In this document: positions 1 to 64,000 of the stretch, in pieces
How positions within the stretch are numbered: position 1 is the stretch's first letter
Layout: each line of letters opens with the position of its first letter
DNA from: Haliotis cracherodii
Taxonomy: Eukaryota
Assembly: GCF_022045235.1 (NCBI RefSeq)
Contig: NW_027266275.1
Coordinates: 54,374,001 to 54,438,000, forward strand
Length of the DNA stretch: 64,000 nt
Direction of reading: 5' to 3'
Program-made: the position numbers and the translations under genes
Notes under the pieces: generated by a model
Database searches by the model: none
What the model saw: the letters and a program-made list of their open reading frames with translations, nothing else
Told to the model about the DNA's origin: nothing

Positions 1-1441
1 TTTTTAATCACAGCCTTACTATAAAGATAGATATTGTACGGTAGCAAAGCATTCCGTTACACATTTCTATGTCTGTCTGTGTGGTATTCCAGTATCCATG
101 CATGGGTGACTGGTCAGACAGCGCCAAGTGACAAGCAGTCTCACGACATATTGAACCTCCAGCTCATTTCTACCTGTTTTTGTCAGTCTGTGATGTGAAT
201 GGATTGTCTTGTGTGTTAGCTGCACAGTCTGTAGTGTTCAGTGAGAGGGGCACCTGCCCTCACTCCTCCCCGGCCTGTTACAATGGGGCTTGGTGCAATC
301 TGTGCCAGATTAATGTTGGCTTTTGTGGATTTTCTCAGAAGCTGGCAATCATATGACAGGTACATTGTAGAATTTATACTGTAAGAACATGTATTTTGAA
401 AATACAATTTGTATTTTATGACTACAGTTTTGTAAAGTGGAACGTCCTGTCATACATGCGGGTGAATGTTACAGTGGCTAAATGTCCTGTGGCTGGCTAA
501 CTCGACACGTGTCCTTCATTTCAATGCATGTGATAGGGTAATGTAAGTCTCATGTGTATTATTTATGGCTGAAAGTATGTCTTTTATGGTCAAACAGGAC
601 ATTGGGCTCTCTATAGCAATGTAATCTCATAGACAAATTTAGCCTTTCTGTAATTCAAATCCTAGGATCTAGCTGAACCTTTCGTATATGCCAAATATGG
701 TAATGAGGTTCACATACAAGGTTTTTGAGAAAGTCTACGATACAATGCTGACCTGTTAAATAACCAGCCAGCTGACATTACAGCTCATTTGTGATGGGCA
801 ACTTGAACAGGACCTTGTCCATTAGCCTTTGATGTAAGAAGGTGAGTTATTTTTATTAGCATTCATCCTGCTTATCATTGGCATTCACATGAAGGCAGCT
901 GGGAAAATTGAGAAAGAAGGAAGACACCTGTCCTCCAAAATATGAATGTGCCTGCTACTCTTGTGTGAGGACAGAGGAGGGAATTAAAGCAAGCCTTGGA
1001 ATAGAACAACTTATTTCTCTGTTTGATATGGGTTCATCGTTATTCCAAGGTAGCAGTGTTTTTTAGGACGATGGCAATGGTTGGGGAGGAGTTTACTTGA
1101 GAGGGCATGTGTTATCTTTCATAAAAAAGGGCACCTGTTACCATGCTCACGGAGCACATGCAACTTTGCTCACTCACACCTGTAGCTTATACACACAATA
1201 AAATGTTTCCACTGTCACAGTTCTGCTGTTTTCTTTATCATTCCATAGGATACCTTTGCAGTTGTGGTAGTTTGTGCTTTTTTATTTATTTATTTGTTTA
1301 CACATTATCTTAGTGATCACGTGATTCTTAATCAAGGAATTGGTGGATGGGCATCATATCATGGGTGGCCCTCTTGTCCAAGTTATGCCAGATACATCTG
1401 AGACATGCATCACTTCAGGTTTTACTTTCATATGAAGCTGT

Positions 1442-1680
1442 GACCTGTGAAGATCCGGGTTAGAATATGTCTTCAGTAACCCATTCTTGTCGTAAGAGGT
1501 GACTAACAGGATTGGGTGGTCAGACTCGCTGACTTGCTTGATGCATGTCATAATATCCCATTTGTTTAGATCCATGCTCATGATGTCAATCACTGAATTG
1601 TCTTGTCCAGACTCGATTATTTACAGACCGCCGTCATATAGCTGGAATATTGCTGAGTGCGGCGTTAAACAACAAACAAA
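1442..1680 (+). mobile_element. SINE-like family B (structured non-tRNA head, (AAAC)n tail), representative copy
   Basis: This copy starts gacctgtgaagatccgggttagaata...gtcgtaagaggtgactaacagg and ends gctggaatattgctgagtgcggcgttaaacaacaaac. Other copies: 6066-6257(-), 12820-13030(-), 13380-13620(-), 14352-14571(-), 28245-28490(+), 40590-40780(-), 43212-43405(+), 45168-45400(-), 49296-49558(-), 51690-51948(-), 53689-53940(+), 53944-54020(-), 55985-56207(-), 63825-63941(-). Confidence 0.9.
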
Positions 1681-1974
1681 TTATATGAAGCTGAAATTCA
1701 CTCCTACTAAAAGTCCTGCCATAGGCTAATGTGCAGTTATAAGCTTCTTTCTTAATCATGACTGATGTCATACTTCGCATCACAGTGAGAGTGAAATATC
1801 ATAATAGTGATATATGGTATAAAACTAAACTTTGCAAGGCTTAATAAACCCCCACAAGCTGTGCCACTCTTAGGTGCAAGTAAAAGATAAAACTGTAAAG
1901 ACAAAGAAAGTACAGAAGTAATCAATGAATGTGCTTTATTTTCTGTACATGGAACCATGATAATAGTGATTCTT

Positions 1975-2252
1975 GTGATGCATCTCTGCTGGTCACTGAA
2001 TGGTCAGCAGTGACCACACCCTCCTTGTCATGCACTCTCTGCTGGTCACTGAATGTACTTGTGATGCACTCTCTGCTGGTCACTGAATGGTCACTGAATG
2101 GTCAGCACTGACCACACCCTCCTTGTGATGCCAACCCTACTGGTCACTGAAAGGTCAGCACTGACCACACCCTCCTTGTGATGCCAACTCTGCTGATCAC
2201 TGTATGGTCAGCACTGACCAAACCCTCCTTGTGATGCCCAATCTGCTGGTCA
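1975..2252. repeat. Degenerate tandem repeat (~53-bp unit) in the REXO5 3' UTR
   Basis: Recurring ggtcagcactgaccacaccctccttgtgatgc...ctgctggtcactgaat units, about 5 copies. Confidence 0.85.
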
Positions 2253-2299
2253 ACTATAGTCTCAGACAGAATGGATTATGTGATACACTGGTGTAAGTG

Positions 2300-5200
2300 T
2301 CATGTGATCTTTAGAAGGACACCTGCATTGTGAATCACCTTGTTACTTGGTTGCCCTGACAACACCACACACAACAATGACTTTGGTCGAACCTTCTTTG
2401 CAATCCTCTTCACTCTTTTGTCTATTCGCTTCATATATCTCTGAAATACATGAATTTCAAACTGATGACAAGAGGAACATTTACACATTGGGTGTGTCAA
2501 TAAATGGAAGTGAGATGAATTGGGGTTACACCTCACGTTCAAGATTACTTCTCTTGTACAGGGGGGCACAGATGGCCCAGTTGTCTAAGGCACCACAATT
2601 CACTGTGCAGAGTTGCGTCCCTTGGGCATGCCAGAACCCTATGATTGTGGGTTTGAAACCGGTTCACCACGATTATTTTTCTAGGTATGTCAGCACCAGA
2701 CCCCTGCTTGTGAGTTTCACCGAAGGGGTAAACATCTAAGACCTGCATCACTTCGGGCTTTCCTCCCACATTGAGCTGATGCATGGTGATATAACTGTGG
2801 CGTTAAACACAGCTCACTCATGTATACAGTGATGTGTATGCATGTGTAGTTGCTAATACTAATCTGGACTTATGTCAGTCTTTTAGTGCTAGGCCACTGA
2901 GATACCATGCCGCAGTTTAACATGGCTACCCCTCTCGGATGCTTTATACTGACTGAGCCGGAAGGCCTTGTCGCTCCGATGTGACCCGTAATGGAATGTC
3001 CTCAGATCTTTGTTTAGCAATAGCGAGAACTCAGATCTGATTTTAATGAGATTATATATTTTGTTTTGTTTTGTCATGGTAGAATTTAGATAATCATTCT
3101 GTGTTTTCAATATAGAACTAGGTTACCTGTAGATTTAACAGCGCTAAATTTACATTTGAAACCTCAAGCTGCATGTTCAGTTCCAAATTCAATTTAGCAT
3201 GGGTAAATCTACAGGTAACCTAGGTCTACATTGAAAACACAGTAAGTTTATCTCCTAAATGAGTGAGTGAGTGAGTATGGTGTTACACCACTTTTAGCAA
3301 TATTCCAGCAATATCACGGCGGGGGACACAGGAAATGGGCTTCACACATTGTACCCATGTCGGGAATCGAACCCGGGTCTGTGGCGTGACAAGCGTAAGC
3401 TTTAACCACAAGGCTACCCAACTGCCCCAGTATCTCCTAAGTAACTAAATGATACTGAATGTTTTTAATGTTCTAGTGCTTCTAACCTTAATCAAGTCCT
3501 CGTCTTCCTTTTCCCCTTCTTCTCTCAACATGGACTCCTCTTTCTCTTCATCAGAATCACCAGTTTTTCTCACAGATGCTGCTGTCTCTTTCTCCTCCCT
3601 TGACTCTGCTGTTACCTTTTCCTCCCCTGTGTTGGCAGTGTTACTTTTCGTCCTCTGATTCAGAGCATGCAGCTGCACCCACACAAAGTCCTGCTTCTGC
3701 ACCGCCTGCGCTGCAACCTCAGTCCTGGCTTTGTCTGATGACCCGACGGTGCAACAAACAGACAAGTGTGATGGTAGCGTGTCCGCCTTGTCAATAACTG
3801 CAGCTGTAAACACCAACACAGATATGTCAGACTACACTGTGCACCATAATTTAAAGTCTTCATATCATTTTCCCATTTGTCAGTTGTGTATGGATAGAAT
3901 GGAGTTATTGACGATGTTGAAATCACAAAAAAATACAAATATTAGAAACAATGGTTTGCCTAGTGAAGCTGATACTTGGCCAGCATAGTTTTACTAATTA
4001 TGACACAATTCTTTTTTAAAATTTGTGGATCCATTTCTTGGGATAAAATTATGATTTATATTTAAAAGAAATGTATGGAAAATTTTCGTTCCATCCTTCT
4101 TTCTCAGATTAGCCAAAACCATAGCTGAACAGATTAGCTAAAAGATGAGCTTAACAAATCAAAAGTTACTAAGCAACTTAGTCCAGTTTAGACACTGGTC
4201 CAGATTAGTGAGATTTTAGCAGGAGTTGTTACCAATGAACATACAAGACTGAATTCAATATTTACTTCCAATTGTACAAGAGTCAGTTCCCTGTATCTAT
4301 GATGTCTATAAAATGTTTATAAAACTGATGTAATTCAATCGGGACCATAAATTGGGTCTGGTTTCCAAAGAGAATTAGTCAGGTTTTAATAGATCCCATA
4401 CTTAACATTGATGCATGTGTGATATTTGGCCTTCTCTCCTAATTTGCATCTCACCATATCCTAAATTGTTAGTCTGAACCGTTTATTTAGCACCTGTTGC
4501 AATGATGCTGATGAATTATGATCATGACGATCGTGATAAGGACAAATACAAAATGGCTACCCATTTCAGCCACATTAAAAAATCCACTTTGTCAGCCATA
4601 GTTAGAGGCACAGAAATAAAAGTTGATATGTTGGCAAAATGTATATGTAACAGTACACCGAACACTTTAAGAGTTAACTAAAATGGCACAAATGAAGCAG
4701 GGATCAATTTGGGGAACTCTAACCTATTCAAGGTGGATGTTGACATGATAACCTAGTTGCACCAGGAAAAACCAGGTAACACCCTGGTCCCATGAATATA
4801 TCAAGTTGAAACACGGATGCATACACTAGTCTAAATAAGTAAAATCTCAGAAATTGTGTCATGATTTTACATAACTTAATGGTGTATTGCTGTAAAACAT
4901 ACAATGATCATGTGCACATCATCTTGAAGTACCAACAGTGTGATGACGTCAAGCCCAAGAAAGCATGATAATTACACCTAACACAGGGATCAGTGATGTA
5001 GTACATAAAGCTTAGAGGTAGTGGGTGTTCGTGGATTGTTGTTGTGTGGAAAAGTCAGACACAAATTTGAATTTTTTTTACATGCACTTGATGCATGAAG
5101 ACATAAATATCAGGTTGCACTTTTCAAAAATAGACTGCACTGGTGCATGTTTCATATAGCTAAATCAATCCCTGTGAAGTATCACAATATGTTTCATATC

Positions 5201-8200
5201 ATGACTTGAGTATCATGATATGCACTGATTCATGGTGTAAGGGTAGGATCACACTACTCTCCTGTAGTTTTCCTCTGTGAGTCACAACCTACCTGCCTTC
5301 TTCTCTGTCACCATGAGTGAGTGAGTGAGTTGGGTTTAATGCCGCTTTTAACAGTATTCCAGTTATATGTGGAAGAAAAGCCCGAGGTGATGCAGGTCTC
5401 AGACATTTACGACTTCGGTGAAACCCACGAGCACAGGTATGGTGCTGACAAACCTAGAAACATAATCGGGATTTGAACCCACAATCATAGGGATGCAACT
5501 CTGCACAGCGAATCGCGGCGCCTTAGATGACTGGGCCACCCGTGCCCCCTCTGTCGACATGAGAGTCAGTAGACTGTGATAGCAGGACTTATTCTGTTGG
5601 AAGAACAACATACCTGTCTTCTTCTCTGTTGCCATGAGAGCCAGTAGACTGTTATAGCAGGACTTATTCTGTTGGAAGAACAGGCGCCTCTTGTCCATCA
5701 CCTGGGTGGCTGTCTCCCCCTTCCCGGTCACACCCTCAACCACACCCTTGGTGCAGCACTCAGACGAGGGATCCAGGTCTACCACAGACCGAGTTGCATC
5801 CCCGAAATCCAAACCTGCCATCAGTGTACTCATATTTTAAAAGTGAACTATACTTCAAGTCATCTGTGTTGATTTAGCATCATGCTCAGCAAAGATGTTT
5901 TGTATTTATTCTATAGTCATATGTATATGTTGTTGAAATGATTGTGTGCCTGAGTGTAAATAAAAGTTCAATTTAGGCAATAAGCTTTATCCTTCATTGG
6001 ACTGTTAGACTTTTACAAAATTCCTTTTTTTTCCTTAACTAAGCGTTGGGGTATTGGGGTGTTGGGTTTGTTGGTTTGTTGTTTAATGCCGCACTCAGCA
6101 ATATTCCAGCTATATGACGGCGGTCTGTAAATAATCGAGTCTGGACCAGACAATCCAGTGATTAATATCATGAGCATCGATCCATGCAATTGGGATCAAT
6201 GACATGCATCAACCAAGTCAGCGAGCCTGACCACCTGATCCTGTTGTCGCCTCTTACTTGGGGTGTTGGGATTTGGGGAGACAATCATTGGCAGTATTTG
6301 ATGTTCATAAACTACAGCGTTTGTTTGCTGATATAAATTGTATGATGCACAGTGGAATAACAGTTAATGACTACCCTCACATACAGACACATGCAGGCAC
6401 TGGGTACTGGTACTCATTGCAATGTCTGGACCTGAACTAAACATGGGCAACAGTCCTTGGATCATTGCCCCGTTTGAGGTTTTACTGATTATCAGATGAA
6501 ACTTTTGGTCCTTGTGACATGCACCTCAGAACAGATGCTCATATTACTTTCAACTTGAAACAATTCTGACCTTTGTGCAGCTTCAGCTGAACGAGTTCCA
6601 TGGCTGCACGGGCGTCCTCCACTGGACTGTGACCTGCCGACCCTGTCTGAATGTCCTGTCTGAACAATACAGGGTCCACACATCAGAAATATTTTACTAA
6701 ACAGATGTTCAAATCTGAATTTGTGCAGTTTCTTTCATAGATATCATTAATATATTCATGTAAACAAAATTTCACTTTATAGATGTTAAAATGCAATATC
6801 AACTAGATAAACAAGGGTATATGGTGGCCAAAGGTCATAGCAGGGCAAAATATAAAAATCAACGAAAAATCAGAATGTTATTCTGCCTACCATATACTTA
6901 TTCCTACTTTTTTATATGCATGTGATATATTCAATATGGCAGCCATGGGGGCCATGTTTGAAATCAGATCAGAATTCTGACATCATTATGTAATCCTCAG
7001 AGAAATATTATCCTTTGTTTCTCATAATTAATGATTTACTTGATAATAATAAAATATTTTTCAGAGAAAAGAATCAGAATTTGTTAATGAGTAGCCATCC
7101 TGTTTCATTCACAATATCATTTGAATAATTGCTGGTTGTGTTCTGTCATCAAACATTATTCAGCCTTACAAACCTTACATTCATCCATCAGCCATCACCC
7201 ATATACGATGCTATGCAGTGTGGTAGTGACATATGTCTGTTTTAAGTAAGCTAATGAAATGAGGCCGTTTATAGCTCATGGGCCTCAAATTAACCCTACT
7301 CCTTGCATAAACATGGAAGGATTCACACAATGTGTAGAGCAGACAGTGACAAGGCACGATGTACCAGTTGCACATGTTGTCAAGCGAGAAACATCAACGT
7401 TTGTTGGAGTGAGTGAATGAGTCAGTTGGGTTTAACGCCGCTTTTAACAGTATTCCAGTTATATCAGCTTAATGTAGGAGGAAAGCCCGGAGTGATGCAG
7501 GTCTCAGACGTTTACCACTTCGGTGAAACCCACGAGCATGGGTATGGTGCTGACAAACCCACAATCATGGGACGCAACTCTGCACAGTGAATCACGGTGC
7601 CTTAAACGACTGGGCTATCCGTGCCTCCCCCGATGTAATCAGAGCGCTCATTGGTCAGAGCAATCGCTGCAACCAGGCCATGGCTTAATTAAAAATTGCA
7701 ACTACACTGGAAAGTAATTGTATATATAAGACATATTGACGATGGGGACATATAAGTTAGCTACGCCATAAATCACAAAGAACAATGAAGAACAAAGCAT
7801 GGTTTATTTCACAATAAAACATTGTTCTATCATGCCGTCATTTCTGATGATTGGAACAAGCACTCACAACTTGATGACATCGTATATTGGACGTACATTT
7901 GAGAGGGGAGTGTCTAGTGAGTTGTTCCCCATAGATGTAGCTGGCCAATGCAGACAAACATGATGGCCGAACAATCGCATCCAAACGAGACATGACAATC
8001 TTCATTGGGAGAAAATGTACAGGATATCGACGTGAGGATTGTGAGAATATGCGGTAAATACCCACCTGCGCACGAAATTGACTTGTCCGACATTGCTGAG
8101 GTCGGATTGTATAGAGGGAGTCATCATTATTAAAATACAGGTTAAAATTTTTAAAGCTTGTACATTTCATCATCATCTTTAAAGAGGCTGTATGTAATGT

Positions 8201-11200
8201 TAATACCTCATATAAGAAATAAACGACTCATGGTTGCTGTTTATCATACAATTAAACACGGCAGAGAGAATAAATGACCCAGGGCTGAACCCCTCATGGT
8301 TTATTCTCCCTGCAGTGTTTTCTTCTTCAATAAACCACGACCATGAGTTGTTTATTTCTTAATGATGCAACATGGGTTGATGGTACTGAACATACTTGAG
8401 GAACTGAGCTGTGAGGGCCTTGAGCCCAGTCTTCTTCCACCTGATGCCAGACATGTTGTAGATGACGCTCGTGTCGATCACATAGGGGTGGAACAACTGT
8501 AACATGAACCATGGAGACTTGTGTCAGTGGCAGTCAGACAGACAGCAAATCAATAAATGTATGGAATGGTTTCATGAGTGAGTAAGTTGGGTTTAACGCC
8601 GCTTTTAACAGTATTCCAGTCATATCACGGCGTGTCAGCTTAATGTAGGAGGAAAGCCTGAGATGATGCAGGTCTGAGACGTTTACCACTTCGGTGAAAC
8701 CCATGAGCATGGGTATGGTGCTGACAAACCTAGAAACATATTCGGGGTGGACTGGGATTCATACCCACAATCATAGGTTTCTGCACAGCCAAATTGCGGC
8801 CCCTTAGACGACCGGGCCCCCCGTGCCCCCTCATGGACAGATTCAATAAGTGATAACCTCCTGTGGGTATGTTCATAAAGTTGATAAACATGGCAACAAG
8901 ACTTTCCTTACCTGAAGGTACTCTATGGGGATGATAATCTAATACATACAATAATAAATGGCTGGTCCCTAAAAACAAGCATGTGGATCTATTTTGCAAC
9001 AAATATGAGGTATGTGGATACTACCCTCACTCTGGAGTGAGTTTAGTTTAAGGTCACTTTGAACAGTGTTACAGTCAAATCACAGCATGTCAGCTTGTTG
9101 GGAGGAAAGTCTGAAGTGATACATGTCTTAGACGCTTACCACTTTGACAAAACCCCATGCACAGGTACCGCAATTACAGACCTAGAAACATAATTGTGGT
9201 GCTCTGGGATTTGAAGCCAAGATCATAGGTTTCTGGCATGCATAAGGGACCATTCATATATTATTGGGGGAGGTCAGAGGGAATATGGGGAGGGTCACCA
9301 AAAAATATGACTGTCTAATACACATATTTGGGGGAAAATGAACATTCTACGATAAAATATAAAGTGCTTTTGGGTCAGCGGAAAAAAAGGTACAAGGACA
9401 GCATGGACAGGGGGGGGGGGGGGGTCATCCGAAAATATGACAAGGATTAGTAGAGGGTTATTCTTTTCAGTACTTCAGTGCGTCAGAAAACTGACCCACC
9501 CCACACTGTAATAAATGGCCGTTCCCTAAGGGACTAACAGCCAATTGTGAGCCTCCACCTGGGCCAGTTGTGCTACCTGTTGTCATGGTGAGCTCTCCAG
9601 GGTAAGGCATACCTTGAGTGCAAGAAGATCCCCGTTGAGAGACTGACCCACCCAGATGGCGTCTGAGGGCAGGAGTCTCTTCAAGTGTTTTTGTACATCC
9701 TTCAGACGAGTCTTCACTGGAAGCAACATCGTCTTCGTGATGCCACTGTATCTGAACACACAGCACAGGAAGCTGTTACTATGTGACTGGCAATACATCA
9801 TTGAGATTTCATTTGTGATTCTTTCTTTCACACATGCAATTTCTTTCACCAACCTGTGTAATGGTTTATTCATGTGGCACCTATAACTATAAGACAGATC
9901 CTGGCTTCAGTTAGTTATCAAGTGTAACATTAATACCGTATTCGACGTAATAAGAGCCCCACTCTAATAAACGCCCATGGCGATATTTGCTAATATATTG
10001 GCTAGTGAACAATCCAAATTAGCACCCCTTCTGATTGATTAATGTACACAAGACTGTATAATACCTGTGTTATATGCATCCTTAATTATGGGAAATTAAA
10101 TTCTGGAAAAATATATCTGTCGTATATAAACATTTCAGGCTGTCAGCATAAACCACAAAATTTACAATCTTTCAACTCTGATGTTTTTCACCGAAATAAT
10201 ATTCTAATAAAAGCCCCCTATTTCTAATTTTGAGAGTGCCCTGGGTGCTTATTATGTCGAATACAGTACATGTTTTCCAGGACAGATAAAGAAATATCTC
10301 AAGTGTCCCTGGGAGATCAAACGGATAAACATTTTTAAAAAAAGCATCAGATTAATCAATTCTCCTACCAATGAACTTGTCAAATACCCTGGTGTGATTT
10401 GCTGAAACTGGCAAAACTATGTGGGCTGTTTTTCTTGTCAGATGCTTACTGTGTGAGGTAGTTTGTGATCCTGTTGTATGGTTTGACCAACGTGTCATAC
10501 ACAGTCTCTAACTTCTCGTTGACCACCGACACTCTCGTCAACTCATTCTCCTGGGCTGACGTGAGACACTGAAAGTCACAAGATACTATCTCATCTCTGC
10601 GCACAAATCTCTACTTGAGCCCAAGTGTTGGAATCAAAAGCTGGTCAAACAAACATACAAATTATTCTTCTTCTTTAAAACCAGAGATTATCAGTAAAAT
10701 TATGGTTTTGTTTGAAATAATAATCAATGAACCAAGAAAGAGACCTAAACTACAAAAATGTTTGCACACTGTATCTTAACCTCAGACCGGAACTGCTCAG
10801 TCTTACCATTTCACAATCTATAGCAAAGAGTGGACTTTTCTTTGACACAGATTTGTAACTGTTACAGCTGAACTTGAAATCCTTGTAGCGATCTGAAACT
10901 CCAAATGTGTGGAATATATTCTTTATTCAACCTCGTGGGGGAAAGTGAAATAACACCACAATGAAAAGATTTTCAGTTATACTATACTACTGCAATGGTC
11001 AGAATGTCTGCAAATGTGACTATACTACTGAGATACTTCTGCAATGGTCAGAATGTCTGCAAATGTGACTATACTACTGAGATACTACTGCAATGGTCAA
11101 AATGCCTGCAAATGTGACTATACTACTGAGATACTACTGCAAAGGTCAAAATGCCTGCAAATGTGACTATACTACTGAGATACTACTGCAATGGTCACAA

Positions 11201-14200
11201 TGTCTGTAGATATGACTATATTACTGACATACTACTGCAATGGTCAAAATGCCTGCAAATGTGACTATACTACTGAGATACTACTGCAAAGGTCAAAATG
11301 CCTGCAAATGTGACTATACTACTGAGATACTACTGCAAAGGTCAAAATGCCTGCTAATGTGACTATACTACTGAGATACTACTGCAAAGGTCAAAATGCC
11401 TGCAAATGTGACTATACTACTGAGATACGACTGCAAAGGTCAAAATGCCTGCAAATGTGACTATACTACTGAGATACGACTCCAATGGTCACAATTCCTA
11501 CAAATGTGACTATACTACTGAGATACGACTGCAATGGTCACAATTCCTACAAATGTGACTATACTACTGAGATACTACTGCAAAGGTCAAAATGCCTGCA
11601 AATGTGACTTTACTACTGAGATACGACTCCAATGGTCACAATTCCTACAAATGTGACTATACTACTGACATACTACTGCAATGGTCAAAATGCCTGCAAA
11701 TGTGACTATACTACTGAGATACTACTGCAAAGGTCAAAATGCCTGCAAATGTGACTATACTACTGAGATACTACTGCAAAGGTCAAAATGCCTGCTAATG
11801 TGACTATACTACTGAGATACTACTGCAAAGGTCAAAATGCCTGCAAATGTGACTATACTACTGAGATACGACTGCAAAGGTCAAAATGCCTGCAAATGTG
11901 ACTATACTACTGAGATACGACTCCAATGGTCACAATTCCTACAAATGTGACTATACTACTGAGATACGACTGCAATGGTCACAATTCCTACAAATGTGAC
12001 TATACTACTGAGATACTACTGCAAAGGTCAAAATGCCTGCAAATGTGACTTTACTACTGAGATACGACTCCAATGGTCACAATTCCTACAAATGTGACTA
12101 TACTACTGTCATTCTACTACAATGGACAACACGTAGGCTGCAGTCCCCCACCTTTCAGTGTGTCTACTGGCATGGGGTAGCCATCCTGCATCATCTGCAT
12201 GGGGTTGAGGAGCAGGTGGGTCCTGTCGAAGTCAGACGCCGGCGCTGGGATGCCTGCAACGGTGATGCCCAGAGACTGCTGTAGCCGCAACTGGGAATTG
12301 TGCACCTCATCAATCTGATTCTTCAATTTAATTCTTCCTTCCTGGTCACTCACTAAAGGTCAAGAGGAAACATTTACCAAATTCAAAATATTAAAAGGAA
12401 CTTCTTTTTTCGGCAAGAAATATAAAGTAATTATAAACTATAACCATATGTGGTAATCAACAGTAATTAATGAAAGAATCATGTTTGTATGATGTCATCG
12501 TCAGGCAAACAATGGGTGGGTAACTGGACATGCCATGATGCACAGGCAATGGGTGAGTGAGTGACTTTGGTTTAACGCCGCTTTTAACACCGCTTTTAAC
12601 AGTATTCCAGTTATATCAGGGCATGTCAGGTTAATGTGGGAGGAAAGCCCAAAGTGATGCAGGTCTCAGATGTTTACCACTTCGGTGAAACCCACGAGCA
12701 CGGGTATGGTGCTGACAAACTTAGAAACATAATTGGGGCGAACCACATGTAATGATGAGGCAGACCACCCATGCTGACCACATCAGTCTAGTTTTAGAGC
12801 TTGTGTTTTGTTTTTAATGTTAAACGCCACACGCAGCAAAAAACAGCCTGTAAATGTCTGAGTCTGGACAAGACAGACTAGTGGTTGATGTAATGAGTAA
12901 TGTCCCACGCAATCAGGGTACGAAGACACGCAATCAGCCAATCACACAACCTGACCACCAGATTCAGGAACCTTGTATGACAAGCATAGGCTAGAAGGGA
13001 CTTATTTTAACCCAGAATTCCAAAGGGGCGCATTTTAGTATGCTCTGATGACAAGGATGAGATACATGAGGCCTATTCAGCCCCACAGGCCTAAATCAGG
13101 ATATAAAAATAACACGATGTAAAGTACCACCAACTCACTGGCTTTAACCTTCATGGTGGCTTTGCTGACAGGCACGTGGAACACGTCCTCCATTACTGAG
13201 CCGCCATATTGATAAGGGGAGATCATCTCGGTAAACTGAGAAGCAGAATGCAAATCAAAGATGTAATTAAGCAGTTAATGTTTCTATGACTAGGCTACTA
13301 TTAACATAAAATCTAATAACTAATATTCCACTAAGAGTAAGGAAAAATGTACATCTTGAAGGTAAATGGTGTCAAAGGGTTGGTTGATTTGTTGTTTAAC
13401 GCTGCACTCAGCAATATTCCAGCTATATGACAGTGATCTGTAAATATACCAGTCTGGACCAGACAATCCAGTGATTGATATTATGAGCATTGATCCACGC
13501 AATTGGGATTGATGACATGCATCAACCAAGTCAGCGAGCATGACCCTCTGATCGCCTTTTACGACAAGCTTAGTCGCCTTTTACTGCAAGCATTGTTGAA
13601 GACCTATTCTACCCCGGATCTACCCCGGCCAAAGGGAGGTAACACGTGTTTCGTATGATTAACTTGTCCACAACAGAATCCAAAGGAACCCTGAAGTGAA
13701 TGAATGAATGAATGAATGAATGAATGAAAAGTATTCAGCAATATCAAAACGTGTCAACTTGATGTTGGAGGAAAGCCTGAAGTGATGCAGGTCTTAAACA
13801 TTTAAAACTCTGGTGAAACACGTACATGTATGGTGCTGACTACCTAGAAACATATTCAGGGTGAATCTAATCAGATCTATACTCCCAATCATAGGTTTCT
13901 GAAACACATAAGGGATGCAACTCTGCACAGTGAATTCCTCTGCATAAAACAACTGGCTCACCCATGCTACCCTAACGCATCCAGAAGTTCAGTGTCTTAT
14001 ATCTAAATTGTTAGTAGCTTGAAGAATAACATTAGTCCACAATGAGTGAGTGAGTTGGGTTAAACGCCGCTTTTAACAGTTTTCCAGTTATATTGCGGCT
14101 TGTCAGCTTTAATGTGGGGGGAAAGCCCAAAGTGATGCAGGTCTCAGACATTTACCACTTTGATGAAACCCACGAGAATGGGTATGGTGTTGACAAACCT

Positions 14201-16170
14201 AGAAACATAATCGGGGCGAACCATGATTCGAACCCACAATCATTGGTTTCTGGCGTGCTGCCCAAGGGATGCAACTCTGCACAGCGAATCGCGGCGCCTT
14301 TGACGACTGGGCTACCCATGCCCCCTAGTCCCCAATGATCAGGGATTAGATTTTGTTTGTTTGTTGTTTAACACCGCACTCAGCAATATTCAAGCTATAT
14401 GACGGTGGTCTGTCAATAATCGAGTCTGGACCAGACAATCCAGTGATTGATATCAGAAGCATTGATCCACGCAATTGGGACACACTGACCATGTCAGCAA
14501 GCCTGACCACCTGATCCCTTCAGCTGCATGGGTTGCTGGAGACATATTCTAAACCCGAATCTTCACAGGTCTTGGAGATAGGAAACTGAGTTCATGATAC
14601 AGATATTTCACATAATCTGACTGTTATAATAATATCATCGGGAACTAACTATACATCAAAATTCAGTTGAGAATCAGCTTTTTATAGCTGATACTATCAT
14701 GCTAATAACCAAACAAGGAAAGTATGTTCAAGCTCTACACATCCTTAAAATGTATAAATCCTCACTTTTATTCCAAAATATCAACACACATTTGAAAAAT
14801 TCCAAAGCCATAGTTTTCTTACTATATGAAATGTTTTCTTCATGAAGGGAAAGCAGTCTTGGTATTCTTCCAGATCACTGGAGCTAAGTTGGTCTATCAC
14901 TATGACAACCACTGAGGCCACCTTCCTGGGACGTGCCAACTTACACCATCTGTAGAAAACAAGCAATATTAATGGAAAGGATTCTTCACATGCTTCAGCA
15001 ACCCCATAATACTCTGCAATAGAAAAAGTGAAACATCCTGAGAATGTTTAACCAGTGAAGCCAAAGACAGCTGACCAGTCCTTGGTTTATCCTTTATATG
15101 CCGAACCCCAGGCAAGGAAACAACAAGTAACATATTTAAAAAAAATTGTATGATGGGGCAGGTGATCGAACCACCAACCTTCCGCTGTCCGAGCAGACAC
15201 TTTGTCCACTAGACCACAGTGGTAGTCAAATTGATGGGCACAAGCCAGACAAGACAATTCATTGATGTCAACAAATTCTATGCATTAACGCCGACATACC
15301 GCAACTAAGTGTTTGAAAATAAGCATGAAGATCAATGGGTTCTTGTCATAGCCAGAATGTTAATAATGACAGATTTAGGGGGTACCCTTCATTAAAATAC
15401 TAATAACAATACTTAAATGACCCCTTTACTTCTAAGTGTGGCTACTGTCTCAGATTTCTTCACCTTTATAAAGCAAAATAAGAACTAAATTGAATAGCAC
15501 ACCATAATTTGATACAAAGAGAGAATCCTTTTCTGCCCTTGTCTAATGTTGCATACCTTGGATAGTATTTGTACGAGTCAGGTAACAGAGCAAAGGTCAA
15601 TAAATGTTGCAAATCCAACATGAACAAGGGAGGTAACTCCTCATCTTCTTTACGGGGTACTTGTGTGTTTCCTTGTTGTTCGAGCAACTCCTTGAGTGTG
15701 AGATACAAAGCTGGCCGTTCCTGCAGGAGATAATAACATTTTAGAAAGCATTTAGAAGATGTGACATTTCTAATGCAATTCTCTACAATATGAAAGCAAT
15801 GCAAAAACTGGGAACCAGATCAAAATAGGTCTTGTTTATCAAAAAACTTGCGCAACCTACTTTATTAGGTTACAACATAATATGGGTGACTTCAATAGTT
15901 AACTAAACATCTGGCTTGACTGGAAAATTTCTTGTTACAATCAACTTTCAGCATGGATGTATAAAAATGGGAGACAGTAGCGTACCGCTGTATCTGTCTT
16001 GGCAGGTTTGCTCAATCTTCTTCTCTCTTTCACTCTCTGTTTCTTCAGTTGGTGCAACAGCACCTTCCTCGACACTGTTTTCCCTGTGGAATTTGAAGGA
16101 CAGCTACCATCTTGGACTTTCTTCAATTGTGAATCATCTGATATCCCCCCTTTAGTCAACTTTATCTGGA

Positions 16171-16219
<49 letters not shown>

Positions 16220-17608
16220 TTCCATTCACCAAACGGATGCTCATAGTGCTACACTATCATTACCCTGTCAGCATGGTCAGTGGATCAGTGCGCACTTGAT
16301 TTTTATTCTCAGCTCCCTGGGGTGTATACCTTTCTGGAAGAGCCATGCCTTCTGTAGCTAACCAGACTTAAACTGTTTTTGTATATCTAGGAGTGAATGT
16401 GTATGGTTTTACTAAAAGAAATACATATATTTCATTTATATTCTAACTTCTAAATATAGGCTATTGATATACACAAGCTACCCACACTGTGCACTTTTAA
16501 CCATCAGCAACAGCATGATTAGTCTCAATGCAACGTACCTACCTAACCTAGCTACTATTAATTAGTCTAGCAAATTGCCTGATAATCATCATGGTTATGG
16601 TACAAATATTAACATTAAAATCTCGATCAGAGCTACAGATAAGCAGCGTTTTTGAGTAAAATACCCCCCAGAAATATTCAAAACCCAATTGCTTTCAATT
16701 ATGAAACACTCAAATGTATAAACACAGTACGCGTAAATACCCAATAAAAGCTTTTTCACTACGCGTACAACGCAACTAATTTCTGAAACACAATTACAAG
16801 CTTATGTACCCTCTGAGTCAGGCCTATATTTATATACATCTTATATACATCTAACACATTATTTCATTTGTTTTAAATCTTAAAATGTTCCCTCATTTGG
16901 GGAAACACCCAATAGAGTGATGAATATATGTGTGAAAAAATATTGGTAACCCAATGAAAAATGTAATAGCCCGAGTGAAAACTCAAATGCTCAAAAAGTT
17001 ATCTGGAACTCTGTATCTACTGATATAGTGCCAAAGGACACTTTAGTCTAGTAAAGGTGTGTCCTGTATCACTGCCTGTGGTTTTCATAGACTGACATTT
17101 GCTATTCAATAATGGGCAACACACACTGATTGTCGTTATATCAAGTGTTCAGGTTGTTTTACTGATCATTTCACTGTCCTCCTTTCAAACATGTCCTTAT
17201 TCTATAATCATTCTTCTAACATGACTGAAAGGAGTGCTGAGCCCTTAGGTAAGTGAGTATTGTTTTAAGTCGCTTTTAGCAGTAATTCAGTAGTATCACC
17301 ATGATTACATTTACAGTTGGACATACAAGAAATAAGGGGGCCGAAGTTGTTAATCATATCTAGTCAGTATTATAACTAAAATCATATCGTGTATATTAAC
17401 GTACACTTAATATAAATTCGAAGGAAATGATTACTGACAAATCATGGTAAACTTGTTAACTATGTTTAAAACTTTATACCCGTTTGCGTTGCACATCTGT
17501 CTGGCTGAGTAAATCAATCAGAACTTCGGCTTTACGTTTCTTGTTCGCCAGTCTTTTGTCACGCTTACTCATTCTGACAAAGTCAGATATAACCTTTGAG
17601 TTTTCCAT
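2300..17608 (-). CDS. REXO5: RNA exonuclease 5-like (REXO5/NEF-sp/Rex1 family DEDDh 3'-5' exonuclease), 14 coding exons, ~696 aa
   Basis: Exons (-): 17480-17608, 15986-16165, 15557-15720, 14823-14949, 13139-13235, 12152-12352, 10807-10892, 10450-10568, 9613-9751, 8396-8496, 6571-6659, 5614-5814, 3487-3803, 2300-2440. All introns are GT-AG, phases match, total 2091 nt. Motifs: SPLFAIDCEMC, ELTRVSVV, LVKPYNRITNYLTQYSGIT, VGQSLNGDLLAL, HPYVIDTS, GHSPVEDA. The N-terminal PRWCKL segment fits REXO5 rather than REXO1/4. An alternative in-frame ATG lies at 17572. AATAAA (-) at 1935-1940. Confidence 0.9.
7795..8050 (+). repeat. Interspersed repeat also present at ~48475-48710
   Basis: Shared tttatttcac.ataaaaca.tgttctat...gtgagttgttcccca.agatgtagctgg; family not identified. 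Confidence 0.75.
9246..9526. mobile_element. Possible PIF/Harbinger-type MITE
   Basis: TAA|gggaccattcatatattat ... gtaataaatggccgttccc|TAA; the TIRs are imperfect. Confidence 0.4.
9936..10266. mobile_element. TA-flanked MITE family E (Tc1/mariner-pogo type)
   Basis: TA|ccgtattcgacgtaataag ... cttattatgtcgaatacag|TA; homologous copy at 30426-30797. Confidence 0.85.
10981..12120. repeat. 49-bp minisatellite (~23 copies) filling REXO5 intron 6
   Basis: Unit actatactactgagatactactgcaaaggtcaaaatgcctgcaaatgtg. The period of 49 was read directly (11018 vs 11067). Confidence 0.97.
14043..14326 (-). mobile_element. SINE family A copy
   Basis: Full-length match to family A, with a TSD-like tagtcc(a/c)caatga on both sides. 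Confidence 0.9.
16171..16218. repeat. (AAT)n microsatellite abutting the REXO5 exon 2 acceptor
   Basis: About 16 perfect AAT units. Confidence 0.95.
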
Positions 17609-18063
17609 AATTCACAAAAAGGGTATAGTCGCTTCATGAAATTACTGTAGAATATCTAAAGCTAGTCACTGCACGAAGATCCATGTGTATGTGTTGATAT
17701 CGCTGGGCGCTGACATCTTGGATCCTAAAAAGTGGTATTTTGACGAATATTTAGATTCTCTTTTTCCTTTACCAACTGTTCACCTTGTGTTGGCTCTGTT
17801 AACATGCTTACGTTGCAATATGATGTGTTTTAATATTATGCATAGAATATATTACACTCGCACGATGAGAAAATTGTAAGTAAAAAGATGTTCATATTTC
17901 GTATCATGTCTTATGTTTTTGATAAAATCAAAGTCTCGCTGGGTGCGAGAATTCAGCAATGGCGGCTAATTTGAGTCCACACTTGGACTGCGAAACCATT
18001 GATATTTGTATTTTCAGTACTTATAGTTGTCTAAACGCTCATGAATGACTTGCGTACACAGAG
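17609..18063. promoter_or_regulatory. Putative bidirectional promoter shared by REXO5 and ERI2
   Basis: Only 455 bp separate the divergent start codons. YY1-like motifs occur on each strand (caatggcggct + at ~17957-17967; caagatgtcagcg - at 17708-17720). No recognisable repeats in the interval. Confidence 0.65.
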
Positions 18064-21000
18064 ATGAAAACAACTAAAGAGCTTGCACGGTAATGGTCTC
18101 TGCAGTCATTACAATATACAAACTCTTGATATATACTTATATGTAAACATAAAATTATCATCAACAGTTCGGGGATGACCGGAGTCTGCAGAGACGACCT
18201 GCTGTCTGTCAGGGATTGGCATAAGTTCAGTGCGTGCATAATGACTGCCACGCAATTCTCAAATATGCATGCAACATTTACAAATTCTTTCTCACCCAAC
18301 AACGACACATTCATGATTCAATAACTAAGGGTTGCATGTTTACATTTTCACACCGTCTCCTCATCATCGTAATCAGTGCCAATACATTTTTAGTTAACTT
18401 GCCCAAAATTGTCACTTAGCCTTATTCTCATTTAAATTGAGTCTTATCTGTGGATTTATAAGCTGATCTTAATAGACCAACAGAGTTTTCTTAAACTCAG
18501 CCTTGGTCCAAATCGCAGACTGTCATCGCAGGTAGGGCTGAGATGAGTCCAAATTTATTACCCGGGTACCCACAACCCTTTTACCTGACCCTTCCCAGGT
18601 ACCTGCTGTAGGTCTCAAGAGTGAGTGAGTATGTTTTTACGCCGCTTTTAGCAATATTCCAGCAATATCACGGCAGGGGACACCAGAAATGGGCTTCACA
18701 CAATGTACCCATGTCGGGAATCGAACCCGGGTCTTCGGCATGACGAGTGAACGCTTTAGCCACTTGGCTACCCGACCGCCCCTTAGGTCTCAAGAGATAG
18801 GTACAATATGGCCGATTGGGAAACGTTTGACCTTACTCCTGTCAAAATGTAATCAGATACTCATAAACCATTTGTAAACCGATCTGGTCATGCATTTACT
18901 GAAGTTGACTGAAGTTTTATCTTAATGTCAAGTCAGAAGGAATGTGGGCATTATCAGAAAGAAATGTGAACATTTGTTGCTTAATACAGTGTTACCAAAG
19001 AGTTCTAGATAAGTTTTGCCAATAAACAATATAATGATGTGACCAACCACGGGTCCGGGTAGCCCTGCTCAGTACCCACCTGACCCGAGTACCTGACCCA
19101 TCCAAGCCCTAATTGCTGGACATTGTAGTTGTCATTTGTAAAGCATCTGTGTCTCAATATTCTCAGAATGTCAGTTGACAGTCAAAAAGTCTGCTTTCAT
19201 TTCACTGACTGTAAAGATAGTGTCAGATCACCTGTTTTCATGGGAATCCAGTTTATGGTATTTCGGTACATATACTCTATCACTTGCTAGGCATTATCAC
19301 TATTGCAAAAGTAAATGTTAATAGTTTATTGTGCATTATGACATTTATAAAATCTTTAAATAATCAAACTATTAAATATACCATATTTACCATATTAAGG
19401 GCTTTTCTCTTTCCTATAAGCACCCCCTCAACAACTTCTAGACCAATCTGAAAGTAATCTTTTTAAGCACCCCATATTAGAAGGCATATTGCAATGACAG
19501 TTCATATTAATTATAAGAAATTGCGTCACTGAAGGTACGTAATTGTGAAGTGACTATTATCATAAATCAAATAACATTTTATCGTTTAAACGATGTTTGT
19601 TCACTACCGAACGATCTATGAAAACAAGTCTAAATTGTGTATGGCTTACCCATGTCCCAGGGGTGCTTATTATGGACCATCTTTCCTTTGCAGTGAACTG
19701 GGACTCCTGAGAAAACGCTATATGCCAAAAGTACAAAATGGAAAAGAAGCCCTAATGAAAAAGCCCAAGTTGTGCACAGGTGATGTGATTTAAGATATGA
19801 TAAGCTGAAGTTATAACTTAACTGTTTCATTGTTTGCTCTCATTTTATGACTAAAACTTTAATCATTCACAATTGTATTTGCATTTAAGAAGAAGTTAGA
19901 TAAACTGTAAACATGAGAGAAAAATAAGTAAGATTGGCAGGTGATATATTCAAAGGTTTTATTCTTTCAGGTCAGGTTTTTACATATCTTGTGGTATTGG
20001 ATTTTGAATCAACATGTTGGCAAGATGGAAAATTTCGCACCCAAGAAATCAGTAAGATTTTCAGATTCCTTTTATCAATATCATGAGTGAGTGAGTTTGG
20101 TTTCACGCCGCTTTTAGCAATATTCCAGCAATATCACAGCGGGGGACACCAGAAATGGGTTTCATACATTGTACCCATGAAGGGAACCAACCCTGAGTCC
20201 TCGGCATGACAAGCGAATGCTTAAACCACGAGGATACCCCACCGCCCCTCAGTTCCATGATGATCATACCATTCACACTGACGCACCGTGATGTTTTCAC
20301 TTGTTCTGTAATAATTCACATGTAGTTAATGTCCTAAGGCTTAAAAAAAAATTAAGTGGATCCAATTACCTATCTGGCCTTTAAATAATTCTTTCAGTGG
20401 TACTGTTTTGTGACAAAACAAATGCCACAAATGAAATATATTCCAAACCCTGCTTACTTTAAGCATTTTTTCCAAAACAGTTGCAGATTCATTGAATAAG
20501 AAGAAGTCTATCTTCCGATCCCTTTTTAAATTAAGTGTAATGAAAACTACAACATTATTTTTAATTGTTCTTATCAATACTATAATGCAATAATCATGAT
20601 AATATAGCTGCATACTATGTGATGGCTGGAATAACTTAACATGGATAGCTTGATGAAAAGCCAGTTAAATGGAAAAAGAATTGGGACAATGTTGACACCT
20701 ACTGTTACTTGAAATATGGTGGCACATGGTCATGTGTACAGTGTACAGGTAACAAATCAGGTAACGTTTAAAAAACGTTGGTCGTGGAGAGTTGATGGAT
20801 GGATGACTACTTTCGGCAGTGTGAGTTTCTAGGGCTTTAGTCCTGCCCCACACTGAAGCACATGTCATGTGATTTCTCCTAAGGCAAGTGCCTTTGTTTG
20901 AAATATGCCTCTGTTCACCCAGCAGTGTATGGGTACCAGGTAGGATGATATGGTGACCTTCTGGTTGTCAGTTGGTAATTGATTAGATTTCGCTGTTGTT

Positions 21001-24000
21001 GATCAATTTTGAGTGTTTTTTTTCCAAAATCAATGTTGACCTATCATAAATGAGTTTAAGTTGAGCAATAAAAACCCATTTGATTTTGATTATGAACAAT
21101 ATTGGACGATATTATGCATACATTTGTTTGTATTCTTCCAGTTGAGTTTCCAGCAGTGCTGTGTAACACGAGGACGGGGCAGATAGAGAGTGAGTTTCAC
21201 CACTATGTTCAGCCTCAAGAACAGCCAGTGCTCAGTGACTTCTGTAAACAGCTCACTGGAATTGCGCAGGTAGGTGGGAATTAGCCTTGTCACATTCTTG
21301 TAGTTTCTGAAGTGGAATAGGTCACAGATACCTAGTGTTTACAAGAAATTGTCAGAAGTGAATGAAAACTTACTGATGTTTTCGTTTTTAAAGTGATCAG
21401 CAGAGAGACCTTAATTTTCTGAGAATATGACCGCTTGGCATCAGATGATGTTTGATGGTTAAAAGTCATGTCTTTGATTTCCCACATGGGTACAGTGAAA
21501 CCCATCCTTTGGGATGACGTCATCATTTGACCAGAATATTGTTAAAAGCTGTGTAACTGCTTGCTGAAAGTAATGCTCAAACAAGTTCCTTACTGTTAGA
21601 GTAGTTACAGCTAAAGTGTGGGGTGAGTGAGTGAGTTGGGTTAAATGCTGCTTTAAACAGTATTCCAGTTATATCACGGCGTGTCAGCTTAATGTAAGAG
21701 GAAAGCCCGAAGTGATGCAGGTCTCAGACGTTTACCACTTCAGTGAAACCCATGAGCATGGGTATGGTGCTGACAAACCTAGAAACATAATTGGGTCGAA
21801 CCAGGATTTGAACCCACAATCATAGGTTTCTGGCATGCTCAAGGGACGCAACACTTCACAGCGAATCATGCCTCTATTGTGAATTAAGTAGTTGCTTGTT
21901 TACAGTGCTACTTATTTACAGCTAAAAGTGTGATACAGATATTGAACATGCTAAAAAATATGACTTTGTATCAGTAATCACATTATACAAATAATTACTC
22001 TTGATGAGGTCAATATGCAGAAATGATCTGAGGACCCAACCTCTGGGATGATCTGATCAGACCAATGCAGGAGGCTGAGGTCCAGTCAGACCACCGAATG
22101 GATTGGGTCCAACAGTCCTTCTTTTCGCATATTGACCTCTCCAAAAGTGAACATTAGTTTTGTTATACCAAAATTCACTTTGAAGTTTATGAAGCATTTA
22201 AACCATCCTTTGTTTCATTACATTAATTTAGCTGTGAACCGTAAAAAAAAATGTTGGTATACCAGACGCTGTCTTGTTTTTCTCGTGATACAGATGAACC
22301 AATGGAATTTCAAAATTGTTAATGGAGGCATAACAAACATCAATCTCATTAAAATCAGATCTTAGTACTTGCTATCGCTAAACAAAGTTCTGATGACATC
22401 CCATTACGGGTCACGTCAGAATGACCTTTCATCCAACCAGTCAAATTTAGCTTACCAGATCATGAAAGTGTTTTCTAAACATGCAACTTCGAAAATGTTA
22501 ACACGGGTATTCCAAATGACAGTTACGGCCCATACGACTGATTCCATCAAAATTATCATCTAACTCTCGCTTCCGTGGTATAAATATTCTAACGGAGGAG
22601 GCGTTGCACAGTACATGGGAAGCACTGCCATACAATCGCAACCATATGTTAGACATTTCGGAATGTTCTATAGTTTTCAAAATTTTAATAGAGAACTGTG
22701 TCAACATATTTTTCGAGCGTAGTCTGAAATGGAAGTCATCAGGTTAAATGAGTGCCGTAAATCTAGAGAAAGCTGCTTTCTAATTGGCTGATGTCGACTT
22801 CTTGTTAGTCTTTTCAGTGGAAGTCGTTCTGACGTGACCCGTAATGGGATGTCCTCAGATCTTTGTTTAGCGGCAGCGAGAACTTAGATCTGATTTTAAT
22901 GAGATTGAATAAACATAAATGGGTCATGGCTGTGGTGTTTTATCATCGGCCTGTGTTTGCCAGGAGCAAGTGGAACAAGGGATCCCTCTGTTTCTGTGTC
23001 TACGGAAGTTCTGTCACTGGTTGAACAAGATTAAGCAGGAGAAGAATATTGTCTTCTCTGAAGGGGAAGAAGGGTCCAGAGCCACCTTTGTCACATGGTC
23101 AGGTTAGTACAGGTCTTGCTCCACACTTGAACACAGGTTATGAGGTATGAGACATATCCTTAGGCGAATCGTTTAGGTGATGTTCCAAATTTGCATCTGT
23201 TCACCCAGCGGCGAATGGATACCCGGTTGGTTGTTATGGTGACTTGAGAGCATACCTTCTGGCACTATGAGTTGTACACTGCCCAGGAGCTGAGCATGTG
23301 ATTTGAATGTTCGCTGGGATACTATATGATATTTATGTTGTAAGAGCCGACTAAAACTAAGAGAGATTGTATGGTCTCAATGCCTGCAGAATGTGAATAA
23401 TTATGAGGACTAGCGTATAAGCATGGGTATGAGCTGTTGGTGTGAATTGGCTCTCACACTATCGACCACTGGTTTATCTGATCCTGGCCTGATTTCAGGC
23501 TACCATGTTGTGGTTTCCATCAGTAGCATTGCTCACCTTTTCATTGAATCTTATTCCTGATTTAATTTTGACACATGTCATGTAACAGGTTTGTGAAATA
23601 GGCTACTCCTGAACTGAGATTTAGAAATCGACCACAATTTTCCCTGAACTTTGAACTGTCACGCTAAAGTTATGACATGGAGCCGTTGACATTCATTCTA
23701 CATTTTGAACATTGCGCCAGACTTTCCTGTAACATACACTGACAAGCTGTGATATGCTAGAAACTGAGCTAATTACATTTAGCTTTGTGTGGTTTTAAAA
23801 TGATGAAAGATAAAGAAGGATTGGATGGTAAATACATTTCTGAAGTTACGAATTTAAAGTTTTCTCTGTGATAAGCTTGAAAAGATATTCTACTGTGTAG
23901 AAGTATACTGGTATATGTTTTTTCAACTTTCAGATTGGGATCTTGGTGTGTGTCTACTGTATGAGGCTCGTCGGAAACAACTCTCCAGACCCCCAGAGAT

Positions 24001-27000
24001 GAACAGTTGGATTGATCTGAGGGCCACATACAGGGTAGGGGATCGGGTGTTCCTTAGCTGTGCCAGGATCCAATAATTGTTAGATTGAATCACACATTCA
24101 CCCTGATTATGATCTTTGGCTTCATGCCTGTGCATGTCTTAACAAGAACACAAACTATTATAAGAGGAATACAGTAGTGTCACAAACAAAAAGAAATTAT
24201 GTTTCTTTAACTGAAAAATATTCAGTTTTACATCTACATGAGACTATTAAGAGCTACCTCCTTTAAATCTCCAACACATTCCATAGCCATTAACTGAACC
24301 TATGAAATGGAGGACATGTTACAGTAGCATGGTTAGGCAAGGCATGTTAGGCTTGCCATGGTACAAGCGTATAGAAAAAGGCGTGTGAAATAACATTGTT
24401 ACAAGGTAATTATAGTCAGAATGCCACTGCAATAGTTAAAATGCTCCCTGTAGTCATCCCGCACCAGACAGTGCATTTTTTTTTTGTAAATGTGGAATGT
24501 GTTTATCAGGGGTCAGTACTTATTGCTTATGGTCGTAAAAGAGGGACTGTGCTCCATGTTCTGGTGCCCATTTCATGTCAAGGTCGAGGGTCGGGTGCTC
24601 ACTTCCTGTCAAGGTCCATGTTCTGGTGCCCATTTCCTGTCCAGGTCCTTGTTCTGGTGCCCACTTCCTGTCAAGGTCCATGTTCTGGTGCCCATTTCCT
24701 GTCCAGGTCCATGTTCTGATGCCCACTTCCAGTCAAGGTCTATTGTATGGTGCCCATTTCCAGTCAAGGTCTGTTGTATGGTGCCCACTTCCAGTCAAGG
24801 TCTATTGTATGGTGCCCTCTTCCAGTCAAGGTCTATTGTATAGTGCCCACTTCCTGTCAAGGTCTATTGTGTGGTGCCCACTTCCAGTCAAGGTCTTTTG
24901 TATGGTGCCCACTTCCAGGCAAGGTCTATTGTATAGTGCCCACTTCCTGTCAAGGTCTATTGTATGGTGCCCACTTCCAGTCAAGGTCTATTGTATGGTG
25001 CCCATTTCCAGTCAAGGTCTATTGTATGGTGCCCTCTTCCAGTCAGGGTCTATTGTATGGTGCCCACTTCCAGTCAAGGTCTATTGTATGGTGCCCATTT
25101 CCAGTCAAGGTCTATTGTATGGTGCCCTCTTCCAGTCAAGGTCTATTGTATGGTGCCCTCTTCCAGTCAAGGTTTATTGTATGGTGCCCATTTCCAGTCA
25201 AGGTCTATTGTATGGTGCCCACTTCCAGTCAAGGTCTATTGTATGGTGCCCTCTTCCAGTCAAGGTCTATTGTATAGTGCCCACTTCCAGGCAAGGTCTA
25301 TTGTATAGTGCCCACTTCCTGTCAAGGTCTGTTGTATGGTGCCCACTTCCAGTCAAGGTCTATTGTATGGTGCCCTCTTCCAGTCAAGGTCTATTGTATG
25401 GTGCCCTCTTCCAGTCAAGGTCCATGGTCTGGTACCCACTTCCTGTCTAGGTCCATGGTCTGGTGCTCACTTCCAGGCAAGGTCTATTGTATGGTGCCCA
25501 CTTCCAGTCAAGGTCCATGGTCTGGTGCCGACATCCCATCAAGGTCTATTGTATGGTGCCCACTTCCTGCCAAGGTCTATTGTATGGTGCCCACTTCCAG
25601 TCAAGGTCTATTGTATGGTGCCCACTTCCAGTCAGGGTCTATTGTATGGTGCCCTCTTCCAGTCAAGGTCTATTGTATGGTGCCCTCTTCCAGTCAAGGT
25701 CTATTGTATAGTGCCCACTTCCAGGCAAGGTCTATTGTATAGTGCCCACTTCCTGTCAAGGTCTGTTGTATGGTGCCCACTTCCAGTCAAGGTCTATTGT
25801 ATGGTGCCCTCTTCCAGTCAAGGTCTATTGTATGGTGCCCTCTTCCAGTCAAGGTCTATTGTATGGTGCCCACTTCCAGTCAAGGTCCATGGTCTGGTAC
25901 CCACTTCCAGGCAAGGTCTATTGTATGGTGCTCACTTCTAGTCAAGGTCCATGTTCTGGTGCCCACTTCCTGTCATAGTCTTGGGTATGGTGCCCTCTTC
26001 CAGGCAAGGTCTATTGTATGGTGCCCTCTTCCAGGCAAGGTCTATTGTATGGTGCACTCTTCCAGGCAAGGTCTATTGTATGGTGCCCTCTTCCAGGCAA
26101 GGTCTATTGTATGGTGCCCACTTCCAGTCAAGGTCTATTGTATGGTGCCCACTTCCAGTCAAGGTCCATGGTCTGGTACCCACTTCCAGGCAAGGTCTAT
26201 TGTATGGTGCACTCTTCAAGTAAAGGCGCTGCGATTCGCTGTCTATTGTATGGTGCCCACTTCCAGTCAAGGTCTATTGTATGGTGCCCACTTCCAGTCA
26301 AGGTCCATGGTCTGGTACCCACTTCCAGGCAAGGTCTATTGTATGGTGCCCACTTCCAGTCAAGGTCTATTGTATGGTGCTCACTTCCAGTCAAGGTCCA
26401 TGGGCTGGTACCCACTTCCAGGCAAGGTCTATTGTATGGTGCCCACTTCCAGGCAAGGTCTATTGTATGGTGCTCACTTCCTGTCAAGGTCTATTGTATG
26501 GTGCTCACTTCTAGTCAAGGTCCATGGTCTGGTACCCACTTCCTGTCTAGGTCCATGGTCTGGTGCTCACTTCCAGGCAAGGTCTATTGTATGGTGCCCA
26601 CTTCCAGTCAAGGTCCATGGTCTGGTGCCGACATCCCATCAAGGTCTATTGTATGGTGCCCACTTCCTGCCAAGGTCTATTGTATGGTGCCCACTTCCAG
26701 TCAAGGTCTATTGTATGGTGCCCACTTCCAGTCAGGGTCTATTGTATGGTGCCCTCTTCCAGTCAAGGTCTATTGTATGGTGCCCACTTCCAGTCAAGGT
26801 CCATGGTCTGGTACCCACTTCCTGTCAAGGTCCATGGTCTGGTGCTCACTTCCAGTCAAGGTCTAGGTGTTGTTAGATTGACACATTGTCTCATGTGTAA
26901 ACAGGTAGTCTTTGACTACTGGAGAGACATACATCAGAATATTTGAGATAACAGATGATACACTGTATTGGGGGTCAGAGTTGATGATATTGAGGGCCTT

Positions 27001-30000
27001 AAAAGCTGTTGTACCATGTTTAAGTGTGTGTTTCTTTGAAATCAAATAATGAAAGTGAATCATCAATAAATGATGATTTAAATGGTTTTCTATTTTTAGA
27101 AATTCTATGGGCGGAAGCCTCATGGTTTGAATGGAGCTTTGCAGGCTGTTGGTATTGAGTTTGAAGGACGTGAACATTCAGGTAAGCAATTGACACAGAT
27201 GAACATTTAATACCTCATCCTTGCTTGTATACCACCACTGGTGTCACTGCCATGTTGTTTTAATTTTAAGAGTTATGACCTCAGCGCTTTTGGACATTTC
27301 TTTTATTTTTAACTTTAAGTGTGGTGGCCTCTACTTTTAACTTAAAACTGATTGTTGAGATTAATTATGAATGATTCCTTACAATTCCCGAATGTGTAAA
27401 CTTTCTTTAGAGAGAAGCCATCTTACATCGCACAGACAACAATGTTTCTTGTGTGACATTTGCAACATGGGCCATTAGCTTGTGGTTGCCTGCTCTATAC
27501 AGTAATTTAGTGCCAATTTAGGCAATGGTACATCTCACACTAGACCCCCTCTGTGGTCTAGTGGTAGAGCATCAGCCCGGAGAGCGGAAGGTCCCGGGTT
27601 CAATCCCTGGCCGCGTCATACCAAAAGACATTAAAGGATGGTACTTGTTGTTACCCTGTCTGGCGCTCGGCATTAAGGGGCTAAAACAAGGACTGTCGGC
27701 TCGGAGTCAGTATACGGTGTCTGAGTGTTGTATTCATGTTAAACTGTGGCATGGTATCTCAGTGAGCTAGCACTATAAATCAGCATCAGTCCGGACTAGT
27801 ACAAGCAGCCACACACACACCCGTGCATGCACGTCGCTATATAAGTGCAATAATCTTGGATGCGACGTTAAACCCAATTTCACCTCACCTACATTTCACA
27901 CTAAGTTCAGCTGTGGAGTGCGGATTAAGTAAGGACAGAATTCCATTTGTGAACATGGTTAATACTAGCCTCATAGCTACCCATGGAGATTACGGGATTC
28001 CCTAGCAACCTGCTTGTCATAAGTGGCCACAAAACAGCTCGCTGACTTGGTTGATGCATGTCATTGTATCCGAGTTGCATAGGTCGATGCTCAGTTTGTC
28101 AATCACTAGATTTATTACATTGTTTGATAATTTGCTGATGTCAGATGATCATGTAGCTAGAATAATGCTTAGTTATTCAACAAGCAAACAAACACACTAA
28201 CATCATTTCAATTAGCTTACTAAAAATAGACATGTGTCACTACTTCACCGATCGAGGTTAAAATAAGTCTTCAGCAACCCATGCTTGTCGTAAGAGGTGA
28301 CTGATAGGATTGGGTGGTCTGGCTCGCTGACTTGAATGATGCATGTCATTGTATCCCAATTGCGTAGATTGATGCTCATGATGCAATCACTAGATTGTCA
28401 GATTTGATTATATACAGACCGCCGTCAAACAGCTGGAATATTGCAGAGTATGGCGTTAAACAACAAACATAACAAACAAACAAACAAACAAACACTACCA
28501 CATCGTACAGCGGTTTAATGTATTCAAGGGCAACGGAGAAATGCAATGTCATGTATTGATGATGCATTCCTCGTGAATGACAAAGCAATATTTACTCCCT
28601 CCCTCTAGACAAGTGGCTATTTCTGAAGTGTTACACAGGTAGACACATGATAGATAACTTGTATTCCAGGTGTGGATGATGCCCGCAACACAGCTCGTTT
28701 GGCATGGAGGATGATGAGAGATGGCTGTATCATGAACGTCACCAAGAACATCGGAATGGTACGCAGATAGACACTCATTACAGTCGATCAAAACAAGGGT
28801 CACTTGCAGTATGTTTTATATGTGTACTTGTAGATGTCTGTGATGATAATGTGGATTGTGTGTACTAATCTACTTGATTACGGGCATGAAAATGAGACAA
28901 ATTCATAACCAGTTTGTCCATGTTTTAATGTGATGTATTTACCTTTATTGTATTTTATGGTTGATTTTTTTGTACTGGATTTTAAATGATATTAAAACAA
29001 TCTGATTTGTGACAATAAGTGTCTGTTCTTTGTTATAAGGCAGCATCTGGTCAGGATGACCAACAGACTGTTGAGGGGGATGGAACAATAAAGCGAGGAC
29101 ACAGGTCACACATCTCTCCAACTATCACCGTGTCCACAGATCAAAGTTCTAAACGACCAAACTCTGTTCCTTTCAAGCAAAGTGGAACACTTCTTCAGAC
29201 AAAACTTCAAATAGTCAACCAGAGATCTGATGGAAAGGAGAAAACATTTGTGGTTCCAGTGAGTTTAAATACTCGTCAAAGCTCTGTGGGACTGAGTGTT
29301 CGAGATACCAATATTGGGAGTGATTTTAAACAGGAGGATAAAAAGTGTGTCAGAGATGTGAAGAGTGGCAGGACAACCTGTTCAATGTCAAGTCAAGGAA
29401 AGAAACTGGAGTCTGATCATTGTGTGGATACTAAAGTGTCCAGTGTAGTTACACCATGCATGAATCGTTCCAAGACGGCTTTGAGAAATAGCTACTCGAG
29501 AACTAAGAATCATTGTCCTGCTGTTCATGGAAGCTTCAAGCCACCGAATCAAAGTGCTGTGACTCCAGGACAGACGGGTCTAAGCTCCGCTTCCACATCT
29601 GAAGTTGTGTTGAGAAGTGTTTTCAAAACTCCAAATCAGAGGATGAACCACAGTGGTGAAAGCTTTAGTCGTGGAGTTATGGCACCATATCAAAATACTT
29701 CAAACACTGTTTTCAAAACACCAAGTCCTGGGCAAGGCAGGTTATCATTTCCTGGGTCCAACTGTTCAAGCAGCATGAAGGCTACCCCTCCGATGTGTAA
29801 ATGTGGTCGACGTTCAAAACGACGTTTGGTTCAGTCACCGGGCCCTAACATTGGTCGGTTCTTCTTCACATGTGGTGTGCGTACTTCTCAATATGATGCT
29901 AGGAGAGGATGCGAGTTCTTTCAGTGGGAAAGTTCATCTGCAGGGGGAGGTAACTCCAGACATGTCTCAAAGACAGGAAGTAGTTGTGGTGTGTCCAGAC

Positions 30001-30083
30001 CATTTTCTCCTGTCACACCAGGAGGTGTGAGACTACAGTCTCAGCGGGGGATCAGATCAGCTGTTCCTAAGTTTATTCGATAG
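18064..30083 (+). CDS. ERI2: ERI1 exoribonuclease family member 2 (DEDDh exonuclease plus C-terminal GRF zinc finger), 9 coding exons, ~591 aa
   Basis: Exons (+): 18064-18089, 19694-19779, 19971-20051, 21142-21269, 22964-23102, 23934-24034, 27100-27181, 28670-28758, 29040-30083. GT-AG introns, total 1776 nt. Motifs: MKTTKELARELGLLRK, VLDFESTCW, QEIIEFPAVL, FVTWSDWDLGVCL, WIDLRATY, FEGREHSGVDDARNTA, and GRF finger PPMCKCG...GPNIGRFFFTC...CEFFQWE. AATAAA at 30296-30301. Confidence 0.95.
18533..19111. mobile_element. hAT-like non-autonomous element with a nested SINE G
   Basis: Ends tagggctg ... caagcccta, subterminal acccg/gggta repeats, 8-bp TSD atcgcagg/attgctgg (6/8 match). A related end in reverse orientation lies at ~59381-59486. 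Confidence 0.6.
18619..18782 (-). mobile_element. Short tRNA-derived SINE family G (~165 bp)
   Basis: Head ggggcggt..gtagcc.agtgg.taaagcgttcg...gggttcgattcc; tail ctggaatattgctaaaagcggcgtaaaa..ctcactcactc; TSD taggtctcaagag. Other copies: 3260-3428(-), 20084-20249(-), 39881-40008(-), 43433-43578(+), 44829-44987(-). Confidence 0.9.
20865..20965 (+). mobile_element. Decayed CORE-like SINE fragment (second fragment at ~23155-23290)
   Basis: tcctaaggcaagtgc...tgcctctgttcacccagcagtgtatgggtacc resembles the CORE domain (from recall) and recurs at 23.2 kb. Confidence 0.5.
22341..22907. mobile_element. MITE family C (long TIRs caatctcattaaaatcagatct..., 9-bp TSD; Mutator-like)
   Basis: Terminal inverted repeats of ~85 bp; flanks aacaaacat / aataaacat. 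Confidence 0.9.
24555..26865. repeat. 31-bp minisatellite (~74 copies) in ERI2 intron 6
   Basis: Unit caaggtctattgtatggtgcccacttccagt. It explains all the repetitive ORFs at 24.4-26.9 kb. Confidence 0.97.
27543..27889 (+). mobile_element. tRNA-derived SINE family H (~345 bp, Meta-domain-like body)
   Basis: A and B boxes (ggtctagtggtagagc; gggttcaatccc), body gtcataccaaaagac...ggtacttgttg, TSD tacat(c/t)tcacacta. A second full copy lies at 32140-32478; partial copies at ~2860-2975(-), ~15050-15225(-), ~41690-41890(+). The Meta-domain assignment is from recall only. Confidence 0.88.
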
Positions 30084-30425
30084 AACTATCAGGTTGCCCA
30101 TGTTTACCTTGTGTTGATTCCAGGGCAGAATATGTCAACAGCTCACTATGCTGTGGTAACAGCTGACTAACATGAGGATCACATGGTCATAATGCTGCAG
30201 ATTTTGGAAGATGTGCTTCTTGCTATCAATGCATCCCACAACCCACCGAAATATGTGTTTCCTAATTCTAAAATCTAAAAATAGGGTAGGAAGGTCATTT
30301 TGTTTGCTCTCTAAACTGTAATTTTGAAAAGTGGTAATTTGCATTATGTTATTAAAATAAACCTGATTAAACAGGTTTCGGATCCAGGCTCCTGATTAGG
30401 ATTGATCGGAAACAGTCATCATATA

Positions 30426-30797
30426 CCGTATTCGACGTAGTAAGCGCCAAGCTCTAATAAGCACCCACGGCGATATTTGCTAATATATTGGCTTGTGAAC
30501 AATCCCAATTAGCACCCCTTCCGATTGATCAATATACACAAGACCTATCTATTCATGTATAATACGCACTCGTGTGTTATATGCACCCTTAATTATGGGC
30601 AATTAAATTTTGGAAAAATATATCTGTCGTGTATAATACACACAGACTTCTCTTTTGTATCATTTCAGGCCGTCAGCTGAAACCATGAAATTTACAATCT
30701 TTCAACTCTGTTTTTTTTTCATCAAATTTTCATTCTAATAAGAGCCCCCTATTTCTAATTTTGAGAGTGCCCTCGGCGCTTATTACGTTGAATATGG
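30426..30797. mobile_element. MITE family E copy
   Basis: Colinear with 9936-10266; TA flanks. Confidence 0.85.
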
Positions 30798-32139
30798 TAT
30801 CTAGTTTCTGTAGCCTCAATCTGTTTCTTCAATCAGTTCTCGATTTAGCTATGACATCATGCGCCAGTGCAGAGACCATATACATGCATGTTGAGAGTAT
30901 GAAGTATCATTATGTATGCATCATTGGTAATTGGTTATTTTGTTGGTGTGGGAGAGATATATGCGTTGTTGCTTAAAAATCCAAATGGAAACGTTTTGAT
31001 CGACTGTCCAATTTTAGATTAGTTCCATGGTTGATCCTGTGTTTAATGTTATTTAAGATAAAAATGGTGTGATCAGGACAATAATTTCTTATAATTCATT
31101 TGTACACTTATTTGATATTAAGTAGTTTATAAAAAAAACACAAGGAAAATTGAATATTAATGTATGGAAAATGATGAATCTTTCTTGGGTATAGTTTAGA
31201 TTATCTGGCTGAAAGTCAAGTGAGCTTATATTCATAAGCTCTGGCCATGATCTGGCGGTCTGTTTGTTTGTCATTAATTTTTCGTATTTTCAAAATCTCC
31301 TCTGAAGCTGCAAGGTCTTTGAAGCTGAATCTAGGAAGTATAAATGTCTAGAAAACCTGCACAAAGAACATGTATTCAATTTTTAAACATGTCCGCCGTG
31401 GCAGGTATGCATAGTGAAAATATCATTTGACCCATACTTTGGCATTTCTACATGTATCATTATTAAAATGAATAACATAACATACAATATGAATAACATA
31501 AGATATAATATGAATATTGGCTTTTATTTATTGTTGAACCAGTTTCACTTACTCGTTTGTCCTGTGTATCTGCAGTTTCAACATCTCCTCTAAAACGTCT
31601 TGGTTTTTGTGTTGTTATGAAATTTAATATGAAGTAAGTTGTCATATGTGAATAGCATATTACCTCACTAGTGTTTTATGTGCATAGTTGGAATTTAGGC
31701 CCAGACAGGACCTTTGACCTTTGAAATGTTCACATAATCCTGTTAGTCAACTTTTACCACATTTTCCACATCTACTCTGACAGTTCTGGGTTTAAACAGA
31801 TTGTTTCTTTCAATAATTCCATTGCAGTCATGATGAACTTGCAATTCCTGAACCATCTTATTTTTCCTTCCACCCAGCCCTTAATATAATGAATGCTATA
31901 GTCTTAATTGAAACAAGTCCATATTTACCACAGGTTCTGAATCTCCCATCTTACCAGGGCTACTTTTTAATTTAAATTGAGTTATTTTCAGAGACTAAGT
32001 GTCAGTCTACATTGACCATCTGCATAGCCAGTTATGGAAAAGTCATATAATGAACATGGTGTGAGGAGTCTGTTTTGTAGACTTCTGTTATTTCTATTGC
32101 TTATCCTTCTTTTACCTTGTACCACCTTTTTGATTGTTA

Positions 32140-32478
32140 GACTGCCTCCGCGGTCTTGTGGTAGAACGTTTGCCCGGAGAGCGGAAGGTCCGGAGTTCGA
32201 TCCCCGGCTGCGTCATACCAAAAGACGTTAAAAGATGGTACTTGTTGTTACCCTGTCTGGCGCTCGGCATTAAGGGGCTAAAACAACGACTGGTCAGTAT
32301 ACTGTGTCTGAGTGGGGTATTCATGTTAAACTGCGGCATGGTATCTCAGTGAGCTAGCACTATAAATCGGCATCAGTCCAGACTAGTACAAGCAGCCACA
32401 CACACACACACGTGCATGCACGTCGCTATATAAGTGCAATAATCTTGGACGCAACATTAAACCCAATTTCACCTCACC
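32140..32478 (+). mobile_element. SINE family H copy
   Basis: Closely similar to 27543-27889; TSD t(t/c)tgattgtta. Confidence 0.88.
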
Positions 32479-33053
32479 TTCTGATTGTTATGTTATAGAA
32501 ACTTTGGGTGAACTACAGAATCCTGTTGCTCCATGCTATTACATATATTTGATCATGTTGATTGTAGAAGGCCGTTTTGGGGAGCACAGATATATATGTT
32601 TTCTGTTGATTCATGTTTTGTTTATTTTGCTGTACCATGTATCATATATACAGTTATATGAAGACAATAGCCAGTAACGTAAAATGCCCCCAAAACAACT
32701 TGATATCCTTGCAGAAAAACATGCTTTATTGTTAAATATAAAAATACATTTCTAAAAAGTACATCAGGGTAATCTATTTAACCCATCGTCATTGTACATT
32801 ATGATTAAACACTTTGTCTATAAAAAAATATACCTATTTCATATACATACAAAATCACAGATTTCATGTTATCATCATGATCATTCTCACCCCAAATGTT
32901 ACAGCATATATAGCATCAAAAGATACAAAGGATTTTAATGTAGGCTTGAAGTCTAACTTGTCACCGGCGTGGATATGTCGTCTTTTCTCCCATAGTCTCT
33001 GCTTTGAGGAGCTGCTTGTGAAGCACCAGGAGGTATGTCCTGAGGTTGTTCTT

Positions 33054-36000
33054 CTACTGATGCTCTCTGAAGGTGACTCTGTAGTCACGATATAGTACCC
33101 TGTGTATCCACTCCACATGGCTGGCTGTCAGGGTGTACACACCCGGTCTCAGGGGCGTTGCACAGCCTACACCACCCGCATCACCAAAGGATGTGGTTCC
33201 TGGAAATGGATAGATTGACCTTTGTTGACTGATATAGTGATATTTTAGATCTGGAATCTTTAGGTCATCTGGCTCTGAAGATATCAAGATGGATAGCAGT
33301 CCAGCTCTGATTTACATTAATAATCTTTTTTAACATATTCAAAAAGCAAAATATAACTAAGTAACTATATCATAACCGAAGCTTTATGCCTGGGATAATA
33401 CACATACACAGTTTCCTTATGGTACTTGAACTAATGTTTTCAGTATGTACACTAGAGTACACGATGGAGGGCCAACAAAGTCAAGGCAAAGTAGTGCCAA
33501 ATGACATAATAGTAAAACAATGTAACATGTTGAATTGCGTATGCTTCATGCTTGCGTGACCACATGTCACCACTTCATGTAGAAACAAAGAAATGGCTGA
33601 ACAGTGAGAGAAAAAATATTCAAAAGAGTAGAAACTCTGCAGACTTTAAAAGTCTGGTCTGACTATATTATTTACTAGTCGAATAGACATAATACCCTTG
33701 GTAATCGAGGATGTGTAAGGGTGCACCAGAGACTGGTATAATCTAACACTCACCGGCCATCACCCATCTGTTTTTGATCTGGCACTGAAGGGGTCCTCCG
33801 CTGTCCCCCTACAAACACACACACCATCAGCGACAGTTGAGTAATACCCTGCATCACAGATTAATACGCAGTTTCCATATACCAATGCCCAACTTATGAT
33901 ACAGGGTCTTTTAGTTTGATATCAAAGTGTTACTTGGCCACGAAATTTGTCACCTTGACTCTGCTTTATGTGAGGGAATCTAATAGTAAAGACAATGCCC
34001 TGCTTTGTGTGAGGAAGTCCAACAGTCAAGACAATGCCCTGTTTATGTGAGGGAATCCAACAGTCAAGACGAAAACCTGCTTCACGCTTTACGTATTTAC
34101 TATGTATGTTAGTTGCTTACGTGACAAGTGTCGACCCCGCCCTCCCTGTATCCCGCACAGATTGTGTCTTCCGTGACCAGCTCCTTGTATCCAGGCAGCT
34201 CGCTGCAGTCAGAGTAGCTGTACACTGGCACCACGGCCTCTTTCAGGGCGCCAGGGGGTCCAGACGCTGGAATAGTAGACTTGGTAATTACGTACATATT
34301 GTGCTGACCACACAGATTCATTATTGTAATGTAACCTAAAAGTGTTGTTCTGAGCACAGTCCCTTCCATACTAGGAGTGTATGATCCTTGGTCTATTAGT
34401 GGTGAGTTCTTTGGTTTTAAACAGTATTTCTGTAATATTACCGCGTGGCAGCTGCGGGGGCAAAGATGAAGCCGTAGGTTGATTATTATACTTTTTCAAA
34501 TCATACGATGCGGGCTGAACCCCCTCTGGCGACACTTTGGCCGACAAAATATGAAATCATTCACGGGAGCGTCTAAATGTAAAATAGTCCCGTATGTTCC
34601 AAGTGTATATTTATAGAAAGATTGTTCAAGATATGAAATACTTGACAAATTGACAACAACCTGTCCATTTCTTAAAGCTAATGGAGCGTTTAGACAATAG
34701 GATGCCGTCACACATATGTTTTGACTATGATGAAACACGCACGTGTTATAGACCCCCAGCCAGTGATGACGCACTTCTGTCCAGTGCTCGGAATGTCATC
34801 GTTGTTGGGAAGACACAGAGGCCTTGTCCACGTGTTCATGGTCACGGGACGCTCCAGCTTAAGCAGGACGAGATCTTTTCCTGGTAGAAGAGGGTCGTTG
34901 ACGTCGAAGCCAGGAGGGGTGAAGATGTTGATGAGTTTGATGTTTTGTTGGGTCGGCTCTGTCTTCGCTCCCGGCGTTGGGTCGAATTTTCCAAGGCGTG
35001 CCTCCCACAGTGACAGGTTGCTGAACACAGGCCACCTGTGAGGGTGATTTTGAAAGTGTTGAGTTATATTTCAATATGATCAATGCGGGGAACACTAAGA
35101 ATGTGCTTCATGTAGGGACCCACCATTCAATATTGTAATGAGATCAGGGAGCCAGGATCCTCATACTTCACCTGGCACGCCTTTGTATAATCGAAATACC
35201 GATAAAAGCGATTTGATAAATAATTCACTGTAATCAAGAGATGGCTAATACTTTGTTTTCATAGACATCCTGACATTATTTCTTTTTTAAACATTTTTGA
35301 CAAACAATGATCATCCATCAGGAAAACATATTGAGTATTTTTTTTGTTAAATCATAAATAGTTCTTTACGGAAGCTAAACCACCTATATACACATGGACC
35401 TCAAGCTGATGTTGGTCTGTTGAGGACACTGGGTGTGAAAATGGCATGTGTGAAATCAAAGTCTAAGACATGTTTACTTACCCATAGAAACAGTGGCCTG
35501 CAGACAGAACCCACTGCTTGTCCAGCAGAACCCCGCCACACCAGTGCTGTTCGGCAAACTGGAGAGAAACCTGAGCACAGGAGTGAGTGCGTGAGCTTTT
35601 AATAGTATTCCAGTTACATCACGTGATGCAGGTCTCTAACATTTACAACTTTGGTAAAACCCACGAGCACGGGTAGTGTGCTGACAAACCTAGAAACATA
35701 ATCGGGGTGAACCGGCATTCGAACCCACGATGATAGGTTTCTGGCGCGCCCAAGGCACGTAACTCTGCACAGTGAATTGCGGAGCCTTAGACGAGTGGGC
35801 CACCCGTGGCTCCTACAACGGAGTGAGTGGGGAGGACGATGCTTTGAACTGTATTTAAGTTTTAAATGACGTAATCCCAGGAATCTGTAATTGAAATCTC
35901 ATTAGAATCGGACCTTAGTGCCCTCTGCCGCTACACACAACACTAACATGTGTTTTAATGAGATTGCTGTAATTTGAAGCATGATGAGCGGATCCTGGCA

Positions 36001-39000
36001 CGACTAAGGGATGCAACTCTGCCCAGTGACTTACGACACCTTCTACCACTGGGCTATCCCCATCCACACAAGAAGAAAGCGTTTGAATCAGCTCGGGAAA
36101 CATTTGCGAAATAGCTGATTCATAAATAGTTCAAACAGTGTCCGACGATTTTGTGTATTGTATGTTTTTCCAATGTTAAAATTTCCCCAGAATACACGGA
36201 TGAGCATTAGAAGCTAAAGAAATTGAGTTTTGAATTCATCAGTTTGAGAGAGATGGAACTGGTGACGTCACTTCTGAAGCAGAACTATGGTTGCGAATGG
36301 GGTATATGATAATATAAAGGGGATACAAGAATATGGTGACGGCACAAGCACAACTTACTCATTCCTTCTGTAGGTAGTTAGGACACAAAGAAGAATATCT
36401 CACTCACCATCCAAGGCCAGGTGCCCGTTTTAGCGCCACTTTGAACAATAGCTCAGTTATATATATTAGTTTATAATATTATATTATGTTAGTTTAACGT
36501 GGGAGGAAAGTCCAAAATGTCCAAGTCATGTACCACTTTGATGGAACCCACAAGCATGGGTAATTTCTAAGAATCATAGAGAGCACGGGTGGCCCAGTCT
36601 GAAGCGCCGCGATTCACTGCCCAGAGATGCGTCCCTTGGGCACGTCAGAAACCTATGATTGTGGGTTTGAATCACGGTTCGCCCCGATTATATTTCTAGG
36701 TCTGTCAGCACCATACCCGTGATCGTGGGTTTCACCGAAGTGGTAAACGTCTCAGACCTGCATCACTTCGGGCTTTCCTCCCACATTAAGCTGACATGCT
36801 GTGATATAACTGGAATACTGTTAAAAGTGGCGTTAAACCCAACTCACTCACTCACTCTAAAATCATAAGCATGGCCAAGAACCCACTACCATACTATTAT
36901 CCCACGCAAGGAACGCAACTCTGCACAGCGCATTGTGACGACTTTGCCTCCCTTTCCCCAAATTTGACACATCAGGGATGTTTTGTTTTTTTTATTTCTA
37001 GGGGCTGAGATTTTTTCTTCTGAATAGGGAGCTGCTATTTATTTACGGCACATTTCAATTTCAACCTATGGAAAGAATGTTAAAATTATCTCACTGTTCA
37101 CTAAAGCATAATAACTCGACAGATGTAGGTGATTTCAAAACAGAACAATGAAAATAACAGTTTGATATAGCAGTTTATAAAATATTAGATAAAAGACCAT
37201 GTGTAACGAAATCCACTCAACTTGACATGTTTGTACTCACATCTACTGGAGGAATGTAGTTTTCAATGACTAAGATTGTGGATGATGGACATAGGTAGCA
37301 TAACGTTTGATGTAAAGTGACGTAAAAAAAGAAACTTTAGCAAACTGAAAGTTGGACACAATGGGTCCAAACTCCGAAAAGTGTTACAAAACAACCACAA
37401 CAGATTGCTGCACCTGCTACCTGGAACTCGAGATTGAAGTGAAACTTCTGCTGTACTAGCAGCATGCAAGCCTACAAAGATATGGATATAAAAGGATCAA
37501 TGATCTGTTCATTCACACCCAAACCATTGGACAGTGACACATAACATGCTGAGATTACTGGTACTGCAAGAACAAGCCATTGGTATAATACATCAAGAAG
37601 CAACGCATGACCATGTTGCAAGGAGTTTTGTCCGAATGACAGTCACCAGGTTGAAGGTTCGTTATAGGCACGCTGGATGGACTGGAGACAGTCGATACTT
37701 CATGGTCGACGTCGTTGGTGAGGCGGCAGCCCTGGCCAACGCCACAATTAGCCATGCACCATAACAATACCCCTGAACGTAGTGGAGCCTTTGCGTTTTA
37801 AAAATATTGAAAGTCCAAGTGCACAATAAAATGCATTTCTCCAATCACAAAGATCAGTTCTTGGCTCAGATTGGTCAGAATTAGGACACACTCACATCAT
37901 CACAAAGTAGCAACAGATGACACCAGACCTTTTAGACTCTCTTTTTATAGGCAAAACGCACCCATTAGGAAAGAATGTTCCAGACAGGTGCGAGAAATGT
38001 TTGAAGCCAATTTCATTCAGCCAAGTTCTTCTGAATGGCACGCTCCCATTGTCATGGTTAAAAAACGTGATAGTTCTTACCGCTTTGCCGCAGATTACAG
38101 ACGCCTCAAAGCATTTACCAAACCTATATATTTCCCTCTAACATCTCAGCTAATATTTAACAGATAATATTTAATTATAAGTGTGCTCGATTGTGCTGGA
38201 TGCAAAACTCAAGTCGGCCTAAATTACACCCGATGGTGTTTTTGGACGGAATTGCAACCCTTTTGGCTTAAAAAATGCTCCTATGGCATGCAAACCATTT
38301 CAGAGGCAATAAAGAAATGAATTGGCGTTACATACTAATATATGTAGATATTTTCTAAAACATTTTTGGATCATTTGAGTCACCTCAAGGCAGTATCCCA
38401 AAAGATCGAAGACGCAGGATTCAAATGTACATTTGCGACAAAACAAGTCGGCTTCCTAGGGCATATCTTCAGCAAAGATGGCCTCCATGTCAATATACTT
38501 CAAAAATAGATTCAGTCACACAGATCCTACCCTCTAAAAACGTCCACGACTTGTGTCATTTCTTAGATTTGGTCTCGTATTATCACAACTTTGGCATCAA
38601 ATGTCCAACAATTACCAACAGTCATTCAAAAAGCTAAAGCAAGCCCTTACAAGAGCCCCCATCCTTGCATATCCCGACCAAAACAAACCCTTCACACAAG
38701 GGGGCACGGGTGGCCAAGTCGTCTAAGGCGCCACGATTCGATATGCAGAGTTGCGTCCCTTGGGCACGCCCGAAACCTATGATTGTGGGTTCGAATTCGG
38801 GTTTGCCCTAGTTATGTTTCTAGGTTTGTCAGCACCATACCTGTGATCGTGGGTTTCACCGAAGTGGTAAACGTTCGAGACCTGCATCACTTCAGGCTTT
38901 CCTCCCACATTAAGCTCCCACAGCGCGAAATAACTGGAATACTGTTAAAAGCGTCGTTAAACCCAGCTCACTCACTCATCCTCACAACTGATGCATGTCA

Positions 39001-42000
39001 ATCTGCTATAGGGTACATTTTAGGCCATAGAAGTAACTTCCTGTTCTGTTTTTAGGAACAAACAATGTTGATTGGTAATGTTTCGTTTGCTTGTAAGGGT
39101 ATATTATGCATAATGGTCATTTCCCATCACAGTTAGCAACTGCTATGGCCTCTTGAAATGGAAGATTTGAAGTGATTATTAAAACAATAGGGTAACAGGC
39201 ATACTGTCGCTCTGTCAAAGATTATGGCTTTGATCACGAAATATTCTGTATTGATGAGGATGGCCAAACCCCCACCCCCTTCCCCCCACACCCACCCAAA
39301 TCAAATGCCCCTTACTCGTTCCTGTATTAGTATTTCACTCACCATCCAAGGCCAGCTACCCGGTATGGCATTATTTCCCCCAATAATTCTCGGCATCTTC
39401 AACCTTGGTTCTACATCAGGAATGCCACACTCCCCAACATCGTCTTGTAGCCATGCTTTGTACCACGTCTTGAAGTCAACTGGGCGTTGGCTCTCCTTAG
39501 GTGGAACATCAGTCGGGCTCTGGCCCTTGCTAGGCCAGTGGTGCCACCTGGATAGGAGCGAGTAGAGGGTGTTGTGAGAGAGGACGTGCCAGTGAGGGTG
39601 GGCACGTCCAAGCCAGGACGCCATCTGGTGGAGTCTGAAGGTGGACAACCCCGCTGTGAGCGGGTGGCTCCTTGGGAGATTCGATAGAGCGTTTCTGAGA
39701 ATGGCAGCATCTTCGTCACTACTGTCACGTGACGGAGTGTCTGGAATGAAATCAGCTGACTACATTGTTATGTTTAGCATTTTGATTGCAGCGGTTCAAA
39801 CTTAATTTATATGGTTTAAGTGAAGATGTGTGTGTTTAGGTATTAAACACATTGTAGATATGTTTAGCTCTATACGTGTTGAGTGAGTGAGTATGGTTTT
39901 AGCAATATTTCAGCAATGTCCTGCATTCACTCGTTGTACCCATATGGAGAATAAAACTAGGATCTTTGGCGCGACGAGGAAACCATTTATCCACCAGGTT
40001 ACTCCACCTCACTGTATGTGTGGCTGATTGTGTTAAGATCCATGTTCCCAAAACAAGAGAGTGAACTGACTATAAAAGTCCAGTTTCTACCGTTGCTGAA
40101 CTAGGCTGGTATTATGGAGTTACATTTTGGCTGGACTAACGAGTCCAATCAAAATCATGCAACAAAATCGAAATCCGGATCGTGAACTGTCATGCGGATT
40201 TCGGTCGACTGCAGGATTTGCAAAGCATGTGCTCCGCCAACTCATTGTCAATAGATATTTCCAAATTCATTTTCATGTTTTTCATCAAAGTGATCACATG
40301 ATTTGATGCATTTCGCGATGTAAAAACCGTTTTATAACAATATAGATCTTGATTATCATCAGATTTTCCTGACTGGGCGCCGCCATTTTATTTAAAGCAA
40401 ATGCAAGTGATACGAGAGGTGGAATTTGATTGGTCCATAGGACAGGCTTAGAAGGGACGTAACTCGTAATAGCCCTTGGTGGCGCTATGATCGAGCCGAG
40501 GAATTCCTGCCCAGTTCGGCAAGGGTGGAAACTGGACTTTTAAAGATGGTTAAGATCCTAATCTATACTACAAAATGTCAGTACATGCCCTCGATATACA
40601 ACACCAGTCAATCCAGTGATTGATATCGTGAGCATCGAACTACGCAATAGGGACATGATGACATGCATCAAACAGGTCAGCAAGCCTGATCACCCGATCC
40701 CGTTAGTCGCCTCTTACCACAAGTATGGTCGCCTTTTACGGCAAGCATGTTTTGCTGAATACCTATTCTAACCCGGATTTTTAAAACCGCTAAATGCAGG
40801 CCGTCTGTAATAATCGAATATTAGTCAACTGTGGGCTTATTTCTTCTTTAGGGACACAAGATAATGATTCTTGGATGGCGATCATTGGTAGGTCAGAATT
40901 AAACTCTGCGACCTGTATCATTTTTTGATATTTCAAAAACTAACTGGGCGTGATTTAACTGAATACTGACGCCTCTGTGGTCCAGTGGATATAGAGAATA
41001 TACTTTTTGTGTAGTTGTCTACCGGAAAATTAAATTATTTCATTAAAAACCTTGAAACGTAAATTCTCCCTACCTAGCACACAGGGACGTGTCACCACCC
41101 CTTGTATTTGCGACTAAAAAAGTAGTTTCATGTTTGAAAAATCATAACAAACATAAACAAAAGTTACAAAAATATTTAGGGTCGCGAAAATTCTATGTCA
41201 CACACATAGATATAATTATATACTAAATCAACTTAACACAAAATATTCTTGAAAACTTCGAGACCGCTGTTGGAAGCGAAAGAATACACGCTGGTAACAA
41301 AAATGGCGCTTGCGAACGGTCTCGATTGAAGTGAGAAATGTCTATAATGGAACATTTTCAAGAGAATAACAAACGCCATGAAGCGATATTAACTCCATAA
41401 ATGGCCATCTGTCATTAATTTTGCCTTGTCAATATGGAACTTAGTAAAAGGAAGTCAACAGTTTGTGAACGGGCCAGACACTTACGATAAAGGGAGAAAA
41501 TTTGAGGGGAGGTCAGTCTTCTTGACAATAGTTCTGTCTAAGTGTTATGTTCACAGCAGTGAAATATCAAGAGTTATGGTCTCTGCAGTGAAGTGAAATA
41601 TCAATTGCTATGTTCACTGCAATGAAAATATCACTTTTCTCAACTTCGATTTACTCAGTCTTTCACACTTAAGTATATAATAAAACATCTGTCCGGAGAG
41701 CGGAAGGTCAATGGTTCCATTCCCGGTCGTGTCAAAGCAAAGGACGTTAAAAGATGGTATATGTTGTTTCCCTGCCTCGGAGTCAGTATCATATGTGCAT
41801 AAGTGGGGTATTCATGTTAAACTGGGACATGGTCATTAGTGGGCAACTACTGTAAAACCAGCCAGCATTAGTCTGGACTAGCACACACACGCGCGCGATC
41901 GTTTGTAATGTCTCTGGAAAAAATCAGAACCGGTGCTTTGAAATTAAAAACAAATGAAGCTGCAAAAACACAAAACACAATACCATATTTTTAAACCACC

Positions 42001-42061
42001 TACCTGCTGCGCACAGAGTAAAAAGTACAACTAGCCATATGTGCGATGGCATATTCCTCAT
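33054..42061 (-). CDS. Secreted trypsin-like serine protease (S1A family), 7 coding exons, ~394 aa
   Basis: Exons (-): 42004-42061 (signal-peptide-like MRNMPSHIWLVVLFTLCAA), 39343-39740, 35482-35570, 34743-35035, 34121-34266, 33754-33808, 33054-33199. Activation site R|IIGG, then WPWMVSL, CGGVLL, SAGHC (His), GKDLVLLKL (Asp), and DTCHGDSGGPL (Ser, with Asp in the S1 pocket). AATAAA (-) at 32725-32730. The first exon is less certain than the rest. Confidence 0.9.
35894..35966. mobile_element. 73-bp internally deleted derivative of MITE family C
   Basis: aaatctcattagaatc ... ttttaatgagattg with TSD ctgtaatt(g/t). Confidence 0.7.
36581..36857 (+). mobile_element. SINE family A copy nested in an older opposite-strand family A copy
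   Basis: Full head-to-tail match; flanked by decayed minus-strand family A pieces at ~36490-36565 and ~36860-36950. Confidence 0.85.
37871..39030 (+). mobile_element. Decayed Ty3/Gypsy LTR retrotransposon pol fragment (RT and RNase H-like), interrupted by a SINE A
   Basis: ORF 37871-38167 contains IQPSSSEWHAPIVMVKKRDSSYRFAADYRRLK (Gypsy RT N-terminus). Downstream frameshifted pieces read PILAYPDQNKPF [SINE 38700-38977] ILTTDACQSAIGYILG. It lies antisense within protease intron 2. Confidence 0.85.
40041..40548. mobile_element. MITE family D copy
   Basis: TSD gttaagatc on both sides; internal sequence homologous to 57199-57741 in reverse orientation. Confidence 0.88.
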
Positions 42062-45000
42062 ACGCGACGACCGGTGTATGTGTGTGTGTATAAATATTCC
42101 AATATGAAACGCCGAGAACTTTCATTAGCTGTATAAGAACCACCTCTTATAGGGCTTCCTGAAAGTGGGCGGGTCAATTACCTTAGGTCTCTGAATGGGC
42201 GAATGCCTTTGACAACTGAAACATGGTTGCGTTTTGGAGAGCCCGATCATGCACGTTTTTCTGTATGAAAGTATATGAAACAATTATTAAATATATAAAC
42301 TGTTACATGCGTCAGCGAGGGGGAGTTAAACAATCATTTGGAAGATTATATTTTCTTACTATCAACATCAGGTGTATTTTCGGCGTAGTTCTGTAGTTTT
42401 ATACATCATTTTATATCTCATTCGAAAGGGCGAGGTAGGATAAGAACCTTTTTGTGCCCATTAGAAATGTGAAAAAAGTAAAGGTACGTAAAAGCTTATA
42501 ATTGTAGGAAAATTATCAGAATTCTCAAATGATTGATAGCAAACCTTTATCTTCTCTTTTACACTTGGAATTTATTTTTACTTATGACATTTTCAAGTAC
42601 GTAAGAATGACTAATAAAGGCAAAATAGATTGATGTTTTCAACATCAAGAGCAAATCAAACTATGAGCACAAGGTGATGATTTACGACATGTGTGTACTG
42701 CCTTTATCTACATCACATCTACATCTTGGGTTGAAGACTTGTTCATGTTCCAATATTTAAACAAAACCTTCATTAAAAACCTCTAAAATCAATCTTTTTG
42801 AGACATTTTAATCTAATGTATACATTCCGCGTTGTTTTAAGTTCAAAACATCGATGTGATAAAATGTCAGGTTCTCATTCATATGAACGTACACCAGGTC
42901 ACCCTGATATATACTGCCAGGCATAAAGAAAGTATACACTTCAAAATGGATTTGACCAAAATTACAAAAGTTATCAAAACGTTACTTGGCTGAAAACAGT
43001 CGCCGAAACACTGCAAACTAGAGGTCCAAAAACACAACTACTGTTCACGTGTCAAATACATCACCATCGAAAAACTATTTCTTGTTGGGTTTTTTATTTA
43101 GCCGCCTTCAAACTTTTGCCCGGCAGTTTACATTAGTATTGCTGTAAGTGTAGTGACAATTCATCCACTCACAATCTCACAACCTTAAAATTTTGCTTTA
43201 GTTTTAGTTATGTTTGCCGTAAGAGGCGACAAAGGGATCGGGTGGTCAGGCTCGCTGACTTGGTTGATGATGCATGTCATTGTATCCCAATTGCGTTGAT
43301 CGATGTTCATGATATCAATCACTGGATTGTGTGGTCTAGACTCACACAGACCGTCGTCATATAGCTGGAATATTGCTGAGTGCGGCGTTTAACAAAAATC
43401 AAACAAACACACATTCGAAGAAAGGGATGTTGAGTAAGCATAGTGGTTGAAGCGTTCGATTATCGTGACGAAGGCCCGGATTCGATCCCGTACAATGTGT
43501 GAAGTCCAATTCTGGTCTTCTCCGCCGGGATATTTGTGGGATATTGCTAATAGCGGCGCTAAATCATATTCACTCACTTATTCAAAAGAGATGCTGGGCT
43601 AACTGCTTAACCTCGGTAACAGGTCGCATGGACTTGAACACAACACATTTATCATCTGTCTACCACCTATACACTATATCCTGTGGAACGCCAAATCGGG
43701 GCCTCCCGCTCAGCTGGTACATTGCTGTTTGAACTCATAGGTGGGCCATATCCACGGAGGTGGACTTTGGCCTTCTTTACCTGTGTGCTGCCGCCACACG
43801 TATACACGACAAGACAGCCAGTGACAACGGAGGTTTTTTGGCGTGACGTGAGGTGCAGGAGTTATTTCAATTTGGTCTACAAAAGAGCCTTTGCTGTAAA
43901 GGTGTTTTTTTTAATGCCGTTAAAACTGATATAGAAGATAAAATTTAATAAATAACCTAAACGTTAGTTTTTATTTTCTAAATCGTTACACTGAATAAGT
44001 AACAAATCGAAAATCAAACACAAAACCAAAGCCACATTTATTACGTTTTGCGTGTTTTAACATCTCAATGAATGAATATATTATATAATGTCTTTTTATA
44101 TTCGATCTTGATTCAAACTAAGTTTAATACGACTTTCATCAGGCATACATTTAAACTAGTCCATTCATACTGGTCTTAGTATTCAATGCTGCGATTATAT
44201 CCTTATAAGATCATACATCCCCGTGTTATGGGTTTTCGGACGCTTAAGAAACATTCGTAGTTTTCTTTCTAATCACATGAACATGCTTCATTCACTTATA
44301 AAAAAGACAACTTTCTCTAAAAAAACAAGCCATCATCTGAGTATTTACAATGTCTGTGGGATGCTACACCGATAAACATGACCGTCCGAAAACATACGAC
44401 ATCCGAAAACTTATTATCCGACGATATGTTATTTTCGGACATATTTGTTTATATCAACTAAAAATAATAGGGTGTGTTTTCTTATTTCACAGTTTCCTTC
44501 CCTACCAGAGCAAAGGTTACATATTGTAGATGGGAATACCGTGACATGCCCATCACTTAATCTCTTCATCAACAAAACAAGTCGACCTTCCCAGTTTTCG
44601 TAAATCTTCGTCGCTCCACCTTCTCGGGGTAGGCACCTCGTGACGTCACCAAGGGATTGGGGTAGCTGTGGCGCGTGCCAGTTCAAGTATTTCGTTACCT
44701 TATCAAAGGGAAAGGGTACTTGTGATGGACGTGTTGACAAGTTGAGGATGTAACTCTGTAGTTACCCTGTCGGATTAGAGAGGTTAATTACACACGAAAA
44801 CGTTACAAAACAAAATACATTTTGACTAGAGTAAGTGAGTGAGAATACACTTACGCCGCTTTTAGCAATATTCCAGCAATCGGACACCAGAAATGGGCTT
44901 CACACGTTGTAGGAATGTGGGGAATCGAAAGCGGACCTTTGGCGTTAACAGCGAACGCTTTGACCACCATAGGCTACAACCGCCCCCATTTTGGTCAGAA

Positions 45001-45486
45001 ACGTTGAAGGACAATTGGTACTTGGTAGGTTGGATGAAAACAGGCGGTGTTAGCAAACCAGACAATCGTAACCTGAACAAAACAGAATTTAGTGTGACAG
45101 GTCCCAAAGTGCAACAATGCACTGATGTTCAGCAACTGTTATATGTGATACTGTCATTGTTCGATTTATTTGTTTGTTTGTTGCTTAACGCTGCACTCAG
45201 CAATATTCCAGCTATATGACGTCGGTCTGTAAATAATCGAGTCCGGAACAAACAATCCAGTGATTGACATCATGAGCATCAAGTGATAAGATGACATGCA
45301 TCAACCAAGTCAGCGAGCCTGACCGCCCGATCCCGTTAGTCGCCTCTTAAGGGCAAGCATGGGTTGCTGAAGACCTATTCTACCCCGGATCTTCATGGGT
45401 TTTGTTCGGTGAAGGTGAAGAAAAATGAGTATGAACCAGCATGTGACCAGGGTGTAACGAACAGATGATTACCATCTAAGAAATAA

Positions 45487-45769
45487 GAGTGAGTGAGTAA
45501 GTTGTGTTTAACGCCGCTTTTAACAGTATTCCAGTTATATCGCGGCGTGTCAGCTTAATGTGGAAGGAAAGCCCAAAGTGATGCAGGTCTCAGACGTTTA
45601 CTACTTCGGTGAAACCCACCATCACGGGTATGACGCTGACAAACCTAGAAACATAATCGGGGCGAACCGGGATTCGAACCCACAATCATAGGTTTCTGGC
45701 GTGCCAAAGGAACGCATCTCTGCACATCGAATCGCGGCGCCTTAGACGACTGGGCCACCCATGCCCCCT
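45487..45769 (-). mobile_element. SINE family A (tRNA-derived head, V-domain-like body, (ACTC)n tail), representative full-length copy
   Basis: Head ggggcacgggtggcccagtcgtctaaggcg (A box) ... gggttcgaatccc (B box); tail ctggaatactgttaaaagcggcgttaaacccaactcactc. Other copies: 2561-2820(+), 5316-5550(-), 7407-7631(-), 8575-8830(-), 9035-9245(-), 12553-12745(-), 13695-13972(-), 14043-14326(-), 21624-21870(-), 35581-35812(-), 36581-36857(+), 38700-38977(+), 50976-51230(-), 52098-52292(-), 52402-52675(+). The V-domain assignment is from recall only. Confidence 0.9.
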
Positions 45770-45814
45770 AAGTAATAAGAGGAAATTAACGTGTATTTTC
45801 TCTCATCATATCCA

Positions 45815-46220
45815 TAATTGTCTATTGTAACAGCCTCCTTCTGAATGTAACCAAAGAGCAGATTAACAGACTTCAGGCCATCATGAATACATCTGCTAGG
45901 ATCCTATTCAGATCTTCCAAGTTTGATCATGTCTCCCAGCATGTATTGGAGCTCCACTGGCTGCCAGTTGCTGCACAAATCAGCTTAGCCTATAAGATCC
46001 TCATCAACGCCTACAAGTGTTATTTCAACCTTGCACCTGCCTACTTCCTAAACGATCGCTCCGACTTCAACATCATCTATATAATCACAGTTCCCCGTGT
46101 TAAATCTTGTACTTTCCCCAAAAGAACACTCTCATAGGCTGCAGCGCCTCTGTGGAACAATCTGCCAGAAAATCTGAAATCTGCTCCCACTTTCAAATCT
46201 CAGCTGAAGACATTTCTGAC
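45815..46220 (+). mobile_element. 3' fragment of an L2/CR1-type LINE ORF2
   Basis: Translates RLQAIMNTSARIL..DHVS..LELHWLPV..YKIL..LAPAY, then (frameshifted) AAPLWNNLP..FKSQLKTFL, typical of L2-clade C-termini. Confidence 0.8.
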
Positions 46221-47171
46221 TCAACCGCGCACAGAGAATATGTATTTTTTGTGCATTGTTGCGCTCTTTTAATGCATGCATTATTATTACTAATATAGTA
46301 CACAATTTCTTTCTCTGGGTCGTTGAGGGTAGCCATTATGACCGCTGAACCGATTTTTGATATAAGTTATTAAGGACGTCTGAGGTATTGGTGGCCTATT
46401 CTGGCCCGGATTCTGCGGGTGGTTTTACACACATTTTCTGACCTGTGGTCAAACTGCAAGTATGTGCACTAATTATCAGACAAAAACATAATTCCATGAA
46501 AACTGCTTTTCAATTATAATTGTGGGTATCAAAAAAAGAAAGAAAAAGAATTAAGTCTCCAGCGTAGGTATTACGTTAGGTGGTCTGGATATAAGTAATT
46601 TTGGACAAGGCGAACAACTGATTAATCAACAGGAGAAACGATCCACGCCATCTGGGCACGATGTGGCGCTAACACCCAAATCACCCACATGAGTTGCTTG
46701 ATAAATACGCCCCAAGCCACCAGATCGACTTTTACCACATGCTATGGTAACTGAGGAGGAATTTAACCCCGGTATCCCCACTGACATCGGTGCATTGATA
46801 TAAAGGATACAGAGTTTATTGTCTATCTTACAATTACATGTTATGAACTGGCATTGAATCAAAATTCAGTGTAACCACCATTTAGACAAATGGACCCTGA
46901 AGCTCATTGTCTTAAGCGGCACAACTCGCTGTGGGGAGTTGGGGACTTGCATCCCTTAGCTTCCTGGATCCAAAGATCCTAGGCTCCGATCACCGTCTGT
47001 GATCCTTTGTCTTTCATGATTATGCCTATGAGTATGCTGGTTTCTGTGGTATGTCTTCTAAAGTTAGAGGTTGCATGACTTTACCTAGTGTAATAATTAT
47101 AATATGGATCACTGAAGGCAATACGCACCAACCAGTTGCCGTGGCAGAAGTTCAACAAATCTTACATTCAA

Positions 47172-47667
47172 CACCTTTGCGAGGCAAGGGAGTTAACCGG
47201 CTATATAAGTCCAGTTCCACCCTTGCCGAACTAGGATGGAATATTATGGAGTTATAGTTTGGCTGGACTAACGAGTCTATGCCCAAATCAATCAAAATCG
47301 CGTAACGAAATCGACATCCGGTTCATATACAACATGGCGTCTGCCGTGCAGAATTCGGTCGGTAGCAGGATTTGCAGAGCATGTGTACATTAAAGAGGGT
47401 GTCGACATACATTTTCAAATCTTTTCACGTTTTTAATAAAGGTGCTCAGGTGATTTGATTCATTTCGCGAGGTAATTACCCCTTTTATTAAATAAAGATC
47501 TTGATTATCTTGGAATTTGATTGGTTAATAGGAAAGACAGTTCTAAGGGACATAACTCGTAACAGCCACTGGTGGCGCTACGATCTAGCCACGAAATTCC
47601 AGCCGAGTACGGCAAGGGTGGAAGCTGGACTTTTTCAGTTAGTTAATACCTTTTCCTCGGGAAGATG
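47172..47667. mobile_element. MITE family D copy immediately downstream of the DPH7 stop codon
   Basis: TSD tacattca(a/g); TIRs match family D. Confidence 0.88.
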
Positions 47668-47761
47668 TACATTCAGCTGCCGATTCACACGCGTACGCGT
47701 AGTAGAGGCTTCTGTGTGAAATGAAAGTCAAGAACATATGATAAAAACACTTTATCCCTCG

Positions 47762-48149
47762 TCATGTTGGCCAAGATCTCAATTGTAATGAATGATCATA
47801 GAATGAACAGGTTGCAATGAAAGACGTTGTCGTGTCTGTTGTGACGTCATCAGATGCAGATTCACGTGCTGCACCTGCCTTGTGACACCAGTCGGCGCCG
47901 TATCCAAGGTTGCTCGCTGAAGTGTAGTGGGCCTTTATCGATAACGTATCTGTAAAACACAATATTGCAGTGACTAAAGATGCAAACAATAGGAGTTTAT
48001 TCAAACAAATGTGGGTTTCAAAATGGCTGTGTATCAATCAACAACAATACAATATTCACCGGTGACTGTTTCACTAGTACCATATTGAATTTACATATTT
48101 CCTTGTGAGCTGATGCATTATTACATACTGATTGTGGCATAGTGTGACA

Positions 48150-48187
<38 letters not shown>

Positions 48188-51100
48188 TGCTTGTACTAGT
48201 CCGGACTTATTGTTACCCTGTCAGGCTCGAGAGGCCCATATACAAGAATAACATAAATTAATGTAACACCAACGAGAGATCAGGTTTGTACACGTATAGG
48301 ATAAAATAATCCTTATATACTGATTGCTTTCACCGAGGGAATCACGTTGTGTTTTAAGACATTAATCCAAATGTCATGATTAGACAAGTGTTGTTGCCTT
48401 ACACTCAGAGACTTATGGACCAATCTAAGAGAGCTACGTGATATATCTAAAAAAAAAAAACAGTAAAGAAGGAAGCGTGTTTTATTTCACGATAAAACAC
48501 TGTTCTATTATGACGTCATTTCTGGTAATTCGAAGATGCGCTCGCAACTTGATGACGTCGTAAATTAGACGACGTTTTTTTTAGGGGGAAGTGTCAGTGA
48601 GTTGTTCCCCACAGATGTAGCTGGACAGCGCAGATGAACGCAATGCCCGAACGATCGAATCCAAAAGTGGGAGAGATATGACAGTCGGTACTGGGAAAAA
48701 AGGTACAAATTTCAATACCAAATTTCAAAGTTCCCCGAAACACCAAACTTTTACATTCCAGTGGGCAAAAAGGACATTTGAAATGTTTTATAGCATTCTT
48801 CTACCATCTTACAACCACACATATGTGTTCATGTTTTACCTGATGCATCGACGATATGAAACCCGTTATACATTGTGGCAGTTAAAATGGTGTCCCCTTC
48901 AAAAGGGTCCCACTTAACACGCCAGATGCCACCACCCAAATCACAGACCGCCAGGGGGCGCTTCATCTGTCGCGTGTCCCACACATGTAGCTCTTCGTCA
49001 TAGCTACAATCAAAGAATGTCGATTTTTACCAGCTGTCAAGATGCGAACTTCCTTGATTCATTATTTCAATCAAAAATATCTTCATGAATGTGTTGTTAC
49101 ATCACATTGCATTACATAGTTACGCGAAGAAGAATATTTTGACAGACGATGAGTTGTGGTTCCGCGAAGTAAACGCCTTACCTCCCCACCGCCAGCTTGT
49201 ATTCCTGCAGACGGTTGCTCTGTATGCTGCAAACGCCCATACTGTGTCTGAAATGCACCAGCAGAATTTCATGCAGAACCACGAGTTAAGTGAGTGTTTG
49301 TTTGTTTATGTGTTTGTTGTTTAACGCCACACTTAGCAATATTCCAGCTGTATGACAACGGTCTGTAAATAATGGACAACACAATCCAGTGACTGACATC
49401 ATGAGCATCGATCCACGTTATTGGGATACGATGACATGCACCAACCAAGTCAATAAGCCTGACCACCCGATTCCGTTAGTTGCCACTTACGACAAGGGTC
49501 GCCTTTTACGGAAAGCATAGGTTGCTGAAGACCTATTCCACCCCGGATATTCATGGGTCAGTTGAGTGAATGAGTGCGTGTGCTGACACCACAGTCAGCA
49601 ACGTTTCCTGTTTATTACGGAAGACTGTAAACACCAATCTGGACCTGGTGGTTGAAAGCATGAGCATCTATCCAAACTGTAATATCCCCGCCCAACCATC
49701 TCGCCGACTGAATGGCAAAGGAATATTAATAATATATTTACTGAACGTCTCCTCTGTATACAATTAAACCCTTTTCCGGAGAACAGTCTAGGCCCGCAGC
49801 TGTACATGCGAGTGCATATGTAATTATTCCTTATATCAATATTCCAACAAAGTTTAAGAACGCTGAGAATAGGCTTAAGGCACTATACCACATTCGTGAC
49901 CACTCGTGTCTTTCCAGCTGAATGGCGCTTCTTGCAGCATTCATCACCACTCGACCCTTCCCGTAACCAGCAAGAAGACTCGTTCCCCCTATCGATGAAT
50001 GTTACACGCGAAAATACGACAAACCAATCACAATGCGCGTATGACTTCAAGTACTTCGGTCAAAGAATTCCTCAGGAATATTTTTTTATTTTACATCTAA
50101 GAATATTCCCTAAGTACAGTTATATGTGTACAATCATACTGTTTAAATCCCGTAAGTGCCGATTTGTTTTAAACTGCATCTGGAATAAATACGACATGGG
50201 GAAAATATTCGTGAATCATTACGCAACGAGTTCAATTCTTTTAACTTTGAAATGGCCACGAGATAGGCACGGGCCGTTCTTCGGCTTGTCCCGGCATAAC
50301 ACGTGTTTGTCACGATTGTTCTTGCAGGTTACGGAAAGGGTCAAGTGGTGACGAATGCTTCAATATCAATGTAAGTAGGCTCAGATAGCAGGCTTCGATA
50401 TGACACGTGACAGAACATGTGGACCCACAAAATTAATTTCACCTAACAAATTTTAATCAACAAATTGTCGGAGCGCTCAAAGGATTTCGCTTATCTTGTT
50501 TATCTACCATATCAGTTCATTCACATGAGCAGCGACGCTACTGATGGCATTTATCACGCTTAAATGTCACTGCTTGCAATCCACAAATTGTATATATAGC
50601 TATATAAACGGGAGAACCATCGGTGTCAATATTATGTCCACGATTAATATTAAATCTGATTGGTTGGTGGCATGTCATCAAAATGTCACAGCAGTGCCTA
50701 GGTATTTCAGAAATGTTTCCTGTGCGTTAAAGGTGGGGAGTGTTCATCAAAAGATTATGACGGGCGTCAACACAGTGGCGAAGGGGTTTAAAGCCTTACT
50801 GGTGTATGGTGATGAACGGTTTCGAGGGCTTACCGTTTGTTGGTAAAAGTAGGCGTCGTGCCTACGCGCAGATCCCATCCCTTGAGCATGCCGTCGTCCC
50901 CTCCTGTGGTTGTACATATCGGGGGTGTTATTGATCATCTAATCACCTTGGTTAGAAACGGGACTTTTTTCTAAAGTGAGCGAGTGCGACTTAACGCCGT
51001 AGGACGGTATTTCAGTTATATGACGGCATGTCAGCGTGATGTGGGAGGAAAGCCTGAAGTGATGTTAGTCTCAGACCGAAACCACTTTACTGCAGTTTCG

Positions 51101-54100
51101 AAACCACCAGCACGATTTTGGTCAGGTCAAACCAAGAAACATATTCAGGGTCTTAGGCTCCGGGCACGGCTGAGGGACGCAACTCTTCACAGCGAATTGA
51201 GGCGCCTTAGACGACAGGGCCACCTGTCCAATCCCACCACGCCTGTTTTTCCTTAGTAGGCAGAGTTAACTAGTGAGTGAATCAACGAAATACCAAAATG
51301 CATATGATATATAGAAGGCAGTACCAACAATTTTGTAAAAGGATGAGCACTGATTTGCTTTTAGAGTAAATAAAACAGACAAGTAATAACTGGAGAGATA
51401 ACACTATTTCTTCAAATAAAATTGAAAGAACACAATCGAGCAACCAATTTATAGTTTCTCGTGTGGTGTCTGTGAATGACGAAATATACACCTAGAAAAA
51501 GATAAAGCACCGCCCTTTCTTTTTTTCCATATCAACCGAACCACCATGTATGTTTGGAAAGATACATCGGTTTCAATGTCTGTGTTTCAATATGAGAAGT
51601 GTGAAACTAAAGCAGGATACGATTTATAAATAGCTATTTACATAGAGACAGAGCGTCAGCTATTCTTAACCTGTATGGACACGCTATTGTTGTTGTTGTT
51701 TGTGGTTTGTTGTTTAACACCGCACTCAGCAGTTTCACATTCCTGTAAATAATCCAGTCTTGACAACATAATGCAGTGATTGAAATCATGAGCATCGATT
51801 CACACAATTGGGATACAATGACATGCATCAACCAAGTCAGCAGCCTCACCACCCGATCCCGTTAGTCGCCTCCTACGGCAAGCATAGTCGCCTTTTACGG
51901 CAAGCATGGGTTGCTGAAGACCAATTCTAACCCGGATCTTCACGGGTCTATAGATATTCTGATGGACAGGACCGATGGGACAGATGTTAGGCGTAACACT
52001 TGTTTCATGATGGGTGATATGTCCACAAAATATGAACGTTTCTTGTTAAGGTACTGTCAAACAAGATATCACAACGTGACTGTGTTGTTTTGTTGATTGA
52101 GTGAGTTTGGATTAACGCCTCTTTGAACACTATTTCAGTTATATCACGGCGTGGCAGCTTGATGAAGGGAGAAAGACGGGGTGCTAATAATCCAAGAATC
52201 GTAATTTGTAAGTCCTGTATTAGAAACCTGGATCATAGGAGTCTGGCTTCGACAAGAGGAGCAACTCTGCATACGGAATCGCCCATGCTCCCTTGTTGAT
52301 TGAACGGATGCCATCCACCTATTCTTTCACAAAAAGGTTGAATGTCGACATTATGTAACAAAAACACAGAACACTATATTTACTCAATTTAAACTTTGTT
52401 TGGGGCACGGGTGGCCCATTCGTCTAAGGCGCCGCGATTCGCTGTGCAGAGTTGAGTCCCTTTGGCGCGCCAGAAACCTATGATCTTGGGTTCGAATTCC
52501 GATTCGGCCGGATTATGTTTCAAGGTTTGTCAGCACCATACCCGTGTTCTTGGGTTTTACCGAAGTGGTAAACGTCCGAGACCTGCATCACTTCGGGCTT
52601 TCCTCCCACATTAAACTGACACGCCGTGATATAACTGGAATAATGTTAAAACTGGCGTTAAATCCAACTCACTCATACTTTGTTTTCCCAGATACGTTCA
52701 ATCAAGACATTGTCCGGCTGACGTGTGCAGAAAGGGTATTCCTTTGTGATATATTTAGACCACATAATAGGTCTCCACCCCCCACCCCTTTTAGTATGAC
52801 TCGATGACTCTTTCTCCAGTAATATGTTTATATTTTAGCTCTTATTATTTTCCCATCAGTACACTTACCATGACACCTGTACTGAACATGGACTCACCCG
52901 AATATATAACTCCTTCGTTCCATCTGTCATATGCGCAGATCCACGCTTCGTATTCATGCGCATGCCACGAGCTGACCTTTGTCACGTCACTATCTACGTC
53001 AAACACCGAAAGCGAACCTGTGGAGTCTGACGTCACAATCTGAAGGCTTGGGGTTGAAATATAAAATGAGTTAAATATCTGCTGACTGTAAATGTAAAAT
53101 ACAATACAAATGTTCCAAACTATATACAGTAAACTACGCTTATAACGAACTCATAGGGACGACTTATTTTAGTTCGTTATAACCGTAGTTCGTTATTAGC
53201 ATATATACAGCATAACTACAGCAAATAGTCGGGACTAAAAAAGTAAGTTCGTTATATCCGCAAGTTCGTTATAAGCGTGTTCGTTATAACCGTAGTTTAC
53301 TGTACAATGACAATAAAGAAGTTAACATATTGCCCGCGGTGCAGTGTTAAACAAAAAACAAACAAGCAAACAAACAAACAAAAGTGAAACATATTAAAAT
53401 TCTTAATTAAATATCACCGAGAATACTGGAAAAAAACCATGTTTGTTCGGTTTTACAAACATACAACGTTCACTGACATGCCTGAAAAATTTGTCTACCC
53501 AAAAATATTTGGCCCTTCTTTTCAGCGTAACAAATTGCATGTTTTGTAGCATGGGCCTACAAAATACCAAACTGAAATCCCAGCTGCACTTCTTCAGATC
53601 TATCTGTAGCTTCTAGTAACCGAAAAGGTATACCAAGAGACATTGATGTGTTCTTACAATCAGTAATATGTATTTTCCTTACGTTGTAGACCCGTGAAGA
53701 TCCGGGGTAGAATAGGTCTTCAGCAACCCATGCTTGCCGTAAAACGTGACAATGCTTGTCGTAAGAGGCGAAGAACGGGATCGGGTGGTCAGACTTGGTT
53801 GACGCATGTAATCATGTCCCAATTGCGTGGATCGATGCTCATGATGCCAGTCACTGGATTGTCTGGTCCAGGCTCGATTATTTACAGACCGCCGTCATAT
53901 TGCTGGAATATTGCTGAGTGCGGCGTTACACAGCAAACAAGCTTCAGCGAGCCTGGCCACCTGATCCTGTTAGTCGCCTCTTTCGACAAGCATAGTCGCC
54001 TTGTAAGGCAAGCATGGGTTGAGATGGCTGTGCATATACACACATACCATGTAATTCATCTGAGTTATTACTATTACATGTCACTAAATATACAATGGAT

Positions 54101-55874
54101 GTTTTTCCATTTCACAATGAGTAATGGTTTCAGAGTCAGGGCATATCGACTGATACACGTCCCAAGAGTTGGGAAGTAAAAAACAAAGGAATGAATCGTC
54201 GACTTGCGTTTCAATCTCATTAAAATCAGATCTTCGTTCTCGTTATCGCTAAACAAAGATCTGAGGACATCCCATTAGGGGTCACGTTAGAACGACCTTT
54301 CATCCAACCAATCAGAGCGTCGCTTACCAGATCATGAAAGTGACAGTCGGAATGTGTTTTCTAATCATGCAACCACGATATATTTAACACAGGGTATTCC
54401 GAACGACAGTTACAGATTTTATGATTATATCCATACAATCTGTGCCATCTATAAGCCATTCGAGAATGTTCTTCTTATCAGTTTTTAAAATCTTTAATCG
54501 AGTATACGTCGAAATATGTTTCGAAGCGTAGTCGCCAGTTTGAAACTAGTGTCGTAAAGCTCGAGAAAGCTGCCTTCTGATTGGCCAATGTCGTTTTTTT
54601 GTCAGTCATTTCATAAGTCGGTCAAAATTCGCGAAAAGTCGTTCTGACGTGACCCGTTATGGGATGTCCTCAGATCTTTGATTAGCGGCAGCGAAAACTA
54701 AGATCTGATTTTAATGAGATTGCTTGCGTTTGTGAGGCGTTTTCAGATTTTACGTGCGCTTCCGACTAATGCTAGTTTGACACACGGGTGGAATATTACA
54801 ACATACACACCATACATTACCTGTCATGTTTACTGTCGCTCCAGTCAAGGGACAGACCGAGACACGTCAGGCCCAGGTCAGTCTGGGTCAGTTTCTTCGG
54901 GGGTGTCATCAGGGCGGTGTCGGCAACCTGCCACAGTTGTAAGTGACCCGCAGCATTAACCAGTCCACACGTGAGCAGTGGACAGGCCCGGGCACACCAC
55001 TTGATGTCCAGGACTCCCGGCATGTCCAGACAATGATGCAATGAGAGGCTCCTGGGACTGGCTTCAGTGGACTCTAAGCGGTACACCCTCAGTTGGCCTA
55101 CTCTGGTCTGTGGTCGCTTTTCGTCACACGTTGATTCTCCCTGTATGTACGTTGTACTGCACTTTTAGTATTATTTTGTTTGTGTGTGTAAAACAAAGTA
55201 CATCTGAAAAAAGTGTTTTAGGACAAATCTGCGAGCTATTATGCTGTGTATGATATGATTGTTGCGTTGCGTTGCGTTGCGTTGCGGCAGATGAATTCTG
55301 TTTCGGATTAGGCGATGATTGTCGCCCTTTCACGGATATGTACTTTTTTTTTTATCATACCACCATGTCTGAATGATGAAATCTGATTGGTCCACGTTAT
55401 CTTGATAAAAAACCACAACTATATCTGATTTGACATAGAAACACTGTGGTTAATGGATTCCCTCTTGGCGCTTCCCGTGGTACTTATGGAATATTGCAAA
55501 AGGCTAGACCCACTCACATAACAACTGACGCTAATGCATTCTCGATATCCTTCAAATGATGTTTTTTTTTTTATACATTTGTCTGTTAAGATGTAATAAT
55601 TATGGATGACCAACACAATATTTGGGCCACATTCCCTCCTTTAGTACCATTCCCAATTATCCAGCAATACAAAATGCTCTGGATAATCGAGGGCGCTCTA
55701 TTGGATACAAAATAACTTATATACCTCGTCCTGTTCCTCCAGTTGGTAGGTGCCACACAGCAGCACATCCTGACACCCCTCCACTGGGCACCATTCCACT
55801 GAATCTGCATACAGTTCTGTGTCAAAGGTCTGTACCAATCCGCGACTGGAGGGGTCAGGTGAGCCCTCAGCCAT
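47762..55874 (-). CDS. DPH7: Diphthine methylesterase DPH7 (WDR85), WD40 protein, 7 coding exons, ~368 aa
   Basis: Exons (-): 55725-55874, 54821-55140, 52898-53046, 50834-50903, 49182-49247, 48840-49003, 47762-47949; total 1107 nt. Motifs: DTELYADSVEWCP, CGTYQL, GVLDIKW, HAHEYEAW, YSGGDDG, HSMGVCSIQS, GSYDEELHVWDTRQMK, GGGIWRVKW, YGADW, ATCSFYDH. Confidence 0.93.
48154..48186. repeat. (GT)n microsatellite within a partial SINE-H
   Basis: Direct reading; followed by ctgcttgtactagtccggac, the reverse complement of SINE-H sequence. Confidence 0.85.
49936..50359. mobile_element. Inverted-repeat (foldback/MITE-like) element in DPH7 intron 4
   Basis: agcattcatcaccactcgacccttcccgtaacc and ggttacggaaagggtcaagtggtgacgaatgct form a 33-bp inverted repeat with 3 mismatches; no clear TSD. 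Confidence 0.6.
51690..51948 (-). mobile_element. SINE-like family B copy (full length)
   Basis: Reverse complement of the family B consensus from head to tail. Confidence 0.9.
52402..52675 (+). mobile_element. SINE family A copy
   Basis: Full-length match; TSD-like actttgttt on both sides. Confidence 0.9.
53127..53302. mobile_element. Tigger/pogo-like MITE (TA TSD)
   Basis: TA|cagtaaactacgcttataacgaac ... gttcgttataaccgtagtttactg|TA, with internal gttcgttata repeats. Confidence 0.85.
53689..53940 (+). mobile_element. SINE-like family B copy (full length)
   Basis: Begins gacccgtgaagatccggggtagaataggtcttcagcaacccatgc and carries the family B tail. Confidence 0.9.
54212..54722. mobile_element. 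MITE family C copy
   Basis: Same TIRs; perfect 9-bp TSD cttgcgttt (54203-54211 and 54723-54731). A solo end of this family lies at ~2977-3053. Confidence 0.92.
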
Positions 55875-57198
55875 AGCTGACCGGAGATCTAAAATAACAA
55901 TTACAGTTTGGCAATGATTGACAGAATAATTTTAAACCGCTCAGTTATCACAGGGATAGTACACTCAACAATGGATGAATTGCGTATTTGGCGTGGATGA
56001 GTTTGTTAAATCCGCAATCCGGAATTGTCTAGCTATATCGCGGCGGCCTGTAAATAAACGAGTCTGGATCAGAAAATCCAGTGACGGATATTGTGAGCAA
56101 CGATTCACGCCGTCGAGGTACGAGAATACGCTATCAACCAAGTCACCGAGCCTGACCACCCAATCCATTTGGTCTCCTTTTATGACCGGCATAGGTTGCT
56201 GGGGACCCGGAATCCCGACGTGGTTGGTGCGGATTAGTGAGATCAACGAAAGCAGATCAATGACGTTTGCTGCTTTTGTGAAATCTAGGATTCGAACCAT
56301 CGACAAGCGGATCCTAGCAAGGCTAAAGCAGGCAACCAGTGACCCCTCCCCCCACCCCCCACCCCTAGAATTTACTATGTTAGTATGAATCAGGGGCAAA
56401 CTTTGATCACAGTAAGGCCTATATGTTTTCAGCGAGCCACAAACTTCGAGAACTAAACTTCGACTTTGCTAGATTTTCTTCTCTCTCCAAACTTAAATAC
56501 CAAATTACCGGTCCCGTAAGAAGAGTAAGAATTGATTTTTAAACAGCAGTGAGAACAATTTCGTCTGTACCAGAACGCAAAATCAGGTCTTGTGGAAAAG
56601 AGAATAATGTAGATCAAGGTCGCCGTGAGATTACACATGAGTGCAGCCAGGCCCTGTGGTTACGGGATGATTTTCTAAGGTACAATGTTTCCATCCCATA
56701 GTCTGTCGCACAGTCCCTGAACCAGATTATTCTCTCTTCCAACCAGCCCTTACTTTTATTCTATAGCACTAAATGAATTAAGTCTAGATTGCGTCAGGTT
56801 CTGAATCTCCGATCTCACTGGGTCTCCTTTTCAGTTTAAATGGAGTTGTTTGTTTCTGCTAAAACTATATGATTTCATATATTATGCGTCAGTCTATTCC
56901 ATCCTAGTACCACCCTTAATTTGACCCTGTCTGTTCCATCTTACTCTTCATGGAGAGATGCTGGGTACATTGCACATACAAGTTCTAGTTCCAGATACAT
57001 CAGCGTGTCAATCCGTGCCACTACAGGTAAAACAGGTGGTATTCGAAACTAATAGTTTTTTAAGCAGGTCAGTCATGACACTATAAACTCCGTGCGCAGA
57101 ATAGATATTCAAAGACATAAAAAGCCTCCACATAATAATATTACTGTAATGCCATTTTTTGTATACACCTTCAGCTCTGTCATAATCCCCTGACTATG

Positions 57199-57741
57199 CA
57201 TCTTCCCGAGGCAAGAGAGTTGACTTTAAAAGACCAGTTTCCACCCTTGCCGAAGAAGGCTCGAATCCTGGGCTCGATCGTAGCGCCACCAGTGGCTATT
57301 ACGAGTTATGTCCCTTCTATGCCTCTCCTATGAACCAATGAGATTCCACCTCTCGTATCACTTGCGTTTGCTTCAACCAAAACTGCGGCGCCAAGTCAAG
57401 ACGATCTGATCGATAATCAAGATCAATATATTGTGATAAAACGAGTCTTACATCGCGATGTGCATCAAATCACGTGAGCATGTTGATTAAAAACATGATT
57501 TTTTTTTAGAAAATATGTTGACAACGAGTTAGCGGTGCACATGCTTTGCAAATCCTGCAATCGACCGAAATCTGTATGACATTTTACGAACGGGATTTCG
57601 ATTTCGGTGCGCGATTTTGATTGGACTATGCATAGACTCGTTAGTCCAGCCAAAATGTAACTCCATAATATACCAGCCTCGTTCGGCAAGGGTGGAAACT
57701 GGACTTTTATAGTCAGTTAACTCACTTGCCTCCGGAAGATG
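57199..57741. mobile_element. MITE family D (TIR catcttcccgaggcaag...ccagtttccacccttgccgaa, 9-bp TSD; Mutator-like)
   Basis: Perfect 9-bp TSD ctgactatg and long TIRs. Confidence 0.9.
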
Positions 57742-58006
57742 CTGACTATGTGGTATCACCTAAATGCCTATCAAAGCGTTGTCCACAAGAAAAGAAATGG
57801 CATTGTGAGATTTACAATATAGGATGTGTATTCATTGATATAGATTCTTAAAAGAAAAGAAACGCATAACCAGATTTATGGTGTGGGACGTAACACATAT
57901 ATATACTGTACATCTGAACACTTGAATAGTGATGACATGTGGCAAACAGAACACATGTACAATAGGAAGATATTACAAGAATGGCAATGGTCAAGGTCAT
58001 GATAAC

Positions 58007-58600
58007 TCACCATCTCGTCTGTCCACAGTTAGCCTCAAAATACTGCCTGACACCTATCCACAGACGAAATGTAAGTACGAATCACACAATGGGAATACTT
58101 AGCCCACTGAGCATGTGGTGCAATGACCTTGTTTCTTGATGAAGCTGTCATAGGCGGCATTCCAATTCGTCCCATAGTTGGTATGTCAGGTTCAAAGCTG
58201 GATATTTAGACGGAGACCACCGCCCACAGCATTAGGCTGCCATTTCAAAATCTGTATCTGCATCAATCATATGCAGCTGTCGGTAAAGCTTGATGGCAAG
58301 GTCGGTACACCCTGGCTCTCTAATATGCTTGAAGCAGAAAAATTTACTGGTCGCTGAAGCCAACAGTTCTCCCTGGCTTGTACGACCAAGCTCTGTTTGC
58401 TTGACACTGGTATCACAGTTGACCTTGCTATTGCCTCAAACCATCACCTCTGACACGCAGTCTGGCTGTGAGACCTACCCCACGAAAGCATCTCCGCATT
58501 GTCTGGCCAGAAATCACTTGAATTGCTGCTCTTGAGGTAAATTGTGTTGTGGTCTTGTCGCAAATGAAGGTAAGGAGGTATGAAGCCGCCCATGCTTCAT
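58007..58600 (-). mobile_element. Highly decayed Tc1-like transposase remnant
   Basis: Frameshifted minus-strand translation gives VMV*G, WSPSKYPALNLTYQLWDELECRL (compare WPxxSPDLNPIEHLWDELxRRL) and RCQAVF..EANCGQTRW* (compare RCQAVIxANGGHTRY*). Confidence 0.7.
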
Positions 58601-61564
58601 GCACCAGCTATTTATTTCCATTTAAAATAGCCAGTTTTTAAATTGGATTATGTACTAATTTTCTGAGCAACTTATGTTGAAAAACAGAAACCAAAATAAC
58701 TTATGAACTGAAATGTTTAGTAACTGTGGCATTGTAACACTTGTTTGACTACCCTCCCAACTGCTTACTTGTATATACTGACAGTGTGTGCCACCATCTG
58801 GAACAAAACATACCCTGAATGTAGCTGATCACATACACAAATACACATATATTTTAGAGAGGTAGAATATCATGAAATACATGTACTTGCAGCTGTTTTT
58901 TAAACATACAAATGATTCTGTGTCCCAGTGGATGCATTCTGTGTTTTTTGGACTTCCATTTTCAATTTCTTTTCACATAGGATGCAAGATTTCAGTTCTG
59001 GGAAATGTTGGCATTTCCTTCTGACTATGCACCCATTCCTTTTTACTTTTATAGGTTTGAATTAAGATAAAACTCTAGTGAACTTCAGTGTATGCATGAC
59101 CAGATCGTTTTTTTATTATGCCTCAAAGTGAGATTGACCAATCAGAGAGCAAAACTACTAACCCCATATGAGTCTGTATACCGTCACTACAGCCATTTTT
59201 GATTCTCTAACACCTACCTCACATAAAAATTCTGGTACAGAAATTTGTTATTCGACACTGTTTTGTCTTTTAAAGGCTCTGCTAACACCCAATATTTGTT
59301 CTGCCAACCTAATATGACACTGTATATACGGCAGCTAAGGACACCATAACTAATAATATGTGTATCTGAATACATTGTGCCAGGGCTATGGTCAAACTAT
59401 TCCCAATCCGACATATGGTACCTGGATAGGGTCAAGAAATAGGGGGTGGATGCCCGGGTAGTAAATTTGGACTTGTCCCAGCCCTACAACAAAGCTGTAT
59501 TGGGATCTATAGGCATGATAAACAAAAGACAAACAAATCGAAAATTTTATTCACATTTGTCTTAATACAGGCGTTTATATATTTAAGTATTGTGCAGATG
59601 AGAGCAGAACATGCTGAGCAACTCCCTTTGACACAATAAGTACAAATGACATAACTCAGTCTTTAAATGAAGAAACATAAATGTTTTTTATCAGCTAATC
59701 TATGATTCATTTGTGAAGCACTTTGAGCACTTCAGTGATTTAAAGTATCAATTTTCAAGGTCATGATGGAAGACAAATGTATCTGAGAATGTGAAAAATG
59801 CTTTGACTTGAATATGAATACAACAAAGCAGTGACCTGCCAGATGTCTTAAACCAGTGAATGAGATTTTACTATTCTTTAGCATCAGTATCACATGGGGA
59901 TGTCGCAAGTTACTGACGCCTCAGTACATCACTAATTTATACCTGATGATCTATCATGCTGATGATACTATACATGTTGCATCTACCCAGTGTTGGAAAT
60001 TTAGCATGAACGTCAAGGCATCATCGTCATTACCAAAAATGATAAATGTTAAACATTTAGGGGGAAAGCAGTCCTAAGTAAGCCAGGACCCCCTCCCCCA
60101 CCCCCTGATTTGTAACACTGCCTACAAATGTATTGATTCATGATTTCAGTCTGTTTTGATTTTAAAGCATAATATTCATGAAGATAAGTAAAGTTCTTAC
60201 CTACTTATAATGCATTCATAAGGTAGGTGACTGGGGACACCTTTAATACCCCAACAAAAGGCAGCAGATGTCGGCATCAAGGTCACAATTTGGACAACCA
60301 AACCCAAGTCTTGTGAGTTCTTAAAGTAACCACATTAATCATAACTAGGCTATCACAAAATATCCAGTAATGATAATTTCCGCCAGATCCTCCTGTTCAG
60401 AATGATGGAAGCACACTCATCATTGGTCTTTTGATCATGGCTCTTTCATAATAACTTGGTTTTCCTTTCAGGATTGGAAGAATGATAATAGTACGAGTAC
60501 ATGAAAATAACCTTGCTTCCTGCTGTGCGCTGCTCTTCAATGACTGCATGTTTTTTTCCACAATAATCATGAATTCAATACTGTACAAGATCCAACACAT
60601 ATCTTTGTATCCACTAACACCTATTCAAACATAAACCTTGCACATCATACATACAATATACAGCAGAAACAGACAGGTGGGAACAGTTAACTGTTGATGT
60701 CCAGCAAACCTCCATACCAAAAACTCATATTGAATTATTGTTTTTCGTAGAGACATCATAAAATTTCATAACTTCTAAATTGCAACCCTACACATGAGCA
60801 TAACTTAAAAATGACTCTGGTAGCAACATACATTTCCTCTAATTTGAATTACCTAATATTCCAAGATTTTGCAATGTTCAGAGTTGGGTCACAGTACACC
60901 TTAACTGCATTCTTTAGCTTAGAAAATTGACAAATGGGTGTGTGTAAATGGCGTACAAAAACACAGATTTTTTTGAATTCTTATAAAACAAAGTCAATAA
61001 TCAGTTTTACTTTGCCAACTGTGATGTGTTCACATTGGAGAGAATGTCAAAATTAAATGTCATTTGGCATAACATGCACGCCCATCTATACCAGTGTTTT
61101 AAAAAAACAATTTTTTGTTTTTTTTATACACAACAAAATACAGACTGTCATATAACTTTAAGGCAGAGTACTTGTAGATTGGTCTATGAGTTTGTCAGGG
61201 TGCTTTTGGAGCAGTATGAAGAATATGCTAAATGACTATACCTCAATGTTTTAGCACTACAATACCTAAACAGTAGAATCCAGGTTTAACACATGTTAAC
61301 ACAAACAACATTTGACGAGGAGTGGTGGTTTTAGGGATCATCACACATTGCTTTTGTTTCCAGACTGGACTGTATGTTCATCCTTCACATTACATAACAA
61401 TACTTTTCACATGCAAATTACTGATAGCTATTCAGCCTTGCTGGTACATGGAACATTCTCTAAAAAACGGACAAGGTAGTGATGGCCATTTTAGAAATGT
61501 TCATGAGACTGTGCATATGTCAAGCATAAAATGTCCTCTTTCCATACTTTTAAAATAATGATCT

Positions 61565-61894
61565 TCAAGTTCTTGCACTTCGTTCACATTCCATTAAACA
61601 TTCTCTGACAAGGATTCTGCCATGAACAATACTTCTTTTCAATCTCTCAGCCGATGTCCTATTGCCAGCATATGTTGGCCTGATGTCTCTGCCCATGTCT
61701 TCTATAACTGCCAACAACTGACTGTATTTGCTCATTTGCTGATGGTGTGCCATTGGTGGGAGCTGCTGTTGTCTGGGAACCACACCTGGTAATGGGGGAG
61801 TGGCACGAACCTCTGATGGGTCAACTGATCGTGGAGTCCCAGGATTACTCACAACAGGGGAGTTGGTCTCCATTACATTTTCTTCATCAGCCAT
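61565..61894 (-). CDS. CDK2AP1: Cyclin-dependent kinase 2-associated protein 1/2 (DOC-1 family), single coding exon, 109 aa
   Basis: C-terminal [54 protein letters not shown] is the CDK2AP signature. The ATG at 61894 lies 3 nt after an acceptor (tttcag). A probable non-coding first exon ends at the donor at 62491/62490. Confidence 0.93.
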
Positions 61895-62490
61895 AATCTG
61901 AAAAAATGGAAAAACAAATAACATAACAAATTGGTCAAAGTCTTTTTATTTGCGAAACATTAATCTTACATGACCTGTATAAAATCTTCAGAATAATATC
62001 TTTGGAAAAATAAGGTGAATAATGCATGTTGAAATTATGTGAACATAATGACATGATATATATATATTCAGTAGACTAGAACAACTAGCCAACCATCACC
62101 ACCAGACCAGTACTTGTGTATATGGTCTAATATCTGCACTGAATCATTAAAATTTTAACCCTAAAATGCCTACAATATTTAATTTCAAATTATCATGTAT
62201 CTTCCATCTGAAATCATAATCACATGATTACGATGTTTGAAATATTTAAAACAGTGCGGAATTCTACTGGTCAACATCATCATCCAAACACGGATGTAAG
62301 TAGCCCCTAGACCTCTCGTCTCTGTCAACGATCATGCAGAAACAAAGCAAACATTTCGACTGAAATTCGGCCTATAGGCTAGATCTTGTGTGCATAGGTT
62401 ACACCATGCATAGTTAGCAACAGACCATTAATTTAATTTAAAAAAACATATTTTTTTAATCCACATTCATTCTTAACTTGCCATACGTAC

Positions 62491-62796
62491 CAAATAGAAT
62501 ATGTCTCCAACACGATTATTTTTGCCACGCTCAGGAAAGGTAACAAAGACAACTTCCGGTAAGCTGGTTTTGGTGAGATCTAAAACATGACTCGGGGCGC
62601 GAATTAGAAAGTTTTACCTATAAACAAACTGGAACAATCTACGTAAGTTAATCTTCTATCGATCGATCCAAATATTTTGATAAATAAAGATATTTTTTCC
62701 GTTATAAATTTACACCAACAGAAGGTCGTAATAACATTCCAAGCAATATCTAACTTCGATATCAAATCGATCTTTTTTATAAGTTGACTATTCAAG
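62491..62796. promoter_or_regulatory. Putative bidirectional promoter (with CDK2AP1 5' non-coding exon) shared by CDK2AP1 and GET4
   Basis: The genes are divergent and about 300 bp apart. There is an ETS-type motif acttccggt at ~62552-62560 and a YY1-type caagatggccgc overlapping the GET4 ATG. Confidence 0.6.
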
Positions 62797-62900
62797 ATGG
62801 CCGCTCGCGGTGTAGAGCGTGTGCTAGCGAAATGTCAAGCATGTGTAGATGCTGGTAACTTTTATGAAGCCCATCAAATGTACAGGACTTTATATTTTAG
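62797..62900 (+). CDS. GET4: Golgi to ER traffic protein 4 homolog, first coding exon (gene continues beyond the window)
   Basis: [35 protein letters not shown] followed by the donor AG|gtcagt. G-x-[FY][13 protein letters not shown] is the GET4 N-terminal signature. Confidence 0.9.
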
Positions 62901-64000
62901 GTCAGTATCATTCAGTCTACAGGATTTTGTATTTGGATTGTTGACTTACTTTACTTTATTTGGAAACGTTCCAGAAAAAATCCGAATGATCAAATCGTCA
63001 TCTGACCAAAGATGATCTTTCATCTTGTTATTATTTTACAGTCTGGGACATTTGTCGAAACTAATGTTTCTCTCCAAGAAAATGTAATTAATTAATTTGT
63101 GATTCAATCAGTGTATTAGGGTCTGCAATGAACATGCATGATGTGAACCCGCGAAACACTTAAAAAACCCAACCCATCATGCATATTCATTTTAATCGGC
63201 TTTAAGAGACAGAAATTAGCCTAGGGGTGCAATAAGAATATCTTCAGTAATGTAATAATCATGTGCATCTGTTGATCAAATGTGAGTCAGTTCATTCTTG
63301 TTGTACAGGTATTGACACATATACATATCAAAATTTGGCTCACCCCTTAACAGTTTTCTTGTGTACTAATACATTAAGATGCTTACCTATACGTAACAAT
63401 TCCATCAATTTAGACATACTGAGAGGCTGAAAAGACTGACATAACATGTGGCCTACATTTGTCTTAATTTGATTACATTCTGCCCACAAAACACAAGTGT
63501 AAAAACAACCAGGCATCTCAATGCTTTGGATTTTCTTGAAAATTCATGCAGATTGCACTGCATTTATCATTTTGTTGAGTACTTTGTAAATGTTGCTCCT
63601 GAAGTATTCTTGTTTGTTTATTAACTCTTAATGCAAGGACTATACACATACACACAATAGACATTTGATCTGATTTTTAGTCGCCAATGCCTGTACAACA
63701 ATGATCATTGTAAGTTGTTGAAATGTCATCCCCTAGCAGGGTTAGAACTTAATACTAGCCTGCTTGCCCGGGGTTAGTACAAATTCCAGCAGGCTGGTAC
63801 AAATTTCCAAATTTTCCTATTGTTTTATGTTTGTTTATTGTTTGACACTGCACTCAGCAATATTCCAGCTATGTGAATACTGATGGTGGTCTGTAAATAA
63901 TCGAGTCTGGACCAGACAATCCAGTGATTGAAAACATGAGCCCCATTGTTTTTACAGTACAAGTGCATTTTAATTTTTATCTTTACCCAGGCTAGTAAAG

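Follow-up and report, generated by a model that had tools for sequence, protein, structure and literature searches.

REXO5 and ERI2 form a pair of head-to-head genes in abalone that likely predates the mollusc-vertebrate split

In the window, that is, the whole 64-kb stretch of abalone DNA that was analyzed, REXO5 and ERI2 form a pair of head-to-head genes whose transcript contig 5' ends lie less than 1 kb apart. The best reading is of a head-to-head pair that dates from the bilaterian ancestor and is locked by interleaved promoters; hundreds of pairs of this kind exist. We put the probability at roughly 0.6 that the pair was inherited from the mollusc-vertebrate ancestor and was kept since its promoters share one short open region, which rearrangement would break. 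What holds the two genes together is likely a promoter in common and not a common function.

REXO5 has a coding span of 2300..17608 on the minus strand and encodes 696 amino acids in 14 exons (17608-17480, 16165-15986, 15720-15557, 14949-14823, 13235-13139, 12352-12152, 10892-10807, 10568-10450, 9751-9613, 8496-8396, 6659-6571, 5814-5614, 3803-3487, and 2440-2300). All 13 introns are GT-AG, and the translation is identical to protein record P0001. ERI2 occupies 18064..30083 on the plus strand, with nine exons (18064-18089, 19694-19779, 19971-20051, 21142-21269, 22964-23102, 23934-24034, 27100-27181, 28670-28758, and 29040-30083) encoding 591 amino acids and GT-AG borders in 8 of 8 introns. Each gene is intact, spliced, and single-copy in abalone. 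The sequence-only reading was right that the start codons, at 17608 (-) for REXO5 and 18064 (+) for ERI2, point away from each other across a spacer of 455 bp. Spliced contigs, whose loose ends fall at 17480 and 18089, confirmed the exon 1-2 junctions of both genes.

The identity of the minus-strand gene as REXO5, neither REXO1 nor REXO4, is supported. A Pfam profile match to PF00929 covers residues 323-470 of 696, and the central nuclease domain contains the DCEM, DL, and IQ motifs together with all D-E-D-D-h residues (D325, E327, D409, H458, and D463). D409, H458, and D463, as well as I451 and Q452, were invariant in an alignment of 78 sequences. In the predicted structure (mean pLDDT, 80.9), the nuclease is set within a discontinuous AlkP fold that resembles iPGM (5kgl; Z, 14.8; rmsd, 2.6; 171 aligned; model range, 169..696) and phosphopentomutase (3m7v; Z, 13.9). 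This fold emerged from a wide structure search, while Foldseek returned DEDDh only, among the matches listed. In the DEDDh exoribonucleases of the Rex1/Rexo5/Sdn5 clade (Daniels et al. 2025, PMC12129344), the DEDDh domain is likewise central, interrupts a discontinuous AlkP fold, and carries the same three motifs; at the level of sequence and predicted model, abalone REXO5 showed no difference from this clade. In our tree, it was separate from REXO1 and joined fly Rexo5 and vertebrate REXO5 in a clade of 19 rows (support 81/81, under the tool's starred level; REXO1 and REXO4 were represented by a single REXO1-like row and a single partial REXO4-like row, both long branches). Grouping with REXO5 rather than REXO1 was also reflected in domain identity, which was 55-56% to caecilian REXO5 and 41-42% to the REXO1-like exon of the same genome. 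Vertebrate REXO5 has two RRM domains, as found in P0016, whereas no RRM was present among the Pfam domains of P0001. This is expected because the RRMs are vertebrate-only; fly Rexo5 and yeast Rex1 are likewise without them. REXO1/Rex3 proteins carry EloA-BP1/KIX and CHORD domains followed by a C-terminal DEDDh domain. This identity was rejected for the minus-strand gene, as PF15870 (EloA-BP1/KIX) is absent from P0001 and its DEDDh domain ends at residue 482 of 696 instead of at the C terminus. PF15870, Cys/His exons, and a DEDDh domain at the end are found together in a separate REXO1-like gene elsewhere (G000:C34:24.28 Mb).

The assignment of the plus-strand gene to ERI2, neither ERI1 nor ERI3, is also supported. 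Among the human ERI family, the 591-amino-acid ERI2 of a congeneric species (P0288) matched ERI2 (7N8V) best (E value, 1.5e-95), followed by ERI1 (4.6e-38) and ERI3 (3.5e-28). It contains PF00929 and PF06839 only, with no SAP domain. ERI1-like (C80) and ERI3-like (C34) loci sit separately in the abalone genome assembly (G000). The N-terminal ERI-type DEDDh domain of human ERI2 (PDB 7N8V) is common to abalone ERI2, in which D48, E50, D156, H213, and D218 are the probable DEDDh residues, judging from motif spacing. The last exon encodes a C-terminal GRF zinc finger (PF06839; E value, 1.4e-11), as in vertebrate ERI2 records; conservation between human and abalone is poor in the linker, which spans about 250 residues. 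Since the two neighbors belong to one Pfam family and have a common fold (the ERI1 domain matched the REXO5 model with a Z of 13.1), the pair could go back to a single DEDDh gene that was duplicated in tandem long ago. We regard this as very improbable: REXO5 and ERI2 have no sequence similarity (best BLASTP E value, 0.83; profile-profile probability, 0.7%), the REXO5 clade spans eukaryotes, and REXO5 has closer paralogues elsewhere in the abalone genome.

Transcript contigs extended the REXO5 5' untranslated region to 17609..17718 (-), with ends at 17695-17718 in six of seven runs from four studies, which do not prove the start site. For ERI2, the region reached 17945..18063 (+), starting at 17945 in run X2 and at 17956 in run X12. 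These contigs came from runs presumed to be RNA, none being on record as such, and their depth cannot rank expression; X23, which gave no coverage of ERI2, and X10, which left ERI2 exon 1 uncovered, were not counted as evidence. The contig 5' ends, which are weak evidence, are about 230 bp apart and delimit a putative shared promoter core of about 226 bp (17719..17944). In a related species, a single contig crosses from the REXO5 5' untranslated region into ERI2 exon 2; therefore, the starts may overlap. The core lies in a CpG-undepleted stretch. The CpG observed/expected ratio was 1.01 in the spacer from ATG to ATG, compared with 0.42 and 0.36 in the two gene bodies, where only 4 of 522 windows reached 1.0. 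Two-way promoter activity of the spacer is plausible.

The sequence-only reading had singled out the spacer as free of repeats. It does have a generic repeat score below that of all 100 shuffles, and positions 17300-18300 match a single place in G000 with low contig depth. However, it is not special in this respect, as 15 were equally low (X1 depth under 100) when 12150-24300 was divided into 30 bins of about 400 bp. The YY1-like motifs pointing both ways were also only partly upheld. The YY1 consensus used for scoring is AANATGGCGG. No site was found in the spacer at one mismatch; at two mismatches, there was one outward-pointing 10-mer per strand, an arrangement that arose in 10.9% of 1000 shuffles. 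The minus-strand site (17710..17719) is at the REXO5 contig 5' end, and its ATG opens a 16-codon uORF. The plus-strand site (17956..17965) lies 11 nt inward from the 5' end of the ERI2 contig, and its ATG opens a 29-codon uORF. This position at both contig 5' ends, with a chance of about 0.002 for a window chosen afterwards, is the sole support for YY1, and the motifs are weak candidates. The TCGCTGGGYGC element (TCGCTGGG), picked after seeing it, occurs twice in the window on the plus strand, at 17700..17710 and, at the ERI2 contig 5' end, 17936..17946; a GC-rich 8-mer was repeated in 1.4% of shuffles. Consensus patterns for CCAAT, DRE, E2F, E-box, NRF1, and ETS had no match in the spacer, and Rfam gave no match in the 64-kb window.

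The same arrangement is known from human, as the sequence-only reading had stated. ERI2 (MGC16943/EXOD1) and REXO5 (LOC81691/NEF-sp) at 16p12.3 are entered as divergent in supplement rows of PMC1487180, PMC2871058, and PMC4176359, and published supplements list the pair as divergent in eight vertebrates, i.e., human and seven others. For chicken, Davila Lopez et al. list the pair, whereas Li et al. give "Orthlogs," read here as not counted linked. The PMC7817982 supplements have no row for it. PMC6585903, in the part considered here, misses it because ERI2 is assigned to LYRM1 through a long upstream isoform. Start codons are 524 bp apart in human and 455 bp apart in abalone. Depending on the annotation used, the human 5' ends are separated by 38 bp or overlap by about 30 nt; those of mouse are 205 bp apart. 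DCUN1D3, the other human neighbor, is on the same abalone chromosome as the pair but 21.7 Mb away; therefore, only the head-to-head link persisted.

Beyond the published vertebrate-only tables, shared scaffolds and close identifiers suggest that the genes are also adjacent in spiralians. The sequence-only reading's guess of a mollusc source, on which it had made bilaterian age depend, is supported. Besides abalone, 17 non-heterobranch spiralians were surveyed, and in 17 of 17 one scaffold carries both genes; in heterobranch gastropods, they are apart in seven of seven. Gene identifiers, which indicate neighborhood only and not orientation or spacing, were consecutive in 7 of the 17, including an annelid and a chiton, and 2 to 13 apart in four; larger gaps were seen in Gigantopelta (2,188) and Ylistrum (46). 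With neighbors by this proxy in molluscs, one annelid, and one brachiopod, and by the tables in vertebrates, the proposed bilaterian age is supported, and the pair likely predates the mollusc-vertebrate split. The listings do not give it for zebrafish, Ciona, nematodes, three dipterans, Daphnia, Nematostella, or Trichoplax. A metagenome scan with an ERI2 alignment was uninformative: of 239 loci, 80 were kept, nearly all short or intronless, and neither tblastn nor a profile search matched any of them to REXO5 (locus L048 had 6.6 kb upstream, with the first exon not placed). Adjacency could have arisen independently in vertebrates and in spiralians, given that the listings lack the pair for Ciona and four arthropods and that the comparison rests on vertebrates and spiralians. 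Such a double origin is highly unlikely, as the same two genes would have met in the same orientation twice, and DCUN1D3 is on the chromosome of the pair in both lineages.

How a promoter lock would keep the genes together can be outlined as follows. The two starts, about 230 bp apart, would lie inside one unmethylated region flanked by two gene-body-methylated housekeeping genes. Few breaks in the spacer would survive because a break would leave one gene with no promoter. Each direction may be tuned separately, and expression would therefore be only loosely coupled. The heterobranch split and the unlisted lineages mean that the lock is not absolute. Against it, short spacers persist for long even without selection. 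The pair might have a single chance origin and have been retained passively, its spacer of a few hundred bases being a small breakpoint target in slowly rearranging genomes. The listed losses are in fast-rearranging lineages (12, 46, and 54 ancient pairs are kept in nematodes, flies, and Ciona, respectively, versus 448-492 in Lottia and amphioxus), and repeat-free stretches of this size are common in this region. However, neutral DNA should gain insertions, and the spacer is still a few hundred bases long in a 1.18-Gb genome with repeat-filled introns, likewise in human and mouse, and keeps its CpGs. We consider passive retention unlikely.

The sequence-only reading had further suggested that the promoter co-regulates two enzymes that may act in one pathway. 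With such functional co-regulation, proliferating cells or germ cells would use both nucleases on identical or connected RNA targets (rRNA, snoRNA, histone mRNA 3' ends, or R-loop RNA), trimming them at doses kept matched by selection. Two PF00929 members adjacent for more than 500 million years would be a striking coincidence, one DREAM-bound region with a common CHR (TTTGAA, conserved at 0.933) serves both human genes, and both transcripts decreased in one cell-line treatment (-1.32 and -1.25, within a long list). Mouse Rexo5 knockouts are viable, for which the authors invoke an unknown backup nuclease, whereas the fly mutant is reported to be lethal. Yet human microarray correlations between ERI2 and REXO5 were negative and nonsignificant (-0.28, P = 0.11; -0.45, P = 0.053), a G2/M peak is seen for REXO5 and not for ERI2, and Rexo5 of mouse is specific to testis. 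According to the DREAM/CHR paper, the one-sided cell-cycle effect also occurs in other head-to-head pairs. The three commonest CHR hexamers (TTTGAA, TTTAAA, and TTCGAA) are absent from abalone positions 17518-18145, where there are two copies of TTTGAG, a rarer variant (17595 and 17970; background, 0.29 per such stretch). The heterobranch split also speaks against it, and no title or abstract in the literature searched ties REXO5 to ERI2 functionally. A shared pathway is therefore poorly supported, and selection for matched doses is improbable. Under the promoter lock, REXO5 would act like fly Rexo5 and yeast Rex1, which trim stable RNAs at their 3' ends, and the ERI2 substrate, for which our literature search found none, likely differs. 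It is quite doubtful that one proliferation-linked promoter drives the pair as a unit for RNA 3' trimming inherited from the bilaterian ancestor, in which ERI2 covers for REXO5 in mammals; if true, this would provide the first substrate for ERI2 and explain the healthy mouse knockout and the dying fly mutant.

Ancient head-to-head housekeeping pairs are a well-known class. Irimia et al. (2012, PMC3514665) reported 595 groups of unrelated genes (CAMPs), with 54.8% of human CAMPs being 5'-5'. Like REXO5-ERI2, CAMPs such as HSPD1-HSPE1 are nonrelated neighbors across phyla, 5'-5' and under 1 kb apart. The likeness to HSPD1-HSPE1, whose products form one machine and are strongly coexpressed (r = 0.81), is so far one of arrangement. 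Our comparison used vertebrate tables and the spiralian identifier proxy, not the Irimia pipeline, and the two genes, which have no pairwise similarity, share a Pfam family. A pair cataloged only for vertebrates is likely moved back to the bilaterian ancestor. It bears on two gaps, namely, an ERI2 with no substrate in the literature found and a mammalian REXO5 with an unexplained backup, and its clean loss in heterobranch gastropods is a natural experiment on the role of a shared promoter.

The gene models, built by hand, placed two intact genes diverging from a short spacer, as the sequence-only reading had claimed. REXO5 runs on the minus strand from its ATG at 17608 to 2300 (14 exons, 696 aa) and ERI2 on the plus strand from 18064 to 30083 (9 exons, 591 aa), with 455 bp from ATG to ATG. 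GT-AG borders were present in 21 of 21 introns, both reading frames were open, and the REXO5 model was a 100% letter match to the Haliotis cracherodii database protein (P0001), which identifies the source as an abalone. Judged from the scored candidates, the abalone assembly, in which the window occupies G000:C12:54374001-54438000, contains one copy of each gene. The intron after REXO5 exon 12 holds partial copies of that exon's 3' end (5290-5610), one of them interrupted by a repeat, and long tandem arrays occupy intron 6 of REXO5 (11000-12120) and intron 6 of ERI2 (24540-26870). About 28 kb past the REXO5 3' end, an Rrp7-like exon (PF17799; L088:4322-4600) marks another ribosome-biogenesis gene close by.

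Fold, domains, and tree all identified the minus-strand gene as REXO5, and not as REXO1 or REXO4. PMC12129344 describes Rex1/Rexo5 as a DEDDh nuclease within a split AlkP fold and Rex3/REXO1 as having KIX, CHORD, and a terminal DEDDh. The predicted abalone model is like the former class: residues 169 to 696, on either side of the nuclease, resemble iPGM, phosphopentomutase, and sulfatases with Z scores between 12 and 14.8. Unlike Rex3/REXO1, the protein yielded no EloA-BP1 domain in a domain search, which also found no RRM. These features, together with a distinct REXO1-like gene on another sequence of the assembly (C34, 24.28 Mb), led us to reject REXO1 as its identity. In a tree of 22 rows with two long-branch rows as outgroup, it grouped with caecilian REXO5 and fly Rexo5 with modest support (81/81), so the placement with REXO1 or REXO4 that would have refuted the sequence-only reading did not occur.

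The plus-strand gene was likewise confirmed as ERI2. A congeneric protein (P0288), 95% identical to it over the last exon, matched human ERI2 best (E 1.5e-95, compared with 4.6e-38 for ERI1 and 3.5e-28 for ERI3). The last exon encodes a GRF finger, and ERI1-like and ERI3-like loci are found elsewhere in the assembly (C80 and C34). Despite their common Pfam family, REXO5 and ERI2 have no detectable sequence similarity, which rules out recent duplication. Another database protein (P0138; unnamed, 533 aa) carries two ERI-type nuclease domains in tandem. On a metagenome contig, an ERI2-like gene with introns (L048:6597-12248) lies tail to tail with an Atthog/MOSMO gene, and no REXO5 was found in the 6.6 kb upstream of it.

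Transcript contigs were drawn from seven runs, guessed to be RNA, that come from four related organisms and from material labeled as this species. The exon 1-2 junctions of both genes were spliced as predicted. REXO5 contigs ended at 17695, 17702, 17712, 17716, 17717, and 17718 (six of seven runs, four studies), and ERI2 contigs started at 17945 and 17956 in the two runs showing the start. Because contigs reveal neither true start nor strand, the spacing of about 230 bp between these ends is a weak hint of the distance between start sites. One contig of the seventh run (X10) crosses the REXO5 5' UTR to 17747 (window 17480-17747) and joins ERI2 exon 2, omitting exon 1, which suggests that in that related species ERI2 may have an upstream first exon that overlaps the REXO5 leader. 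The window sequence has no GT at the junction position and no in-frame ATG for such an exon. Each 5' UTR (17609-17718 for REXO5, 17945-18063 for ERI2) contains three upstream ATGs. The first of each derives from a YY1-like motif and is in the main-ORF frame, but a stop precedes the main ORF; that of ERI2 is shifted by indels in related species.

The CpG observed/expected ratio was 1.01 in the spacer, whereas the two gene bodies gave 0.42 and 0.36, with 4 of their 522 windows reaching 1.0. In invertebrates, an unmethylated promoter between methylated housekeeping genes would show such a contrast, and the composition of the spacer fits a putative promoter of this kind. The same pattern (0.97) was seen in a second divergent pair at 61568-62900, consisting of a CDK2AP-family gene (minus strand, Pfam match) and a plus-strand first exon that we take to be GET4-like, with a one-mismatch YY1-like motif on its start codon (62794). 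Over a long stretch from 36000 to 57000, the ratio was near 0.85, compared with 0.2 to 0.4 in neighboring housekeeping gene bodies. A trypsin-like serine protease gene (34100-39760, minus strand) is convergent with ERI2 and has a retroelement-like fragment (37811-38780) within an intron, and a minus-strand WD40 gene at 48800-58400 that resembles DPH7 has a weak beta-propeller match as its only Pfam match. YY1-like motifs had been noted pointing both ways from the spacer. They do occur one per strand, but with two mismatches apiece, an arrangement that arose in 10.9% of shuffles, and only their position at the contig 5' ends stands out. The spacer is free of repeats, as described, but in this it matches 15 of 30 local bins and is not exceptional. 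The element TCGCTGGGYGC, chosen after being seen, has two copies in the window, one per contig 5' end.

Gene order was compared, by scaffold length and identifiers, in all 24 other spiralian species with both proteins named among the best 120 homologues per search, a set that lies wholly outside the invertebrate deuterostomes, cephalopods, arthropods, and cnidarians. The genes were on an equal-length scaffold in 17 of 17 non-heterobranchs but apart in 7 of 7 heterobranch gastropods. Identifier gaps, which cover 13 of the 17 (leaving out two Haliotis, Pomacea, and M. californianus), were consecutive in seven species (the annelid Owenia, the chiton Liolophura, Batillaria, Potamilus, Sinanodonta, Mizuhopecten, and Mytilus coruscus), although identifiers do not give orientation. 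The remaining gaps were 2 in Littorina, 7 in Mactra, 10 in the brachiopod Lingula (269-kb scaffold), 13 in Pecten, 46 in Ylistrum (1.3-Mb scaffold), and 2,188 in Gigantopelta. Among heterobranchs, Biomphalaria pfeifferi, Bulinus, Physella, and three Elysia have the two genes on separate scaffolds, and two assemblies of B. glabrata place them on a single chromosome with a gap of about 700 identifiers. Seven cases argue for a genuine break, even though draft assemblies can separate neighbors. The occurrence of this neighborhood in spiralians is new here.

Coordinate arithmetic on published table rows identified MGC16943 as ERI2, and we take LOC434234 to be mouse Rexo5. The head-to-head state in vertebrates was already tabulated. 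Rows in Li et al. 2006 (PMC1487180) give human LOC81691/MGC16943 as a head-to-head pair, with 38 bp between start sites and 524 bp between coding regions. The spacing in the mouse pair is 205 bp. Rows in Davila Lopez et al. 2010 (PMC2871058) give divergence in eight vertebrates: human, mouse, chicken, Xenopus, and four fishes. Location at 16p12.3 and linkage in cattle agree with tables in PMC9427692 and PMC6160104. The human arrangement stated in the sequence-only reading was correct. The 64 genomes of PMC2871058, as listed there, include no spiralian. Genomes that were included but have the pair unlisted are those of zebrafish, Ciona, two nematodes, three dipterans, Daphnia, Nematostella, and Trichoplax, some of these annotations being poor. 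DCUN1D3 adjoins REXO5 in human in the rows of PMC1487180; its abalone orthologue (L093, G000:C12:76061721-76062062; 4GBA, E 3.6e-69) is on the REXO5 chromosome, 21.7 Mb off.

Co-regulation of the two genes in a shared pathway, as had been proposed, is improbable. PMC4176359 describes a single human DREAM-bound region with a conserved CHR for both genes, and both decreased in one treatment reported in PMC4667504. However, the G2/M peak in PMC4176359 is limited to REXO5, with the CHR affecting one partner alone in all head-to-head cases. The human expression correlations tabulated in PMC1487180 (-0.28 and -0.45) are both nonsignificant, mouse Rexo5 is summarized as testis specific and dispensable (PMC5558908), and none of the common CHR hexamers was found at this abalone locus. 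Human REXO5 is described as acting on R-loops via its RRMs (PMC11436357), whereas abalone REXO5 has none; fly Rexo5, according to the review PMC13215694, is essential and trims rRNA.

Passive retention of the pair is comparably unlikely. The REXO5-ERI2 pair itself would belong to a known class, for which PMC3514665 counts 595 groups of unrelated neighbors, 5'-5' in most cases; Lottia and amphioxus retain 448 to 492 such pairs (see also PMC13508932). The supplement of PMC3514665 may already include REXO5-ERI2. A literature search with both gene names together returned no title or abstract on the pair. The reading that we favor, with a probability of roughly 60%, is an ancestral pair with two promoters. 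The REXO5 and ERI2 promoters would occupy one short open region; breaks in it would therefore be rare and costly, and each direction would be tuned on its own.
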